This document shows, piece after piece, positions 1 to 64,000 of a stretch of 64,000 bases of DNA (the stretch's first letter is position 1; every line of letters starts with the position of its first letter). The position numbers were made by a program, and so were the translations under genes. The notes beneath the pieces were generated by a model. It was given only the letters and a program-made list of their open reading frames with translations, made no database searches and was not told the origin of the DNA. The DNA is from an uncultured Pseudoflavonifractor sp. (GTDB lineage Bacteria; Bacillota; Clostridia; Oscillospirales; Oscillospiraceae): assembly GCA_964504285.1 (NCBI GenBank), contig CAZDDZ010000005.1, positions 1,084-65,083 on the forward strand, in the 5' to 3' direction.

Positions 1-1
1 G

Positions 2-37
2 CTGGCCGAGCTGATTGCGGGGACGGGTGGAAAATAA
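2..37 (+). CDS. 3' end of a CDS truncated by the window edge (product unknown)
   Basis: Frame 2 is open from the edge (..LAELIAGTGGK) and stops at TAA 35-37. A hairpin terminator follows. Confidence 0.3.
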   Translation: MAELIAGTGGK

Positions 38-40
38 TAA

Positions 41-77
41 GCAGGGCCTGAATTTTTTATAAAAATTCAGGCCCTGC
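41..77. terminator. Bidirectional intrinsic terminator hairpin
   Basis: Perfect 13-bp arms gcagggcctgaat (41-53) and attcaggccctgc (65-77) around a T/A-rich loop, between two convergent CDS ends. Confidence 0.7.
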
Positions 78-110
78 TTATTAAAATAAAAGGCTAAATT
101 GTAGATGTAC

Positions 111-1001
111 TTACATTATATCGGAAAATAGCTGCGCCAAATGCAGCTTGCTCTCCTCAGTTAAAGGCTTAAAGGGGGCGCGACAGGTGCCGCAGTCAAT
201 CCCTTGAAGGGTAAAGCCGTACTTTACAGCGTTAAAGATCCCTGCCTTTACCATTGCTTCTACTCGTAAATTGAGCCGCGCTTGCGTAGTGTAAGCTTCT
301 TTAATACGGCCTTGAAGAAAAAGGTTGCGTATCTCCACAAACATGGGAGCAAATAAATTAACAGTCGTCCCTATGGTGGCGTGGGCACCCATGGAAAGGG
401 CGCCCAGGTACTGCTCGTCAAAGCCGTTAAAAAGAATTTTTTCGGGGTGCGCCGCATGAATGCGATCCATGGCGTAGAGATTATTAGAGGTATGCTTAAT
501 GCCGATAACATTGGGATTGCGCAGCAGCCGTTCGGCATTATCCTTGGAAAATTCGACACCGGTAAATTGCGGAATATTATAAATAATGGCCTTAATTCCC
601 GCTACTGCTTGGAGCACATCCTCGTAATAGGACATGATTTCATCCATAGAAAACTTATAGTAGTAGGGCGGTATCATAGAAACAGCCGTTACTCCGGCAC
701 TTTGCGCGTGCCTGGCCAGATCAATGACATCATGGGTGCGAATGGTGCCGATGTGAGAGATAACAGGCACTCGCCCGTTAACAGTGTCCATGACGCACTC
801 AAGAATTTTTTTGCGCTCCTCCAGACTTAGCAGAAGTCCTTCTCCCGAGGAGCCGCAGCAGTAGAACCCCTCTACACCACTTGCAAGCTGTTGCTCCACC
901 ACCTGTTTAAGGGCACTGTAATTGACATTCTCATTGGCATCGGTAGGGGTAATCAGAGCAGAAAAAATTTTTTTAAGACCGCTAAAATCATCACTTACCA
1001 T
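111..1001 (-). CDS. DapA/NanA-family class I pyruvate aldolase (dihydrodipicolinate synthase / N-acetylneuraminate lyase family)
   Basis: ORF-track protein has GSSGEG (GTTGE-like), IYNIP and a GIKHTS Schiff-base lysine context. ATG at 1001 is preferred; an alternative TTG start is at 1010. It overlaps the upstream SDR stop. Confidence 0.8.
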   Translation of the reverse strand: MVSDDFSGLKKIFSALITPTDANENVNYSALKQVVEQQLASGVEGFYCCGSSGEGLLLSLEERKKILECVMDTVNGRVPVISHIGTIRTHDVIDLARHAQSAGVTAVSMIPPYYYKFSMDEIMSYYEDVLQAVAGIKAIIYNIPQFTGVEFSKDNAERLLRNPNVIGIKHTSNNLYAMDRIHAAHPEKILFNGFDEQYLGALSMGAHATIGTTVNLFAPMFVEIRNLFLQGRIKEAYTTQARLNLRVEAMVKAGIFNAVKYGFTLQGIDCGTCRAPFKPLTEESKLHLAQLFSDIM

Positions 1002-1825
1002 GCCGTCCAACCACCATCAACAATGACATTGGAGCCGGTCATATACTTAGACGCGTCCGATGAAAGAAATACAATAGCGCCGTTGTATTCATCCTCGTTT
1101 GCCATTCTGCCGATGGGCATTCTGGCACAGTAGTTGTCCTGAAATCTCTTGTCCTGCGTGTCGCGGAACACACCGGAGGGGGTAAGCGTATTGACGCGAA
1201 TGCCCTGTTTGCCCCAATAAGTAGCAAGGTAGCGGGTCAAATTATAAATGCCGGATTTGGCGGCCGAGTAAGCCACCGGCTTTATAAAGGGAACGCCTGT
1301 CAGTTCCTTTTTGTAGGCATAGATGTCTTGGATGGGAGAGACCATGCCATAGATAGAGCCCACATTAATGATAGAGCCGCCCTTACCTTCCGCCACCATG
1401 CGTGCGCCCACTGCTTGGCAGGCAAGAAAGGTACCGGTCAGATTGGTCTCCACTACCTCGCGAAAGACCTCCTCGGGGAAATTTTCAAAGGGACCGGAAA
1501 CCTCCGGCGGAGCAGAGGGTTGGGTATCAATGCCGGCATTGTTAATCATTACGTCAGGCGCTCCCCCCCAGACCTGCTTTATTTGATCCAGCGCAGCCTC
1601 AATGGTCTCCTTTTTAGTAATGTCCACAGCATAAAAGTTTAGTCTGTCGCCATGAAACTCTTGAGCAGGAAATACTTTATCTACACGCTCGGGGGAAGGG
1701 TTTTTTGTAAAAATAGCGACTTTGGCACCGCGACTGTATAGCTCTTTGGCAAATTGAGCGCCAATTTGTCCCAGTCCGCCTGAAATAACACAGATTTTGT
1801 TTTCTACACTGAATAGCTTGTCCAT
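995..1825 (-). CDS. Short-chain dehydrogenase/reductase (SDR) family oxidoreductase
   Basis: Rossmann motif ISGGLGQIG and catalytic YSAAK motif. Confidence 0.85.
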   Translation of the reverse strand: MDKLFSVENKICVISGGLGQIGAQFAKELYSRGAKVAIFTKNPSPERVDKVFPAQEFHGDRLNFYAVDITKKETIEAALDQIKQVWGGAPDVMINNAGIDTQPSAPPEVSGPFENFPEEVFREVVETNLTGTFLACQAVGARMVAEGKGGSIINVGSIYGMVSPIQDIYAYKKELTGVPFIKPVAYSAAKSGIYNLTRYLATYWGKQGIRVNTLTPSGVFRDTQDKRFQDNYCARMPIGRMANEDEYNGAIVFLSSDASKYMTGSNVIVDGGWTAW

Positions 1826-1878
1826 TGTAAGTTCCTTTCATCGGCTAAGCAAGTAATCAAGCTGCATTGAGGCACTGA

Positions 1879-2286
1879 CTATGCACAGCCCACCGTAATA
1901 AGAATATTTGCAAATGTTCGCCCTTCCCCTGTTGCAATGGCAAGAGCAAGGGGAGGGTCTCCCATGCAGGTGTTATAAAATCCAATTCGGTCAAGCCCCT
2001 CCAGCTCCAGTCCCAAAATAGACCTGAAATCATGAAAGATGTGGGGCTCTGATTCGTTTTCCGGCACCATGACCTGGGCTTTCTCCACAGAAACAGCAGT
2101 CATTATGGTTTCCAGCACGTCTGTGACGGTTGGTAAGCCGCGTTTTAAGCCGAGATAGACCTTGGGACAGCTTCCCGTTTTTTCGGCCAGGGGGTAATTT
2201 CCGTCGGCAATCAAAATTTTACTGCCATGCCCACAGTGGGAGAGCGCATCCATAATTTCAGGGTGAATGCAGGTAGTTAAAAGCAT
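1879..2286 (-). CDS. RbsD/FucU family protein (sugar pyranase/mutarotase)
   Basis: 135 aa; N-terminal CIHPEIMDALSHCGHGSKILIADGNYP resembles the FucU/RbsD GHGD..I.D motif. Confidence 0.7.
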   Translation of the reverse strand: MLLTTCIHPEIMDALSHCGHGSKILIADGNYPLAEKTGSCPKVYLGLKRGLPTVTDVLETIMTAVSVEKAQVMVPENESEPHIFHDFRSILGLELEGLDRIGFYNTCMGDPPLALAIATGEGRTFANILITVGCA

Positions 2287-2295
2287 GGAAATACC

Positions 2296-2907
2296 CTACC
2301 TTTCGTTTTCACGCAACTGTCCCAGCGTACCACCGGGATGCCAACGCACATATTGCTGCGGTGTAATTTCGTGGTGAGCCTGCAATAAAACCGTGAGGGT
2401 TTGAAGTACAAGTGTCTCAGCCAAAATGGACATTCTGGGCGCGCGGCCCAGGGGGCCACCCTCTGCTTTTGCCATGGCCAGCAAGTGCACATCACTTTGT
2501 ACAGCCAGCCAGGAGTGGGCGTTGCCGCTGACCCCGATGACCCGACAACCGTTATTTTTAACCGCAAGCACAGTGGCGCGCATTTCAGCGGTTTCACCGC
2601 TGTTAGAAATAAAAATAACCACATCCCCCGGCACCAACTGCCCGCAGGAGCCATGCACCGCCTCGGTGCCATGGAGAAAGTAGGCCGGAGTTCCCGTAGA
2701 GGAGAGCAGGGAAGCGATGTAGCCGGCGATGTGAGCCGGTTTTCCAATGCCGGAAATGTGGACACGATTTCCCTGCGCCTGAGCAGCCAAAATAAGCTCA
2801 GCGGCACAGGAAATTTGATCCAGGCCATCTTCGCCGATACAGCCATCTAAATCAGTCCTGACCGTAGTGAGAAAAGAGCGACCTGCATTGCGTGCTTGTT
2901 CCTTCAT
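2296..2907 (-). CDS. Single-domain SIS sugar-phosphate isomerase, KdsD/GutQ-like (arabinose-5-phosphate isomerase-like, no CBS domains)
   Basis: ISGIGKPAHIAGYIASLLSSTGTPAYFLHGTEAVHG and ISNSGETAE motifs. Start moved to ATG 2907 (GAAGG RBS); the 3102 extension overlaps the kinase gene. Confidence 0.75.
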   Translation of the reverse strand: MKEQARNAGRSFLTTVRTDLDGCIGEDGLDQISCAAELILAAQAQGNRVHISGIGKPAHIAGYIASLLSSTGTPAYFLHGTEAVHGSCGQLVPGDVVIFISNSGETAEMRATVLAVKNNGCRVIGVSGNAHSWLAVQSDVHLLAMAKAEGGPLGRAPRMSILAETLVLQTLTVLLQAHHEITPQQYVRWHPGGTLGQLRENER

Positions 2908-2941
2908 GAAAAGTGCACCTTCTTTAGAGGGGTAATGTTGG

Positions 2942-3910
2942 TCAGCGGCCCTGCCGCTCCAGCAGAAGCCGCTCCACAGCTTCGAGGGTTGGCAGTGAGG
3001 GCATAGCACCCGGCCTGGAGACCGTAATAGCTGCTGTGTGGTTTGCGAAAAGCAAAGCATCCTCCCAGTTCCAGCCACAGCAGACACCCACGGCAAAGGC
3101 ACTGACGAAGGAATCGCCTGCAGCGGTGGGATCTACGGCGGTAATACCGCTGACACAGGGGCTGTGGAAAAAACCGTCCTTATTTGCCAAGACGGCACCC
3201 GCCTCGCCCAGCGTAATTAAGACATTTAGAACGCCCTTGTCCCGCAAGACCTGGGCAGCTGCTTTTGCCGCAGCCAGATCAATTTCTTTGCCCTGATGGC
3301 CAATGGTAATGCCGGTTAAATCCGCAATTTCGTGCTCATTGGGTGAAATAAAGGTAAGTCCGGAGAGCAGTTTGTCCGAAAGAGGGGCGCTGGGGGCAGA
3401 GTTAAGCATGACGGGAACCTTGGCAGCATTGGCGTAAGAGACAATTAGTTCGTTGATCTCCATGGGAATTTCCAACTGCAAGAGAACCAGGTCATAGTCG
3501 GAAATTGTCTCCTTTAGAAAGGACACATCTGACTCGGTTATGGTCATGTTGGCACCCGGGATGACCAAGATGCGGTTTTTGGTCTGACCGTCCGGCATTT
3601 CCTCCAGCAGCACCACCGCGCAGCCGGAGGCAACAGTGTCATCGTAGCGGACATGCTCGGTATGAACCCCGGCCTGCGCACAGGCACTCAAAAGCTCTGT
3701 ACCGTTTGTATCGCGGCCTAACTTGCCCACCATGGTTACATCTGCACCAAGAAGAGCAGCCTGGACAGCTTGATTGGCCCCTTTTCCGCCCGGCGCTTTT
3801 GAAAAGGTTTTTCCAAATACCGTCTGCCCCTCACGGGGGAATATGTCTGTCCGTACAATTTGGTCGAGGACAAAACTGCCTACCAGTAATATTTTTGGTT
3901 TTTTCTCCAT
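2942..3910 (-). CDS. PfkB-family carbohydrate kinase, ribokinase-like
   Basis: GGKGANQAV and DPTAAGDSF (NxxGAGD-type) motifs; 322 aa. Confidence 0.85.
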   Translation of the reverse strand: MEKKPKILLVGSFVLDQIVRTDIFPREGQTVFGKTFSKAPGGKGANQAVQAALLGADVTMVGKLGRDTNGTELLSACAQAGVHTEHVRYDDTVASGCAVVLLEEMPDGQTKNRILVIPGANMTITESDVSFLKETISDYDLVLLQLEIPMEINELIVSYANAAKVPVMLNSAPSAPLSDKLLSGLTFISPNEHEIADLTGITIGHQGKEIDLAAAKAAAQVLRDKGVLNVLITLGEAGAVLANKDGFFHSPCVSGITAVDPTAAGDSFVSAFAVGVCCGWNWEDALLFANHTAAITVSRPGAMPSLPTLEAVERLLLERQGR

Positions 3911-3953
3911 GGAAATGTTCCTCCCACTTGCTGTCCGTACAGGACAGCGAGGT

Positions 3954-4116
3954 TAGAGCCTTTCTGAAAAGTTCGTGCATCCGTCTTTTAAAGAAAAACT
4001 TCGCCAGGCTGCGCCATTTTTACTTGACATCCGCCCTGCATTCCTGCCCAGAACAAATTTCCTGCCAAAATTTTTGTTCCAGATTCCGGATACAGCGACT
4101 GTTCAGAAATGCTCTA
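3954..4116. mobile_element. Diverged copy of the family-B MITE-like repeat (TAGAGCG-type terminal inverted repeats)
   Basis: Left end is tagagcctttctgaaaagt and right end actgttcagaaatgctcta. The interior aligns with the reverse-orientation copies, including gccaggc..ccattttt. The terminal cta at 4114-4116 is the stop codon of the aldolase gene. Confidence 0.65.
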
Positions 4117-4923
4117 GTCGGCAACGGTTACGACTGCGTCGCGCTCGGCAATGATTTGCTTGACCGCGGCGTTCATATTAAACATATCGCTGCCCATAAT
4201 AATCATATTTACACCCCGATCAATGAGGGTCTTAACACTGTCAGCCACCGGAGGAATCGCGGGGGCCATCAGACCCATGCCCAGAGCCTCGGTTTTCTTG
4301 GCGATGACATCCATGGCGGAACGGACGTTTGGCTCGTTAACGTCATAGAACTTGGGAATGCACAGGGACATAGCGTAGTCGGCGGGGCCAAAGTTAATGG
4401 CATCAATGCCGGGTACGCTCATGATTTCCTCAATGTTGTCCATAAACTCAAAGTCCTCGGCCATAGGAATTACCAACTCAGTTTCATTGCTGTGCTTAAT
4501 GTAATCCACTGCGTTATAGCCGGCGCCGCCGTAACCGGCGCTGCGCACCGTGCCGTCATAACCGCGCCGCCACAGGGGCTGATCTTTCTGGGGGAACTTA
4601 GCGCCCCGAACGCATATTTCGGCATCCTGTCGGTTTCTCACATGGGGAATAATGACGCCTTCCGCACCCATTTCAAGAGCCTTGCGGATTTCGATTTCGT
4701 CGGGACGGGTAACACGAACCAGAGGGGAAATGCCGGCGTTACGGGCGGCCATAACGCAGTCCTTTAAATCGGTCGCGGCAAAGGGAGAGTGCTCGGCATC
4801 AATAAAAACAAAGTCCAGCCCGTAATGGCCCAGGGTCTCAATAATGGCGGGAGAACCGGTGTAGATGGTCATACCAAACACAGGGCGCTTAGACATTTTT
4901 TCCTTTAAATGATTTTCAAACAT
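4114..4923 (-). CDS. HpcH/HpaI-family class II 2-keto-3-deoxy-acid (pyruvate) aldolase
   Basis: FVFIDAEHSPF, VRVTRPD and PGIDAINFGPADYAMSL motifs are typical of the family. Confidence 0.8.
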   Translation of the reverse strand: MFENHLKEKMSKRPVFGMTIYTGSPAIIETLGHYGLDFVFIDAEHSPFAATDLKDCVMAARNAGISPLVRVTRPDEIEIRKALEMGAEGVIIPHVRNRQDAEICVRGAKFPQKDQPLWRRGYDGTVRSAGYGGAGYNAVDYIKHSNETELVIPMAEDFEFMDNIEEIMSVPGIDAINFGPADYAMSLCIPKFYDVNEPNVRSAMDVIAKKTEALGMGLMAPAIPPVADSVKTLIDRGVNMIIMGSDMFNMNAAVKQIIAERDAVVTVAD

Positions 4924-4941
4924 GACTGTTATCTCCTTAAT

Positions 4942-5691
4942 TTAATGTTTATTTGCAGGCAAATTGCCAAGGTAAAACGACTTGATATCCTCATGCTTGC
5001 GAAGGTTTTCGGTCTGGTCCTCAAAAACTACGTGACCTTCGGACAGGATATAGGCGTAGTCGGAAATACGCAGCGCAGCACGTACGTTTTGCTCTACCAG
5101 TAGAATGGTAATTCCTTCGCTATGAATTTTTTGCACATAGGCATAAATTTCATCCGCAATTTTGGGGGAGAGAGCGGCGGAGGGCTCGTCAAGAATCAGC
5201 AGCTTAGGGTTCGACATAAGACCCCGTCCAATGCTGAGCATTTGCTGCTCACCGCCCGATAGAACGCCGGAGGCACTTTTAAACCGGGTCTTTAGGCGGG
5301 GCATGGATTCCAAAACCATCTCAACGTTGGAAGCAATTTTTTTTCGGTCTTTAATAGAGTAGGCACCCAGCAAAAGGTTTTCCTCTACCGTCATGGAGGG
5401 GAACACGTCCTTGCCCTGAGTAACATAGGCAATGCCCTTTTTTACAACGTTCTGGGGCTTTACGTCAACAAGAGACTCTGACTCAAAAAGAATTTCTCCG
5501 CCAGTTACTCGAAGCATCCCGGTAATTGCCCGGAGGGTGGTGCTCTTTCCACAGCCGTTTCCGCCCAATATGGCAGTAATGGAATTACGTTTGACAGAGA
5601 GCGACATGCCGTTGAGAATTTGCAGCTTTCCGTACCCGGCCGTGATTTCTTTTACATCCAGCATGATGTCATTCATTGTATTATCCCTCAT
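4942..5691 (-). CDS. ABC transporter ATP-binding protein, LivF-like (HAAT family)
   Basis: Walker A GGNGCGKST, signature LSGGEQQML, Walker B LLILDEP. Confidence 0.85.
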   Translation of the reverse strand: MRDNTMNDIMLDVKEITAGYGKLQILNGMSLSVKRNSITAILGGNGCGKSTTLRAITGMLRVTGGEILFESESLVDVKPQNVVKKGIAYVTQGKDVFPSMTVEENLLLGAYSIKDRKKIASNVEMVLESMPRLKTRFKSASGVLSGGEQQMLSIGRGLMSNPKLLILDEPSAALSPKIADEIYAYVQKIHSEGITILLVEQNVRAALRISDYAYILSEGHVVFEDQTENLRKHEDIKSFYLGNLPANKH

Positions 5692-6446
5692 TCCTGAGTG
5701 CCGAGATAGGCCTCAATAACTTTGGGGTCATTCTGCGCGTCGACCGGCTTACCCACAAAAATACGTTCGCCGTAATCGAATACCGTTAGCTCTTCGCAGA
5801 CATTCATTACCACGTCCATGATGTGCTCAATCATGAGCACGGTAATGCCCAGCTCGTCCCTAAAATAGTGCACTAACTCGATAAGCTTATCGATATTCAA
5901 GGGGTCAAGGCCGGCGGCGCACTCGTCTAAAAGAAGCAGCTTGGGCGTGTTAATGCAGCCAATGCCAAGCTGGAGCATTCTACGCTGGCCAATGGAAATG
6001 CCCTCGGCTGAATTGTAAGCTTTTTTTTCAAGGCCAATGATCTGCAACATTTCAAAGGCGCGCGCTGTCATTTCCTTTTTTTCGCGCAGGCACCGGGGGG
6101 AGGAGAGCATGGCGTCAAACATGGTGCTCTTTTCATATAGCGCCTGTGCCAAAATTAGATTGTCCAGCACGGTAAGGCTGGGAAAAATGCGCAATAGCTG
6201 AAAGGTTCGGGCAACGCCGGAGTGGGCAATTTTATGGGGTTCCATTCCTGTAATGTCTTTGCCATCAAAGAAAATTTTGCCGGAGGTGGGCTTATAGAGA
6301 CCGCTAACGCAGTTAAAAAGGGTAGTCTTACCAGAACCGTTAGGGCCGATAATGCCATGAATGGAGCCGGGCTTGACCTCCAGACTGATGTTATCCAGGG
6401 CGGTGACACCGCCAAATTTCATGGTTAAGGAGTCTACTTTAAGCAT
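5688..6446 (-). CDS. ABC transporter ATP-binding protein, LivG-like (HAAT family)
   Basis: Walker A GPNGSGKTT and Walker B LLLLDE; 4-nt overlap with the downstream ATPase. Confidence 0.85.
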   Translation of the reverse strand: MLKVDSLTMKFGGVTALDNISLEVKPGSIHGIIGPNGSGKTTLFNCVSGLYKPTSGKIFFDGKDITGMEPHKIAHSGVARTFQLLRIFPSLTVLDNLILAQALYEKSTMFDAMLSSPRCLREKKEMTARAFEMLQIIGLEKKAYNSAEGISIGQRRMLQLGIGCINTPKLLLLDECAAGLDPLNIDKLIELVHYFRDELGITVLMIEHIMDVVMNVCEELTVFDYGERIFVGKPVDAQNDPKVIEAYLGTQE

Positions 6447-7459
6447 GACACGTCTCCTCCCTTTGCTGCGGTGTCTTCCTGCTTGTGCTGCTCACGTATC
6501 ATTTTTTGCTGCTTCCTATGCTGAAGCGTTCCTACAATGCCGCGTTGCAGGAAAAGGACAATTAAAATCATGGCAAGTCCGAAGGCAATTTTCTGGAAAT
6601 CGGCATATGCACGGGTGTATTCATAAACCAGGGTAACTAGGGTAGCGCCGATGACCGCGCCCCAGGTGCTGCCCAGGCCGCCCAAAACAATCATCAGCAG
6701 AAAGTTGGTTTGGAGCGCCTGCACAAAGGTGGTGGGGCTGATATAGCCGTAATACCCGGAGTAAAGACAGCCGGCGATACCGGCAAACACGGCGCAAAGG
6801 GTAAACGCCATAATTTTTACCTTGCGCACGTTAATGCCCATAACCGAGGCCGCCAGGGGATCGTCCTTAATGGCAGTAAAGCGTTTTCCGTAGTTAGAAC
6901 GAATAAAGTTATTGACTACAACAACGCCCAGCAGAGCAAAGGCCATGATAAAGAAATAGCTCATGGTCTTGTTTTTCATAACCCATCCGAAAATCTCCAG
7001 CTTGGGAATGCGAGAAACACCGTTGGCCTTACCAGCCCAGTCAGCACTGTTAATAATAAGCCGAACGGATTCGGCAAAGCCAATGGTGCAGAGCGAGAGG
7101 TAAGGACCCTCTACCTTGAGGGAGGGAATGCCCACCAGCATACCAAAAGCCATGGAGATAAGAATGGTAATGACCAGCGTGGGGAGAAAGCCAAGGCCCA
7201 GTTTTGTGGTCAACAGTGCACCGCAGTAAGCGCCGATGCAGTAAAAGCCGTACTGACCCATATTAATTTGACCGGCCAGGCCGGTAACGAAGTGCATACC
7301 GAGCGCCAGCAAAATATTGATGCCCACCATGCAGCCAATGTGTATGTAATAATCACCCGAAAATATAAAGGGGATAATTACAATGAGAACAGCCATCAAG
7401 GCGGTAAAAAGCAGTTCCTTATGCTTCAAATAGAAGCTGCCGTTTAATTGATTCTTCAT
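6434..7459 (-). CDS. ABC transporter permease, LivM-like (HAAT family)
   Basis: Polytopic membrane protein; position and length match LivM. It has a C-terminal charged tail. Confidence 0.8.
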   Translation of the reverse strand: MKNQLNGSFYLKHKELLFTALMAVLIVIIPFIFSGDYYIHIGCMVGINILLALGMHFVTGLAGQINMGQYGFYCIGAYCGALLTTKLGLGFLPTLVITILISMAFGMLVGIPSLKVEGPYLSLCTIGFAESVRLIINSADWAGKANGVSRIPKLEIFGWVMKNKTMSYFFIMAFALLGVVVVNNFIRSNYGKRFTAIKDDPLAASVMGINVRKVKIMAFTLCAVFAGIAGCLYSGYYGYISPTTFVQALQTNFLLMIVLGGLGSTWGAVIGATLVTLVYEYTRAYADFQKIAFGLAMILIVLFLQRGIVGTLQHRKQQKMIREQHKQEDTAAKGGDVSCLK

Positions 7460-7470
7460 ATGCGTACCCC

Positions 7471-8358
7471 TTATGCTTTCTGTTTGGTCTTAGTGGTAAA
7501 CAGACCGCCGGGCTTGACCATCAGGACAAAAATCATAATTACAAAGCTGACAATATCCTTGTACTCCGTACCGATGATGCTGCCGCCGAATGTTTCCACA
7601 ACACCGATGATAATGCCGCCGGCCATAGCGCCGTAAACATTTCCCAAACCGCCTACTACCGCCGCGCTAAAGGCCTTTAAGAGCATAATGGCCGCCATAT
7701 TGTAGCGCACATAGATAATTTGCGCACTGAGAATGCCGGAAATTGCACTGAGTGCTGCGGCAAGTCCAAAGGAAAAGGAAACCACCAGATTTGTGTCGAC
7801 CCCCATCAGCGCGGAAATCGACTTGTTATAAGAAACGGCTTTCATGGCTAAGCCGAGTTTTGTCTTTTTAAACATTAGGTGCAGCAGGAACATAATCCCC
7901 AGCGCCACAGCTAGGATAATTAAATAGATTGGCTGAATGGAGATGGAGCCCAAACGAATGCTCTCGCCAAAATTAGCGTTATAGCTCTTAGAAACCGCGC
8001 CCCAAATCAGCCAGTAGGAATTTTGCAGGATGGAGGACATACCAAAGCCAGCGACGACAAAAGTCAGACCGCGAACCGAAAAGCCTCCGCTCATGGAGAG
8101 AATGGGGTTATAAACAATTCGCTGAATTAAAATGGCAAAAACCGCGGTGCCAATTGCGGCCAATATTATTGCGACAACCAGAGGAACACGATTGGAATAG
8201 AGCACCCAACCCAGAAATGCGCCTAATGTAAAAACTTCTCCCTGGGCAAAGTGAATAATATCCAATGAGGCGTAAATCAGAGATATCGATAGCGCCAGAA
8301 GTCCGTAAAGCGCGCCTACCGATACGCCGATGATTAACAAGTCGAAAAACAAGCCCAT
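7471..8358 (-). CDS. ABC transporter permease, LivH-like (HAAT family)
   Basis: 295-aa polytopic membrane protein immediately upstream of the LivM-like gene. Confidence 0.8.
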   Translation of the reverse strand: MGLFFDLLIIGVSVGALYGLLALSISLIYASLDIIHFAQGEVFTLGAFLGWVLYSNRVPLVVAIILAAIGTAVFAILIQRIVYNPILSMSGGFSVRGLTFVVAGFGMSSILQNSYWLIWGAVSKSYNANFGESIRLGSISIQPIYLIILAVALGIMFLLHLMFKKTKLGLAMKAVSYNKSISALMGVDTNLVVSFSFGLAAALSAISGILSAQIIYVRYNMAAIMLLKAFSAAVVGGLGNVYGAMAGGIIIGVVETFGGSIIGTEYKDIVSFVIMIFVLMVKPGGLFTTKTKQKA

Positions 8359-8441
8359 TGCTAAGAACCAACCTTCCTTTTTTATACCGTAGCCGGGAAA
8401 TGACTCCCGGCTACGGTATAGGCAAATAGTGACTGTTCTTT

Positions 8442-9641
8442 TTATTCGCTGGCAGCCTTCAAGCAGGTCCAGGTAAAGTCGGGTGCCAGTTGGTAAATGC
8501 TGCTGACCTTTTTACCGTCACGATCCTGGGGACCGCCACCGGGGCCGAAGGAGGATACGCCGGTAAGACCGACCCAGTCCTTTACGGAAGCAAGACCGTC
8601 ACGGATAGCGGTGCGATCTGCCGCCAAGGTGTCAGGTGTGTTTCCGAGCTCCAGGGTGCCCAGCACATCGGCAATTAGCGCCACGGTGTCATAAGCCTGA
8701 GCGGCATTGTGATCCAGACTTCCGCTTACCACAGAGGTGTACTCATCAACAAAGGACTTGATTTCGGGGCGGGTATCACTGGCGCTGAAGGTGGTGCTGA
8801 AAATAGCGCCCACAGCGGCATTGCCGGCAACGCCGTAGAAGTCGGCGGAGGACATGGAGGAGAAGCCGCAGACGGGAATATCCTTGGAAATACCCACATC
8901 AAGCCTCTGGCTTACCGCAATGGCTAACTCTGCCTCGTGGCCACAGAATACAATCACATCGGGCTCAGCCGCCTTTACTGCAAGAAGCTGGGTTTTAAAG
9001 TCAACGTCACCCTCATTCCATTCCTGAACGATGACGGGTTCCATTTGATACTGATCTTTCAGTCGGGCTACAAAGTTTTCGTACTGGCCCAAGCCAAGGG
9101 TGCCGGTCTCATGCATGACGGCAATTCGCTTGGCGGCCATGTCACCTACGATGTAGTCACAAAGCGTATAGGAATGATAGATGTCGGCAACGGAATTGCG
9201 GAAGAACCACTCGTTTCCATATTCTGCGGTAATTGTGGTGTTTGTTGCCTGGGGGGTAATGCAGGGAATTTTATACTCCTCGCAAAGGTCAATAACGGCC
9301 AGCGCGCAGCTGGAGGTAGTGGGGCCCACAACAAGGAGAACCTTGTCCTCGGAAACCAAACGAGTAAATGCATCTACTGCCTTTGTAGAGTCACCTTCGG
9401 TATCATAGTAGACTGCCTCAAGGGGGAGCCCCTTTACGCCGCCCTTTTCGTTAATACCTTTTATCGCGTGTTCAATAGTCGCCTTCATTTTTGTGCCAGC
9501 TTCATCGGAAAAACGGAGAAATACGCCAATTTTATAGGAGCCTGACGCCGGGTCGGATTTGCCGCCTGTTTTGGGAGTGCAACCCACCAACATGCTGACA
9601 AGCATAGCGGTGGCCAAGAGCAGTGCCATGAGCTTTTTCAT
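8442..9641 (-). CDS. Type I periplasmic-binding-fold substrate-binding lipoprotein (LivJ/K-like, ligand unknown)
   Basis: Signal peptide with lipobox MLVGC. Start moved to ATG 9641, which has a GGAGGG RBS. Confidence 0.8.
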   Translation of the reverse strand: MKKLMALLLATAMLVSMLVGCTPKTGGKSDPASGSYKIGVFLRFSDEAGTKMKATIEHAIKGINEKGGVKGLPLEAVYYDTEGDSTKAVDAFTRLVSEDKVLLVVGPTTSSCALAVIDLCEEYKIPCITPQATNTTITAEYGNEWFFRNSVADIYHSYTLCDYIVGDMAAKRIAVMHETGTLGLGQYENFVARLKDQYQMEPVIVQEWNEGDVDFKTQLLAVKAAEPDVIVFCGHEAELAIAVSQRLDVGISKDIPVCGFSSMSSADFYGVAGNAAVGAIFSTTFSASDTRPEIKSFVDEYTSVVSGSLDHNAAQAYDTVALIADVLGTLELGNTPDTLAADRTAIRDGLASVKDWVGLTGVSSFGPGGGPQDRDGKKVSSIYQLAPDFTWTCLKAASE

Positions 9642-9677
9642 TTCTGTCCCTCCATTTTTATTGCTTTTTGTATGATT

Positions 9678-9691
9678 GTATGATATCATAC
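9678..9691. promoter_or_regulatory. Candidate GntR/FadR-type operator (perfect 14-bp palindrome)
   Basis: gtatgatatcatac lies 37 nt upstream of the binding-protein start. It is preceded by a half-site repeat, tgtatgat. Confidence 0.4.
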
Positions 9692-9864
9692 TGCCTGACG
9701 ATAGAGTACACTATTTAAGCAATCTTTTCCATAGACAAAACTTCCAAAGAAAAATACAATTACTTGGATGATGTGACAGAATTCGACTTTTTCCATAGCG
9801 ATCATGGTGGTTTTTGCACAAAACGAGTCGTTTCGAAATAATATGTGGAATTTTTAAATTGTTC

Positions 9865-9873
9865 TGATATAAT
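9865..9873 (+). promoter_or_regulatory. Candidate extended -10 promoter (TGATATAAT) for the GntR gene
   Basis: TGnTATAAT motif about 80 nt upstream of the regulator start. Confidence 0.35.
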
Positions 9874-9904
9874 ATAGTAATACAATCACACATTTGCCAA
9901 CTGC

Positions 9905-9923
9905 TGTAAGGATTATCCTTACA
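9905..9923. promoter_or_regulatory. 19-bp perfect palindrome (candidate autoregulatory operator or leader hairpin)
   Basis: tgtaaggat-t-atccttaca lies just upstream of the GntR RBS. Confidence 0.35.
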
Positions 9924-9950
9924 ATGGGTTGATGCAAGGAGATGTATCGT

Positions 9951-10646
9951 ATGGAAGCAATTGAGAAAGTGTCTGCTGTACAACAGGTGGAAAACAGCAT
10001 TAGGTCTTATTTAATGAGCGAAAGTGTGTCGGTAGGGGATAAGCTGCCGACAGAAAAACAACTTTGCGAAAATCTTCTTGTAGGCCGCGGAACGGTGCGA
10101 GAGGCAATTCGCTTGCTCCAAGCAAAGGGGTTTGTGGAAATTCGTCCCGGCAGAGGTGCGTTTGTGCTGCGGAAAAAGGAGCCGGAGCGGGAGAATATTG
10201 CAAACTGGTTTCGAAAGAATGAAATTGAAATTAAGGATTTAATTGATGTTCGTGCAGCCATTGAGCCGCTTGCAGTAAAGCTGGCCATTGAAAAGGCCAC
10301 CGAGGAAGAAATTTACCAGCTCTGTGAAATTCAGACCCAGTCGGAACTGGCGGCTGAAAAAAACGATGCGCAGGCGTTGGCTATTTGCGATGAAAAGTTT
10401 CATTCCCGTATTATGGAGTATAGCCGTAATAAAATTCTTATGGATATCAATAAAAAGATTATCGGTAATTTAGCAACATTCCGTGGAGTTACCTTTAATA
10501 TTCAAAAAAATGTGGATAATTTTGTGCCGGCACACGCAGCTATTATTGAAGCATTTAAGCGCCGGGATGTGCTATTGGGACAAAAAAGCATGTCTGCCCA
10601 CCTAGACTGCGTCTATGTCGACCTAGAGCGAAGCAAGGACATTTAG
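9951..10646 (+). CDS. GntR-family transcriptional regulator, FadR subfamily (FCD C-terminal domain)
   Basis: wHTH LPTEKQLCENLLVGRGTVREAIRLLQAKGFVEIRPGRGAFV. ATG 9951 is preferred (AAGGAG 9 nt upstream); the ORF track starts at 9942. Confidence 0.85.
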   Translation: MEAIEKVSAVQQVENSIRSYLMSESVSVGDKLPTEKQLCENLLVGRGTVREAIRLLQAKGFVEIRPGRGAFVLRKKEPERENIANWFRKNEIEIKDLIDVRAAIEPLAVKLAIEKATEEEIYQLCEIQTQSELAAEKNDAQALAICDEKFHSRIMEYSRNKILMDINKKIIGNLATFRGVTFNIQKNVDNFVPAHAAIIEAFKRRDVLLGQKSMSAHLDCVYVDLERSKDI

Positions 10647-10808
10647 ATAGTGTTGACACGAGCGCTTGACCACCATCTTTTGGCAGTTTTCTCGCCTGCC
10701 AGCGTTAAAAATTTTTGCATTCCACCAAGGAGTGCTGCAAATTTTTGCCTTGTCAGGCAAAAAAACTGCTCAAAATCTGGCCATCTCAACTCATGTCAAC
10801 ACTATCTA
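10644..10808. mobile_element. Family-A MITE-like repeat, copy 1 (165 bp, about 20-bp terminal inverted repeats)
   Basis: The element runs from tagatagtgttgacacgag to ctcatgtcaacactatcta. It is near-identical to 43115-43279. Its first TAG is the GntR stop codon. Confidence 0.75.
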
Positions 10809-10966
10809 GAGCATTCCTGAAAAATACCAAAATGCCTATGAACTTATCTTTTCCTGTCAGGGCAGCGCCAATTTTCCTTGCTATACGTCAGTATAGCTGC
10901 AAAAAATCGACTTGTCCTACGAGAAAATTTTGCGTTTCTGTGTATTCCGCTACTTTCTAGAAACAC
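10807..10966. mobile_element. Family-B MITE-like repeat, diverged copy abutting the family-A element
   Basis: Starts tagagcattcctgaaaaata and shares the ...gcgccaattttccttgc.atacgtcagtat.gctgcaaaaaatc... core. The right end is degraded (tactttctagaaac). It shares the TA at 10807-10808 with element A. Confidence 0.7.
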
Positions 10967-10981
10967 TTTTATTTTGATATT

Positions 10982-11041
10982 AAAAAAGCAGAGACCGAGT
11001 TTTGTGCCTTTTTAAGGCTGACAAACGGTCTCTGCTTTTTT
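10982..11041. terminator. Bidirectional intrinsic terminator
   Basis: aaaaaagcagagaccg ... cggtctctgctttttt; 10-bp GC-rich stem flanked by an A-run and a T-run, downstream of glgP. Confidence 0.75.
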
Positions 11042-11046
11042 AATAA

Positions 11047-13482
11047 TTAAATTTTCCTGGGTGGGACATTCCAAATTTCCTTGGCGTAGTCACGGATGGA
11101 GCGGTCGGCGGCAAAGATGCCGCTGCGGGCGATGTTGAGGAGGGACATACGGTTCCAGGCCTCGCGGTCGAGATAGGTCTGTCCGGCCAGAGCCTGGGCA
11201 TTCTTGTAGCTTTCAAAATCGGCCAGCAGGAGGTACTCGTCGGCCATGCCGCCACCGCCAAAGAGAAGGCGGTTTGTAAGGTCGGAGTAGCTCACCCCAT
11301 CGGAAAAGCCCCTGTTAATCTGATCCAGCACGGCCTTGAGGTCGGCGGAATGGTTATAATATTCATAGGCGCGGTAGCCCCTCTGCTTAAGCTCGGAGAC
11401 CTCGTGAGCCTTCAGGCCGAACAGGAACATATTCTCGTCCCCCAGCACCTGGTGCATTTCAACGTTGGCTCCATCCAGGGTGCCGATGGTAAGGGCGCCA
11501 TTCATCATAAACTTCATGTTCCCGGTGCCGGACGCCTCCTTTCCGGCGGTGGAAATCTGCTCGGAGAGCTCGCTGGCGGGAATGAGCCGCTCGGCAAGGC
11601 TCACCCGGTAATTTTCTAAAAATACCACCTGAAGCCGATCCTTACAGGCGGGGTCGGAATTGACGGTATGAGCCAGGGAATTAATCAGGTGAATAATCTG
11701 CTTGGCCACGGTGTACCCGGGCGCTGCCTTAGCGCCAAAGAGATACACTCGGGGGGTAAACGTAAAGTGTGAGTCATTTTTCAGGTGCTGGTAAAGGTAG
11801 ATGATGTGCATGACATTTAAAAGCTGGCGCTTGTACTCGTGCAAGCGCTTGACCTGCACATCAAACATGGCGTCGGTGTTGAGCAAAATTCCGCTCTCGC
11901 GGGCGATGTAGGCGGCAAAATCCCGCTTGTTTTCCGCCTTGATTCGTTCCAGCCGGGCGAGGACGCCAGCGTCATCCTGTGCTTTTTCCAGCTTTTTAAG
12001 GGTGTCCGGCTTTAAAAGATAGTCGCTTCCGCCGGTGCAGTCCCGAATGAGGGCATCCAGCTTGGGGTTGGATTCGGAGAGCCAGCGGCGGTGGTCAATG
12101 CCGTTGGTGACATTTTTAAATTTGTCGGGAGCCAGGGAGCAGGTGTCTTTAAAAACATCCTTTTTCAAAATATCCGAGTGGAGTGCCGACACACCGTTTA
12201 CGGCAAAACAGGCGCAGATGCAAAGATTTGCCATGCGCACATCGCCGCCCCAGATAATGGCGTTACGCTCCACGCGGGACATGTCGCCGTGAAACGCGTT
12301 GCCCAAATACTCCTGATAGCGGTTTGAAATTTCCACAATGATTTCCCAGATGCGGGGGAGCAGTACCTGCACCAGTTGCTGCGGCCAGCGCTCCAGCGCC
12401 TCGGCCAGCACCGTGTGGTTGGTGTAGGCCACCGTATGGGTGACAATGTGCCATGCCTCGTCCCAGCCGTAGCCCTCCTCGTCTAGGAGAATCCGCATTA
12501 GCTCCGGAATGACCAGAGTGGGATGGGTGTCGTTAATTTGTATGACGTGCTTTTGATGGAAGTTGCGCAGGGTGCCGTACTGGGCTTTGTGCCCCCGGCA
12601 AATGGACTGTGCGGTGGCCGAGACAAAGAAATACTGCTGCTTGAGACGCAGACTTTTGCCCTCGTAATGGTTGTCGTCGGGGTAGAGCACCTTGGCGATA
12701 ACCTCGGCCATGGCCTGCTGCTCCACTGCCTTGAGGTACTGGCCGGTGGAGTAGAGGGACATGTCCACGGGTACCGGGCTTTTGGCGTCCCAAAGGCGGA
12801 GGGAGTTGACGTGGTCGGTGCCGTAACCGGAAATTTGCATATCCTTGGGGATGGCCAGCACATCGGTGCCTCCCTCATAGTCCACCCGGTGGCGCCCCTG
12901 GTCGTCCCAGCTCTCTTTTAAGGTGCCGCCAAAGTGTACCACCTCGGTTTCGTCCACCTTGGGAATCAGCCACGCGTCGCCCAGACCCAGCCAGTTGTCG
13001 GCCAGCTCTACCTGCTGCCCGTCTACAATTTTTTGCTTAAAAATTCCCAGCTCATAGCAGATGGAATAGCCGGTGGCGGGCAGCTCCAGGGTGGTCATGG
13101 AGTCCAGATAGCAGGCGGCCAGACGGCCCAGACCGCCGTTACCAAGACCGGCGTCCGGCTCGGTTTCAAAGAGGTCGCGGGGGTCGCAGCCCAGGGCGCG
13201 AATGGCCTCGGAAAGTGGCTCCAGCACGCCCAAATTGTAAGCGTTTTTCATGAGGGAACGACCCATGAGAAATTCCAGGGACAGATAGTGCACCTGTCGT
13301 CTGTGCTCGTCCCGCACCTTGTCCTCGGTCTCCAGCCGGTGGGTAGCCATAATGTCACGCAGTACCAAGGCGCAGGCCTTAAAAATTTGCTGGGGAGTGG
13401 CCTCATCGGCCTCCCGGCCGAAATTGCGGCTGAGCTTGCCGGTAATTTGCTTCAAAAGTTCCTTCTTTGTATATGTAGCCAT
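11047..13482 (-). CDS. glgP: Glycogen/maltodextrin phosphorylase (GT35)
   Basis: 811 aa; PLP-lysine region EASGTGNMKFMMNGALTIGTLDGANVE. Confidence 0.95.
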   Translation of the reverse strand: MATYTKKELLKQITGKLSRNFGREADEATPQQIFKACALVLRDIMATHRLETEDKVRDEHRRQVHYLSLEFLMGRSLMKNAYNLGVLEPLSEAIRALGCDPRDLFETEPDAGLGNGGLGRLAACYLDSMTTLELPATGYSICYELGIFKQKIVDGQQVELADNWLGLGDAWLIPKVDETEVVHFGGTLKESWDDQGRHRVDYEGGTDVLAIPKDMQISGYGTDHVNSLRLWDAKSPVPVDMSLYSTGQYLKAVEQQAMAEVIAKVLYPDDNHYEGKSLRLKQQYFFVSATAQSICRGHKAQYGTLRNFHQKHVIQINDTHPTLVIPELMRILLDEEGYGWDEAWHIVTHTVAYTNHTVLAEALERWPQQLVQVLLPRIWEIIVEISNRYQEYLGNAFHGDMSRVERNAIIWGGDVRMANLCICACFAVNGVSALHSDILKKDVFKDTCSLAPDKFKNVTNGIDHRRWLSESNPKLDALIRDCTGGSDYLLKPDTLKKLEKAQDDAGVLARLERIKAENKRDFAAYIARESGILLNTDAMFDVQVKRLHEYKRQLLNVMHIIYLYQHLKNDSHFTFTPRVYLFGAKAAPGYTVAKQIIHLINSLAHTVNSDPACKDRLQVVFLENYRVSLAERLIPASELSEQISTAGKEASGTGNMKFMMNGALTIGTLDGANVEMHQVLGDENMFLFGLKAHEVSELKQRGYRAYEYYNHSADLKAVLDQINRGFSDGVSYSDLTNRLLFGGGGMADEYLLLADFESYKNAQALAGQTYLDREAWNRMSLLNIARSGIFAADRSIRDYAKEIWNVPPRKI

Positions 13483-13501
13483 AAGTGATATGTCTCCTAA
13501 C

Positions 13502-13529
13502 TAGAGCGCTACTTTTCAGAAACGCTTTA
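13502..13529. repeat. 28-bp mini-derivative or footprint of family-B (left 7 nt joined to right 21 nt of the element ends)
   Basis: The sequence is tagagcg followed directly by ctacttttcagaaacgcttta. Confidence 0.55.
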
Positions 13530-13544
13530 AAACAGATAAGATAC

Positions 13545-13603
13545 GGCGGGAGTAAGCGCCCGCCCTACTTTGAATTCCCGTAGGGCGGGGGTGTACTCCC
13601 GCC
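13545..13603. other. Long GC-rich hairpin between glgA and glgP (possible partial terminator, processing site or REP-like element)
   Basis: ggcgggagta-agcg-cccgccctac pairs with gtagggcggg-ggtg-tactcccgcc, giving two 10-bp helices with a 4x4 internal loop. No adjacent U-run. Confidence 0.5.
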
Positions 13604-13650
13604 GGAAAATGCCAGATAGGTTTTTAAAATGCGCCGTTGCTATCACGTTG

Positions 13651-15087
13651 TTATTTTCCTGTTAACCAGCCGTATATCTCCAAATATTCCTCCGCTGACT
13701 TGCCCCAGGAAAAGTCGGCGGTCATACCCGATTTCATGAGGCCTTTCCATGCCTTTTTATTGCTGTGGTAGAGCTCCACAGCCTCACGAATGGCCCATAC
13801 CAAGTCGTTTACCGTGATGTTGGCAAAGGTAAAGCCCCGACCCTCACCGGTGTACTGGTTGTAGGGGCTAACGCTGTCCCGCAGACCGCCGGTTTCCCGT
13901 ACTACGGGCACGGTGCCGTACCGCATGGAAATCATCTGGCTCAGACCGCAGGGCTCGGCCTCGCTGGGCATGAGGAAGATGTCTGCGCCGCCGTAAATGG
14001 CGGTGGAGAGTGCCCCGGAGTACATCATATGCGCCGCGAACCGACCGGGGTACTGACCACCCGCGTGGCGGAAGGCCTCCTCGTAGTTCCAGTCGCCGGT
14101 ACCCAGCACCACCATCTGCACATCCATGTCCATAATCTGCCCCAGCGCGTCCTTCACCAGATCAAAGCCCTTGTGCTTCACCAGCCGGGAGACACAGGCA
14201 ATGATGGGCACGTCGGGGGTTTGATTCAGGCCCGAGGCAGTCTGGAGAGCCGCCTTACAGGCCTTTTTGCCTGCAAGCTTATCCCAGGAGAAATTTTTGG
14301 CAAGCCCCTGATCCGTGGCCGGGTCGTAAAGCGCCGCGTCAATGCCGTTTAAAATGCCCCGTATTTTACCCCGATTGTCGGCAATCACGCCCTCCAGACC
14401 GTGAGCGTAGAAGGGGTATTGCAGCTCGGTAGCGTAGGAGGGGGAGACGGTGGTTACATAGTCGGCGGCATAAATGGCGCCCTTCATCAGGTTGACATCC
14501 CCGTGATAGGAGAGCATATGCTCGTTAAAGTACCCCTCGTTCAGGCCGAACAAATCCTTGAGGGTCTGACTGCCGTAGCGCCCCTGATACTCAATGTTGT
14601 GAATGGTAAAGACACTCTTGGCTCCGGCAAGCTGACTGATACGGTGGCGCTCCTCCAAGAGGTAAATGGGCACCAGGGCGGTCTGCCAGTCGTTGCAGTG
14701 AAGTATATCTATCTGGAAGTCCAGGTACCCCGCGCCCTCCACCACGGCGCGGGAAAAGAAGGCAAACCGTTCGCCGTCATCATAGTGACCGTAAATTTGA
14801 CTGCGCTTAAAGTAGTATTCGTTATCCACAAAGTAGTAAGTCACGCCGTCCTTTTTTAGCTCAAACAGGCCGCAGTAGGGGGTGCGCCAGGCCAGGGTGA
14901 CGTTAAAGTTCAGTAGGTACGTCATCTGCTCCCGCCAAGATTGAGCAATGCCCTCGTAAAGCGGTAAAATCACCCGCACGTCGTGACCTTGTGCCGCCAG
15001 TGCCTGGGGTAAGCTACCCGCCACATCGGCCAAACCGCCGGTTTTAATAAAAGGAGCTACCTCGGATGAGGCAAATAGGATGTTCAT
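13651..15087 (-). CDS. glgA: Glycogen synthase (ADP-glucose type, GT5)
   Basis: N-terminal KTGGLADVAGSLPQAL motif; 478 aa. Confidence 0.95.
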   Translation of the reverse strand: MNILFASSEVAPFIKTGGLADVAGSLPQALAAQGHDVRVILPLYEGIAQSWREQMTYLLNFNVTLAWRTPYCGLFELKKDGVTYYFVDNEYYFKRSQIYGHYDDGERFAFFSRAVVEGAGYLDFQIDILHCNDWQTALVPIYLLEERHRISQLAGAKSVFTIHNIEYQGRYGSQTLKDLFGLNEGYFNEHMLSYHGDVNLMKGAIYAADYVTTVSPSYATELQYPFYAHGLEGVIADNRGKIRGILNGIDAALYDPATDQGLAKNFSWDKLAGKKACKAALQTASGLNQTPDVPIIACVSRLVKHKGFDLVKDALGQIMDMDVQMVVLGTGDWNYEEAFRHAGGQYPGRFAAHMMYSGALSTAIYGGADIFLMPSEAEPCGLSQMISMRYGTVPVVRETGGLRDSVSPYNQYTGEGRGFTFANITVNDLVWAIREAVELYHSNKKAWKGLMKSGMTADFSWGKSAEEYLEIYGWLTGK

Positions 15088-15102
15088 AGGCTACCTCCAA
15101 TT

Positions 15103-16221
15103 TTAAACGGTTTCATTCTTTGCAATGGCCAGCGGATAGGTCTCATGGCCCATGAGCATCCGTCCCGGGTTGACACGAACGTTCTTGTCGGTGATGGTGT
15201 ACTTGAGCACCGCTCCCTGCTGGACGGTGGTGCCCTGCATGAGAATGCAGTTTTCCACCTTGGCGCCTGCTTCTACCGTAACACCACGGAAGAGAATGGA
15301 ATTAACAACCTCGCCCTCAATGACGCAGCCATCCGCCACCAGGGAGTTGACGCTCCGGCTGTCGGCGCCGTAGTAGGTGGAGGGATTGGACTGATCCTTG
15401 GTTTTTACCGGTCGCTCCGGTACAAACAGGGCCGAGCGAACGGCGGGATTTAATAGCTCCATGCTCCGGGCGTAGTACCCCGCCACCGATTGAAGCCGGG
15501 CGGCGTAGCCGTCAAAAAGGAAGGGCACAATTTTCAGGGAGTGCACCATAGAGAGGAGAACCCCCTCGCTAAAGGAGTGAACATTGTGGGCGGCACAGTG
15601 ATCCACCAGCGAAAGGAGGAGGGCCTTCGACATCACATAGACCTCCAGTGACTCGCAGCCCACCGGAGCAAAGGGATTTACTGCCACGTCGGCCACCCGC
15701 CCGTCGGCGCCCAGGGCAAAATAAATGGAGCTTTTGGGGTCGCTTTTGGGCATGCGGGCGCAGACAGCGGTAATATCGGCCCCGCTCTCCAGGTGCTGCT
15801 TATAGACCTCACGAAGGGGTAAATTTACTGCGGTGTCGCCGCCGGCCAGCACCACATAGTCCTGCCGAATATTTTCGATATAGGAGTAAATACCGGCCAG
15901 CGCGTCCATGCGCCCATGATAGACCCCGTCCCGGTTCCGGTTAGAGTAGCCGAAGGGGGGCAGAATGCGCAGACCGCCGTGCTTGCGGGAGAGGTCCCAA
16001 TCCTTGCCCGAGCCTACATGGTCAAGGAGGGACTGATAATTGGCGTGGACAATGACGCCCACATCGCTAATGCTGGCATTGACCATGTTGGAGAGCATGA
16101 AGTCGATGATGCGGTAGCGGCCGCCGTAGGGAATGGAGCAGGTGTTGCGGGAGGCGGAGAGCTCTCGCAGGTCGGGGTTAGAACGGTAGGCAAAGATGAT
16201 GCCGTGCAGCTCGTTCATCAT
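15103..16221 (-). CDS. glgD: Glucose-1-phosphate adenylyltransferase regulatory subunit GlgD
   Basis: GlgC paralogue with [16 protein letters not shown] but no GGxGxRL motif. Its start overlaps the glgC stop. Confidence 0.9.
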
Positions 16222-17432
16222 TTCTCCTCACCGCCTTTCACATCACGGGTAATCATGGCATTGGCGGGCACGGTGCTGCCCGCGGCGACCTCTACATCCT
16301 GGGCCACTACGGTAATGCCCCAGTCCTCCGCGCCATGGAGCGGCGGCGGTGTGCCCACTGTGGCGCGTTCGCCGATGACGGCGTTTTCCGCCACAATGGC
16401 GTAATCCACCGTGGCTCCGGCCTTGACCACCGTGCCCGGCATCAAAATGGAGTAGTGCACCTTGGCCCCCGGCTCGACGGTAACCGAGTGAAAGAGCACC
16501 GAGTTTTCCACTGTGCCGTGCACCTCGCACCCGCCGGTGACCATGGAGTGGGAAATGCGGGCACTGGGGCCGGTAAAGTGGGGGGGCTTGGTGGGAGTAC
16601 GGGCAAAAATGGGCCAGGAGGTATCATACAAGTCAATGCCGCTGCCGGCAGAGAGCATATCCATATTGGCGTCCCACAGGGAGTTGATGGTGCCTACGTC
16701 CTTCCAGTAGCCGGAGAAGCGGTAGGCACTCATAATTTCCTTGTTTTCCAGCATGGCCGGAATAATATCACCGCCAAAGTCATTGGTGGAATTGGGGTCT
16801 GCCTCGTCGTTTATGAGGTATTCCTTCAGCTTTTGCCAGGTGAAAATGTAGATACCCATGGAGGCCAGGTTGCTCTTAGGCTGCTTGGGTTTTTCCTGGA
16901 ATTCGTAAATCAGATCGTTCTCGTCCACATTCATAATGCCAAAACGGCAGGCCTCGTCCATGGGTACCTCCAGCACCGAAATGGTGCAGGCCGCGCCGGT
17001 AGCCTTGTGGTGGTCTAGCATCAGGTCGTAGTCCATTTTATAGATGTGATCCCCCGAGAGAATGAGCACATAGTCCGGGTCGTAGAGATCCAGAAAGCTG
17101 ATGTTTTGATAAATGGCGTTGGCGGTGCCCTTATACCACGTGCCGTAGGAGCCCTCCCGCACATAGGGGGGCAGAACGTGCACGCCGCCGTCGGAGCGGT
17201 CTAAATCCCAGGGCTGGCCGTTGCCTATGTAAGTGTTTAGTTCCAGCGGCTGATACTGAGTCAGCACACCCACGGTATCAATGCCCGAGTTTATGCAGTT
17301 GGAGAGGGGGAAGTCGATAATCCGGTACTTGCCCCCAAAGGGAACGGCGGGCTTTGCCACGCGGCTTGTCAGCGCATACAGGCGGCTTCCTTGACCGCCC
17401 GCCAAAAGCATGGATACAATTTCCTTTTTCAT
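16218..17432 (-). CDS. glgC: Glucose-1-phosphate adenylyltransferase
   Basis: [37 protein letters not shown]. Confidence 0.95.
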
Positions 17433-17452
17433 TCTAACAACACACCTTTGCC

Positions 17453-19408
17453 TTAGGTTTTCTTCGCCGGAGTAAGCTTTTTCTTGGGAAGTGGCTTCTT
17501 TTTTACGCAGCGGTATACCACGCAGCTCATGGGGGGCAGGTCAATGACCAGAGACTGGTCAAAGCCGTGGCTGGGGGTTGCATCGGTTAAAATATCCGTC
17601 TGATCCCCAAGCCCGCTGCCGCCGAAAGCCACGTCATCGGCGTTAAAGATGCAGCGGTACGTTCCGTGCAGGGGCGCGCCCAGGCGGTAATGGGAGTGGT
17701 GGATGGGAGAAAAGTTGCAGGCAATCAGCAGGGGATTGCCCTTCTTATCCTTGCGGAGGAAAGCGGCGCAGTTATTTTGGTTATCGTCGGCACAGACCCA
17801 CTGAAAGCCCTCCCAGGAAAAGTCCAGCTCCCACAGCTCCTTCCGTTCCAGATAGAAGGCGTTGGCCGCCTTAAAAAATGCCTGGAGCTGCTGGTTTTCC
17901 TTGTTTTCTAAAAGGTGCCAGTCTAGGGACTGCTCAAAGTGCCACTCGTTCCACTGGCCGAACTCGCTGCCCATCATCAAAAGCTTTTTGCCCGGATGGG
18001 TCAGCATATAGGTGTAAAAGGCACGCACGCCGGCAAACTGTTCCTCATAAGTGCCGGGTATTTTATTCAGGAAGGAGCCCTTCATATGCACGACCTCGTC
18101 ATGGGAGAGGGGGAGAATAAAATTTTCCGAAAAGGCGTACATAAAGGAGAAGGTAATGTCCTTGTGGTTGTGCTGCCGGAAGTAGGGGTCCAGCTTCATG
18201 TAGTGGACAATGTCGTTCATCCAGCCCATGTTCCACTTGAGGTTAAAGCCCAGGCCGCCCTGATCTACGGGGTGGGTGACCAGCGGCCAGGAGGTGGACT
18301 CCTCGGCAATCATCAGCACATCGGGATGATGTCCAAAGACGATGGTATTAAGTGTTTTAAGGAAGTCGATGGCTTCCAGGTTTTCATTGCCGCCGTAAAT
18401 ATTTGGCATCCACGCCCCGTCCTGGCGGCTGTAATCTAAGTAGAGCATACTGGCCACCGCGTCTACCCGCAGGCCGTCAATGTGGTACTCCTCCAGCCAG
18501 AACATGGCTGAGGAAAAAAGGAAAGAGCGAACCTCGTTTCTGCCGTAGTCAAACACGCGGGTGCCCCAATCGGCGTGCTCTCCCTTGCGGGGGTCGGCAT
18601 ACTCGTAGCAGGGCTCACCGTCAAATTCGTACAGGCCGAAGGCGTCCTTGGGAAAGTGGGCGGGCACCCAGTCCAGAATGACCCCCACCCCCGCCCTGTG
18701 GAGCTGGTCGATGAGATACATAAGGTCGTGGGGGGTGCCAAAACGGCTGGTGGCGGCAAAATAGCCGGTGCACTGGTAGCCCCAGGAGTCGTCCAGCGGA
18801 TGCTCGGTAATGGGCATCAGCTCCACATGGGTAAAGCCCATTTCTTTTACATAGGGGACAAGCCATGCGGCCATATCCCGGTAGCTTAAAAATTCCCCCT
18901 CGCCTGTGCGCCGCCAGGAGCCTAAATGCACCTCGTAAATATTCAGGGGCTTTTCGTAAATGGGATTCTCTCTCCGCCACTTGAGCCAAGAGGAATCCCC
19001 CCAAGGATAACCGGACATGTCATAAAGCTTAGATGCGTTGCCCGGTCTTGTTTCGGCATGGAAGGCAAAGGGGTCGGATTTAGCAAGGACGCGGCCGTCC
19101 TTGGTGTGTACGGCGTATTTGTAGGTAGTGTACTGCCCCAGCTCTGGAAGAAAAAGCTCCCAAAGGCCGCCATCCACGGACTTCATGGGGCAGGCAGTCT
19201 CACTCCAGCCGTTAAAATCACCCATGATCGAAACTGCCGCCGCGTGGGGGGCCCAAACACGAAATTGATAGCCCATAGTGCCGTCCATGCTAACCAGATG
19301 CGCACCCAAGTGCTCATAGGCACGGGGGTCATTTCCCCGGAGAAAATTGTCTGTGGGACTGTCCTCGGTGCTGGTACTGAGGCTTGAGGACCGCTTTAGT
19401 GTGGACAT
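17453..19408 (-). CDS. glgB: 1,4-alpha-glucan branching enzyme (GH13)
   Basis: GH13 conserved regions [24 protein letters not shown] and MIAEEST. Confidence 0.95.
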
Positions 19409-19518
19409 GGAAGCACCTCCAAAACAATTGGTAAAAATTACTAAAAATCAAAAACAATCAGAATCGCTCTTGTCAAAATGACACAAAGAGCTTATTTAAA
19501 GAGTAACTATTTGTGTAA

Positions 19519-19547
19519 ATTATACAACTTTAACGGGGGCCAGTCAA
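19519..19547 (-). promoter_or_regulatory. Near-consensus sigma-A-type promoter of the glg operon
   Basis: On the minus strand, TTGACT is followed by a 17-nt spacer and TATAAT, about 110 nt upstream of the glgB start. Confidence 0.7.
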
Positions 19548-19708
19548 GGACAAGTTCCATTTTTTACACGCCGAAAAGGGCGGAAAACCGGGAATGTCAT
19601 TTATGTCGGCGCTTGTAAGAGAAAAGGGGACTTAAACGTCCAAAACGGGTACCAAAAGCAAGGGCATTCCTGTGTAAAACTTTGGTCAAGCGAATGGGCC
19701 CGGAAGTA

Positions 19709-19740
19709 CAAAAAAAGAGACTGCGCATACGGCAGTCTCT
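19709..19740 (-). terminator. Intrinsic terminator of the XRE-family gene
   Basis: On the minus strand, agagactgc-loop-gcagtctct is followed by TTTTTTT. Confidence 0.75.
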
Positions 19741-19778
19741 GAAATGTATTTTTAACGAGCCGCTGCAGAGGGCAGCTT

Positions 19779-20354
19779 CTACTGCTCCGCACGCCGCTCC
19801 ATGGACGTAAAGGCACGGAGGAAGGCGGCACGCTGCTCCTGGTAGCCTTCCTCGCCCAGGCGGGTAAAGCACTCGCCCAAAATCAGGGCCAGCTCGGCAG
19901 CTAAAGCATTTTCGTAATACATGCCCTCCTGGTTATAATATTGAGCGGGCTCAGCCAGCTCACGGGCGGCGGCAAGGTCGCCCCGCTCCAGTGCGGCTCG
20001 TGCGGCATGGGCGCCGGCCCGGGCGTGGAGAAGGTAGCCCTCATCGCTGGTGCCCGCCGTGGCGTCGGCCTCCAGCGCGGCAAGACAGTCCAGCCAGCGG
20101 CCCTGCCGGTAGGCAGCGCGGGCCTCATCCAAACCGTCGGGAGCGGTGCCGTCCGAAATGGGCGCACCCGAGAGAAAATAGCCTGTGGGCAGACTCAGGG
20201 CTCCCGCCAAATACTCCAGTGTGCGCACCGAGGGGGCGGCGCTGTCGTTTTCAATTTTTGAGAGCATGTTGCGGGTAATGTAGCTGCCCACCAGCTCCTT
20301 CTGGGTCATACCCTGCTCCAGCCGAGCCTCTTTAATTTTCTGTCCCAGGGTCAT
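19779..20354 (-). CDS. XRE-family HTH transcriptional regulator with helical (TPR-like) C-terminal domain
   Basis: GQKIKEARLEQGMTQKELV...NMLSKIENDSAAPSVRTLEYLAGAL. Confidence 0.8.
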   Translation of the reverse strand: MTLGQKIKEARLEQGMTQKELVGSYITRNMLSKIENDSAAPSVRTLEYLAGALSLPTGYFLSGAPISDGTAPDGLDEARAAYRQGRWLDCLAALEADATAGTSDEGYLLHARAGAHAARAALERGDLAAARELAEPAQYYNQEGMYYENALAAELALILGECFTRLGEEGYQEQRAAFLRAFTSMERRAEQ

Positions 20355-20400
20355 AAAATTTCCCTCCAGATGTAACTGTGATTTACCTCATTTTATCATG

Positions 20401-20427
20401 AAAAATTGGCGGGGGCAAGCCCCCGCC
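20401..20427 (-). terminator. Intrinsic terminator of the carboxypeptidase gene
   Basis: ggcggggg-caag-cccccgcc, followed by a U-run on the minus strand. Confidence 0.7.
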
Positions 20428-20439
20428 AAGACGTTTCCT

Positions 20440-21579
20440 TTATCCCGCCATAAAAAGCTGGTGCAGGAACTTCATAAAGATGCCGGGTACCGTCAGGCGC
20501 TCCACACTGTCTGCGGCAATAATGGGGATGTTCTCCTTCTCTACTCCGTTGATGGTAACCACCATCTCGCCCAGCTTTTGACCTGCCTCTACGGGGGCCT
20601 CCACGTTTTCGCACAGGCGCAGATCGGTGGTGACGTTGTTGAGCTCGGCCTTGTCAATGAGAATACGGCTGGAGCGGGAGAGCTTGGGCTGTACCTGGGC
20701 GCTTACGCCCAGCAGCACGTCCACCGGGGGCAGAGCCTCGCCGGGATACACGTCCATCACAGTATAGTTGGCAAAGCCAAAATTGAGCATGGCCTTGGCG
20801 CTTTCAAAACGTTTATCGGAGGTGGGACCCTTCATTACAACGGCAATCAGCTCCATGCCGTCCCGCTCCGCAGTAGCGGACAGGCAGTAAAGCGCCGAGT
20901 CGGTAGAGCCTGTTTTTAAGCCGGTAGTACCCTCGTAAAAGCGCACCAGCTTATTGGTGTTGGAGAGCTGAAACGCGCCGCCGCGGATGCTGTCCATCCA
21001 GATAGTGGTGTATTTGCGTATGGCGGAGTGCTTGACTAATTCACGTGACATGAGGGCAATATCATAGGCACTGGTCAGGTGCCCGGCAGCGGGCAGACCG
21101 GTGCAGTTGAGAAAACAGGTGTCGTTCATGCCCAGCTCCTTGGCCCGCTGGTTCATGAGGGACACAAAGCCCTCCTCGCTGCCGGCAATGTGCTCGGCCA
21201 GCGCTACGGCGGCATCGTTACCCGAGACTACGGCCACCGCCTTAAGCATGTCGTCCACCGTCATCTGCTCGCCCTCTTTTAAATACACCTGGCTGCCGCC
21301 CATGCCCGCAGCATGGGTGGAAACGGTGACCATGTCGTCCAGCTTCAGACGGCCTGCGTCAAGGGCTTCCATTACCAGCAGCAGGGTCATCACCTTGGTA
21401 ACGCTGGCGGGCTCCAGCTTGTCGTGGGGGTTTTGCTCAAAGAGGACGGTGCCGGTCTCCTTTTCCATAAGCACGGCTGAGCCGCACTCCACGGCGGGTG
21501 CACCCGCCACGGCGGAAGCAGGAAGAGCGGAAAAGGTCAAAAGGGAAACACACAGCAGAGCTGCGAGGGTTTTCTTCAT
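20440..21579 (-). CDS. Serine-type D-alanyl-D-alanine carboxypeptidase (peptidase S11, PBP5-like)
   Basis: SVTKVMT (SxxK), SGND and KTGST motifs. Start moved to ATG 21579 (GGAGG RBS, signal peptide MKKTLAALLCVSLL); the longer ORF runs into a repeat. Confidence 0.9.
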   Translation of the reverse strand: MKKTLAALLCVSLLTFSALPASAVAGAPAVECGSAVLMEKETGTVLFEQNPHDKLEPASVTKVMTLLLVMEALDAGRLKLDDMVTVSTHAAGMGGSQVYLKEGEQMTVDDMLKAVAVVSGNDAAVALAEHIAGSEEGFVSLMNQRAKELGMNDTCFLNCTGLPAAGHLTSAYDIALMSRELVKHSAIRKYTTIWMDSIRGGAFQLSNTNKLVRFYEGTTGLKTGSTDSALYCLSATAERDGMELIAVVMKGPTSDKRFESAKAMLNFGFANYTVMDVYPGEALPPVDVLLGVSAQVQPKLSRSSRILIDKAELNNVTTDLRLCENVEAPVEAGQKLGEMVVTINGVEKENIPIIAADSVERLTVPGIFMKFLHQLFMAG

Positions 21580-21612
21580 GGGATATTTCCTCCATTCTCG
21601 TATCTTTGAAAC

Positions 21613-21776
21613 TAGAGCGTATCTGAAAAGTATCAAAACGCCCATAAACTTGTCTTTTCCTGCCATGGCAGCGCCAATTTTCCTTGCCATACGTCAGTAT
21701 GGCTGCAAAAAATCGGCTTGCCTGACACAAAAATCCTGCGCTTCTGTGCATTCCGCTACTTTTCAGATACGCTCTA
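21613..21776. mobile_element. Family-B MITE-like repeat, intact copy (164 bp, perfect 20-bp TIR, TA-flanked)
   Basis: The left end tagagcgtatctgaaaagta equals the reverse complement of the right end tacttttcagatacgctcta. There is an internal hairpin gccatac-gtca-gtatggc. Confidence 0.85.
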
Positions 21777-22028
21777 AGTAAAGGATATGGAATGAAGGGA
21801 GATTCTATACAAAAGAGTGGGAACATGGTATAATAATTATTGCGCAATTATGAGGTGCGCATGTGGCACGAAGAGCTTGGGCGCCGGTACTTCAGCCGTT
21901 GACTGTAATGGCTGGGTGGAAGATGATTCCATAAATGAAATTTACACAATTGCAGCGGCAGGTCGGTGTGATGGCATAAGCCGCGGCGTGCTTTATGGCA
22001 ATATCAAAAATTCAAAGGAGCGAATCCT

Positions 22029-22334
22029 ATGGCGGAACTGTTTTTGCCCGTCCTATCTCATTTTCAAAACAAAAATGTGTGGCTGGCCAGTGATGGCCGG
22101 CTGCGCTTTCAAATTACACCGGGAGAGGGGCTTGCGGCAGAAATATGGGAAGGCCCCTGGTGCTATGAGCTCTCCCGGGTGGAGGAGACCAATACCTTCC
22201 CTATGGACGAGGAGGGAATTATTGCCCTCCGTGCCTGGCTGGGCCAGAAAGCCGCCGAAGTAAATGCCCGCCCCAAGCGTAGTATGAGCGAAAATTTGGA
22301 GCGACGGGTAGAACCGGCGGCAAAGGAAGCATAA
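22029..22334 (+). CDS. Hypothetical protein (101 aa)
   Basis: AAAGGAG RBS 8 nt upstream of the ATG; the ORF ends directly at a strong terminator. No recognisable motif. Confidence 0.55.
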   Translation: MAELFLPVLSHFQNKNVWLASDGRLRFQITPGEGLAAEIWEGPWCYELSRVEETNTFPMDEEGIIALRAWLGQKAAEVNARPKRSMSENLERRVEPAAKEA

Positions 22335-22367
22335 AACAGCGGCCCCCCGCCGGGGGGCCGCTGTTTT
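22333..22367. terminator. Bidirectional intrinsic terminator
   Basis: aaaacagcggcccccc-gcc-ggggggccgctgtttt. Confidence 0.8.
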
Positions 22368-22370
22368 GCG

Positions 22371-22385
22371 TTTAGAAACGCTCTA
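22371..22385. repeat. Relic of a family-B terminal repeat
   Basis: tttagaaacgctcta matches the right TIR ttcagaaacgctcta. Its terminal cta is the stop codon of the HD-GYP gene. Confidence 0.45.
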
Positions 22386-23651
22386 GTCATAATAAGTATT
22401 TGACAGGTTGGTGTATTCCTCCGCGATGGTATGATAGGCCTTTAGCAGGGGGGCGGTACAGCTCTGCACTTCATCGGCAATTTGGTCAAAGTGAGTATTG
22501 ATTAGCGAAACAATATTGCTGTCAATGAGCCTGTCGGCACCCATTTGGTTTAGAATACCCAATACCTTTGCCTTTGGAAAGGCGGTCTTATAGCTGCGGG
22601 CGCCGCAGAGCGCGCTGAAAATATCGGCAACGGCCACCACACGGTCGGGCAGGGACAGTGTTTCGGCGGTCAATCCCAGGGGATAACCGGAGCCATCCAG
22701 CTTTTCATGGTGGCGTATAACCACTTGCCTAAGCTTCTCGGTGACACAGTCGCCCAAAATGTCGCCGGTCATGTCCACATGGGTGCGCATGATAGCCATG
22801 GCCTGGGGGCTGAGCTTGCCGGGAAACTCCAAAATTTCCACCGGGATAGAAACCTTGCCCAAATCATGGAGCAGAGAACTGTTAACCACCAGCGCCACGT
22901 CCTCTTCGTCCATGCCCAATAGCCTGGAAATTGACTGGCTTACTATGACAGTGGTCATGGTGTGGGTTACAGTGTGGCGGCTGCGGAAGTCAATGGCGTA
23001 AATGAGCATTTTAAAAATGGCGTCGGTATCCTCTGTGGAAAAGGGCGGGGTACAAACCATGTCGTAGAGAAGGGGATCACTCTCCAGCTCTGCCGGAGTG
23101 GGCGTAAAAACCTCCACCTGGTGGAGTAAATCCAGCACCTGGGGCGCGTATTGAGTGCCCCTGCCCTCCTCCATCACAGAGAAAAAACGGTCAGGCTCGG
23201 TAGACTGCTGGTTAAAAAAGATGTCGGCCCGGTCGGCCACCAGGATAAATTGTGCCAGTTCCTTATGACTGGGGTCTATATCCAGTGACTCCAGCAGCGA
23301 CCAGTTGGCATGGTGATAAAGCACCAGATCGGAAAGATACTGAAAGGGAGAAAAATGCTTTAAGAAAAGGGAACCGTAAATAGCGTGAGCCCAGACCCGG
23401 CCGGTCTCAAACTGCACCATTTGGTCAATTTCCTCGGTTTTATAAGCACCAACATCATGGAGAACAGCCAACATACAGATGTCCCGCCGCTGGGCGGGTG
23501 TGTAAACGGTCCCTTTTAGTGCCAAAAGCCGGGAGGTAAGCCAAGCTACCCGTAATCCGTGATCAATCAGGCGAGGATCGATATAAGTGCACACCCGGCG
23601 AATAATACCTAAAATACTGCGGTTATCAAGGGTTAGGGAGTAATGCGGCAT
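22383..23651 (-). CDS. HD-GYP domain protein with an additional N-terminal HD-like domain (putative cyclic-dinucleotide phosphodiesterase)
   Basis: The C-terminal half has LLHDLGK and HHEKLDGSGYPLG. The N-terminal half has H..HD..HH residues but no GYP. Confidence 0.85.
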   Translation of the reverse strand: MPHYSLTLDNRSILGIIRRVCTYIDPRLIDHGLRVAWLTSRLLALKGTVYTPAQRRDICMLAVLHDVGAYKTEEIDQMVQFETGRVWAHAIYGSLFLKHFSPFQYLSDLVLYHHANWSLLESLDIDPSHKELAQFILVADRADIFFNQQSTEPDRFFSVMEEGRGTQYAPQVLDLLHQVEVFTPTPAELESDPLLYDMVCTPPFSTEDTDAIFKMLIYAIDFRSRHTVTHTMTTVIVSQSISRLLGMDEEDVALVVNSSLLHDLGKVSIPVEILEFPGKLSPQAMAIMRTHVDMTGDILGDCVTEKLRQVVIRHHEKLDGSGYPLGLTAETLSLPDRVVAVADIFSALCGARSYKTAFPKAKVLGILNQMGADRLIDSNIVSLINTHFDQIADEVQSCTAPLLKAYHTIAEEYTNLSNTYYD

Positions 23652-23704
23652 CTATATTCCACCTTAAGAATAATCCGTCGGCTATGTAATTCTTATATGA
23701 TTTG

Positions 23705-23749
23705 CAAAAAATATGGTATAATAGCCGTCCGGCGGCTATTATACCATAT
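23705..23749 (-). terminator. Intrinsic terminator hairpin whose arms are palindromic TGGTATAAT motifs
   Basis: atatggtataatagccg-tccgg-cggctattataccatat forms a 17-bp stem, with a U-run on the minus strand. Confidence 0.65.
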
Positions 23750-23804
23750 TGTTCAAAAATAGAAATAGACTTTTCACAAATAGGGGAAAGCTTTTATGTT
23801 GGCG

Positions 23805-24431
23805 TTATCCCAGTGGCTCAAAAAATTCAGGGCCCTTGCGACAAATGGGGCAGATATAGTCGGCGGGGAGGGTGTCGCTCTCCAGCACATAGCCGCAGAT
23901 TTTACAGCGGAAGCCCTTGACCGTGGGGGGCTGATAGGAGGAGGCCTTTGGGGGGGTAACGCCGTTTTTGACCTTGTGGTAGTAGGCATAGGTCATGGGC
24001 TCTCCATCGGCCAGCCGCTCGGCGGATACCACTTCGCCCACAAAGAGAATGTGGGTACCAATATCCACCTTGTCAATGACCTTACAGCTAAAGCGGGAAA
24101 GCACCTGCTCGGAGACATAGGAAACGCCGTTTTCATCCACGGCAGTGCGGAAGGGAGCAAATTTATCGGTGTCCCGGCTGGACTTAAAGCCAAAGCCGCC
24201 AATCAGCTCCATGGTGGCATCCTGCGCCAGAACGACACCGGTAAAATAACCGGATTTTTCAATCAGCTCGGTGGTGTAGTTGTCCTTGTGAACGGCCACT
24301 GTCATGCGCTCGGGAATGGCGGTTACCTGGGTAAGCGTGTTGACGGTGCAGCCTGCCGACTTGCCGTTAAAAGTGCTGGAAATTAAATAAAGCCCATAGC
24401 TCATGTTAAAAAATGCCTTGGGGTCAATCAT
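23805..24431 (-). CDS. Flavin reductase-like domain fused to a C-terminal rubredoxin (high-molecular-weight rubredoxin type)
   Basis: The C-terminus has CKICGYV...YICPICR (two CxxC). The N-terminal domain is flavin-reductase-like. Start moved to ATG 24431 (GGGAGG RBS). Confidence 0.8.
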   Translation of the reverse strand: MIDPKAFFNMSYGLYLISSTFNGKSAGCTVNTLTQVTAIPERMTVAVHKDNYTTELIEKSGYFTGVVLAQDATMELIGGFGFKSSRDTDKFAPFRTAVDENGVSYVSEQVLSRFSCKVIDKVDIGTHILFVGEVVSAERLADGEPMTYAYYHKVKNGVTPPKASSYQPPTVKGFRCKICGYVLESDTLPADYICPICRKGPEFFEPLG

Positions 24432-24589
24432 AAAAATACCTCCCTTGTTAATGAGAACTGTTCCTAATAATAGAATAGCACAATTTGTCACATTGTCAAG
24501 TCTTTTCCAAAAAGTAAAGAAAGCATGTGCCGTGTTATTGCACCTTGGACACCGTTCCCTACGGAGGCCTGGAAGCAATGTATTGTTCC

Positions 24590-24626
24590 TTAATAAATCA
24601 AGAGGCGGAGCATTTGCTCCGCCTCT
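24590..24626 (-). terminator. Intrinsic terminator of the lipoprotein gene
   Basis: agaggcggagc-attt-gctccgcctct, followed by U-rich sequence on the minus strand. Confidence 0.65.
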
Positions 24627-24640
24627 CTGCAATTTGCTAT

Positions 24641-25720
24641 TTAACCGGCAGCCTTGGCGATAAGGGTCTGGAGACTGCTGATACCGATGGTGACCGAGGA
24701 GGCCACATCGGGGTCGGCGGGGCCGCCCTTATCGTTAAGTGCCATACCGGTAATTTCGCTCACGGTCTTGCCGGTGGCATAGGCCGAGAAGGCAGCGGCC
24801 TGCTCGTTCCACTCCTTGCCAATGGCGGAAGCCTTCTTCATGCCGTACTCGTCGCCCAGCTGGTTCTTGGAGGGGACGGCGGCGGTCAGGTCGCTGGTAA
24901 TCACGCCGCTGGCGTTAAAGTTTACGTTGGCCTGCACGGAGTCAATGTAGCAGCTGGTCACGGTATCACCCTGCAAAGTCACGGCGGCAAAGTAGGTATA
25001 GGCCTGAGCCAGACCGTCCTTTTCGGCGGTAGCATCCTTGCTCTTCTTCATGTTGGCGTCGCTGGTGAGAGCCAGCTTGTCGCCCTTCTGTGCCCCCAGA
25101 TGAGTGGCGTTGTTAACGGCTTCCTGAATACCGGCCAGGTAGCCGCCCACGCTGATGGTCACAGAGGAAACCAAATCCGCGTCGGTGGGAGCTCCCTTTT
25201 CATTGACGGGAAGACCCATGAGCTCATCCACCGTCTTGCCCACGGCATACTCGGCCAGAGCGGCGGCCTGCTCGTTCCACTCCTTGCCGATGGGAGAGGC
25301 CTTCTTCATGCCGTACTCGTCACCCAGCTCATTCTTGGTGGGGAACTGGGTAGCGGGGTCGGTGGTCAGCTTTCCGGTGGCGTCAAAGCTAATCTTAGAC
25401 TCAAAAATGTCGATGACACAGGAGTCAATCACGCCGTTGTCGTCCACGGTGACGGCAACCAGAGTCATTTCGCTCTTGGCTACGCCGTCCTTGTCAGCGG
25501 AAGCGTCCTTGCTGTCTGCCACGCTGGCGGAGATGGACAGGCCGGTCTTTACGGCAGTGGTGTCGGAAGGAGTGGCAGAGGGGGTAACGGAAGGCGTGAC
25601 AGAGGGAGTCGTGGAAGGAGTGGCCGAAGGGGTAGCTGTGGGAGAGCCCGCGCAGCCGGCCAGCAGACCGGCAGCCAGGGTCAGAGAGAGCGCGGCAAGA
25701 GAGAGTTTCTTTACGTTCAT
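24641..25720 (-). CDS. Lipoprotein with S/T/P-rich linker and two tandem FMN_bind-like repeats
   Basis: Lipobox LLAGC and linker PTATPSATPSTTPSVTPSVTPSATPS. The two repeats share NELGDEYGMKKAS.IGKEWNEQAAA and D..SSVTI. Start moved to ATG 25720. Confidence 0.75.
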   Translation of the reverse strand: MNVKKLSLAALSLTLAAGLLAGCAGSPTATPSATPSTTPSVTPSVTPSATPSDTTAVKTGLSISASVADSKDASADKDGVAKSEMTLVAVTVDDNGVIDSCVIDIFESKISFDATGKLTTDPATQFPTKNELGDEYGMKKASPIGKEWNEQAAALAEYAVGKTVDELMGLPVNEKGAPTDADLVSSVTISVGGYLAGIQEAVNNATHLGAQKGDKLALTSDANMKKSKDATAEKDGLAQAYTYFAAVTLQGDTVTSCYIDSVQANVNFNASGVITSDLTAAVPSKNQLGDEYGMKKASAIGKEWNEQAAAFSAYATGKTVSEITGMALNDKGGPADPDVASSVTIGISSLQTLIAKAAG

Positions 25721-25802
25721 GGTGCGTACCTCCATTTAAGTTTGTTATAACTATAACAGAGGTACCTTAATGGCAAATGAATGGCATCTAAATAATTGTT
25801 AA

Positions 25803-25963
25803 GGTAACACCGCACAATTCGGCAAGGCTGATTTGCAAGAAAAATCCGTGTCAGAAAAAGGCGTAAATTTGCCGGAATCCTGACGGATTTCAAAAATTTA
25901 CAACGAATTTATAACGCGAATTTTTTGCAAAGCGCCGCGGACGCAATTGTGCGGTGTTGCCTT
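25803..25963. repeat. About 160-bp intergenic segment bounded by 17-19-bp inverted repeats with a nested inverted repeat
   Basis: The outer arms are ggtaacaccgcacaatt (left) and aattgtgcggtgttgcc (right). The inner pair is aaatccgtgtcag and cctgacggattt. Confidence 0.4.
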
Positions 25964-25977
25964 AGGAATAAAACAAT

Positions 25978-27741
25978 TTAAAGAGAAGTCTCTTGCACGT
26001 TCTCCCGGGGGGAGGGTTCCATAGGAAAGGTAACGGTAAAGACTGTGCCTGTGCCGGGGTGGGTTTCCACATCGATAGTGCCCTTGTGCTCGTCCACCAC
26101 CTGACGGACAATAGCGAGCCCCAGGCCGGTACCCTTTCCGGTCTCCTTGGTGGAAAAGAAGGGTTCAAAAATCTGGGGAAGAACTTCCTTTGAAATGCCG
26201 GTGCCCGTATCGGAGACACGGAAGCATACCCTGTCCCCGCCGATGTGAGTGGAAACGGTCAGCCGCCCGCCGGCAGGCTCCATGGCGTGGTAGGCATTGA
26301 GAATCAGGTTTAACAGCAGCTGGGAGAGCTGAATTTCGTTGCCCATAATGCGGCCGTAAGGGCAGTTAAGCTCCGTTACCACCTCTACCCGCGGAGGACG
26401 GACGGGCTGGGCAACCTCCAGCACCTTGCGTACCAGACTGTCCGGCTCTACCAGCCGAAAGGTCTGAGCGGTGTTTTTACGGGACAGGTCGGACAGGCGG
26501 GAGATAATCTCCTTAGCTTTTTGTGAGGACTGGTAAATTTCCAGCAAATCGTCGTAAAGCTCTCCCACGGCCTGAGGTAGCTGCTCCATAGCCATGAGAC
26601 TATACCCCATAATGGGGGTAAGCAGGTTATTAAACTCATGGGCAATGCTGGAGGTCAGGGTACCGATGGTCTGAAGCCGCTGGTGGTGAGCCAGTTCCTG
26701 CGTTTGGCGGTTAAGCTCTTCCATGACGGTATTCTTCTCCCGCAGCAGCTCCAGCTCCTTGGCGGCACGGGCGCCGCGTCTGCCAGCCCACAGTGCCAGC
26801 ATGGCAAGCAAAATGATGCCGATGACTGCCATACTGCCGTAGGTCAGCAGCCGGAATGCCGCCATACTCAGGGGGCGCATGGCCTCGTCATAATTGGTGG
26901 AGGCACCCACAGCAAAAAAGCCGTTACTCTCCTCGGTGGCGGGTACCACGGCGATGCGGGAGGTAAAGGGGCCTTCTCCGGCACAGGTGAAGGACTCGTA
27001 AAAGACGGCCTGCTCGGTACCCTCCTCCTGCACAGCGAGCAGATGCGCCAGCCCATAATAGTCGCAGTAGCCGGGGGTCATTTGGGCAATGGTGTGCACC
27101 CGAATGCCGTTGTGGGTGTTGTGCACCAGCGTTCTTCCGCCAGCATCCATAAGAAGAATGCGATCCTCGGTGCCTGCTGTCAGGTCGGCGGCCACACGGT
27201 CGTAAAAGCCAATTAAATTCATCAGGGCGTAATAGGTCAGGCCGTTTTCCCGCTCAATGCCGAAGGCCAGATAGACAGTGCCGTCCTCCGCCACGCAGGG
27301 ACGGATGGAGCTGTCCCCCGATTGCCAGCCTGCCATGGGCGGAAAGCTGTAACGGGTCTGGCCGTCGCTGCTCACCAGTACACGTCCGGGGCCTTGGGCG
27401 GCCAGCATGGAGACAATCAGCTCGTCCTTGCGGAGAATATTGTCGGTCATGCGGGTAATCAGTGCATCGGCCGAGCCGGTGGAGAGATATTCCGCCTCGG
27501 CATCCATGAAAGCCGGACGGCTGACAGTGTACTCCAAATTGTCGCGGTAACGGCGCAGGTAGCTCTCTACGCTCCGGTCCACCGAGCGGGCCAGGCCAAA
27601 GAGCTGGTCATCCCGGGCGGTAACGGCAAGCTCCTCGTAGTGCTGAATGACCCGTACGGTCATCCATAGACCGCTGACAATCAGAAAAAGACTGACCAGA
27701 AGTCCAACGGCAAAGCCCCAGCCCTTTTTTATTCCAGACAC
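25978..27741 (-). CDS. Sensor histidine kinase with extracytoplasmic sensing domain
   Basis: N-terminal TM, a second TM around LLTYGSMAVIGIILLAML, H-box SIAHEFNNLLTPI and G-box GTGLGLAIV. Confidence 0.9.
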   Translation of the reverse strand: MSGIKKGWGFAVGLLVSLFLIVSGLWMTVRVIQHYEELAVTARDDQLFGLARSVDRSVESYLRRYRDNLEYTVSRPAFMDAEAEYLSTGSADALITRMTDNILRKDELIVSMLAAQGPGRVLVSSDGQTRYSFPPMAGWQSGDSSIRPCVAEDGTVYLAFGIERENGLTYYALMNLIGFYDRVAADLTAGTEDRILLMDAGGRTLVHNTHNGIRVHTIAQMTPGYCDYYGLAHLLAVQEEGTEQAVFYESFTCAGEGPFTSRIAVVPATEESNGFFAVGASTNYDEAMRPLSMAAFRLLTYGSMAVIGIILLAMLALWAGRRGARAAKELELLREKNTVMEELNRQTQELAHHQRLQTIGTLTSSIAHEFNNLLTPIMGYSLMAMEQLPQAVGELYDDLLEIYQSSQKAKEIISRLSDLSRKNTAQTFRLVEPDSLVRKVLEVAQPVRPPRVEVVTELNCPYGRIMGNEIQLSQLLLNLILNAYHAMEPAGGRLTVSTHIGGDRVCFRVSDTGTGISKEVLPQIFEPFFSTKETGKGTGLGLAIVRQVVDEHKGTIDVETHPGTGTVFTVTFPMEPSPRENVQETSL

Positions 27742-27784
27742 CGAACCCGCCTCCCCTTGTCAAGCGCAGATTTTTTTTGTATAC

Positions 27785-27946
27785 TAGAGCGTATCTGAAC
27801 AGTCTCAAAACGCTCATAAACTTGTCTTTTGCCGTCATGTTGCGCCAATTTTCCTTGCCATACGTCAGTATGGCTGCAAAAAATGGGCTTGCCTAACAAA
27901 AAATTCTGCGGTTCTGTGCATTCCGCTACTTTTCAGATACGCTCTA
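27785..27946. mobile_element. Family-B MITE-like repeat, intact copy between divergent kinase and regulator genes
   Basis: The element runs from tagagcgtatctgaacagtc to tacttttcagatacgctcta and is TA-flanked. Confidence 0.85.
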
Positions 27947-28015
27947 CTTTTATTTATTTTTATTTATATAAGGGTATCATAATAAAAATCTTCTGTAAAG
28001 AAAGGCGTGTGGCTG

Positions 28016-28699
28016 ATGGCCGATACCGTGCTCATTGTGGACGACGACCGGGCTGTCCTCACCATGCTGTGCAAGGTGGTGCGCAGCAACGGCATTGAGG
28101 CCGTTACCGCCAACAGCGGGGAGCAGGCGCTGGCCCTGATGGACGAGGGCAAATACGACCTGATCATTATGGATGTGAATATGCACGGCATGGATGGCTT
28201 TCAGGCTGTGCAGGCCATTCGAGGCAAGGGAATCAAGACCCCCATCATCATTGTCAGCGGGCGGAAAGAGGACTACGACACCATCTACGGTCTGGACATC
28301 GGTGCGGACGACTATATTACCAAGCCGTTTAACCCGGTGACCTTGGGGGCAAAGGTCAAGGCGCTTATCCGCCGCAGCCGCGACCAGCTGCCCGGAGCCG
28401 ACAGCACCATTGCCGCAGGCCCTTTTCAGTATAACACAAGCACTCTGCGTTTTTACAAGGACGGAACAGAAATTTCCCTTTCCTCCAAAGAAAATGCCAT
28501 GATGAAGCTTTTTATAGACAATGTAAACCGTATTTTTTCCAAGGATATGCTCTATGACCTCATCTGGGGCGAGGCTATTATTGACGAAAACGCCATCATG
28601 GTGTACGTTAACCGGCTTCGTCAAAAAATTGAGGAGGATCCCGCCAAGCCCCATTATATCCAGACAGTACGGGGATTGGGGTATCGATTTGTGGTATAA
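28016..28699 (+). CDS. OmpR-family response regulator
   Basis: VLIVDDD, DLIIMDVNMHGMDG and C-terminal YIQTVRGLGYRF. ATG 28016 is preferred over GTG 28007. Confidence 0.9.
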   Translation: MADTVLIVDDDRAVLTMLCKVVRSNGIEAVTANSGEQALALMDEGKYDLIIMDVNMHGMDGFQAVQAIRGKGIKTPIIIVSGRKEDYDTIYGLDIGADDYITKPFNPVTLGAKVKALIRRSRDQLPGADSTIAAGPFQYNTSTLRFYKDGTEISLSSKENAMMKLFIDNVNRIFSKDMLYDLIWGEAIIDENAIMVYVNRLRQKIEEDPAKPHYIQTVRGLGYRFVV

Positions 28700-28797
28700 T
28701 AACCGCAGCGCAGTTATTATACGCGCATGTGGACACTTGGTGTCCACGCGCTGGGATTTTAGCCCCGGCGCGGGACGTGCCGGTGGCATATTATACC
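28693..28797 (+). repeat. Family-C modular three-hairpin repeat, copy C1
   Basis: ggtataataac..gttattat acgcgcat gtggacac-ttg-gtgtccac gcgctgggattttagcc ccggcgc-gggac-gtgccgg tggcatattatacc. The regulator stop codon TAA (28697-28699) lies inside it. Confidence 0.75.
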
Positions 28798-28812
28798 GCA
28801 ACCTGCGGTTGT

Positions 28813-28917
28813 GGTATAATAACCGCGTTGTGGTTATTATACGCGCATGTGGACACTCGGTGTCCACGCGCTGGGATTTTAGCCCCGGCACGGGACGCGC
28901 CGAGGGCAGGTTATGTC
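28813..28917 (+). repeat. Family-C repeat, copy C2 (tandem to C1)
   Basis: Same module order as C1, with point differences. Confidence 0.75.
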
Positions 28918-28954
28918 ACAAATAAAATTTGTCATATAACAGAATATTAAAACA

Positions 28955-28993
28955 GAGCTGCCGCGTTAGTTCGCGGCAGCTCCGTTTTTTGTT
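28955..28993. terminator. Bidirectional intrinsic terminator
   Basis: gagctgccgcg-ttagtt-cgcggcagctc followed by cgttttttgtttt, and A-rich on the other side. It lies 10 nt downstream of the stop of the large surface-protein gene. Confidence 0.8.
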
Positions 28994-29002
28994 TTGCCGA
29001 AA

Positions 29003-32000
29003 TTACTTTACCAGCAGGGTAATCATGCGCTCCATAAGGGCGGCAACCTCGCCACGGGTGGCGGAGGCTGCGGGATCAAGACGCTGACCGCCCTTGCCGG
29101 TAAGCAGACCTGCGGATACGGCCCAGGTCATGCCGTCCTTGGCCCAGTCGGATACCAGACCGCCATCGGAGAAATCGGTCAAGGGGGTGCTGTTCACGGC
29201 AGTGTCCAGCCCCGCAGCCTTGGCGTAACGGTACAGGAAGGCGGCAAGCTGCTCTCGGGTCACACTGACGTCGGGGGCAAAGCCACCTGCTGAGCCGGTA
29301 ACGATACCTTGCTCGCCTGCCCAGGACACGGCGTCTGCGTACCAGGCGTCGGCGGGAATGTCGGTAAAGTCGGTGCCGGTTGCCGCCGGGCTGTTTTCCA
29401 GCCGGTGGAGAACAGTTACCAGCATGGCGCGGGACATATATTCCTCTGCGTCAAAGCGGTCCGCGCTGCTGCCCTGGAACAGCCCATGGCTGGCCGCGAA
29501 GCCAACTGCACCGGCTGCCCAATGGGTGGCGGGCACATCGGAAAATACGGCCAAACGGTTGACTGCCGTCACAGTAGCCGAGCCGCCCAGCAGGGCATAG
29601 GTCACGCCGTCGGACACCAGGGACTTGGGCAATACGGTCAGAGTACCGTCCGCCTCCACCAGTGCGGCAACCAGGGTGGGGGAAACATTGCTGCGAGCCA
29701 AAGGCGTTTTTAGGGTATCGGGCACGGGAATGGCGACCTTTAAGCCACCGCTGAGCTGATTAACAGCCTTACCGTCGGCGGCTACCGTAATGGCCACAGA
29801 GCCATCCACCCCGCGGTCAGCCGTGAGGGTGACCGTTTTGCCACCCTCTTGCGCCAGGGCGGCAAGACCAGCGGCATTCAGGGTAAGTGCGCCCACAGGA
29901 GTATCCATGGTCAGGCGCAGGCCGCTTTCCTTGGAAAGGGCGGAAATGGAGCTGCTGGGCAGCGCCACCGAGACCTTAGAAACGTCGCCCTTAATTTTGG
30001 GGGCGATGACCAGCTCGGTGGCTGTGTTCTTCTGGATGGCTTTCAATGCTTTATCCGTGTCCGCATTGGAGATGGTGACAGTGGCCGTGCCGTTTGTTAC
30101 CGTGGCAGTGGGGGTAAGCGTTTCAGTTTTTTCACCGGAAGGGGTTTCGGGTTTGGTGTCGGTAATTTTGTCGTTGTCCGGATACTTACCGGCGTTGGCC
30201 CCTAAATCATTTCCCAGATTTAACGTGTAGCGCCAAGTGATAACGTCACCGTTTTTGAGGGGATAGGCGTTACAACCAACGTCGGGATAGCTGCCGTTGA
30301 CCGCGTACATCCAGCCGCTGCCGCTGCCGTGGTCGAATTCTCCGTCTCCGTCAATAGAGCTAATATAGACACTGCCGTATTTCCCGCTGAAGGAAAACTT
30401 GTAAGCAATACTTTTTTCATCCAGAATCCGCTTAGTCACATCCCACGCGCTGTCTCCTTCTTTCAGGACAACCTGAACATCTTTTACCACATAGCCCCCG
30501 CCGATAGTGAGCTTATCGATGGAGAGGGTGACAGTTTCCTTTTCGGTTGGGGTGGGCGGAACGATGGTACCGCCGTTATCTACGGTAAAGGTAATCGCAG
30601 GCATTTCGCCCTGGTAGTGCTTATTGGTTACTTCCATGGGGCGATTTTGGATAACAGCAAAATAATTTTCCCTCACATAACCGTCTGTCAGGGTAAAGGT
30701 TCCGCTAATATCCTTGGGAACCACAAAGGACAAGGTTCTCAAATCTTCCTTTTTGTCCTTGCAGTCTTCCGTTTGCACCGTGGTCATATTGGGAATGTTA
30801 CTGCTGTAAACCAGCTTGAGGGAGGTGGTGCTCTGATTGCCCAACGCAACGAGCAGATTGGGGAAGTTAATGGTCACCTTAATACCCTCGGTCACCTTTT
30901 CCTGTGTGACCGTGTGCTGAAAGGTGGTAAGGTCGGCGACAGCCTTGTTGTAGGCTTTTATAGCTCCGTCCAGCGCGGTAACGGCCTCCTCTGCCTCCAA
31001 CCCCGTAAGCCCATCCTTTGTTAGGGTTTGATTGGCTTTGGAAATGGCTTCCTTTAGTACATTCCACGCGGTTTCGGCGCCATCCACCTCGACCACTGTC
31101 ATAGCTTCGGCAATTTTATCGGTTAAGGCCTTTTTCTGCGCATCGTTTACCGGTCTTTCTACAATGGTCACGGCACAGGTTGCGGTTTTACCGCCATCCA
31201 CAGTGGTGGCAGTTAGTGTAACAGGAGTTTGGGTAACCGCCTGCGCTGACAGGGTTCCGGAATTTAAATTTAAAGTAAACTGATCAGAGGAACTCCAGGA
31301 ATAGTTTTGATTTGTTGCCTCCGCGGGATACACAGTAGCCCCCAGCTTGCTGCCCAGTTCCGAGATTTGGAATTTGTCGCCTCTGTAAAGGGTCAGCGTT
31401 TTGGTGGTTAGCTCAATGCGCTCTACTTTGACGGCGGCTGATGTCTCTGCCACGTCAATTTTAAAATTAGGAAGGGTAGAGAATTCACCATCGTGAGTAT
31501 CACTCATGCCTGCATTGGAACCGCCCACCGCGGAGTTGGTTTTGTCACTGCCCAGCGCGCTGCCCCACCATTGGGAGAAGATTTTTCCGTTTGTAAACTC
31601 ATAAGAGCCGGCATCGGGAAATGTCATGGTAATTGCGTTTTTCGTTGCTAAGTCCCACTGGGTGGAGACACCCTCCAGCTTGCCGCCCAGGGCGGCGTTG
31701 GTGTAGTGAGCATAGGTGCCGTGGGTGCTCCAAGAGGGATTCCCCTGGTTTATATATTTCCAAGTGGGATTGTAAATGGTGGCCAGCTTATAGACGGGAG
31801 GAGTAATGCCCTTGAAGCTGACTTCGGCGGTGTCTCCCTTGGCAAGGGGAAGCCCGGGGAAGCTCACGTTTTTTATATTTAATTCAATTTTTCTGGCGTC
31901 GACCACTTGATAAAAACTTTTGGCTTCACCGGCGGTATCGGTAGCGACCACACCAATAATGTTGGAGCGGTTTTCTAAAGGAGCAAGGTAAGAACCATCT

Positions 32001-33661
32001 GATTCAGGGGTAAGAGTGCTCCCGTTGCAGGTGACCAAAAGACTTTTTGCCCCATCGGCGGTTACGGTAAAAGGAAGATTTACGCTGTTACCTTCATGAA
32101 AATAGATGGTGTCGTAGCTGCGCTGGGCAATGCTTGTGGTGGGGGTAATGCTGCCCTTTTCACCCACAGAGAACACCGCGTATGCAGTGTTTACCGAGGA
32201 GGAGGCGCCAAAAGTTTTCCCTTCGTAAACCAACTCGTCATAGGTGACCTTTACTATGGTGGTACCGGCCTTAACTGCGGTAACGGTAACCTTATCCTTG
32301 CTTTTAGGGGTGTCCAAGGTGATGCTGCTGCCGCCGATAATTTCAAAGTTAAAGTCGGGACGCTGCACATTGTTATTGGTGTAGTCGGTCACAATCTGGG
32401 GCACGCGGCGGGGAAAAATAGTGGCGGTATCTCCGATGGACAGGGACTTAAAATCGTATTGAAGCCAAAGGTCGTTTTGCCAGTCGTCGGGAACAGAGGA
32501 GGGGACAACGGGTGGAGTTAGCTTTTCCTCTACGGTAATGGTGCACCAAGGAGAGATAATGGGGGTTGCACCATCTCCGCTGGTGAAGGCACTGACCACA
32601 TAGGTGCCCGCCACGTCAAAGGAGATGGACGCAAGACCGTCTCCGTCTGTGATGGTCAAGGGAGTTGCAGAGATGCTATTGTTTTCTATCAGAGCAATTT
32701 TTGCACTAGGAACGGGCATATTGACGCGGTTGGGCTTTTGCGCGGTCATGAGAGAATAGCTGTTCAGTGTGAGCGCAATAGGATCTCCCACATAAGCCGT
32801 GATGCTGCTGACGGATGCGCCGTCCTGCTCGAACCAAGCATACAGGTCGGAAAAAAAGGAGTCTTCTTTATTGAAAAAGAACTGCACAAAGCTACCATCG
32901 GTGACCACGGCTTCGTTTATGAGCTTGCCGGTATATTCGCCATAAGTTGGGTTCACTACGCCATCGTTGGGTTGCTCACCATCTACGGCAAAACCGAAGC
33001 CGCTTGTGGTGGGCAGACCAAACGCCTTGGAAACCCAGCCGGAGGAGGTAACTGCCAGATACGTGTTCATCTCGTCCTTGGCTGTTGTGTCAAACAGATC
33101 CTCATGCAGTTTGACCAGCACATCCAGGGCGGTTATATCGTCAGCGCCAACCTCTGCACCGTAGGTATAGCCGTAGGATGCGGCAAGTCCTGCCGTGACA
33201 GAAATTTTTTGCCGTGGCACAAGGAAGGTGTCTGCTTGCTGTGCGCAGGAAATAATGGTTGCCTGTTTGTGGGTGAAAACTTCGGGAGCCACCGCTTCGG
33301 CAAAATAAATATGTGCACTAATTGCATTTAAACCACTCGCAACAATACAATAGCAACCATTTGGTATAATTGAAAAATCTTCTGTGGCTTTTGCTTCGGA
33401 CCAGGCTGACATAATATAGTTGCCCTGGAGACCTTGGACGGCTACACTGCCACCCATTTTTTCTTCGGGCACCTGAATCACATACTTGGGGACATCCTTA
33501 TTATTGTCCGTGCAAGACTCTAAACCCTCTTGTAAAACGGTTAGTTCTTGCCCATCTATTGTTGCGGTAAAGGGCACTGTGCTCTCTGCCAATGCGCCCA
33601 TAGGCACCAGCCCCAGAGTTAGCACCAGAGTCAGGAGCAGAGATAAAATGCGTTTTTTCAT
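29003..33661 (-). CDS. Large cell-surface protein: signal peptide, DUF4430 (transcobalamin beta-domain-like) module(s), Big_2 Ig-like domain, three C-terminal SLH domains
   Basis: Start moved to ATG 33661 (GAGGAGG RBS, MKKRILSLLLTLVLTLGLVPMGALA). DUF4430-like segment: GGGYVVKDVQVVLKEGDSAWDVT...YGSVYISSIDGDGEFDHGSGSGWMYAVNGSYPDVGCNAYPLKNGDVITWRY (about 30200-30540). SLH repeats: FSDVPATHWAAGAV, FTDIPADAWYADAVSWA, FSDGGLVSDWAKDGMTWA. Confidence 0.9.
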   Translation of the reverse strand: MKKRILSLLLTLVLTLGLVPMGALAESTVPFTATIDGQELTVLQEGLESCTDNNKDVPKYVIQVPEEKMGGSVAVQGLQGNYIMSAWSEAKATEDFSIIPNGCYCIVASGLNAISAHIYFAEAVAPEVFTHKQATIISCAQQADTFLVPRQKISVTAGLAASYGYTYGAEVGADDITALDVLVKLHEDLFDTTAKDEMNTYLAVTSSGWVSKAFGLPTTSGFGFAVDGEQPNDGVVNPTYGEYTGKLINEAVVTDGSFVQFFFNKEDSFFSDLYAWFEQDGASVSSITAYVGDPIALTLNSYSLMTAQKPNRVNMPVPSAKIALIENNSISATPLTITDGDGLASISFDVAGTYVVSAFTSGDGATPIISPWCTITVEEKLTPPVVPSSVPDDWQNDLWLQYDFKSLSIGDTATIFPRRVPQIVTDYTNNNVQRPDFNFEIIGGSSITLDTPKSKDKVTVTAVKAGTTIVKVTYDELVYEGKTFGASSSVNTAYAVFSVGEKGSITPTTSIAQRSYDTIYFHEGNSVNLPFTVTADGAKSLLVTCNGSTLTPESDGSYLAPLENRSNIIGVVATDTAGEAKSFYQVVDARKIELNIKNVSFPGLPLAKGDTAEVSFKGITPPVYKLATIYNPTWKYINQGNPSWSTHGTYAHYTNAALGGKLEGVSTQWDLATKNAITMTFPDAGSYEFTNGKIFSQWWGSALGSDKTNSAVGGSNAGMSDTHDGEFSTLPNFKIDVAETSAAVKVERIELTTKTLTLYRGDKFQISELGSKLGATVYPAEATNQNYSWSSSDQFTLNLNSGTLSAQAVTQTPVTLTATTVDGGKTATCAVTIVERPVNDAQKKALTDKIAEAMTVVEVDGAETAWNVLKEAISKANQTLTKDGLTGLEAEEAVTALDGAIKAYNKAVADLTTFQHTVTQEKVTEGIKVTINFPNLLVALGNQSTTSLKLVYSSNIPNMTTVQTEDCKDKKEDLRTLSFVVPKDISGTFTLTDGYVRENYFAVIQNRPMEVTNKHYQGEMPAITFTVDNGGTIVPPTPTEKETVTLSIDKLTIGGGYVVKDVQVVLKEGDSAWDVTKRILDEKSIAYKFSFSGKYGSVYISSIDGDGEFDHGSGSGWMYAVNGSYPDVGCNAYPLKNGDVITWRYTLNLGNDLGANAGKYPDNDKITDTKPETPSGEKTETLTPTATVTNGTATVTISNADTDKALKAIQKNTATELVIAPKIKGDVSKVSVALPSSSISALSKESGLRLTMDTPVGALTLNAAGLAALAQEGGKTVTLTADRGVDGSVAITVAADGKAVNQLSGGLKVAIPVPDTLKTPLARSNVSPTLVAALVEADGTLTVLPKSLVSDGVTYALLGGSATVTAVNRLAVFSDVPATHWAAGAVGFAASHGLFQGSSADRFDAEEYMSRAMLVTVLHRLENSPAATGTDFTDIPADAWYADAVSWAGEQGIVTGSAGGFAPDVSVTREQLAAFLYRYAKAAGLDTAVNSTPLTDFSDGGLVSDWAKDGMTWAVSAGLLTGKGGQRLDPAASATRGEVAALMERMITLLVK

Positions 33662-33691
33662 ATGACTTCCTCCTCGCTTTTTCAGAAAAAC

Positions 33692-33726
33692 AAAAAAACT
33701 GTGGCAATCCATTTGGATTGCCACAG
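33692..33726 (-). terminator. Intrinsic terminator forming the riboswitch expression platform
   Basis: On the minus strand, ctgtggcaatcc-aaat-ggattgccacag is followed by TTTTTTT, 30 nt upstream of the RBS. Confidence 0.8.
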
Positions 33727-33785
33727 CCGTTTTTCTGTGCCTAAATTGCCCCCTCCGCGTGCCCATACCCCGGGCAGGAGGGTGC

Positions 33786-33980
33786 CCCTTTCGTAGGTCT
33801 TCTGACTTGCGCTTATGGAGCCTGTTTCCAAGCTCCTGCGTACACACACAGCCTTCCCAGGTTGCCCCAGTGACCGACTTTCGTCGCGCGTGTGTCCTCA
33901 GCGTATACAGCGGCGGATACCGTTCGGGATTTTCACCCGATTCCCTTGTTCATCCCCCGTGCCAAACGCGACAGGAGCCA
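33786..33980 (-). promoter_or_regulatory. Cobalamin (B12) riboswitch
   Basis: The minus strand contains AACAAGGGAATCGGGTGAAAATCCCGAACGGTATCCGCCGCTGTA (33906-33950), GTCACTGGGGCAACCTGGGAAGGC (33851-33874) and the B12-box-like AAGTCAGAAGACCTAC (33793-33808), in the order expected for the cobalamin riboswitch consensus. Confidence 0.85.
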
Positions 33981-34007
33981 CAAAAGAGCTATGTAATTGT
34001 ATCTACT

Positions 34008-34036
34008 ATACTAGAGAGAACGGGGAGAAAAGTCAA
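34008..34036 (-). promoter_or_regulatory. Candidate promoter of the riboswitch-controlled transcript
   Basis: On the minus strand, TTGACT is followed by a 17-nt spacer and TAGTAT, just upstream of the riboswitch. Confidence 0.4.
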
Positions 34037-34147
34037 GAAAAATTTTGCGGCGGCGTGAGGATGCTTACAGGGTCTTAATTTTGCAAAAGGTATTGCTAAC
34101 ACTGTTTTTATCGGATGGGTGATAGGGTGTAAATAATAGGGGGAATA

Positions 34148-34345
34148 ATGATGATTCATCTGACGCAGATGCTGGCGCGCTTTACTTATAAAATTGACGT
34201 TGAGGTGCGGCGGGTAGTTCAAAGGTACCCGTGGTCCGCGTTTTTGATAATGCTAATTGGTGTGCCCATCTTTCTTGTGGCGGCAGTCACCTTCGCCACA
34301 GGAGTAATTATGCTGCCCGTATCGCTGCTGCTAGGTTGGCGTTAG
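34148..34345 (+). CDS. Small hypothetical membrane protein (65 aa)
   Basis: AGGGGG RBS and one long hydrophobic segment, SAFLIMLIGVPIFLVAAVTFATGVIMLPVSLLLG. Confidence 0.5.
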   Translation: MMIHLTQMLARFTYKIDVEVRRVVQRYPWSAFLIMLIGVPIFLVAAVTFATGVIMLPVSLLLGWR

Positions 34346-34409
34346 CAGTTTCTTAATGCAATCTTAACGCTGAAAGTTTATCTCTAATATAGTATTAAAA
34401 AAGCGGTAT

Positions 34410-34512
34410 GGTATAATAACTGCAATGCAGTTATTATACGCGCATTTCGGCACGAAGTGCCGAAGCGCTGGGATTTTAGCCAGCGGCCGGGACGGCCGCG
34501 TGGCATATTATA
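34410..34512 (+). repeat. Family-C repeat, copy C3
   Basis: Same flanks and loops as C1/C2, but hairpin 2 is ttcggcac-gaa-gtgccgaa and hairpin 3 is gcggcc-gggac-ggccgc (compensatory stems). Confidence 0.75.
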
Positions 34513-34529
34513 TTATGAATAGAATTCAT

Positions 34530-34585
34530 GATATAATAACTGCAATGCAGTTATTATACGCGTATTTCGGCACGAAGTGCGCCAG
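34530..34585 (+). repeat. Family-C repeat, truncated copy C4, immediately upstream of kdpD
   Basis: gatataataactgcaatgcagttattatacgcgtatttcggcacgaagtgcgcc; contains TGATATAAT at 34529-34537. Confidence 0.7.
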
Positions 34586-34613
34586 TAAAAAATCGGTATT
34601 GGGAGGGGCTCTT

Positions 34614-37307
34614 TTGGAAAAACCGCGCTGTGACCCAGATGAAATGCTTCGCAGGGTAAAGAAGGAGCTGGAGGAACGAAAGCGGGGCCATCTAAAAATA
34701 TTTTTTGGCTATGCCGCCGGGGTAGGGAAAACCTACGCTATGCTTAAGGCTGCCCATGGAGCGGCTCATCGCGGCGTTGATGTGGTGGTGGGTTATGTAG
34801 AGCCCCACGACCGCCCCCGGACAGCCCAGCTGCTCAGCGGGCTGGAGGCAATCCCGGCTAAACGGGTGACCCACGGGGGCATAGTGCTGCATGAGTTTGA
34901 CCTGGACAGGGCGCTGGAGCGAAAGCCCCAGCTCCTTCTGGTGGATGAGCTGGCTCACACCAATGGAGACGGGTGCCGCCACCGCAAGCGTCACCAGGAT
35001 ATTGCCGAACTGCTAAACGCCGGAATTAGCGTCTACACAACGGTAAATGTTCAGCATATTGAGAGCCTGAACGACATGGTGACCGCAATTACGGGGGTAA
35101 CCGTCCGGGAGCGGATTCCCGACCATGTGTTTGACCGTGCCGACCAGGTAGAGCTGGTGGATATTGAGCCCGAGGAGCTGATGGAGCGGCTTGGCAAGGG
35201 TGAGGTTTACGGAAAGACTCAGGCAGAAAAGGCGCTGGGTAATTTCTTTACCTCCCAAAATCTGACCGCATTGCGGGAGCTGGCCCTCCGCCGCTGCGCC
35301 GACCGAGTTAACCGGATGGTGGAGGCCGGGCGGGACAGCATGAGCGGCGGCTATTACACCGACGAGCACATCCTGGTTTGTCTCTCGTCTTCCCCCACCA
35401 ACGCAAAAATCATCCGTACCGCGGCGAGAATGGCCAGCGCCTTTCGGGGAAGCTTTACCGCCCTGTTTGTAGAGACCCCTGCCTTTGTTACCATGAGCGA
35501 GGAGAACCGGAGCCGCCTACGCCAGAATATCCACCTTGCCGGGCAGCTTGGGGCCTCGGTAGAGACGGTCTGCGGGGACGACATTGCCTTCCAGATTTCC
35601 GAATTCGCCAGGCTTTCCGGCGTGTCTAAAATTGTTTTGGGCCGCAGCAGCGCAAAGCGAAAATTATGGCCGGGTACACCCACGCTAACTGAAAAAATTA
35701 CAGCACTTTCTCCCAATCTGGATATTTACATTATTCCGGAAAAGGACACGCCGCCGTATAGGGCGAAGCAGGGGGCTGTCAGCACGCCCAATACCGTGTG
35801 GCAGGATATTTTTAAGAGTGCGCTGGCACTTGCTGCCGCCAGTTTGGTTGGTCTGCTGTTTTACCGCTTTGGATTTAGCGAGGCCAATATTATTACAGCC
35901 TATATCCTAGGTGTGCTGGTTACTGCCATTAGTACCTCACGGCGAATATACAGCCTTGTCTCCTCGGCGGTAAGCGTGCTGACCTTTAACTTTCTGTTTA
36001 CAGACCCTCGCTTTTCGTTTAACGCCTACGACGCCAGCTATCCGGCGACCTTTTTATTTATGTTTATTGCCGCGTTTCTTACCAGCACCGTGGCGGTGCG
36101 CCTGAAACAGCAGGCCCGCCAGTCGGCTGAGACCGCCTACCGCACCAAAATTCTGTTTGATACAAACCAGCTTATCAGCAATGAACGGGACACGGGCGGC
36201 ATCATTGCCGTAACCTGCAAGCAGCTATCCAGACTACTGGGCAAGGATATTCTGTTCTACGGCGTGCAGGACGACAGGCTGACAGACCCGCTCTTTTTCT
36301 CGGTAGGGGAGAGCCCCCAGCCCGGTCGCTATCAATCGGAGCATGAAAAGACGGTGGCGACCTGGGTCTACCACAACAATAAGCACGCCGGAGCAACCAC
36401 CAATACCCTGGGGAATGCAGGCTGCCTCTATCTCTCCGTTCGAGTAGGGCAGGAGGTTTACGGCGTGGTGGGTGTGGCGGTGGAGGGGACTGCCCTGGAC
36501 GCAATGGAGAACAGCGTTATGCTCTCCATTCTGGGGGAATGCGCCCTGGCGCTGAAAAACGAGGCGATGTCCCGTCAACGGGAGGAAGCCGCGCTCCTTG
36601 CAAAAAATGAGCAGCTGCGGGCAAATCTGCTCCGCTCTATTTCCCACGATTTGCGTACTCCGCTGACCACCATCTCCGGCAACGCCGGTATTTTACTGGA
36701 AAGCGAGGGCAGCTTAGACGCAGAAAAGCGCCGGGGCCTTTACACCAGCATTTACGACGATGCGCTGTGGCTAATTAACCTAGTGGAAAATCTGCTGTCG
36801 GTAACTCGCATTGAGGATAATTCCATGAAGCTGCGCACCACCACCGAGCTGATGGATGAGGTAATTGCCGAAGCTATGCGCCATATCAGTCGGAAAAGTA
36901 TCGAGCACAGTATTACGGTAAAGCCTTCCGACGGGTTTGCCCTGGTGAAAATGGATGCGCGGCTAATGATGCAGGTGGTCATTAATCTGGTGGACAATGC
37001 CATTAAATATACCCCCCAGGGCTCTGCCATTACCATTGAAACCAGGCAGGAGGGGGGCAAGGTGATGGTATCGGTCTCCGATGACGGTCCCGGCATTTCA
37101 GACGAGTCTAAAAAGCGAATTTTTGATATGTTCTACACCGCCAATGCCACGGTTGCCGACAGCCGCCGCAGCTTGGGTCTAGGGCTTGCCCTGTGCAAGT
37201 CTATTGTGACGGCCCACGGCGGTGAGCTTACAGTGAGCGACCGGGTGCCCAGAGGCACGGTCTTTACCTTTACATTGCCCGCCGAGGAGGTATGCCTGCA
37301 TGAATAA
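34614..37307 (+). CDS. kdpD: Sensor histidine kinase KdpD (KdpD N-terminal domain, Usp, TM block, GAF, HisKA/HATPase)
   Basis: FFGYAAGVGKTYAML P-loop and H-box SHDLRTPLT. The proposed start is TTG 34614 (GGGAGGGG RBS) or ATG 34644. The ORF-track start at 34425 runs through the repeats. Confidence 0.9.
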   Translation: MEKPRCDPDEMLRRVKKELEERKRGHLKIFFGYAAGVGKTYAMLKAAHGAAHRGVDVVVGYVEPHDRPRTAQLLSGLEAIPAKRVTHGGIVLHEFDLDRALERKPQLLLVDELAHTNGDGCRHRKRHQDIAELLNAGISVYTTVNVQHIESLNDMVTAITGVTVRERIPDHVFDRADQVELVDIEPEELMERLGKGEVYGKTQAEKALGNFFTSQNLTALRELALRRCADRVNRMVEAGRDSMSGGYYTDEHILVCLSSSPTNAKIIRTAARMASAFRGSFTALFVETPAFVTMSEENRSRLRQNIHLAGQLGASVETVCGDDIAFQISEFARLSGVSKIVLGRSSAKRKLWPGTPTLTEKITALSPNLDIYIIPEKDTPPYRAKQGAVSTPNTVWQDIFKSALALAAASLVGLLFYRFGFSEANIITAYILGVLVTAISTSRRIYSLVSSAVSVLTFNFLFTDPRFSFNAYDASYPATFLFMFIAAFLTSTVAVRLKQQARQSAETAYRTKILFDTNQLISNERDTGGIIAVTCKQLSRLLGKDILFYGVQDDRLTDPLFFSVGESPQPGRYQSEHEKTVATWVYHNNKHAGATTNTLGNAGCLYLSVRVGQEVYGVVGVAVEGTALDAMENSVMLSILGECALALKNEAMSRQREEAALLAKNEQLRANLLRSISHDLRTPLTTISGNAGILLESEGSLDAEKRRGLYTSIYDDALWLINLVENLLSVTRIEDNSMKLRTTTELMDEVIAEAMRHISRKSIEHSITVKPSDGFALVKMDARLMMQVVINLVDNAIKYTPQGSAITIETRQEGGKVMVSVSDDGPGISDESKKRIFDMFYTANATVADSRRSLGLGLALCKSIVTAHGGELTVSDRVPRGTVFTFTLPAEEVCLHE

Positions 37308-37998
37308 ACCGCTGATTTTGGTTGTGGAGGATGACGACGCTATCCGCAACCTGATTACCACTACATTAGAAACCCATGATTACCGTTTTTTAACCGCACC
37401 CACAGGAGCGGCCGCCATTTTAGAGGCCGTATCCCATAACCCGGAGGTCGTGCTTTTGGACCTGGGTCTGCCCGATATGGACGGAGTGGAGGTCATTAAG
37501 AAAATTCGCAGCTGGTCGAAAGTACCCATTATTGTCATCAGCGCCAGGAGCGAGGATACCGATAAAATTGATGCGCTGGACGCAGGGGCTGATGACTACC
37601 TTACCAAGCCCTTTTCGGTGGAAGAGCTGCTGGCCCGGCTGCGGGTGACCTTTCGGCGGCTAAACGACGCGCTGTCCGGAGAACAGCCCCAGGGAGCCGC
37701 CTTTACCAATGGTGACCTGACCATCGATTACGCCGCCGGATGCGCCTACCTGGAAAACCAAGAGTTGCACCTGACCCCCATTGAATATAAGCTTCTATGC
37801 CTGCTGGCTAAAAATGCGGGCAAGGTGCTGACCCATACCTACATAACGCGTGAAATCTGGGGCAGCTCCTGGGATAACGACGTGGGCTCCCTGCGGGTGT
37901 TTATGGCAACGCTCCGCAAAAAAATAGAGACAGGGGCCAACCCGTCCCAATATATTCAAACGCACATCGGGGTGGGGTATCGGATGCTGAAGATATAA
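37300..37998 (+). CDS. kdpE: OmpR-family response regulator KdpE
   Basis: ILVVEDD, VLLDLGLPDMDG and IQTHIGVGYRM; 8-nt overlap with kdpD. Confidence 0.9.
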   Translation: MNKPLILVVEDDDAIRNLITTTLETHDYRFLTAPTGAAAILEAVSHNPEVVLLDLGLPDMDGVEVIKKIRSWSKVPIIVISARSEDTDKIDALDAGADDYLTKPFSVEELLARLRVTFRRLNDALSGEQPQGAAFTNGDLTIDYAAGCAYLENQELHLTPIEYKLLCLLAKNAGKVLTHTYITREIWGSSWDNDVGSLRVFMATLRKKIETGANPSQYIQTHIGVGYRMLKI

Positions 37999-38050
37999 AT
38001 GTAAGCTGTTTACCTCCGTCCGGGTACGGCCACTAAATCATTGTGCTAAG

Positions 38051-38096
38051 AATAACGGCGGGGCAAGCGATTTCGCTTGCCCCGCCGTTATTTTTA
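38051..38096. terminator. Bidirectional intrinsic terminator between the convergent kdpE and kdpC genes
   Basis: aataacggcggggcaagcg-attt-cgcttgccccgccgttatt followed by ttt. Confidence 0.85.
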
Positions 38097-38129
38097 CAGG
38101 CTGTGGATAAACCATTCCAACCAGGTTTG

Positions 38130-38765
38130 TTAGAGAATGCCCAATTCCCGGGCGATGTCCAAATTTACCAGAAGTACATTGACATGAGCTTCACTGAAGA
38201 TACCCAGCAGCTTTCCCTGTGTGTGGTTTTGTATGATCTCCTCTAAGCGGGCTTGACTCAGGCCGGTACTTTGCACCAGCCGAGGGATTTGAATGGCTGC
38301 GGAGTCAGGGGAAATGTGGGGATCCAGGCCAGAGCCGGAGGCGGTGAGCAAGTCTGTGGGAATATCCTCGCGGCGCACCTGGGGATTTGCAGCCAGAAAG
38401 GCGGCCATGTCAGCGGTTACCCGCTGAATTAGAGCGGGGTTAGTAGGGGCATAGTTCTGAGAACCTGAGGCAGGGCCGGTGTAGTCGCCCGCCTCCTTTT
38501 CTGCCTCGGTATAGGTGTTGTACCCCACTGCGGAGGGGCGGCCCCATAGAAAGCGGGGGTCTGTGAACTGCTGCCCTACCAGGGTGCTACCCACGGCTAC
38601 GCCGTCCACTTCGATGACACTGCCCTTTGCCTGATGGGGAAAGAAAACCATAGAAAGCCCGGTAAGGGCCAGAGGGTAGAAAAGCCCGCAGAGCACCATA
38701 AGCACCAGCGTAACCAGTCCGGCTTTTTTTATGCTGCCCAGAGCGGATTTAAGTTTTGTGTGCAC
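38130..38765 (-). CDS. kdpC: K+-transporting ATPase subunit C
   Basis: Single N-terminal TM, LLTASGSGLDPHISP motif, and position after kdpB. Confidence 0.9.
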   Translation of the reverse strand: MHTKLKSALGSIKKAGLVTLVLMVLCGLFYPLALTGLSMVFFPHQAKGSVIEVDGVAVGSTLVGQQFTDPRFLWGRPSAVGYNTYTEAEKEAGDYTGPASGSQNYAPTNPALIQRVTADMAAFLAANPQVRREDIPTDLLTASGSGLDPHISPDSAAIQIPRLVQSTGLSQARLEEIIQNHTQGKLLGIFSEAHVNVLLVNLDIARELGIL

Positions 38766-38778
38766 GATAAATTCCTCC

Positions 38779-40830
38779 TTACAGACCCAGCAGCATCAAA
38801 AGGGGATGAATGGCCAGGTCAATGAGCTTGATGCCGAGAAAGGGTGTTATAACCCCGCCAAGGCCGTAAATGAGCAGGTTGCGGCGCAGAAGCTTGCTGC
38901 TGCTCATGGGACGGTACTTAACCCCCCGCATGGCCAGCGGAATCAGGCAGGGGATAATAATAGCGTTAAAGACCAGGGCCGAGAGAATGGCGCTTAAGGG
39001 GGTGGCCAGGGACATGATGTTAAGCACCCCCAGCTGGGGAATGACCAGCATAAACATAGCCGGAATAATGGCAAAGTATTTGGCAATGTCGTTAGCAATG
39101 CTGAAGGTAGTCAGACTGCCCCGGGTAATGAGCAGCTGCTTGCCAATTTCCACTACCTCCAAAATTTTGGTGGGGTCCGAGTCCAAATCCACCATGTTGG
39201 CGGCTTCCTTGGCGGCGGCGGTGCCGCTGTTCATGGCAAGACCCACGTTGGCCTGCGCCAGGGCGGGGGCATCGTTGGTGCCGTCTCCGGTCATGGCGAC
39301 GATTTTACCCAGGGCCTGTGCTTCGCGGATGACGCGGATTTTATCCTCAGGCTTGCACTCGGCAATAAATTCATCCACCCCTGCTTCCCCCGCAATGGTA
39401 GCGGCGGTCAGAGGATTATCGCCGGTGCACATGACGGTTTTAATGCCGATGGCCCGCAGACGGTCAAACCGCTCCTTCATACCGGCCTTTACCGTGTCCT
39501 TCAGGTAAATAACGCCCAGCACCCTAGCTCCTTCGCACACAGTCAGCGGGGTGCCGCCCAGGGAGGAAACCCGACTGACCACCGATTCTAAATCAGCGGG
39601 AATGGACCCGCCCATAGCCTTAACATAGCCGGCAATGGCCTGATCCGAGCCCTTGCGGATGCTGGTGCCGTCGGGCAGGTCGACGCCGCTCATGCTGGTT
39701 TGGGCGGTAAACTCCACGAAGGAAGCGCCCGCCGGAGCCTGAACGGTGCACCCCCTTTTACGGCCCAGCTGAACGGTGGATTTGCCCTCGGGAGTACCGT
39801 CCGAGAGAGAGGAGAGTACCGCGCAGCGGACAAGGGCTTCCTGACTGCAAGCGCCAACGGGGTAGAAATCGGTGGCCAGCCGATTGCCGTAGGTAATGGT
39901 GCCGGTCTTATCTAAGATCATAGTGTCCACATCGCCACAGGCCTCTACCGCCTTGCCCGACATAGCGATGACGTTAAACCGCGTGACCCGGTCCATGCCC
40001 GCAATTCCGATGGCGGAGAGAAGACCGCCGATGGTGGTGGGAATCAGGCAGACGGTCAGGGCGATGAGAGTGGAAACGGGCAGTACCACGCCGCTATATA
40101 GAGCGATGGGGTAAAGCGTGACGATAACAATGAGAAAAATAATGGTCAGGCTGACCAAAAGGGTACTCAGAGCAATTTCATTCGGGGTTTTTTGCCGGGA
40201 GGCACCCTCTACCATAGCAATCATACGGTCGAGAAAGCTCTCGCCCGGGGCAGAGGTCACACGAACCTTTAACCAGTCGCTGATTACGGTGGTGCCGCCG
40301 GTTACCGAGCTGAAGTCGCCGCCGCTCTCACGGACCACCGGGGCCGATTCGCCGGTAATGGCCGATTCATCCACCGAGGCCACGCCCTCCACGACCTCAC
40401 CGTCGTTGGGAATCAGCTCTCCCGCCATTACCAGCACCAGGTCGCCCTTTTGAAGGTCGTGAGAGCTGACAAATTCCTCCTCGCCATTGGAAAGAATGCG
40501 TCGGGCACGGGTATCCTTCTGAGTTTTTTTAAGACTTGCGGCCTGGGCTTTTCCGCGCCCTTCGGCCACCGCTTCGGCAAAGTTTGCAAAGAGCAGGGTC
40601 AGCAACAGGATAAAGGACACCATGCAATTGTAAGGCCGCAGAGCTTCACTGCTCTCGCTTCCGAACAGACCGGGAAACAGGGAGAGGAGCACGGTGATGA
40701 AAAAGCCAACTTCGACAACGAACATAACGGGATTTTTCATCATCAGGCGGGGATTAAGCTTGGTAAACGCGCCACGGATGGCACCTTTTAAAATTTCTGG
40801 TGTTACGAGCTTCTTTTTTGGCTGCGTCAT
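38779..40830 (-). CDS. kdpB: K+-transporting P-type ATPase subunit B
   Basis: DKTGTIT phosphorylation motif and [13 protein letters not shown]. Confidence 0.95.
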
Positions 40831-40843
40831 GATTAAATACCTC

Positions 40844-42577
40844 TTAGCTCCATAAAGTCAGATGTTCCGCAATGGGCCCCAGTGCCAGTACCGGGAAAAA
40901 GGTCAGGGCCGCGAAAATATAAACCACCAGCACCAGCACAATGGCAAAGGTGGGGGTATCGGTGCGCAGGGTACCGGAGGACTGGTTGCACATGGTCTTT
41001 TTCATCAGACTGCCCGCAATGGCAAGCTGAAGGATGATAGACAGGTACCGGCCCAGGAACATGGCAAGGCCTGTGGTGATGTTCCAAAAATAGCTGTTGT
41101 CGGCCAGCCCCTCAAACCCGGAGCCGTTGTTGGACGCGGCAGAGGCATACTCGTACAGAACCTGGGAAAGACCGTGAAAGCCTGGATTGGTAATACCGGC
41201 CCTGCCGGCGGAAAGGCTGACGGCCAGGGCGGAAAAGCTTAAAATCAGCAGGGGATGAATGATAATGCACAGGGCTGTCAGCTTCATCTCGCGGCCTTCA
41301 ATTTTTTTGCCCAGGTATTCGGGGGTGCGGCCAATCATTAAGCCGCACAGAAAGACGGCCAGAATGGCGTAAATCACCATGTTCATAAGACCCACGCCCT
41401 TGCCCCCAAAGACCACGTTGAGCATCATGTGCAGGAGGGCAACCAGCCCCCCCAGCGGAGTAAGGGTGTCGTGCATGTTGTTGATGGTGCCTGTGGTGAA
41501 GGAGGTGGTCACGGTAGTGAATAGAGCGGACTGGGCAACGCCGAAGCGAACTTCTTTTCCTTCCATGCTGCCCATACTCTGGCTTAATCCGGCCCCCGCC
41601 AGGGCGGGATTACCTGCTTGCTCGGCAGCAAAGCACAGGGCCAGTCCGGCCACAAAGAGAATACTCATAGCGGCGAACACGGTACGGCCCTCGCTACCGA
41701 AAAAGCGGGCGGGTCGGGTAGCCAGACTGCCGACAGGGCCGTCCTTGGGACGAGCGCGTACCATCTTTCCAAACATAATGACGCAGGCGCCGGGAAGAAG
41801 CATCATGGAAAAAAGCTCCGCCAGGTTAGAAAGAATGGTGGGGTTTTCCAGCGGAGTGCTGGAGCCCGCCCCCAGAAAGCCGCCGCCGTTGGTGCCCAGA
41901 TGCTTGATGGATTCCAGAGCGGCAATGGGGCCGGTGGCAATATCCTGAAGATTACCCTCAATGGTGTGGACGGTAATGTTAGGAGAAAAATTTTGGGGCA
42001 CTCCTTGGAAGACAAGGAAAAGTCCTACCAGAATGGACAAGGGGAGAAGAATGCGGGTGATAATACGAATGAGATCCACATAGAAATTGCCCATGTTGTC
42101 CCGGGTTTTTCCTGCCAGACCACGGACAAAGGCTACGCAGGCGGCGTAACCGGAGGCCGCTGAGGTAAACATCATAAAGGTAATGACCAGCATTTGGCTT
42201 AAGTAGGATAGGCCGCTTTCACCGGAGTAGTGCTGCAGATTGGTATTGGTCATAAAACTTATGATAGTGTTAAACGAGAGTGTGGGCTCCATGCCGCCGA
42301 TGGCGTTGGGATTCAAAATGGGCAGTGCCTGAAGCCTTAAAATCAGATACCCTGCAAACACCATGACAGCGTTGGTAAGGAGCAGGGAGAGTGCGTATTT
42401 TTTCCAGGTCATAGAGCTGTGTGGATCAATACCGCAAAGGCGGTAGAGTACACCGTCCACCCGATCCAATACCGGGTCTGCGAAGGTGCGCTTCTGTACC
42501 GCCACATGGTAGAGATAGGTGCCCATGGGAATGACCAAGGCCAGGTACACGGCCAGGGTCATAATAATTTGAAGCAT
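40844..42577 (-). CDS. kdpA: K+-transporting ATPase subunit A
   Basis: Polytopic KdpA-like protein. Start moved to ATG 42577 ([20 protein letters not shown] at 42585-42589); the ORF-track extension to 42682 lies inside a repeat. Confidence 0.92.
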
Positions 42578-42589
42578 GCAAAATCCTCC

Positions 42590-42753
42590 TAGAGCGTTTC
42601 TGAAAAGTAGCGGAATGCACAGAAACGCAAAATTTTTTTGCCAGGCAAGCCAATTTTTTGCAGCCATACTGACGTATGGCAAGGAAAATTGGCGCTGCCC
42701 TGACGAAAAAAGACAAGTTTATGGGCGTTTTGATACTTTTCAGAAACGCTCTA
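42590..42753. mobile_element. Family-B MITE-like repeat inserted between kdpF and kdpA
   Basis: The element runs from tagagcgtttctgaaaagta to tacttttcagaaacgctcta with a perfect 20-bp TIR. It is in reverse orientation relative to the copy at 21613. Confidence 0.85.
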
Positions 42754-42828
42754 AAACTTCTCCGGGTGAATAAGCGCATAAAAGAGATAAGCGCTTATGA
42801 GCAAAAGCAAAATAATTAGCAGCGGCAT
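42751..42828 (-). CDS. kdpF: K+-transporting ATPase subunit F (25 aa)
   Basis: Translation MPLLIILLLLISAYLFYALIHPEKF, with the YL.YAL..PE.F ending typical of KdpF. It has a GAGGA RBS. It is not in the ORF track because it is under 60 aa. Its TAG stop is formed with the repeat terminus. Confidence 0.75.
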   Translation of the reverse strand: MPLLIILLLLISAYLFYALIHPEKF

Positions 42829-42842
42829 ATAAATTTCCTCAC

Positions 42843-42935
42843 TTATTTCTCCACTTGTTTTTCGCACCAATCTGCAAAACGCTTTATGCCAAACAGACAG
42901 ACGGCCAGGCCGACGACCATCCATAAATCCATCAT
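42843..42935 (-). CDS. Candidate 30-aa hydrophobic micro-protein preceding kdpF
   Basis: AAAGGAGG lies 8 nt upstream of ATGATG. Translation is MMDLWMVVGLAVCLFGIKRFADWCEKQVEK, and the stop is 14 nt before the kdpF ATG. Confidence 0.4.
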   Translation of the reverse strand: MMDLWMVVGLAVCLFGIKRFADWCEKQVEK

Positions 42936-43059
42936 CCTCTGTTCCTCCTTTGCTCTCTGATAAAAGTAGTTTAGCAGGAGGGGAATAAAGTCGGTGTTAG
43001 GCCGGGCAATATCTATGTTAAGATTGCGTAAGGGGTGGCCCTGGTGTATAAAAGACGCA

Positions 43060-43108
43060 AATAGCGTAAGGCCGACGTTTCCTTTGGAAACGTCGGCCTT
43101 ACGCTATT
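43060..43108. other. Perfect 23-bp-stem hairpin (terminator-like or REP-like)
   Basis: aatagcgtaaggccgacgtttcc-ttt-ggaaacgtcggccttacgctatt. Confidence 0.5.
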
Positions 43109-43114
43109 ATAATC

Positions 43115-43279
43115 TAGATCGTGTTGACACGAGCGATCGACCGCCATATTTTGGCAGTTTTTTCGCCTGCCTGCGTTAAAAATTTTTGCATTCCACCAAG
43201 GAGTGCTGCAAATTTTTGCCTTGTCAGGCAAAAATACTGCTTAAAATCTGGCAATCTCAACTCATGTCAACACTATCTA
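43115..43279. mobile_element. Family-A MITE-like repeat, copy 2
   Basis: The element runs from tagatcgtgttgacacgag to ctcatgtcaacactatcta. It is collinear and near-identical with 10644-10808. Confidence 0.8.
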
Positions 43280-43373
43280 GGAAAGTTCTGATTTAATCCA
43301 GTCGTATAGATTAGCGCGTGTGTTTTTTGGCGCAGTCCGGGCAGAAAAGACACTGCCAAGATAGGCGGCGGGA

Positions 43374-44150
43374 TTAAACCAGAGGTTCCCTAGTGTCGTT
43401 CCAGGCGGCCAAATAGGAAAAGCAGGGCCAGAAAGCGTCCCGGGTGAGCAGACGGGTTAGGAGAGGGGAGGCCTCCCTGGCTCTGCCCGAGTGAAACAGA
43501 TATCGGCAGATACCGTATAGCGCAATGACATACTCCATGTCGTCGGGCTCATCCTCCAGCGCGGAGAGCAGGCCGTGACAGGTTTCATGCTCCGTCCAAA
43601 CCCGCACCGCCTTTTCGTATGCCGTGTGGTGCCCCACCGCCATACCCGGATGATAGCGCTCCAGTAAGTGGGGGGCGGCATTTGCACGCCAGGCGCTGAG
43701 GGTGTGCCAGTAGATAACCCCGATACCCATTTCGTCATCGCAGATTGCAAAGCAGCGCGCAAGCCACACCATTGCCTGGTCGTACGCGCCGCCGTAGTAG
43801 CAGGAGAGCCCCAGACGGTAGGTGAGGTCTGTCGGGTCGCCCCCCAGGGTCAGACAGCGCAAAAGGTCGCTTTGGGCAGATTCCCACTCCAAAAGAGAAA
43901 GCAGCCGCCCGGCCCGAAGACGGAGGGGCTCCAAGCGGTCGGGGCACAGAGCTAGGGCGGCGGAATAGACCGCCGCCGCCTCCCGATAGCGCAGCTGGCG
44001 GGACAGGGCGCCGCCCAGCGCCATCAGGCCGTCATAGTCGGCCGCCCCCCGCAGGGCGGTTACCTCCTCCGAGTCACAGACCTCCACAGGGCCGCCCGCC
44101 AACTGACTTTGCCAGCCGGCGTGGACCGAGTCAAAGGGCGCGCCCATCAA
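43374..44150 (-). CDS. TPR-like repeat protein (function unknown)
   Basis: Helical repeat sequence (YREAAAVYSAALALCPD...). 4-nt overlap with the upstream FmdE-like gene. Confidence 0.65.
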   Translation of the reverse strand: MMGAPFDSVHAGWQSQLAGGPVEVCDSEEVTALRGAADYDGLMALGGALSRQLRYREAAAVYSAALALCPDRLEPLRLRAGRLLSLLEWESAQSDLLRCLTLGGDPTDLTYRLGLSCYYGGAYDQAMVWLARCFAICDDEMGIGVIYWHTLSAWRANAAPHLLERYHPGMAVGHHTAYEKAVRVWTEHETCHGLLSALEDEPDDMEYVIALYGICRYLFHSGRAREASPLLTRLLTRDAFWPCFSYLAAWNDTREPLV

Positions 44151-44689
44151 AGAGACCTGTTGTACGGGCGGTGGCAGTCCTCACAGAGCCACTGCCCGTC
44201 TTGAAGATGAAGCCAGCACTCAGCGGTCTGTTCGCCGCATTTGGCACAGGGGTGGCTTTTAAAAATACGGGCCTCCTCGGGCAGAGGCACGGCAGGGCTT
44301 TTTACGTCAAACATGTCGTGATAGTCGCCCTCCATGAGCCACCCTAGGCGCTCCTCCCGGCTTTTTCCCGGCGTGGCGCGCAGGACAAGGCGGACGCCAT
44401 CGCCATTTTTCCGGTTATAAAAGCTAAAGGCCTGCTTGCCCCTGAGACGCAAAAGAAGATTGCCCTTGCCCAGCGTGCAGCCCAGAAGCGCCTGCACCGC
44501 GTCCACGCCGCAGGCGTCGTTTTCCGCAATGCAGACAAGCTCCTCATCTTCCGCCCGCCCGTCGGGACGCAAAAGCTCCATGGCGTACAGACTGGCCTGG
44601 TACCCCACCGCCAGACCGCCGCAGGAATGGCCGTGGAAGCAGACGCATTGGTTCCAAAGGATTTTGTCGGTGTCGATCATATGAAACAC
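44147..44689 (-). CDS. FmdE-family protein with C-terminal zinc ribbon
   Basis: FHGHSCGGLAVGYQ motif plus CAKCGE...LCEDC. Confidence 0.8.
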   Translation of the reverse strand: MFHMIDTDKILWNQCVCFHGHSCGGLAVGYQASLYAMELLRPDGRAEDEELVCIAENDACGVDAVQALLGCTLGKGNLLLRLRGKQAFSFYNRKNGDGVRLVLRATPGKSREERLGWLMEGDYHDMFDVKSPAVPLPEEARIFKSHPCAKCGEQTAECWLHLQDGQWLCEDCHRPYNRSL

Positions 44690-44691
44690 TC

Positions 44692-45519
44692 CTAATCAAG
44701 GTAGCTCTGTCCGCCGGAAACCTGGCGGCTCTTTGCCTCGAAATATTGGTTTAAGCAGTAAAAGGCCACCACCACCAGCGCGATGCAGAGGCCCGGACTC
44801 ACCAGCCAGTGATAGGCGCCCCGGGTAAAGCCACCCCGCCGGTAGGCAAGGCTCATCATGCGCCCCCAGGTCACAGCAGTGGGGTCGCCCATACCCAGAA
44901 AACTCAGGGTGGCCTCCAGCATGATGCAGCTGGAAACCGTCATGATATACCGTGAGAGAATGACCTCGAACAGGTTGGGCAGTATGTGGCGGAGCATAAT
45001 CTGGCGGCGGGAAATGCCCAAAATCATCAGGGACTCCACAAAGGGGGTCTGCTTAAGCTGCATGGTGCGGGTGCGCACAGTGCGCGCAGTGGCGCACCAG
45101 CCCAGCACGGCGATGATCATAATAATGGTTTGCGTGTCGGTACCGACAAAGGCGGCAATGACAATGGCCATGGGCAGCATGGGAATCATGAGAAAGACCT
45201 GAATTACGCCGCCGGCCAGCTCCCCCCGCCAGCCGGGCAGATACCCGGCGGCCAGCCCAATGAGGGAGCCGAGAATTAGGGAAATGAGAGCCGCTGCCAA
45301 ACCGATGGTCAGGGTGGAGCGGGCGGCGTAAATCAGTTCGGATAAAATGTCGTACCCCAGGTCGTTGGTACCCAGCAGATGCCCGGCCCCCGGCAGCTGC
45401 CAGGCGGCAAACATCTCCTTAGGGCCATAAGGGGCGAACAGGCCGGGGAAGAGGGCAAAGGCCGAGAATACGGTGAGAATGGCAAGCCCCAGTACAAGGA
45501 TACATTTACTCCCCTTCAT
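44692..45519 (-). CDS. ABC transporter permease (NikC/DppC/OppC family)
   Basis: Polytopic membrane protein; position after the B-type permease. Confidence 0.85.
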   Translation of the reverse strand: MKGSKCILVLGLAILTVFSAFALFPGLFAPYGPKEMFAAWQLPGAGHLLGTNDLGYDILSELIYAARSTLTIGLAAALISLILGSLIGLAAGYLPGWRGELAGGVIQVFLMIPMLPMAIVIAAFVGTDTQTIIMIIAVLGWCATARTVRTRTMQLKQTPFVESLMILGISRRQIMLRHILPNLFEVILSRYIMTVSSCIMLEATLSFLGMGDPTAVTWGRMMSLAYRRGGFTRGAYHWLVSPGLCIALVVVAFYCLNQYFEAKSRQVSGGQSYLD

Positions 45520-46480
45520 GTACTTTGCACCTCACTTTCGGGTCTAGGGCAACACAGAGCAGGTCGGTGAGCAGATTTGCCGCCACAATGACCAGCGCGC
45601 TGACAAACAGACAGCCCTGCAGCACCGGGTAATCCCGGGCGGTGATGGCCTGGGAGATCAGCCCGCCCATGCCCTTAATAGAAAAAATGTTTTCAATCAC
45701 CAGGGAGCCGGAGACGATAAAGCCCACGCTCATGCCCACCATGGTCAAAAAGGGCTGGCAGATGTTGGGGAGAATGTGCCGAAAGACAATTTGGCGGTTT
45801 GACAGACCCCGGCTGCGGGCGTAGAGGACGTATTTCTCCCCCCGCTGCTTGGCCACGGTGTGGCAAACCATCAGGTACTTGGGCGGTACCGCGCCGATGA
45901 CCAAGGTCAAAACGGGCAGAGTCAGGTGCTTTACCCGGTCTCCCAGCGCACCCCAAAAGCCGTCGGGCACGCGGATGGAGTTGAGGGAGCCCATGGGCAG
46001 CCATCGCAGCTGGAAGGCAAAGAGGGCAATCAGCAGCAACCCCAGTAAAAAGGCGGGAATCGCGTCGGCCATAATTTGCGCGGCGGTGACGCAGGTCTCC
46101 AGCCGACCGCCCTTGCGCATTCCCATCAGACAGCCCAGCCCCAGCGCGATGGCGGAGGAGAGGAGGACGGCGGGCAGGGCGATTTGCAGGGTGGCGGGCA
46201 GACGGCGGGCAATCAGCTGGGTAATGGGGGCGTTGTGATGGTATGAGTACCCCAGGTCGCCGGTCAAAATCCCGGTGAGATAGTCCCAAAACTGCTCCCC
46301 CAGGGGGCGGTCGGCCCCCGTTTTCTCCAGGTAATACTGATATTCGGTTTCCGACACCATGTCCTCGTCCAGACCCACCAGCATCAGCACGGTGTCTCCC
46401 GGCATCAGTCGGGGCAGGGCAAAGTTAAAGACCACAATAACCAGCAGGCAGATCAGAGAGGTGAGCAGCTTTTTCCTCAT
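45506..46480 (-). CDS. ABC transporter permease (NikB/DppB/OppB family)
   Basis: 324-aa polytopic membrane protein; typical N-terminal LPGDTV-like segment RLMPGDTV. Confidence 0.85.
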   Translation of the reverse strand: MRKKLLTSLICLLVIVVFNFALPRLMPGDTVLMLVGLDEDMVSETEYQYYLEKTGADRPLGEQFWDYLTGILTGDLGYSYHHNAPITQLIARRLPATLQIALPAVLLSSAIALGLGCLMGMRKGGRLETCVTAAQIMADAIPAFLLGLLLIALFAFQLRWLPMGSLNSIRVPDGFWGALGDRVKHLTLPVLTLVIGAVPPKYLMVCHTVAKQRGEKYVLYARSRGLSNRQIVFRHILPNICQPFLTMVGMSVGFIVSGSLVIENIFSIKGMGGLISQAITARDYPVLQGCLFVSALVIVAANLLTDLLCVALDPKVRCKVHEGE

Positions 46481-46484
46481 GGCC

Positions 46485-48098
46485 TTACTTGGCGCGCAGG
46501 CTCAGCCAGCTCTGAACGTTCATAATGCCGAAGGTGCCGTCCACCACAAAGCCGTCAAAGCGGCTGTTGTAGGCCTGGACATGGGCATCCCCAAAGAGAG
46601 AGACGGCGGGCAGGGTTTCGGCGTAGTACCGCTGAATGTCGGCCGCCACGGTTTTGTATTCCTCCATGTCGGCGGCGGCGTCCGCTCTGTCCAGAAGCGC
46701 CCCGTAGGCGGGGTCGGAAATTTGCCCGTAGCTCATGGGACTGCCGCCCCGCAGATACAGGGAGGCAACGCCTTGATTCTTTGCCATGCCAAAGGCGGTC
46801 AGGCCGGTAATGACGGCGGTTTGGGATTGCTGCTGCTCGGTGACCTCGCGGAAGGACGCCACCTCGCGCACATCCAGGGTCACATCAATGCCCACCTCGG
46901 CCAGATTGTTTTTAAGCAGCTCTCCGTAACGGGTGTGGGCGGGCTTATCCTCTCGCAGGAGGATGGGCAGGGAGAGCTTTGCGCCCTGGTACTCCACAAA
47001 GCCGTCCCCGTCGGTGTCGGTGCAACCGGCGGCGGCGAGATAGGCTTTCGCCTGTTCCAAATCACGCTCCAGAACGGGAGTATCCACATAGCCGTAAGAC
47101 CCGGCGGGAATAAAACCGGCATTGGAGGGGATAGCATAGGCCGAGCCGAAGGTACGGCGGAAGGCGGCGTAGTCTATGGCGGCGGCCACCGCCTTGCGGA
47201 GGTTGAGGTCGGAGAAGGGAGAAAGGCTGTTGTTAAAAATCAGGCAGGCGCTGTTGGCGGTGTTGCTTACGGGGAACAGGGTCAAATTCCCGGCGCTTTG
47301 CAGGTCGTCAATGACGGTGGGATTCACGCCGCCGGAGTATTTATAAATCATGTCCAGCTCCTGGTTTTTGAGGGACATGTACATGGTGTCCTCGTTGTCA
47401 AAGAGCTTTAAAATTACCGTCTTGGCAGCGGGAGCGCCGTCGGGGTAGTCTGCAAAGGCTTCAAACTCCACCACACCGGCGGCGGGGTCAAAGCGGGTGT
47501 AGCGGTAGGGACCGCAGCCGATGTTGGCCAGCTCGCCGGGCACGGTAGTATAGTCGGCCACACCCTCGTAGATGTGCTTGGGCATGATGCGCAGCGTGGT
47601 CAGGGAGGAGAGCTGGCGGGGGTTGGGGGTGGCCAGCTCCAGCTCGATGGTGCGGGCGTCAACCACGCGGATGTCCGCGTAGCTGTCGGCATAGCCGCCA
47701 TCGGTCTGGGTGTCGAGGTACTCCAGGGTAAAGCGAATGTCCTCGGCGGTTACGTCGGTGCCATCGTGCCACTTCATGCCCTCTCGGACAGTGAGAACCC
47801 AGGTTTTGCTGTCCGCGGTCTTGTAGTCGCACAGGAGGGGATGGTACTCACCCGCCCCGTCCAGCCAGACGGGGGCAAGCTGGGAAAGCGCGCCCGAAAT
47901 CACGTCAAAGTTATATTCGCTGCGCTTCGCGGCGGTGATTTCCGCGGTGGTGCCTACCACAAAGGTATCGATGGTGGCGGGGATTTCGCTGGGGCTGACT
48001 GTGGGGCTGACCGCGGGAGGCGTTTGCTTGCCGCAGGCGGACAGGGACAGGGACATGCAAAGGGTAAGCAAGAGAGCGGTTATCTTACGAAAATTCAT
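46485..48098 (-). CDS. ABC transporter substrate-binding lipoprotein, family 5 (NikA/OppA-like)
   Basis: Lipobox LSLSACG; 537 aa. Confidence 0.85.
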   Translation of the reverse strand: MNFRKITALLLTLCMSLSLSACGKQTPPAVSPTVSPSEIPATIDTFVVGTTAEITAAKRSEYNFDVISGALSQLAPVWLDGAGEYHPLLCDYKTADSKTWVLTVREGMKWHDGTDVTAEDIRFTLEYLDTQTDGGYADSYADIRVVDARTIELELATPNPRQLSSLTTLRIMPKHIYEGVADYTTVPGELANIGCGPYRYTRFDPAAGVVEFEAFADYPDGAPAAKTVILKLFDNEDTMYMSLKNQELDMIYKYSGGVNPTVIDDLQSAGNLTLFPVSNTANSACLIFNNSLSPFSDLNLRKAVAAAIDYAAFRRTFGSAYAIPSNAGFIPAGSYGYVDTPVLERDLEQAKAYLAAAGCTDTDGDGFVEYQGAKLSLPILLREDKPAHTRYGELLKNNLAEVGIDVTLDVREVASFREVTEQQQSQTAVITGLTAFGMAKNQGVASLYLRGGSPMSYGQISDPAYGALLDRADAAADMEEYKTVAADIQRYYAETLPAVSLFGDAHVQAYNSRFDGFVVDGTFGIMNVQSWLSLRAK

Positions 48099-48799
48099 GG
48101 GGAGTCCTCCGTTGTTGGTTTTTTAAGTTCGGTCATCTCTCCGTGAGAGATTTGGTAGACACGGTCTGAAACTGCCTCCACAAGTGCGCTGTCGTGAGAA
48201 ATGAGCAGGACGGACAGCCCATCCCGGGCCACAAGCTCCTGAAAAATCCGCACAATTTGCGCTTGGGAGGATACGTCGAGCATAGAGGTTGCTTCATCCG
48301 CAATGAGCAGGCGGGGGGTTACGGTCAGACTCCGGGCAATAAGCACCCGCTGTGCCTGACCGCCGGAGAGCTCACCGGGACGGCGGTCATAGAGCGCCGG
48401 GGAGAGAGCGACCTTCTCCAAAAGTCGGTTGACCTGGGCTTTGGCCTCTGCCTTGCTCTCTGCCAGCCGGTGGAATAAAAGCGGCTCAGCAATAGCGTTT
48501 CCAATGCTTTGCCTGGGATCAAGGGAGGCGAAGGGCTGCTGGGGAATCAGCTGAATATCCCGCCGGTGGGCTTGGTCATAGCTGCCGCCAGGCAGGAAAA
48601 GGGGGCGGCCGCCAAAGGTAGCGGAACCGGAGTCCGGGCGTACCGTACCGCAGAGGATCCGGGCAAGGGTGGATTTTCCCTCGCCGCTGGGACCCACAAT
48701 ACTGACAAATTCACCCTTACCCAACGAAAAGGACACGTTGGTGAGTACTGTTTTGCTTCCGTATTGCTTCGAAAGACTGTCTGCTGAAAGTAGTGTCAT
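48095..48799 (-). CDS. ABC transporter ATP-binding protein (NikE/DppF-like, short form)
   Basis: Walker A GPSGEGKST, signature LSGGQAQRV. At 234 aa it has no Opp-type C-terminal extension. Confidence 0.85.
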   Translation of the reverse strand: MTLLSADSLSKQYGSKTVLTNVSFSLGKGEFVSIVGPSGEGKSTLARILCGTVRPDSGSATFGGRPLFLPGGSYDQAHRRDIQLIPQQPFASLDPRQSIGNAIAEPLLFHRLAESKAEAKAQVNRLLEKVALSPALYDRRPGELSGGQAQRVLIARSLTVTPRLLIADEATSMLDVSSQAQIVRIFQELVARDGLSVLLISHDSALVEAVSDRVYQISHGEMTELKKPTTEDSP

Positions 48800-49590
48800 A
48801 ACATTCCTCGTTCCGCGTGGGAGATGGCATGGGGCAGGTCGCAGATGAGCCCGTGGGTGTACTCGCTCTCCGGGTGGAGGAGTACCTGCTGGGTCTCGCC
48901 GTACTCCTCCACCCGGCCCTCCCGCATCACCAGCAGATGGTCGCAGGCGGCGGCCACCGAAATGTCGTGGGTAATCAGCAGTACGGCCGCTTGGGGGAAA
49001 AGGACGGTCAGGTTGGAGAGAAATTGGGCGGTATTTTCCCGGTCAATGCCCTTGGTGGGCTCGTCAGCTACCACCAGCCGGGGGCTGCCTGCCGAGGCCA
49101 TGGACATGACAACCCTCTGCGCCATGCCGCCGGAGAGCTGAAAGGGATAGGCCCGGAGCACCCGCTCCGGGTCGTCAAAGCCGACCCGTGCCAGCAGAGC
49201 CGTCATGGCCGCCTCTCGCTGATCCTTGGGCACGGCGTTGCGGGCAAGACTCTCGCCCATCTGCCTGCGCACCGTGAGGGAGGGGTTTAGGAAATCCGCG
49301 CCGCTCTGAGGGATGAGCACCTGCGCCCTGCCCAGCAGTCCACGGCGCTCCCTGAGCGGCAGGGAGAGAAGCTCCTTGCCGTCCCAGCGAACGCTGCCGG
49401 AGGCGTGGCAGTTTTCGGGCAAAAGCCCCAGAATGGAGAGGGCCGTCATAGTTTTGCCGCAGCCCGAGCGCCCCACAATGGCCAGCCGCTTCCCCTGTGC
49501 CACGGAGAAGGAGACCTTGCTGACGATGGCGCTGCGGTGTCCGCCCTTCATATCCGCCACAATATCCAGCTCATTTACCGCCAGAAGCAA
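48796..49590 (-). CDS. ABC transporter ATP-binding protein (NikD/DppD-like, short form)
   Basis: Walker A GRSGCGKTM, signature LSGGMAQRV. TTG start with AGGTGA RBS. Confidence 0.8.
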   Translation of the reverse strand: MLLAVNELDIVADMKGGHRSAIVSKVSFSVAQGKRLAIVGRSGCGKTMTALSILGLLPENCHASGSVRWDGKELLSLPLRERRGLLGRAQVLIPQSGADFLNPSLTVRRQMGESLARNAVPKDQREAAMTALLARVGFDDPERVLRAYPFQLSGGMAQRVVMSMASAGSPRLVVADEPTKGIDRENTAQFLSNLTVLFPQAAVLLITHDISVAAACDHLLVMREGRVEEYGETQQVLLHPESEYTHGLICDLPHAISHAERGML

Positions 49591-49605
49591 AGAATCACCT
49601 ATTTC

Positions 49606-49768
49606 TAGAGCGTATCTGAACAGTAGAGGAATGCACAGAAACGCAGGATTTTTTTGTCAGGCAAGCCGATTTTTTGCAGCCATACTGACGTATGGCAAGG
49701 GGAATTGGCGCTGCCATGACGGGAAAAGACAAGTTTATGGGCGTTTTGATGCTTTTCAGATACGCTCA
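49606..49768. mobile_element. Family-B MITE-like repeat in the leader of the Nik/Opp-type operon
   Basis: The element runs from tagagcgtatctgaacagta to gcttttcagatacgctc. It ends 15 nt from the first ATPase start codon. Confidence 0.8.
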
Positions 49769-49783
49769 AATACCGCAAAATAA

Positions 49784-49840
49784 AATTGCCACGAAAGCGA
49801 TACCCCCCGTTCTGGGAGAGCAATCACCTTCGTGGCAATT
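49784..49840 (-). other. 12-bp-stem hairpin with a 33-nt loop, followed by a U-rich tract (attenuator, terminator or unassigned leader structure)
   Basis: aattgccacgaa pairs with ttcgtggcaatt. On the minus strand it is followed by ttattttg. Confidence 0.4.
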
Positions 49841-49860
49841 AATCACAGCAATATAACGCA

Positions 49861-49885
49861 AGCACGCGGAAAAAATACGGCTCCT
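49861..49885 (-). terminator. Candidate intrinsic terminator of the upstream two-component operon
   Basis: On the minus strand, ggctcc-tgaa-ggagcc is followed by gtattttttcc. Confidence 0.5.
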
Positions 49886-50001
49886 TCAGGAGCCACGGCT
49901 TTCTCTAAAAAGCCATTTGATACAGTATGACAGAAAATAAAAAGCTTGTCAAGGTTATAGGGGGCCACTTATATATTCTACAAGTTCTAATAAATAGAGC
50001 G

Positions 50002-51276
50002 TCACATTGAAACCTGAAAAGTAAATACTCCACGGTTTGCTGAAAACCGATAAACACCCTCATACTTGTCTATCACGTGAATCATGCTTTTCACACCGAT
50101 TCCGTGTCCTTTGCTGTGGGAAACAGGCACACCCTGTTCAAATATAGGCTCCATGGCGTAACTGTTAGCAATATGCAGGCAGAGCTTATTGCTTTTTTCA
50201 TACATGCGAAGTTGGATATACCGCGCCTCGTGATTAGGAACGTCTGTACAAGCGTTGATTGCGTTTTCAAGCGCGTTGGCCAGCAGACTGCAAAGATCGG
50301 TAATATGAAATCTGCCGAAATTTGATGCAGAAATATTTACCTCAATGGCAATCCCTTTTTCTCTTGCCTTACTGACATAGGCAGAGAGAATTAAGTTGAC
50401 AGGCTCGTTTGGAGAATACTGCACCAGCTTCATGTTATCCAAATCATAAAAGGTTTGCTTTATGTATACGGCGGCTTCTTCTAATTTGTTTTCGGAAATA
50501 CAGGCGTTTAAATAGTTTAAATGGTGCCGTAAATCATGGCGATAAATTGCAAAGTTTTTGTCAGCTACTTTTAGCTGCTCTATCTGCTTTGTAGCGGCCC
50601 CCAGCTGAGCAGAAGCAAGGTTTTGTGCGTTTGTAAGGTCTGCCTTTTCTGACACCATTTTGAAAATCAGCACTAAAAGCAGATAGGCAACCAAAACGAT
50701 CAGCTGAGGAAGCTGCAGTATAAAATATCGTTTACTTATTATAATATCGGCTATCTGATATTGGGTTAGCGAATAGCTATAAACATAATAAAGCAGCGGC
50801 ACGGTAGTAAACAGGAGAAAGATTTGGTTATCCGCAAAAGCGAGCATTTGATTAAAGGGCTTTTTGAAAAATTTATATATCAGAAGAATAAAAAAGAGAT
50901 AGCAAAGCAGATAAATCCACACGGGGGGTACAAAAAAGTATCGAAGGACAGATATTAAAGTCATGACCGGTGATGAGAAGAATACCGTTGTTAAAAGCAC
51001 AAAAAGCAGTTTAATGCCTCGGTATTTTGACACGATCATAAACAGAACATATACCGGTAACTGAGTCAGCAGCAAATAATACCGTCCGTAATGCTGATAA
51101 CCCAACAGCACCTGTGCCAATATGTTAAAGATTAAAAATCCTAAGAAGAATAGGATGCCGGCAATGTTTCGCTTTGCAGAAAGTTTTTTGGGCTGCACAT
51201 CCAGCAGTAAATACATTGTGGCACAGGCGTAAAACAGCAAAGCCGTTGAGGAAGCGATCCATTTCAGGTTTGCCAT
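50002..51276 (-). CDS. AgrC/LytS-like (HPK10-type) membrane sensor histidine kinase
   Basis: Six to seven N-terminal TM segments, H-box YRHDLRHHLNYL, and GHKL C-terminus GHGIGVKSM. Confidence 0.85.
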   Translation of the reverse strand: MANLKWIASSTALLFYACATMYLLLDVQPKKLSAKRNIAGILFFLGFLIFNILAQVLLGYQHYGRYYLLLTQLPVYVLFMIVSKYRGIKLLFVLLTTVFFSSPVMTLISVLRYFFVPPVWIYLLCYLFFILLIYKFFKKPFNQMLAFADNQIFLLFTTVPLLYYVYSYSLTQYQIADIIISKRYFILQLPQLIVLVAYLLLVLIFKMVSEKADLTNAQNLASAQLGAATKQIEQLKVADKNFAIYRHDLRHHLNYLNACISENKLEEAAVYIKQTFYDLDNMKLVQYSPNEPVNLILSAYVSKAREKGIAIEVNISASNFGRFHITDLCSLLANALENAINACTDVPNHEARYIQLRMYEKSNKLCLHIANSYAMEPIFEQGVPVSHSKGHGIGVKSMIHVIDKYEGVYRFSANRGVFTFQVSM

Positions 51277-51993
51277 CTATGCCTCCTCCATCTGAAAGGC
51301 CAAATAGCGGTCCTTTATTTCGGTGGCACGCCTTTTGGCCATGGGGAGTGTGGTTTTTGTTTGCAGCTGTATTTCTGTATTTTTAATGGTGTTGATGTAC
51401 TGCATATTTACAACGTAGGAACGGTGCGGCTGTACAAATTGGCTATATAACAATAACTCAGCACAAACCTCGGAAAACTGGGAAATACATTCCACTACTT
51501 TGCCGGAAGCTAAGTAATAAAGAACTCGTCTGTCCAATACCTCCACATAGGTAAGCAGGGATAGCTGTATCCGCTCGATGCCGTCATTGCTTTTCACAAC
51601 AATGGCCTCCGCATGTTCTTTGGCTGAGGAGTCTATAATGTCATCCAGGGCGAAGAACAGCTTTTCTTTAGTAACGGGCTTGAGTAAATAGTTGCATGCC
51701 TTGACCGAGTAGCTCTCTATGGCGAATTCCGGTGAGGAGGTCAGAAATGCAATCTGTGCTACCTTATCAAAGCTGCGGATTTCCCGGGCTGTTTCCATGC
51801 CGTTTACCGCCGGCATAATGACATCCAGAAGATAGAGGTCATATGTGCCGCTTTTCGCTGTGGCCAAAAGCTCGGTGGCGCTATAAAAGGCTTTATAAAA
51901 TACAGGCGCATTTCGCTCCTGTATATAGCAATCTAAAATAGCCGAAATGTGGAGCAGTTCGTCTTTGTTATCATCACAAATTGCAATTTTCAT
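51277..51993 (-). CDS. LytTR-family response regulator
   Basis: The receiver domain has MKIAICDDN and DLYLLDVIMPAVNG. The LytTR C-terminus has HRSYVVNMQYI. Confidence 0.9.
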   Translation of the reverse strand: MKIAICDDNKDELLHISAILDCYIQERNAPVFYKAFYSATELLATAKSGTYDLYLLDVIMPAVNGMETAREIRSFDKVAQIAFLTSSPEFAIESYSVKACNYLLKPVTKEKLFFALDDIIDSSAKEHAEAIVVKSNDGIERIQLSLLTYVEVLDRRVLYYLASGKVVECISQFSEVCAELLLYSQFVQPHRSYVVNMQYINTIKNTEIQLQTKTTLPMAKRRATEIKDRYLAFQMEEA

Positions 51994-52200
51994 AGAAAAT
52001 TACCTCGGCAGTAAAATTAAAAATACGACGATATTTTAATAAATGATACCATACATTTATTGATGTTTCCACCGTCAACTGACCATTCATGCCGAAAAAA
52101 TTCCCACTCGTACAAATAGCCCCAAATTTTATTTAAAAGTGCTACTCTAAGAATTACACAAGTTAGGCTATATAAAAGTTAGGGAAAAGGCGGTGAAAGG

Positions 52201-52530
52201 TTGAGCACATGGATGGCATACACCATTGCGGCAGTCAGTACAACAGCACTGATTGCCTTGTGGTTTTGGGTGGCACGAAGGGAGTTATATGCAAAGCAAA
52301 GCATGGTGGAGGCTGCAGAACGCCAGTTTACCGCCAGCCGCAACGAATACAATCGAGTTAAGGATGGGCCCGAGCAAGCAAAGGCGCAGGAAATTCTGAA
52401 AAGAAGTCAAAGCGTATACAGACAGGCCATAGGAATTTTTAACAGCACCCTGCGTAAGCCGTGGAATGCGATTCCGGCGTTGTTTCTGGGCTTTCGGCAA
52501 AAAAGTGAGGATTACACCGGTCAGGCTTAA
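52201..52530 (+). CDS. Hypothetical protein with N-terminal TM helix (109 aa)
   Basis: ORF with hydrophobic N-terminus AYTIAAVSTTALIALWFWV. TTG start or ATG 52213; weak RBS. Confidence 0.4.
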   Translation: MSTWMAYTIAAVSTTALIALWFWVARRELYAKQSMVEAAERQFTASRNEYNRVKDGPEQAKAQEILKRSQSVYRQAIGIFNSTLRKPWNAIPALFLGFRQKSEDYTGQA

Positions 52531-52537
52531 GTGAGCC

Positions 52538-52717
52538 ATGCAAACCCCCTTCACGGATGTATCGGAAACGGCCTGCTATTATGGGGTTGTGCGTTGGGCC
52601 TTGGCCAATGGAATTACCGACGGCACAGGCAAGACCACCTTTAGTTTCAATCAAAGCTGTACTCGTGCCCAGGCTGTGACCTTCCTCTATCGTCAGCAAG
52701 CAGACTCCGCGAAATAA
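52538..52717 (+). pseudogene. Orphan 59-codon ORF encoding a single SLH-like module (probable gene remnant)
   Basis: Translation MQTPFTDVSETACYYGVVRWALANGITDGTGKTTFSFNQSCTRAQAVTFLYRQQADSAK resembles the SLH repeats of the 29003-33661 protein. It has no signal peptide or partner domain. Confidence 0.45.
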
Positions 52718-52775
52718 AAAAGAGGCTGTGAAGTACGGAAGTTTTAAAACTTCCGTACTTCACAGCCTCTTTTTG
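52716..52775. terminator. Bidirectional terminator with a perfect 23-bp stem
   Basis: aaaaa-agaggctgtgaagtacggaagtt-ttaa-aacttccgtacttcacagcctct-tttt. Confidence 0.8.
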
Positions 52776-52792
52776 TCGAAAATATGACTATG

Positions 52793-52885
52793 CTGTGAAA
52801 ATAGATGAGTGCCAAACACCCATGAATTTGCCTTTTTCCGTCAGGGCAGCGCCAAATTCCCTTATGTGTCAGCATGGCTGCAATA
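52793..52885. repeat. Partial, diverged family-B copy
   Basis: ctgtgaaaat...cccatgaatttgcctttttccgtcagggcagcgccaaattccctta.gtgtcagcatggctgcaa aligns with the left half of the family-B consensus. Confidence 0.5.
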
Positions 52886-52949
52886 TCATGGACGATCTTT
52901 ATTAATGAGGGCATGACCCCGGTGGCGGTTTGGCTGTTAAAAAAACGAG

Positions 52950-55900
52950 TTACTCCATGTAATGATGGGGATGCCTTTTTTCGTCCCGGGCTCTTGCGAT
53001 CATCCAGATGATTGCTGCCGTAATGAGCAGGGCGAGAATGGTATTAATTACCAGCAGACACACTTGCCAGGGGGCCATAGAGGACTGAATGACAGAGCCG
53101 GGCGTAGCCCCCTGGGTCAGATTTGAGTTTACAGTGGTGTAGCAGATGTTTTTAATAGCGCGGCGCAGAAGGGTCTGACCTGTGGGGGAGGAGTAGTCCT
53201 GCACATGGGCTTTCTTGCCATAGGAGGTGGACATCAGCAGGTCACAGCCGGAGCGCAGCATTTTATCCACCCGGGAGTCATTGCTGTTAAGCCCCATGTC
53301 CGAAATAATGGTGCCCTGAAAGCCCCACTCACCCCGCACCACACAGGTCAGCAATTCGTAGTTTGTTGAGGACCAGTCGGCTCCAACGGCGCAGTCGGCC
53401 GTCATAATAAAGTCGCCTGCCCGCATGGTGCGGGAGCGGAGTGCACCCTCCTCATCGGAGATGTACCAAATGGTTTTCATAGCGGTGTTTAGGGCCAGCT
53501 CAAAGGGCTTTAGATAAATTTCGCGCAGCGCCTGCTCTGTCAGCCAATTGGCGGTGTGGGGATTGCGGTGACCCTCCGCCTCCATCAGCACAAAGTGCTT
53601 GACCGAGCAGTAGACGCCCGCATCTCCGCCCCCGGACAAAATCTGCGCGCCGAGATAACCGCCCAGAACGCCGTCCTCGCTAAAGTATTCGGCGGTTCGT
53701 CCGCCGAAGGGAGAGCGGTGGGTATTGAGGGCAGGGGCGTACCAGCCGTTGATGCCAAGGACCAGAGCCTCCTGACCCACCATGTAGCCAAAGTCGTACA
53801 TAAGCGGCTGGTTCCAGGTGGCCGCCATCACGGGGGCGGAGGGGTAACCGCAGGCACCGCTTAGCCAGTTGCGACCCAGCTGATCAGGCTGGGTCAGGCC
53901 CTGGGGGCCATCCCGCTCCACCGATTCCGGCTTGCCCACGGCATCCAGCCGACCTGTCCCGTATGCGCTTTCGAACAGGCATTGCCGAATTCGCTCGGCA
54001 TCGGAAAGGGTGAGCTGATCCAGCAGCATATCCCACATGGGGTCATAGTAGCTTCGTCCCCGCAAATCCGCCAGCACAATGCCGTTGTCGGCCTTGGCGG
54101 TGGGAGCCTGCCCGCTGTAAACCAGGCTGCCCGGCTGGTTGCCCAGCTTACCGTCTGCGGAAAAATCATACTTGGTGGAATCGGAAGCGGCAACCCAGGA
54201 GATGACTCTTTTGGAGGCCGTACGGTCGGTAACGCTGGGGGCGGAGGGTTGGGTTCCCGCCCAGTCCTTGCGGGAGAGGAGGGTTGCGCTGCTCACGGCG
54301 GGGCTTGTCATATAGGTGTTAATTTGCTCAAACTGATTGGTTGCGGCCCGGTAGGTGTCCTGACCCACCGCGCGGCTGGCAGGATAGCCCAGGGAATGGC
54401 CGTTTTCGTCAAGCTGGGATTGGGCGGCGACCTCCGCGTGGCGGGGATTGCTGTTGTCGTACCATATAGTGGCGGGCACCTGGGTAGTTTTAGATGCGAG
54501 AATCTGGTGGGAGTTGGCGCGAATGGAGAGGGTATATTCGCCGGATTCCAGCACATAGCACCCTACTGTGCCATCGCCGTTACTGCGGGTGTAGCAGTAG
54601 GAGGCCATGTCTTCCTTGAGGAAGGAAAGGTGCACGTCCTCGTATTCGCCGGGAGCGAGAAGCCCGGTTTTTGCAAAGCCCACCAGCACCGCCGTAGGCT
54701 TTTCGATGCTGTACTGCCGGTCAAAATCGGTATAGGGGGAAGTAAAATAGAGCTGTACCACGTCCTTGCCGGAGTATGTGCCGCCTATATTTTTTACACG
54801 CACGGTCATGGAAATTTTGCTGCCATGGTCGAAAAAGGAAATAATCTGCTGGGAAAAGTCTGTATAAGAAAGCCCATAGCCAAAGGGGTAGAGTACACCG
54901 TCCTTGCGGTTATAATAGTCGGTCAAATACCCGATGTCGTATGCGGTTTCGTAATATTTATAGCCGAGATAAACCCCCTCCTCATACTCGTGGAAGGGGG
55001 TATTGGCGTTTTCTTCCCAGGAATAGTTGCCCACAAGGGTGGTTTGGGCGTTGCGGTAAACAAAAGCGTCGGTGCCGTCGTCGTGGTTTGGAAAGGTGGG
55101 GGCCTTTTTAAAATCCGCAGGGTAAAGGTCGGGAAGTCGGCCGGAGGGAACCACTTTGCCCGCCAAAATTTCGCCCAGGGATTGGTAGCCGGAGCTGCCC
55201 GTGCCCCCCGTCCATACAATGGCGCTGATTTTCTCGTCGTCCTCCAGCTGGGTGATCTGCATGGGAGCTGAGCTGACCAGCACCACCACCACCCGGCGGC
55301 AATAGGCCTTGGCAAAGGCAAGGGTCTCCAGCTCGGCGGCGGTAGGGGCGAGCATGTGGGGGGTTTTATCAGTATAAACCCCGGTAGCCGCGTCAAGATT
55401 TTCGCCGGTCTGGCGGCCGAGAAAGACCACACCAACTGTTCCCTTGCAGGAAAATTCGGTGCCCCGGTACACGCTGCTGTCAAACTCGAACAGAGTGGAG
55501 GATACCCGGTCTGTGCGGTGAAGGGGATCGACAGAAACAATATTAGGGTTGGCTGCTAAGTCCTGATTGGCGGAAAGCGCCCCCCAAAGGCGCTCCTCTA
55601 AAAAAGTGTTTATATTGTGAAAGACCATGGAAATACCCTGCTGCGGGGTAACAAGATAGTCCTCGGAGGTGCCTATGGCGGCAGAGCCTGTTCCGCCGTA
55701 GAAGGGGGCGACGTACCGCAGACCCAGGGGAGAAATTTTGGTATCGGGGGGGAGGGGGAGTACCCCGTTGTTTTTTAGAAGGACAATGCCCTCGTCGCTG
55801 ATGCGTTTGGAAACCTGAATGGCGGCGGCACGAGACTCCCCGGTGTTGGTATAGAGCTGGGGGTAATAGTTGGCCAGCGACCGGGGAATGCGGCCCAGGC

Positions 55901-56060
55901 TGGTAATGGTCTTTTGACCCTTGCCAAACAGAGTGTCCAGCGAGGAGGGGTGAAGGCTCACGCCCACATTAATGGTTATGGATAGGGACAGGGTCAGGGC
56001 CAGAATGGGAATGAGGATGCGCCTAAACTTTCGATTGCTCATTTTAGAACGGTAATTCAT
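52950..56060 (-). CDS. Glycoside hydrolase family 3 enzyme with permuted domain order, an N-terminal signal-anchor and a C-terminal TM helix
   Basis: The sandwich-domain start GIVLLKNNGVLPL and an Fn3-like YPFGYGLSYTDF precede the barrel-domain motifs GWYAPALNTHRSPFGGRTAEYFSEDG, KHFVLME and WGFQGTIISDMG. The C-terminal segment is LLVINTILALLITAAIIWMI. Confidence 0.9.
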   Translation of the reverse strand: MNYRSKMSNRKFRRILIPILALTLSLSITINVGVSLHPSSLDTLFGKGQKTITSLGRIPRSLANYYPQLYTNTGESRAAAIQVSKRISDEGIVLLKNNGVLPLPPDTKISPLGLRYVAPFYGGTGSAAIGTSEDYLVTPQQGISMVFHNINTFLEERLWGALSANQDLAANPNIVSVDPLHRTDRVSSTLFEFDSSVYRGTEFSCKGTVGVVFLGRQTGENLDAATGVYTDKTPHMLAPTAAELETLAFAKAYCRRVVVVLVSSAPMQITQLEDDEKISAIVWTGGTGSSGYQSLGEILAGKVVPSGRLPDLYPADFKKAPTFPNHDDGTDAFVYRNAQTTLVGNYSWEENANTPFHEYEEGVYLGYKYYETAYDIGYLTDYYNRKDGVLYPFGYGLSYTDFSQQIISFFDHGSKISMTVRVKNIGGTYSGKDVVQLYFTSPYTDFDRQYSIEKPTAVLVGFAKTGLLAPGEYEDVHLSFLKEDMASYCYTRSNGDGTVGCYVLESGEYTLSIRANSHQILASKTTQVPATIWYDNSNPRHAEVAAQSQLDENGHSLGYPASRAVGQDTYRAATNQFEQINTYMTSPAVSSATLLSRKDWAGTQPSAPSVTDRTASKRVISWVAASDSTKYDFSADGKLGNQPGSLVYSGQAPTAKADNGIVLADLRGRSYYDPMWDMLLDQLTLSDAERIRQCLFESAYGTGRLDAVGKPESVERDGPQGLTQPDQLGRNWLSGACGYPSAPVMAATWNQPLMYDFGYMVGQEALVLGINGWYAPALNTHRSPFGGRTAEYFSEDGVLGGYLGAQILSGGGDAGVYCSVKHFVLMEAEGHRNPHTANWLTEQALREIYLKPFELALNTAMKTIWYISDEEGALRSRTMRAGDFIMTADCAVGADWSSTNYELLTCVVRGEWGFQGTIISDMGLNSNDSRVDKMLRSGCDLLMSTSYGKKAHVQDYSSPTGQTLLRRAIKNICYTTVNSNLTQGATPGSVIQSSMAPWQVCLLVINTILALLITAAIIWMIARARDEKRHPHHYME

Positions 56061-57406
56061 ACAGACCCTCCTTGAGACAGGCCCACATCCGAGAGCGGGA
56101 AAAGAATATTCAGGTTAAACACATGATCTTTAGGCTCAAACACAATATTTCCGCCGTATTTTTCCACAATCATGACCATGCTTTTAATGCCGAAGCCGTG
56201 GTAGTCCTTGTCTGGGCTGGCGGTGACGGGAAGGCCGCCCGCCATCCGGATTTCCCCGCCATAGTAGTTGTGAGAGTTAATGGAGAGCAGCTCCCCCTCG
56301 GCTTTAATGGTGATGCCGATGACACGCATGTCCCGCTCCAATTTAATGACGGTTTGAATGGCGTTGTCCAGAAGGTTTCCGAACAGGGAGTAAATGTCGG
56401 TGTCACTCATAAAGTTTAGCTTTTCGCCGTCAATCATGTAGCTGACAAAAATGTCATTTTTGTTGCAGTACAGGCTTTTTTCAGCCAAAATAATGTCCAG
56501 AGCCTGATTCCCGGTCTTTACAATAGAGTCGTAGATGGTAATGGTGTCCTCAATTTCCTCCAGAGTGGCTTCATCAATGGCGCCCTTTTTGCTTATGGTG
56601 CGGATTTGGTGTTTGAGGTCGTGGCATTTCATATTGATGAGGTCGATGGTCTCCTTGGTTACATGGAACTGCTTTTGCTCCTGCCGCCACATTTGATAGA
56701 CAATACCCAGCTCATTTTCCAGACTTTTTCGCAGCAGCAGCTCAAACTGCATAACCAAAACCGAGATGGTACAGATAATGTTGGTCAGGGAGGCGGCCAA
56801 ATAGTAAATCATGTCCAGATTTTCGTATTTTCGATAAATTACAAAGGCATTAAGTACAATTTCCACCAAGACAATCAGCACAATCAGTACCAGCAAAAAG
56901 GGACTCTTGATGGTAAGATCCTCGTTGCGCTTGATTTTATCTCCGAACAGGTAAAAAATCGCCCAGTATACCAGGGCATAAACCTGAATGGAAATCAGCG
57001 CGTTCAGAGGGTTAAAGTCACTAACCGCGGTGGCGCTGTATAACTGTACAGACTGGTTAAAGCCGGTAAGTGTGATGAGCAGATCGTAGCACACCGAGGC
57101 AAGATGCTGCATACTGTACCCGGCCACGGTGCAAAACAGACAGCTTCTCCAATTGATGTCATAGCACAGCTTGGTTGTTACAATGGTCAGAACGAAAAAG
57201 CAGGAAAACATGAAGGAGGTGTACAGGGCGTTATAGTACACAATAGGAAAGAAAAATACAAAGGCAAAGCTTAAAAGGGTACAAACGCACATACGGAGTG
57301 GGTAGTTTGGCTTTTTGTTCAGGCGAAATAAAAAGAGACTTTGCGCAATAATCAGGTTTACCATAAAGACCAGTTTATAGAGGAAAAGACTTGAAATTTC
57401 CGGCAT
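56057..57406 (-). CDS. AgrC/LytS-like (GHKL) membrane sensor histidine kinase
   Basis: Multiple TM segments, H-box KCHDLKHQI, and C-terminal HGFGIKSM. 4-nt overlap with the downstream GH3 gene. Confidence 0.85.
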   Translation of the reverse strand: MPEISSLFLYKLVFMVNLIIAQSLFLFRLNKKPNYPLRMCVCTLLSFAFVFFFPIVYYNALYTSFMFSCFFVLTIVTTKLCYDINWRSCLFCTVAGYSMQHLASVCYDLLITLTGFNQSVQLYSATAVSDFNPLNALISIQVYALVYWAIFYLFGDKIKRNEDLTIKSPFLLVLIVLIVLVEIVLNAFVIYRKYENLDMIYYLAASLTNIICTISVLVMQFELLLRKSLENELGIVYQMWRQEQKQFHVTKETIDLINMKCHDLKHQIRTISKKGAIDEATLEEIEDTITIYDSIVKTGNQALDIILAEKSLYCNKNDIFVSYMIDGEKLNFMSDTDIYSLFGNLLDNAIQTVIKLERDMRVIGITIKAEGELLSINSHNYYGGEIRMAGGLPVTASPDKDYHGFGIKSMVMIVEKYGGNIVFEPKDHVFNLNILFPLSDVGLSQGGSV

Positions 57407-58122
57407 TATATTCCACCGCCCAAATAATCGTTGACGGCCTGGACAAAGACTTTTTTTCTGGGCCTGCTGATTTGCAGTTCATCCCCGTCCACAAGAACCA
57501 ACTGGCCCCGGATGGCGCGGACATAGCCCAAATTCACCAGGTAGCAGCTGTTACAGCGGACAAAGACCTTGTCGCTGAGGACGGACTCTACCTCCTTAAG
57601 ATTCCCATAGGCTTTGATGAGGCCGGTGGTGGTGTGGTAAACCATCTTGTGCCCGGATATTTCAATGTACTTGATTTGGGAGGAGGCCACCCGAAAAAAT
57701 CCCTCGGAGGTGGAGACCACCACCTCGGTGTCCCGGTTGCTGCTGAGCTTATTTAACGCCCGCTGAATTTTTAGGGCAAAGTTGGAGTAGGAAACCGGCT
57801 TTACCACAAAGTCAAATGCACCTACCTCATACCCGCGCACGGCAAACTGCGCCATGTTGGTGACAAAGATAATGGTGGTGATCTCGTCCATTTCCCTCAG
57901 CTTAAAGGCGGCCTCCATTCCGTTCATATGGGGGAGCATAATGTCCAGAAGCACAAGGTCATAAATGGGACAATATTTGCCTAAAAACTGCTCTGCGCTC
58001 CCGAAGTGGGTAATTTGAAATTGAATATCTTTCTCCTTGGCATATTGTTCAAAATGCGCTCTGAGCTTGTCGGCCTCGGCTTGGTCATCCTCCACAATGG
58101 CTACCTTTCGCACCATGGTCAT
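57406..58122 (-). CDS. LytTR-family response regulator
   Basis: The receiver domain has VAIVEDD and DLVLLDIMLPHMNG. The LytTR C-terminus has VRCNSCYLVNLGYV. The TAATG overlap couples it to the kinase gene. Confidence 0.9.
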   Translation of the reverse strand: MTMVRKVAIVEDDQAEADKLRAHFEQYAKEKDIQFQITHFGSAEQFLGKYCPIYDLVLLDIMLPHMNGMEAAFKLREMDEITTIIFVTNMAQFAVRGYEVGAFDFVVKPVSYSNFALKIQRALNKLSSNRDTEVVVSTSEGFFRVASSQIKYIEISGHKMVYHTTTGLIKAYGNLKEVESVLSDKVFVRCNSCYLVNLGYVRAIRGQLVLVDGDELQISRPRKKVFVQAVNDYLGGGI

Positions 58123-58477
58123 CGCTCCTCCTCGTATGGGCAGCCCCCAATGTGTTGTCTATTCTACCCAATCTCTTTTCTCATTTCTATCATAGATTTG
58201 GAAGGGGGTCAATCCCTTCATCGTGTTTCAGTACACAATGCAACACCAGTAGGCATTGACGAAAGTGTAAAAATAAAAGTCTTTGATTTGGCACTATTAC
58301 CAAAAAAGATGTGCTGAGGGACAAGCGTGTGTGCAATTTGTGTATTGGAAAACGCAGAGTAAGTTTTTTTGTGGATTGAAAACTTTTTATATGTTATGGT
58401 ACGAGCACGGCAAAAGAAATTGTCATAAGCTTGTACCAATTTTTATCGGCAAACAAAATTTGGAGAGGAGATTGTAA

Positions 58478-60958
58478 ATGAAAAAACAGACGAAGAGAGC
58501 AGCATCCATGTTTCTTGCAGCAGTCATGCTCACCGGCACCATCAGTGGCTGCACCAAGCCCGGCGAGACCGGCAGCACTCCTACCCCCACCGCAACCGCC
58601 CCCGCCGGCACCAGCCTGACTTATCCGGTAGAGGTAGAGGAGCTGGGCTCCGGCACCCCTAAGTGGACGGAGGAAAAGACCGCAGACGGCTGGAATAAGG
58701 TTACCAACGAGGGAGGCACTACCCTGGGCTACTCCCCAGAGTCGGGTGTAAAGCTCATTCAGTACGAAGGATTTGCCTTTAAGGACTTAAACAAGAACGG
58801 AAAATTAGACGCTTATGAGGACTGGCGCTTGGACGGTGAGACCCGCGCCACGGACGTGGCCTCCCAGATGACCGTGGAGGACGTGGCCGGCCTGATGCTC
58901 TACAGTATGCATCAGAGAGATACCAACAAGGAACTGACTGAAGACCAGATGACCATGCTGGACATGGGTCTGCGCTCCGTGCTGAACGCCGCTGCCGCTA
59001 ATCCGACGGCTGACCAGGCCACATGGGCTAACTCCATGCAGGCTTACGTCGAGGGCATGGGCCTGGGTATTCCTGTCGGCATCAGCACCGACCCCCGTAA
59101 TACCGGTGTTTCCGTATGGCCCGGCAACTTTGCGCTGGCCTCCACGTTTGACCCCGCTATCGCACTTGAGGCTGCCAATCAGCTGGCTAAAGAGTACCGT
59201 GCCATGGGCATCAGCACCCTGCTGGGCCCTCAGACCGACCTGTCTTCTGAGCCGCGCTGGAGCCGTGTAAACGGCACCTACGGTGATGACCCTGCCCTGT
59301 CCCGTGATATGGCTCAGGCCGCCGTCAGCGGCAGCCAGTCTACCTTTGATGCCGGCGGTGCAGACCAGGGTTGGGGCGAAGGCAGCGTTCTCGCTATGAT
59401 TAAGCATTGGCCCGGCGACGGCCCGGGTGAGTCCGGCCGTGAGTCCCATAACTTCTGGGGCAAGTACAACGTATACCCCGGCAGTGCCTTTGAGACTCAC
59501 CTTATTCCCTTCGTGGACGGCGGCTTTAATCTGACCGATAGCAGCACTGGCGCCGCCGCCGCCGTTATGAGCTCCTACTCCATCGCCTGGGACGAGGACG
59601 AGACCTATGGCGAGCTGGTTGGCTCCGCTTACAGCGAGTACAAGATTAAGCTTCTCCGCGAGACCTATGGCTTTAACGGTATCGTTTGCACCGACTGGGG
59701 TATTCTTGCCGACGGTACCAAGACCTGGGGTGTGGACGACCTGACCCCCGGTGAGCGCTTTTACAAGGCTCTTATGGCCGGCGTGGACCAGCTGGGTGGC
59801 TTTAATGACCCCGCCCCCATTCTAGAGGCCTATGAGATCGGCATTGATGAAATTGGCGAGGACGCCATTCTGGCTCGCTTCCAGGAGTCCGGTGCCCGTC
59901 TGGTGCGCGGCTTCTTCCTGGTTGGCCTGTTTGATAACCCCTACGTGGATGTGGCCAACGCCAAGGCTGTGGTGGGTAACGACGAGGCTCAGGCAGCAGG
60001 TCTGGCCGCGCAGCAGAAGTCCGTCATTATGCTGAAGAACGACGATAACACCATTAAGGCCGCTACCGGTGGCGACAAGCCCACCGTGTACATCCCCTTA
60101 ATCTATACCCCTGCCAGCCAGGGCTTTGGCGGCATGACTCCCTCCAAGCTGGGTTTGCCTGTGGAGCTCAAGGATGCTGACCAGTACTTTAATGTTGTGA
60201 CCGATAAGATTGCCGACACTCTGACCGGCCCTGCCGACAAGGATGGAAAGCCCACCGCCGCAGTAGAGGATATTATTCGCGCCTCCAAGGCTGACCTGGC
60301 TGAGTGTGACTACGCCCTTGTTATTGTCAAGAACCCCCAGAACGGCGGCAACAATGGTGGCTACAATCAGGAGACCTCTACTTACGTGCCTATTTCCCTG
60401 CAGTGGGGGCCCTACACTGCTAACGGCGTCAGTGTCCGCAGCGAGTCCCTCGCCGGCGACATGGTCGACACTGAGATTGCCGATCCCTATGGCGTGCAGA
60501 AGGTTCAGGAGAAGGAAAACCGCTCTTACTACGGCCAGAGCTACACTGCCACCAACACCTCTGACCTGGACGCCATTCTTTACGCTGTTGACAATATGCC
60601 CGAGACAGGCAAGGTTGTCGTGGCTGTCAATGCAGGAAATCCCTTCATTCCCGCTGAGTTCGAGAGCAAGGTTGACGCCATCCTTACCGGCTTTGGCGTG
60701 AACAATAAGCTTTTCATGGGCGCCCTGGCCGGCGAGTTCGAGCCCACCGGTCTGCTGCCCATCCAGCTTCCTGCCGACATGGATGCCGTGGAGACTCAGA
60801 TGGAAGACGTGCCCCGCGATACTAAGTGCTACACCGACGCAGCCGGCAACACCTACGACTTCGCGTTCGGCATGAATTGGTCCGGCGTTATCGATGACGC
60901 CCGCACTGCTAAGTATAATGTTGCACCCCTGACTACCCCTGCCAATACCGGGAAGTAA
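58478..60958 (+). CDS. Glycoside hydrolase family 3 lipoprotein (canonical domain order)
   Basis: Lipobox ISGC, barrel motifs KHWPGDG and GIVCTDWG, then the sandwich domain VIMLKNDDN. Confidence 0.9.
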   Translation: MKKQTKRAASMFLAAVMLTGTISGCTKPGETGSTPTPTATAPAGTSLTYPVEVEELGSGTPKWTEEKTADGWNKVTNEGGTTLGYSPESGVKLIQYEGFAFKDLNKNGKLDAYEDWRLDGETRATDVASQMTVEDVAGLMLYSMHQRDTNKELTEDQMTMLDMGLRSVLNAAAANPTADQATWANSMQAYVEGMGLGIPVGISTDPRNTGVSVWPGNFALASTFDPAIALEAANQLAKEYRAMGISTLLGPQTDLSSEPRWSRVNGTYGDDPALSRDMAQAAVSGSQSTFDAGGADQGWGEGSVLAMIKHWPGDGPGESGRESHNFWGKYNVYPGSAFETHLIPFVDGGFNLTDSSTGAAAAVMSSYSIAWDEDETYGELVGSAYSEYKIKLLRETYGFNGIVCTDWGILADGTKTWGVDDLTPGERFYKALMAGVDQLGGFNDPAPILEAYEIGIDEIGEDAILARFQESGARLVRGFFLVGLFDNPYVDVANAKAVVGNDEAQAAGLAAQQKSVIMLKNDDNTIKAATGGDKPTVYIPLIYTPASQGFGGMTPSKLGLPVELKDADQYFNVVTDKIADTLTGPADKDGKPTAAVEDIIRASKADLAECDYALVIVKNPQNGGNNGGYNQETSTYVPISLQWGPYTANGVSVRSESLAGDMVDTEIADPYGVQKVQEKENRSYYGQSYTATNTSDLDAILYAVDNMPETGKVVVAVNAGNPFIPAEFESKVDAILTGFGVNNKLFMGALAGEFEPTGLLPIQLPADMDAVETQMEDVPRDTKCYTDAAGNTYDFAFGMNWSGVIDDARTAKYNVAPLTTPANTGK

Positions 60959-60979
60959 AACCAAAATTTTAATCTAAGT

Positions 60980-61031
60980 CAACAAATCAGCAAAGGGGGG
61001 GAAACCAAACGATCCCTTTGCTGATTTGTTG
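60980..61031. other. 18-bp-stem intergenic hairpin between two GH3 genes
   Basis: caacaaatcagcaaaggg pairs with ccctttgctgatttgttg across a 16-nt loop. No U-run. Confidence 0.45.
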
Positions 61032-61069
61032 TCCAAACAGCCATTGACATAAGGAGGAAAATCCTTTAC

Positions 61070-63919
61070 ATGAAAAAGAAAATGAGCAATAAGAAATTTA
61101 CTGTCGTCTGGTCCTCGGTGCTGGCCATCGTGCTGGTGCTAACCCTGGCGGTCAACGTCCTCACCAATATCTTTAGCGGATACGTAGACCTCTATCTGGG
61201 CGCGGGCCAGGCGATTATTACCAAGACCGAAGGCTCTGAAAATTGGGACAGCGAGTACTACACGCTGGACTATACTAAGGGCGACGTAAAAAAGAACGCC
61301 AACGCACTGGTGGAGAAAATTGAGAGCGAGGGCATTGTTCTTATGAAGAATAACGGGGTCCTCCCCCTCGCCGCCAGAAGTAAGGTGACGCTGATGGGCC
61401 GCTCGGCTGCCGACCCTGTGTACGGCGGCTCCGGCTCCGGCGCTGTCAAGCTGGACACGGTGGTCGACCTTAAGAGCGGTCTGGAGAGCGCCAAGCTCAA
61501 AATTAACGAAACCGTCTATCGAATTTTGGCTGATTTCGCACCGACCAAGCCCAAGGGTGTAATCGCTATGGATAAGCCCCAGGATTCCTCTTACTACATC
61601 GGCGAGATGCCCGCCTCGGGCTACACCGCCGACGCGGTTTCCAGCTTCGCCGACTACGCCGACGCGGCCATTGTGGTCATCGGCCGGGGCGGCGGCGAGG
61701 GCGGCGACCTGACCCGGGACATGAAGGGCTGGGACGACAACTATGTGCCCGGGCAGCATCAGCTGGAGCTGACAAAAGATGAACAGGACACAATTGCCCT
61801 TGCTAAGGCAAGCTTTGAGAAGGTGGTCGTGCTGATTAACGCCTCCACCTCCATGGAGCTGGGCGAGTTGGAAAGCGACGCCGACATCGATGCCATCCTT
61901 TGGGTGGGCTCCCCCGGTCAGACCGGCTTTAATGCCGTAGGCAGCGTGCTCACGGGTGAAGTGAACCCTTCTGGACGTACTGTGGATATTTACCCCGCCG
62001 ATTTCACCAAGGACCCTTCCTTCGTAAACTTCGGCGACTATAAGTACTCTAACATCAGCAAGGCAAATGCCTCCGGCGACGGCTACTTTGTCCAGTATGA
62101 GGAGGGCATTTACATCGGCTACCGCTACTATGAGACCGCAGCCGCAGAGGGCTTTATCAACTACGACGAGGCAGTGGTCTATCCCTTTGGCTACGGCCTT
62201 TCCTACACCGACTTCGCCTGGGAGGTTGTCGGGCAGAAGCTGGGCGGCGTGGATGAAAGCATTGTGGTAGAGGTCAAGGTGACCAACACCGGCGCTGTCG
62301 CCGGTAAAGAGGTCGTGCAGCTCTATTACAGCGCCCCCTATACCAAGGGCGGCGTTGAAAAGTCCTCTGTGGTGCTGGGTGACTTTGCTAAGACCGGACT
62401 GCTGGAGCCCGGTGCAAGCGAGACGGTTACCCTCACCCTCCCCGTAGAGGAGATGGCTTCTTACGATTATCAGCAGGAAAAGTCCTATGTGCTGGACGCG
62501 GGCAGCTATAAGCTCACCGTCCAGAGTGACTCCCACACCGTCAAGGAGGGCTGTGCCCCTATTGACTATACCATTTCTAAGAAAATTGTCTTTAGCGGCG
62601 AGAATCACCGCGCGTCCGACATGTCTGCCGTCACCAATCAGTTTGACGACGTAACTGCGGGTATGACGAGCAACATGTCCCGGGCTGACTTCGCGGGTAC
62701 CTTTCCCACCGCCCCCCAGGGCGCGGATTTTGAAGCCGGAGAGGCCACCATTGCGGGGTTCCAGCCCTACAAGGCGACCGACCACGAGAATCCCGATGCC
62801 GTAATGCCTGTCACTGGCGAGGAGAACGGCCTAAGTCTTATTGATATGCGTGGACTTCCTTACGACGATGATAACTGGGATCTCCTGTTAAACCAGCTCT
62901 CTGTGAGGAGCATGTCTAAGCTCATTTTGAACGGCATGTACAAAACTGAGGCTGTAAAGTCCATCGGGAAGCCCGCTACTCAGGACTTCGACGGCCCTGC
63001 CGGTATCAGCTCCTACATGACCGCCCTCAGCAGCACCGCCTACCCCTCCGAGGTCGTCATCGCCTCCACCTTTAACACCGAGCTGGTGTATGAGATGGGC
63101 GTAATGGTGGGCAACGAAGGTCTGGCCAACAAGGTCACCGGCTGGTATGCCCCCGCCATGAACATTCACAGAAGCCCCTTTGCCGGGCGCAACTTCGAGT
63201 ATTACTCCGAGGATCCCCTCCTCTCCGGCAAGATGGGGGCGGCTTGCGTATCCGGTGCCAGCAGCAAGGGCATGTACTGCACCATTAAGCATTTTGCCGT
63301 CAACGACCAGGAGACCAACCGGGTGAATAACGGTGTCTCCTCCTGGCTTAATGAGCAGGCTATGCGGGAAATTTACCTCAAGCCCTTTGAGTACACCGTG
63401 AAGAATGCCACCCAGACCATTAAGGCCATTACCGACGACCAGGGAACCATGAGCGAAATCTCCATGAAGGGCTGCACCGCAGTCATGAGCTCCTTTAACC
63501 GCCTGGGCGGTACTTGGGCCGGCGGCAGCGTGCCCCTGATGACCAACGTACTTCGGAACGAGTGGGGCTTTGAGGGACTTGCTATTACCGACTTTGATCT
63601 TTACGACTACATGTATCCTGACCAGTCCATCGCGGCCGGTACCGATTTAATCCTCTCCACCGACGCCATGAAGAGCCTGGAGGACACCAAGAGCGCTACC
63701 GCGCTGACAAACCTGCGCAATGCCACCCACAACATTCTCTACACCGTGGTGCACTCCAGCGCCATGAACGACATCGCCCCCGGCACCATTATTACCTACA
63801 CCACCGCACCCTGGCGCACCGGATTGATGGCCGCCAACGTAGCTATTGGCGTGCTTCTCTGCGGAGGCATTGCGTGGATGGTGGTGAGAGTCAGAAAAAA
63901 CAAGGGCGAGTCCGCGTAA
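61070..63919 (+). CDS. Glycoside hydrolase family 3 enzyme with permuted domain order, an N-terminal signal-anchor and a C-terminal TM helix (paralogue of 52950-56060)
   Basis: GIVLMKNNGVLPL and YPFGYGLSYTDF precede GWYAPAMNIHRSPFAGRNFEYYSEDP, KHFAVND and WGFEGLAITDF. The C-terminal segment is LMAANVAIGVLLCGGIAWMVV. Confidence 0.9.
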   Translation: MKKKMSNKKFTVVWSSVLAIVLVLTLAVNVLTNIFSGYVDLYLGAGQAIITKTEGSENWDSEYYTLDYTKGDVKKNANALVEKIESEGIVLMKNNGVLPLAARSKVTLMGRSAADPVYGGSGSGAVKLDTVVDLKSGLESAKLKINETVYRILADFAPTKPKGVIAMDKPQDSSYYIGEMPASGYTADAVSSFADYADAAIVVIGRGGGEGGDLTRDMKGWDDNYVPGQHQLELTKDEQDTIALAKASFEKVVVLINASTSMELGELESDADIDAILWVGSPGQTGFNAVGSVLTGEVNPSGRTVDIYPADFTKDPSFVNFGDYKYSNISKANASGDGYFVQYEEGIYIGYRYYETAAAEGFINYDEAVVYPFGYGLSYTDFAWEVVGQKLGGVDESIVVEVKVTNTGAVAGKEVVQLYYSAPYTKGGVEKSSVVLGDFAKTGLLEPGASETVTLTLPVEEMASYDYQQEKSYVLDAGSYKLTVQSDSHTVKEGCAPIDYTISKKIVFSGENHRASDMSAVTNQFDDVTAGMTSNMSRADFAGTFPTAPQGADFEAGEATIAGFQPYKATDHENPDAVMPVTGEENGLSLIDMRGLPYDDDNWDLLLNQLSVRSMSKLILNGMYKTEAVKSIGKPATQDFDGPAGISSYMTALSSTAYPSEVVIASTFNTELVYEMGVMVGNEGLANKVTGWYAPAMNIHRSPFAGRNFEYYSEDPLLSGKMGAACVSGASSKGMYCTIKHFAVNDQETNRVNNGVSSWLNEQAMREIYLKPFEYTVKNATQTIKAITDDQGTMSEISMKGCTAVMSSFNRLGGTWAGGSVPLMTNVLRNEWGFEGLAITDFDLYDYMYPDQSIAAGTDLILSTDAMKSLEDTKSATALTNLRNATHNILYTVVHSSAMNDIAPGTIITYTTAPWRTGLMAANVAIGVLLCGGIAWMVVRVRKNKGESA

Positions 63920-63978
63920 AATAGAGAAAAGATTTAATTCTTCTGTAATATAATTAGCTTTTCTGCTTAACAACTTGT

Positions 63979-64000
63979 GGGTATGATAATAACTGCAAGA
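63979..64000 (+). repeat. Start of a further family-C copy, cut by the window edge
   Basis: gggtatgataataactgcaaga matches cggtatggtataataactgcaatg at 34404-34427. Confidence 0.4.

Follow-up and report, generated by a model that had tools for sequence, protein, structure and literature searches.

The window, that is, the whole 64-kb stretch of DNA analysed here, contains 5 sites of a repeat that we call family C (Table 1), a small, non-coding cassette that folds into 4 hairpins and is scattered in the genomes of 2 uncultured Clostridia. Full units occupy positions 28693-28797, 28813-28917, and 34410-34512. The first 2 form array 1, which begins at the very end of a gene for an OmpR-type response regulator (28007-28699), the TAA of its first box (28697-28699) being the stop codon of that gene. 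Array 2 occupies the space upstream of kdpD, a gene that follows kdpC in relatives; its truncated unit (34530-34585) is 77 nt upstream of the TTG at which kdpD begins (34614), a start confirmed by P0001.

Full, truncated, and decayed copies were found where an earlier note, made from the sequence alone, had placed them. The degenerate relative that it located at 21826-21880 exists but is in fact a full-length copy spanning 21824-21933; an ORF in the same orientation (22029-22334) begins ~100 nt downstream of it. The copy cut by the window end reads GGTATGATAATAACTGCAAGA at 63980-64000, with a 2-nt insertion. Overlooked previously were the 39-nt palindrome at 23711-23749, which consists of hairpin 1 only, lies between divergent genes, and presents TRTGnTATAAT on either strand, and the 14-bp direct repeat flanking array 2. 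All oriented copies run in the orientation of their flanking genes. Within the window, GCGCTGGGATTTTAGCC has 3 exact matches (0.17 expected), GGTATAATA-N10-30-TATTATAC has 5 (0.00 expected), and TGGTATAATA with at most 1 mismatch has 11 (2.2 expected), all 6 exact matches of the last falling within family members. The same window also holds, for comparison, a genuine MITE with ~20-bp inverted repeats.

Table 1. Family C features and neighbouring elements in the window.
Feature	Position	Strand	Description
Decayed full-length copy	21824..21933	+	Stems broken; covariance-model score 25.8 bits, E 1e-5
hp1-only palindrome	23711..23749	.	Perfect, 39 nt; ATATGGTATAATAGCCG-TCCGG-CGGCTATTATACCATAT
Box 1	28692..28700	+	TGGTATAAT, with TG before it TGTGGTATAAT; TG-extended -10 consensus
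hp1, unit 1	28694..28722	+	Box and anti-box, 13 bp, 3-nt loop
hp2, unit 1	28723..28751	+	GCGC-(AT bulge)-GTGGACAC / GTGTCCAC-GCGC, 12 bp
Linker, unit 1	28752..28761	+	TGGGATTTTA, unpaired, conserved; GATTTTA invariant
hp3, unit 1	28762..28787	+	GCC-CCGGCGC-[GGGAC loop]-GTGCCGG-T-GGC
hp4, unit 1	28789..28821	+	3' anti-box TATTATACC, GCAACC-TGC-GGTTGT, box 2 GGTATAATA; 15 bp
Unit 2	28813..28917	+	87% identical to unit 1; own hp1, hp2, hp3
hp4, unit 2	28909..28941	+	GGTTATGTC, ACAAAT-AAA-ATTTGT, CATATAACA
Bidirectional intrinsic terminator	28955..28992	.	Shared with convergent SLH-protein gene; not part of repeat
Direct repeat, left copy	34396..34409	+	14 bp, TAAAAAAGCGGTAT, flanks array 2; score 11.5
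Unit 3 box	34407-34417	+	TATGGTATAAT
Unit 3	34410..34512	+	hp1 34411-34439, hp2 34440-34468, hp3 34479-34504
hp4, unit 3	34506..34538	+	TATTATATT, ATGAAT-AGA-ATTCAT, GATATAATA; C-G to T-A compensated
Truncated unit	34530..34585	+	Box TGATATAAT, hp1, left half of hp2
Direct repeat, right copy	34586..34599	+	14 bp, TAAAAAATCGGTAT
Further copy, start only	63975..64000	+	TTGTGGGTATGATAATAACTGCAAGA; window end cuts the rest

Box, anti-box, and hairpins

The 5' boundary of the element is a perfect TG-extended -10 box, TRTGGTATAAT; the repeated DNA begins at the box TGGTATAAT, and a cassette of ~112 nt lies directly 3' of it. The initial ~20 nt of the cassette constitute an "anti-box," which folds back onto the box (hairpin 1, hp1). 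Two G+C-rich hairpins, hp2 and hp3, come next, joined by the invariant unpaired bases ACGCGCAT, GATTTTAGCC, and the GGGAC loop, and the cassette ends in a second anti-box and a half-palindrome that pair with the next box (hp4). This fourth helix of 15 bp combines the 3' end of one unit, a 6-3-6 palindromic spacer, and the start of the next unit. The fixed module order and the stem sequences are those described earlier, except that the 3' end had been thought to pair with the start of its own unit; instead, TATTATACC pairs best with GGTATAATA of the next unit across the spacer. Because hp4 of unit 1 overlaps hp1 of unit 2, these 2 helices are mutually exclusive. Since a box stands on both sides of every cassette, the period is exactly 120 bp, and arrays always end in a partial unit with at least 1 box. 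In hp4 of unit 2, the terminal box has lost the -10 consensus, yet compensatory changes keep the helix whole; in the linker TGGGATTTTA, bases 2 and 3 differ among copies. The complete element folds as 4 successive hairpins with z-scores of -5.9 to -9.9, and both strands fold equally well.

Covariation was assessed over 4 full units, 3 from the window and 1 from a further genomic locus (L005). For hp1-hp3, 96.4% of cells are paired and 9 of 35 pairs show two-sided change; none of 500 shuffles matched the observed values, and slid controls were 24-45% paired. The corresponding figures for hp4 are 96.7% paired, two-sided change in 7 of 15 pairs, and 0 of 500 shuffles, and hp1 is 97.1% paired over 8 copies. 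Pairwise compensatory variants were also evident in other copies (34446 T>G/A with 34464 A>C/T; 34448 C>G with 34462 G>C), as was the co-occurrence of 28733 A>G and 28743 T>C in hp2. A copy from a wastewater Pseudoflavonifractor metagenome-assembled genome (MAG; locus L015) displays a three-way compensated change, its box reading GGTATCATA and the 2 partners of that box both reading TATGATA. These counts bear out the earlier observation that two-sided changes preserve the complementarity of the stems, with loops and linkers remaining fixed. The stems do not, as it had been put, differ completely between loci: only 3 of 8 hp2 pairs and 4 of the 6-7 hp3 pairs differ.

The proposal of a selected RNA or single-stranded DNA structure is supported in part by the compensated stems, but not as regards an RNA strand: G.T pairs outnumber A.C mismatches by 9 to 4 on the + strand, a bias that is not significant, so that strand assignment by wobble pairs was dropped, and the 2 strands fold alike. 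Similarly, the view that this is no decaying repeat is weakened by the copy at 21824-21933, which is plainly decaying. Perfect palindromes can arise, or stay symmetrical, by fold-back synthesis or intrastrand repair; hence, part of the "covariation" may not reflect selection.

Every intact unit carries TRTGnTATAAT, and each copy examined stands directly behind a promoter-type TGGTATAAT box, a 9-mer that is rare, with ~2 unrelated sites in ~150 kb of non-selected loci; no canonical -35 element was found before the boxes. The earlier note had not recognised GGTATAAT as an extended -10 box of consensus sequence. A solo TGGTATAAT also terminates a different repeat family in Roseburia, ~45 nt before a gene. 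The truncated unit of array 2 is likely the kdpDE promoter, and family C probably supplies this promoter following the separation of the operon from kdpABC. The direct repeat around array 2 outscores the maximum of 9.5 obtained in 500 shuffles; a consistent target-site duplication was not found, with no clear repeat at array 1, at 23711, or at L015.

A further earlier suggestion, that of a terminator module, is unsupported because no T-run follows any of the helices hp1-hp4 as defined. The array 1 region yielded 3 terminator matches versus 0.9 expected. One of these, a 9-pair consensus match at 28804-28827 in the hp4/box 2 stretch with 4 G-C pairs and a weak TTGTGGTTAT tail, is no more than shuffles give, and the only convincing terminator is the one at 28955-28992 outside the repeat, which would end any transcript initiated in array 1. 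The sole terminator site near array 2 (34327-34349) is upstream of the array.

Copies beyond the window and an insertion at selA

In 3 gut metagenomes and 4 bioreactor or wastewater metagenomes, the depth of the element region was 5-25 times that of its flanks, with similar depths on numerous contigs, and a wide variety of loose-end flanks was seen; Logan contigs from 3 more runs break within it. We estimate that the organism of the window carries 6-15 cassettes and 15-25 hp1 palindromes, and the wastewater MAG about 5-7 copies. With the repeat depth in metagenomes and a second organism, the copies are not confined to the loci noted earlier, and dispersed copies with unrelated flanks occur within 1 genome. 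Modules are shuffled in both organisms, where "module X" can instead follow hp1 or the 3' anti-box. The family is common to gut and wastewater lineages of Oscillospiraceae at ~83% identity, and their neighbouring loci share no similarity except distant ABC-transporter matches, a combination that points to strong constraint or horizontal spread.

Exact-pattern scans of genome representatives gave 0 matches for the 3' signature and 6 for the hp1 pattern, of which L005 was the only true member, and those of JGI metagenomes gave 0; 2 pattern matches in IMG/VR fall in membrane-protein coding sequence and were dismissed as chance. BLAST against plasmids and phages returned no match. A word-index search with spurious ORFs translated from the repeat recovered no further copies, and a full HMMER search with such ORFs produced 1 unrelated repetitive pseudo-protein of 2202 aa. 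In the closest relatives of the window's organism (KdpD 72-73% identical), no copy was detected in ~90 kb.

The wastewater MAG provides an orthologous site with a presence/absence polymorphism. Here, 205 nt (7881-8085 of L015) are inserted directly on the 3' side of the native selA promoter box, separating TGTGGTATAAT from the selA leader. In 4 related lineages (L019-L025; SelA identity 83%, 79%, 72%, and 70%), the box is present as TATGGTATAAT or TATGCTATACT and the insertion is absent. This is a single empty-site comparison, and the right junction is not clean, comprising a degenerate box-like CATGATAT and the 63-nt module X. As the promoter box already exists at the empty orthologous site, the reading shifts to a mobile cassette that nests at promoters.

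Family C appears to represent a new variety among miniature mobile repeats rather than a gene for a known RNA. We give about even chances to its being a lineage-restricted, modular, non-autonomous, and non-coding mobile repeat, similar in kind to Correia, BIME, or BOX elements, that lives at TG-extended -10 boxes, nesting at them and duplicating them. Under such a scenario, the cassette would spread as a single strand, an enzyme encoded elsewhere in the genome would recognise the hairpins and the fixed unpaired bases, and the cassette would land at, or recombine with, TGGTATAAT boxes; neither the 64-kb window nor the L015 contig yielded a transposase or recombinase. Arrays would grow by 120-bp steps, and downstream genes would be transcribed by read-through of the repeat. 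Tandem units within a locus are more alike than units elsewhere, so arrays may grow by local duplication rather than by repeated insertion. Because the cassette lacks a terminator and the box is regenerated at its 3' side, the downstream gene would remain expressed, with either a long structured leader on its transcript or the new box as its promoter, and insertion would thus be tolerable; kdpDE in the window would be driven in one of these 2 ways.

A more specific version, in which family C is a promoter-homing single-stranded DNA element whose anti-box is a built-in guide that pairs with the TGGTATAAT box of a target promoter, we hold to be improbable. Pairing would take place when the box is single-stranded, for example, during replication or in the open complex, and integration immediately 3' of the box would leave a box on either side. 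Such a mechanism would resemble the guide-target pairing of IS200/IS605 or the bridge RNAs of IS110, but aimed at promoters, and would, if true, define a new class of miniature elements that rewire transcription without killing the gene behind them.

Relationship to known repeats and competing explanations

Several known systems resemble family C in part. Correia elements (CREE/NEMIS) of Neisseria are non-coding, transposon-like intergenic repeats of ~100-150 bp, the ends of which carry or create -10 boxes, act as promoters of neighbouring genes, and pair into a transcript hairpin, and the size, boxes, and pairing ends of family C are similar. In Correia elements, the terminal inverted repeats measure 26 bp and the target duplication is TA, whereas the "inverted repeat" of family C amounts to 9 bp and is the promoter box pre-existing at the empty site; Correia elements are not known to have internal covarying G+C hairpins or tandem 120-bp arrays. 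BOX elements of Streptococcus pneumoniae, also a Firmicute, are modular structured repeats (boxA-boxB(n)-boxC) whose modules may be repeated or missing; they are found in untranslated regions, 5' or 3', and affect how neighbouring genes are expressed. They share no sequence similarity with family C and are not tied to a promoter box, whereas the 4 hairpins of family C are discrete and its 120-bp period is fixed.

IS200/IS605 elements and their miniature derivatives (PATEs) integrate on the 3' side of a constant short sequence, which therefore borders the left end in every case and resembles a piece of the element; they have subterminal hairpins, rely on element-target pairing, and do not need terminal inverted repeats. 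A fixed left-flank sequence and hairpins are present in family C as well. However, the known IS200/IS605 targets span 4-5 nt and are recognised through a few base pairs to a guide sequence adjoining the hairpin, in contrast to the 9-nt box of family C within a full 13-bp helix; moreover, no TnpA or TnpB is encoded near family C, and the 14-bp repeat of array 2 is not expected of such elements. Integron cassettes form tandem arrays in which each cassette is flanked by a recombination site, attC, that acts as a folded single strand and conserves shape rather than stem sequence. Unlike attC, family C has no R'/R'' core (RYYYAAC / GTTRRRY), such cores being absent or not conserved (AAC...GTT of the window copies is replaced by AGC...GCT at 23711 and in L015), its cassettes contain no ORF, and neither integrase nor attI is found nearby in the window. 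Classical MITEs have terminal inverted repeats of at least 10-15 bp and a short target-site duplication whose length is constant; in family C, box and anti-box make up an inverted repeat of only 9 bp, and a 14-bp direct repeat flanks array 2. Putative mobile promoters are highly similar non-coding sequences before unrelated genes, sometimes common to distant taxa, whose means of movement is unknown (Matus-Garcia, Nijveen, van Passel 2012; PMC3575422), and Correia elements are cited there as promoter-bearing mobile elements (PMC3575422). That class is descriptive, being based on BLAST similarity, whereas for family C, the anatomy, the structure conservation, and 1 insertion site are defined.

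We consider it rather unlikely that the units instead constitute a family of structured RNA genes or 5' leaders, transcribed from their own TGGTATAAT box and selected by the host for stability control, protein binding, or cis regulation. In this model, a transcript that starts in the hp1 loop and extends up to the following box would form a closed four-way junction (P1, hp2, hp3, and hp4). Consistent with it, a perfect extended -10 box begins every unit, the permuted transcript of 122-124 nt adopts a closed, cloverleaf-like junction when folded (z-scores of -6.0 and -7.6), arrays always reach far enough to include the 3' strand of hp4/P1, an intrinsic terminator follows array 1, and the wobble count leans to the + strand (9 to 4). 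A single RNA-seq contig contains a copy, but at a depth of 2.8 and with possible DNA carry-over, and the strand bias is not significant. Against an RNA gene, the downstream genes are unrelated (kdpDE, selA, or none), the unit is an insertion missing from the selA leaders of close relatives, the hp1 of a first unit covaries yet would be missing from any RNA initiated at the box of that unit, modules are exchangeable, and 1 copy is decaying. Nor does the unit match an Rfam family, in line with the earlier note, which had matched it to no known RNA family: Rfam 15 at the gathering threshold detected only a cobalamin riboswitch (33775-34000) in the window, an E-value scan of 28650-29000 gave weak matches, all far below threshold and mostly to the neighbouring terminator, and loci L001-L006 yielded 1 tRNA only. 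ARAGORN found 0 tRNA or tmRNA genes in the window.

It would also be surprising if family C were a REP/BIME-type mosaic of palindromes bound and moved by a single RAYT of the genome (TnpA-REP, a Y1 HUH enzyme), as had been suggested. Like REP, BIME, and REPIN sequences, the copies are short, intergenic, multi-copy palindromes with compensatory stems, they occur in mosaics and tandem arrays with other motifs, and conserved unpaired bases adjoin the hairpins. REPs are G+C-rich palindromes of 20-40 bp with a GTAG or CGTC tag at one end; this tag, which sorts most REPs into 2 superfamilies (PMC3733652), is at the foot of no helix (hp1-hp4) in any copy. In addition, the A+T-rich outer stems are identical to the promoter box, the copy number is low for REPs, and no RAYT gene is present among the window ORFs or the L015 genes.

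Action as double-stranded DNA, with the -10 palindromes being operators of dimeric regulators or cruciform, supercoiling-sensitive promoter modules that spread when promoter regions are duplicated or recombine in the ordinary way ("mobile promoters"), strikes us as very improbable. The 2 outer half-sites, GTATAATA and TATTATAC, do not vary and always have 13 nt between them, which places their centres 21 bp, or 2 helical turns, apart, the palindrome between divergent genes is symmetrical, and reuse of promoter sequences before unrelated genes is documented (PMC3575422); yet a reader of the outer half-sites leaves the two-sided changes in the inner 13 nt, hp2, hp3, and the hp4 spacers unexplained, the terminal hp4 of array 1 is still paired despite its lost box consensus, and no candidate regulator is linked to the copies. 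Finally, we discarded a conserved micro-ORF (the linker ATG is missing in unit 3 and L005), a CsrA-type sponge of GGA motifs (the first GGA varies among copies, with TGTGATT in L015 and G>A/T variants), a dif/Xer site (a loose likeness to GGTGCGCATAA, but multi-copy and without a XerD arm), a Fur/PerR box (similar half-sites, but a spacing of 13 nt, not 1), and a rolling-circle nick site (AT-rich likeness too weak).

Implications

The present analysis adds hp4, the promoter-box boundary, the multi-copy status, and the selA insertion to the earlier description of family C. It also carries a caution that covarying intergenic hairpins need not be RNA genes, given that elements acting as single-stranded DNA leave the same signature. 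Small structured repeats are common in bacteria. At the left boundary of family C stands a promoter box that already exists at an empty site, and the element both contains complements of this box and restores it, which ties a mobile repeat to the capture or duplication of promoters in a concrete and testable way.

Repeat units and their hairpins

All of the copies that the earlier note had placed in the window are present, namely 2 tandem units (array 1), a full unit followed by a truncated one (array 2), and a copy cut by the window's end. The degenerate relative that it had put at 21826 was also recovered, but with a greater extent, the covariance model aligning it over its full length. An unbiased repeat search of the window found the same families again, plus a fifth copy of the first hairpin (hp1). 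Chance is excluded as the source of the family C motifs: the 17-mer GCGCTGGGATTTTAGCC occurs 3 times in the window (0.17 expected), the hp1 pattern 5 times (0.00 expected), and TGGTATAATA with at most 1 mismatch 11 times (2.2 expected), with all 6 exact matches to TGGTATAATA lying inside family C members.

Family C and other repeat or RNA features of the window
Feature	Position	Strand or orientation	Details
Full tandem units, family C (array 1)	28693-28797 and 28813-28917		Sequence reading
Full unit, then truncated unit (array 2)	34410-34512, then 34530-34585		Sequence reading
Start of copy (first ~21 nt)	Window's end		Sequence reading
Decayed full-length copy	21824-21933		Covariance model, 25.8 bits; most stems broken
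Fifth hp1	At 23712		Unbiased repeat search (families D3, D7, D10, D12)
~170-bp MITE family (second, unrelated)	10805-10975, 21611-21781, 27783-27951	One orientation	
~170-bp MITE family	42588-42757, 49604-49773	Opposite orientation	
~170-bp MITE family, partial copy	52814-52863		
Cobalamin riboswitch	33775-34000	-	72.7 bits

Covariation was assessed on 3 full window units and 1 true relative elsewhere, from a wastewater Pseudoflavonifractor metagenome-assembled genome (MAG; loci L005/L015); the alignment is gap-free inside the units, with a gap only in the last 2 columns, which belong to the flank. The hairpins comprise hp1 (13 bp), hp2 (8 bp, extended past an AT bulge by GCGC/GCGC), and hp3 (7 bp, extended past a T bulge by GCC/GGC). 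Across hp1 to hp3, 96.4% of cells are paired and 9 of the 35 pairs are altered on both sides; none of 500 shuffles paired as well and slid controls were 24% to 45% paired, which bears out the proposal that the stems are kept complementary. The proposed three-hairpin architecture stands but is incomplete, having missed hp4, a 15-bp helix in which TATTATACC, at the 3′ end of the unit, and the GGTATAATA of the next unit enclose a 15-nt spacer that is palindromic in its own right (6-3-6). The 4 examples, with spacers GCAACC/GGTTGT, ACAAAT/ATTTGT, and, twice with unlike loops, ATGAAT/ATTCAT, show 96.7% pairing and two-sided changes in 7 of 15 pairs (0 of 500 shuffles as good), and a fifth spacer, AAAAAC-TCT-GTTTTT, lies in the loose end of another genomic copy.

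The pairing extends to the box, the promoter-type -10 sequence at the unit's 5′ end. The second box of L015 is GGTATCATA, and its two partners, the 3′ end before it and the hp1 arm after it, both read TATGATA, a three-way compensated change. The terminal box of array 1, CATATAACA, has lost the promoter consensus, yet its partner has also changed (GGTTATGTC) and hp4 is intact; pairing is thus kept even where this costs the -10 consensus. Under DNA parameters, the complete element (box, cassette, and next box) folds into 4 consecutive hairpins with z-scores of -5.9 to -9.9. As RNA, the + and - strands fold about equally well, and the + strand count of 9 wobble pairs versus 4 A.C mismatches does not decide the strand. 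All of this covariation is subject to the caveat that intrastrand repair or fold-back synthesis can keep long perfect palindromes symmetrical with no selection involved.

Distribution and genomic setting

The repeat matches no Rfam family, either in the window or at the other loci, in keeping with the earlier note, which could match it to no known RNA family, and no tRNA-like fold was found in the window. When exact patterns were scanned against one genome per species, the 3′ signature had 0 matches and the hp1 pattern had 6, with the full family only in L005. That copy has 83.5% identity over 109 nt, and its hp2 stem differs; outside the repeat, L005 and the window share only distant ABC-transporter similarity. 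JGI metagenomes, IMG/VR, plasmids, and phages yielded no real match, and relatives of the window organism (KdpD 72% to 73% identical) carry neither a copy nor an hp1-type palindrome in ~90 kb.

Copy number was estimated from metagenome contigs aligned to the loci. In 3 gut metagenomes, the window organism is present at ~5-12x, the cassette at 40-210x, and hp1 at 175-295x. The excess is distributed among many contigs that have unrelated flanks and about the same depth as the organism itself; one hp1-bearing contig at a depth of ~80 probably belongs to another organism. We estimate 6 to 15 cassettes and 15 to 25 hp1 palindromes in the window organism. Other genomic copies hold compensatory variant pairs (28733 A>G with 28743 T>C; 34446 T>G/A with 34464 A>C/T; 34448 C>G with 34462 G>C). 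The L015 organism has ~5-7 copies in 4 bioreactor, wastewater, or fuel-cell metagenomes, and 3 further assemblies have a contig break exactly within the L015 element. With raised depth in the gut metagenomes and a second host, the family is not confined to the loci first noticed. A separate, sharp depth spike at 28300-28340 in the gut metagenomes (up to 325x versus 12x), in the receiver domain of a response-regulator gene, falls on a short conserved stretch common to many organisms and is unrelated to the repeat.

The window is unremarkable chromosomal DNA, with glycogen genes, kdp, two-component systems, ABC transporters, and GH3 glycosidases, of an uncultured Oscillospiraceae-like gut bacterium, whose nearest database KdpD is only 72% to 73% identical; that of Fumia xinanensis is 70% identical. 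The unrelated ~170-bp repeats are classical MITEs, bounded by terminal inverted repeats of ~20 bp (CTAGAGCGTATCTGAAAAGTA ... TACTTTTCAGATACGCTCTA) and containing a hairpin, GCCATACGTCAGTATGGC; the copies are intergenic, one lying 40 nt upstream of the decayed family C copy. The cobalamin riboswitch lies upstream of, and overlaps the annotated start of, a 1614-aa SLH/DUF4430 surface-protein ORF (29003-33847), which suggests B12-controlled expression of this large cell-surface protein. ORF 24527-25750, which has no Pfam match, contains a 248-nt direct repeat (24686-24933 and 25154-25401, 72% identical), probably an internal protein repeat.

The -10 box at selA and kdpDE

All intact units start with TGTGGTATAAT, TATGGTATAAT, or CATGATATAAT, which read as TRTGnTATAAT, the Firmicute TG-extended -10 consensus. 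The first ~20 nt 3′ of the hexamer consist of its reverse complement and a variable inner stem (the anti-box), so that hp1 is the box paired with the anti-box. There is no good -35 at the family C boxes. The usual spacing from -10 to +1 is 6 to 8 nt, which would place the start of transcription within the hp1 loop. A 39-nt perfect palindrome between divergent genes (23711-23749) has a full box on both strands.

The L015 element lies between selA and a divergent Fe-hydrogenase gene. It is absent from the orthologous intergenic regions of all lineages compared: L022 (83% SelA identity), L019-L021 (79%), L023 and L024 (72%), and L025 (70%). At the same position, the empty sites read ...TTTTTTTATGGTATAAT|CCTTATAAAATCTGCTCACGGGAGG..ATG, with TATGCTATACT in 2 outgroups. 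The left homology of L015 runs through TGTGGTATAAT (end 7880) and resumes at CTTACAAAATCCGCTCACGGGAGG (8086), with 205 nt between. Since the empty sites already have the box, it is older than the element, which lies directly 3′ of the box. The 9-mer TGGTATAAT occurs at about 2 unrelated sites in ~150 kb of loci not chosen by pattern, so the coincidence is not trivial.

The insertion starts with one C cassette, continues with a second box and its hp1 and then a 63-nt module X, and closes with a degenerate box-like CATGATAT. Other copies in the L015 organism also have module X after an anti-box, as does, in a diverged form, the window's organism; the family is thus a mosaic whose modules are exchangeable and have boxes between them. 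Module X (TTCCCCTTGCGCCGCTTTTCTCACCCGCTTGCGCGGGCAACCGAAAAACCTGG, L015 8023-8074 plus loose ends) is a second cassette type, found behind an anti-box in several copies in both hosts; its hairpin is preceded by a T-run and followed by an A-run, opposite to the order in a terminator. The array 2 insertion (34410-34585) lies between 14-bp direct repeats with one mismatch (score 11.5 versus a maximum of 9.5 in 500 shuffles); no flanking direct repeat is evident at other family C loci. On the Pseudoflavonifractor contig, a 72-aa phage-integrase fragment (L015 5592-5810) lies near a tRNA gene (L005 4283-4356), and L020 has a full integrase with phage genes at the corresponding place; this tRNA region looks to be a hotspot of variable integration and is ~2 kb away from the selA promoter.

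Array 2 occupies the region upstream of kdpD, its last box, TGATATAAT, ending 77 nt before the TTG start at 34614, which is confirmed by database protein P0001. The window's kdpDE (34614-37998, +) are convergent with and separated from kdpCBA (38130-42682, -), the 5′ end of kdpA carrying a MITE copy (42588-42757), whereas the nearest relatives (L009 and L011) have kdpFABC-kdpDE on one strand, with kdpD after kdpC in one operon. Judging from this arrangement, array 2 would be the obvious source of the kdpDE promoter.

A proposed mobile repeat and its analogues

The observations agree with a mobile repeat, modular and non-autonomous, that nests at -10 boxes so that each cassette has a box on either flank. 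Such nesting explains why the left boundary is fixed, why the period is 120 bp, why arrays end in a solo or partial unit, and why copies are co-oriented with downstream genes. Insertion into promoters would be tolerated because a T-run follows none of the 4 hairpins and the arrays contain no convincing terminator, which also speaks against the terminator module suggested earlier. We infer a structure-reading enzyme that would act on a single strand, using the helices and invariant unpaired bases; no such enzyme is encoded in the window or the L015 contig.

The main rival, that family C has an RNA function, is disfavored. RNA from the predicted start up to the next box folds into a closed four-way junction. 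No RNA run was found for the window organism; for the L015 organism, one 151-nt RNA-seq contig (depth 2.8) carries a copy. Against an RNA function, the genes downstream have no relation to each other, the element is polymorphic for insertion, one copy is in decay, and the hp1 of a first unit cannot belong to an RNA started at its own box. The earlier REP/BIME-RAYT idea fails on the GTAG/CGTC tag, the membership criterion taken from PMC3733652.

The closest analogues are Correia elements, BIME/REPIN mosaics, BOX elements, and "putative mobile promoters," the last a descriptive class (PMC3575422). Compared with classical MITEs, family C has an inverted repeat of just 9 bp and irregular duplications; the nearest mechanistic parallel is an IS200/IS605-like logic, in which a fixed left-flank target would pair with the element. 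In a Lachnospiraceae MAG (L002 480-640, -), a canonical promoter, TTGCAA-17-TATAAT, precedes an hp1-like palindrome and a tandem ~70-nt leader repeat (GATATTATAYGCGCCCATAT...CTTATYACGG..GATTAYRGCCTAATA), which lies upstream of a gene and has no Rfam match. Roseburia sp. MAG JBJEJC01 (L003 658-840 and L006 1560-1679) carries a different modular repeat family, the L003 array ending in a solo TGGTATAAT ~45 nt before a gene start. Its resemblance to family C is limited to two features, the box/anti-box hairpin (ATGGTATAATATGCGC-AGA-GCGCATATTATAC) and the palindromic spacer ahead of each box (ATGTGC-GAA-GCACAT). Cassettes of box plus anti-box may be more widespread in Clostridia.
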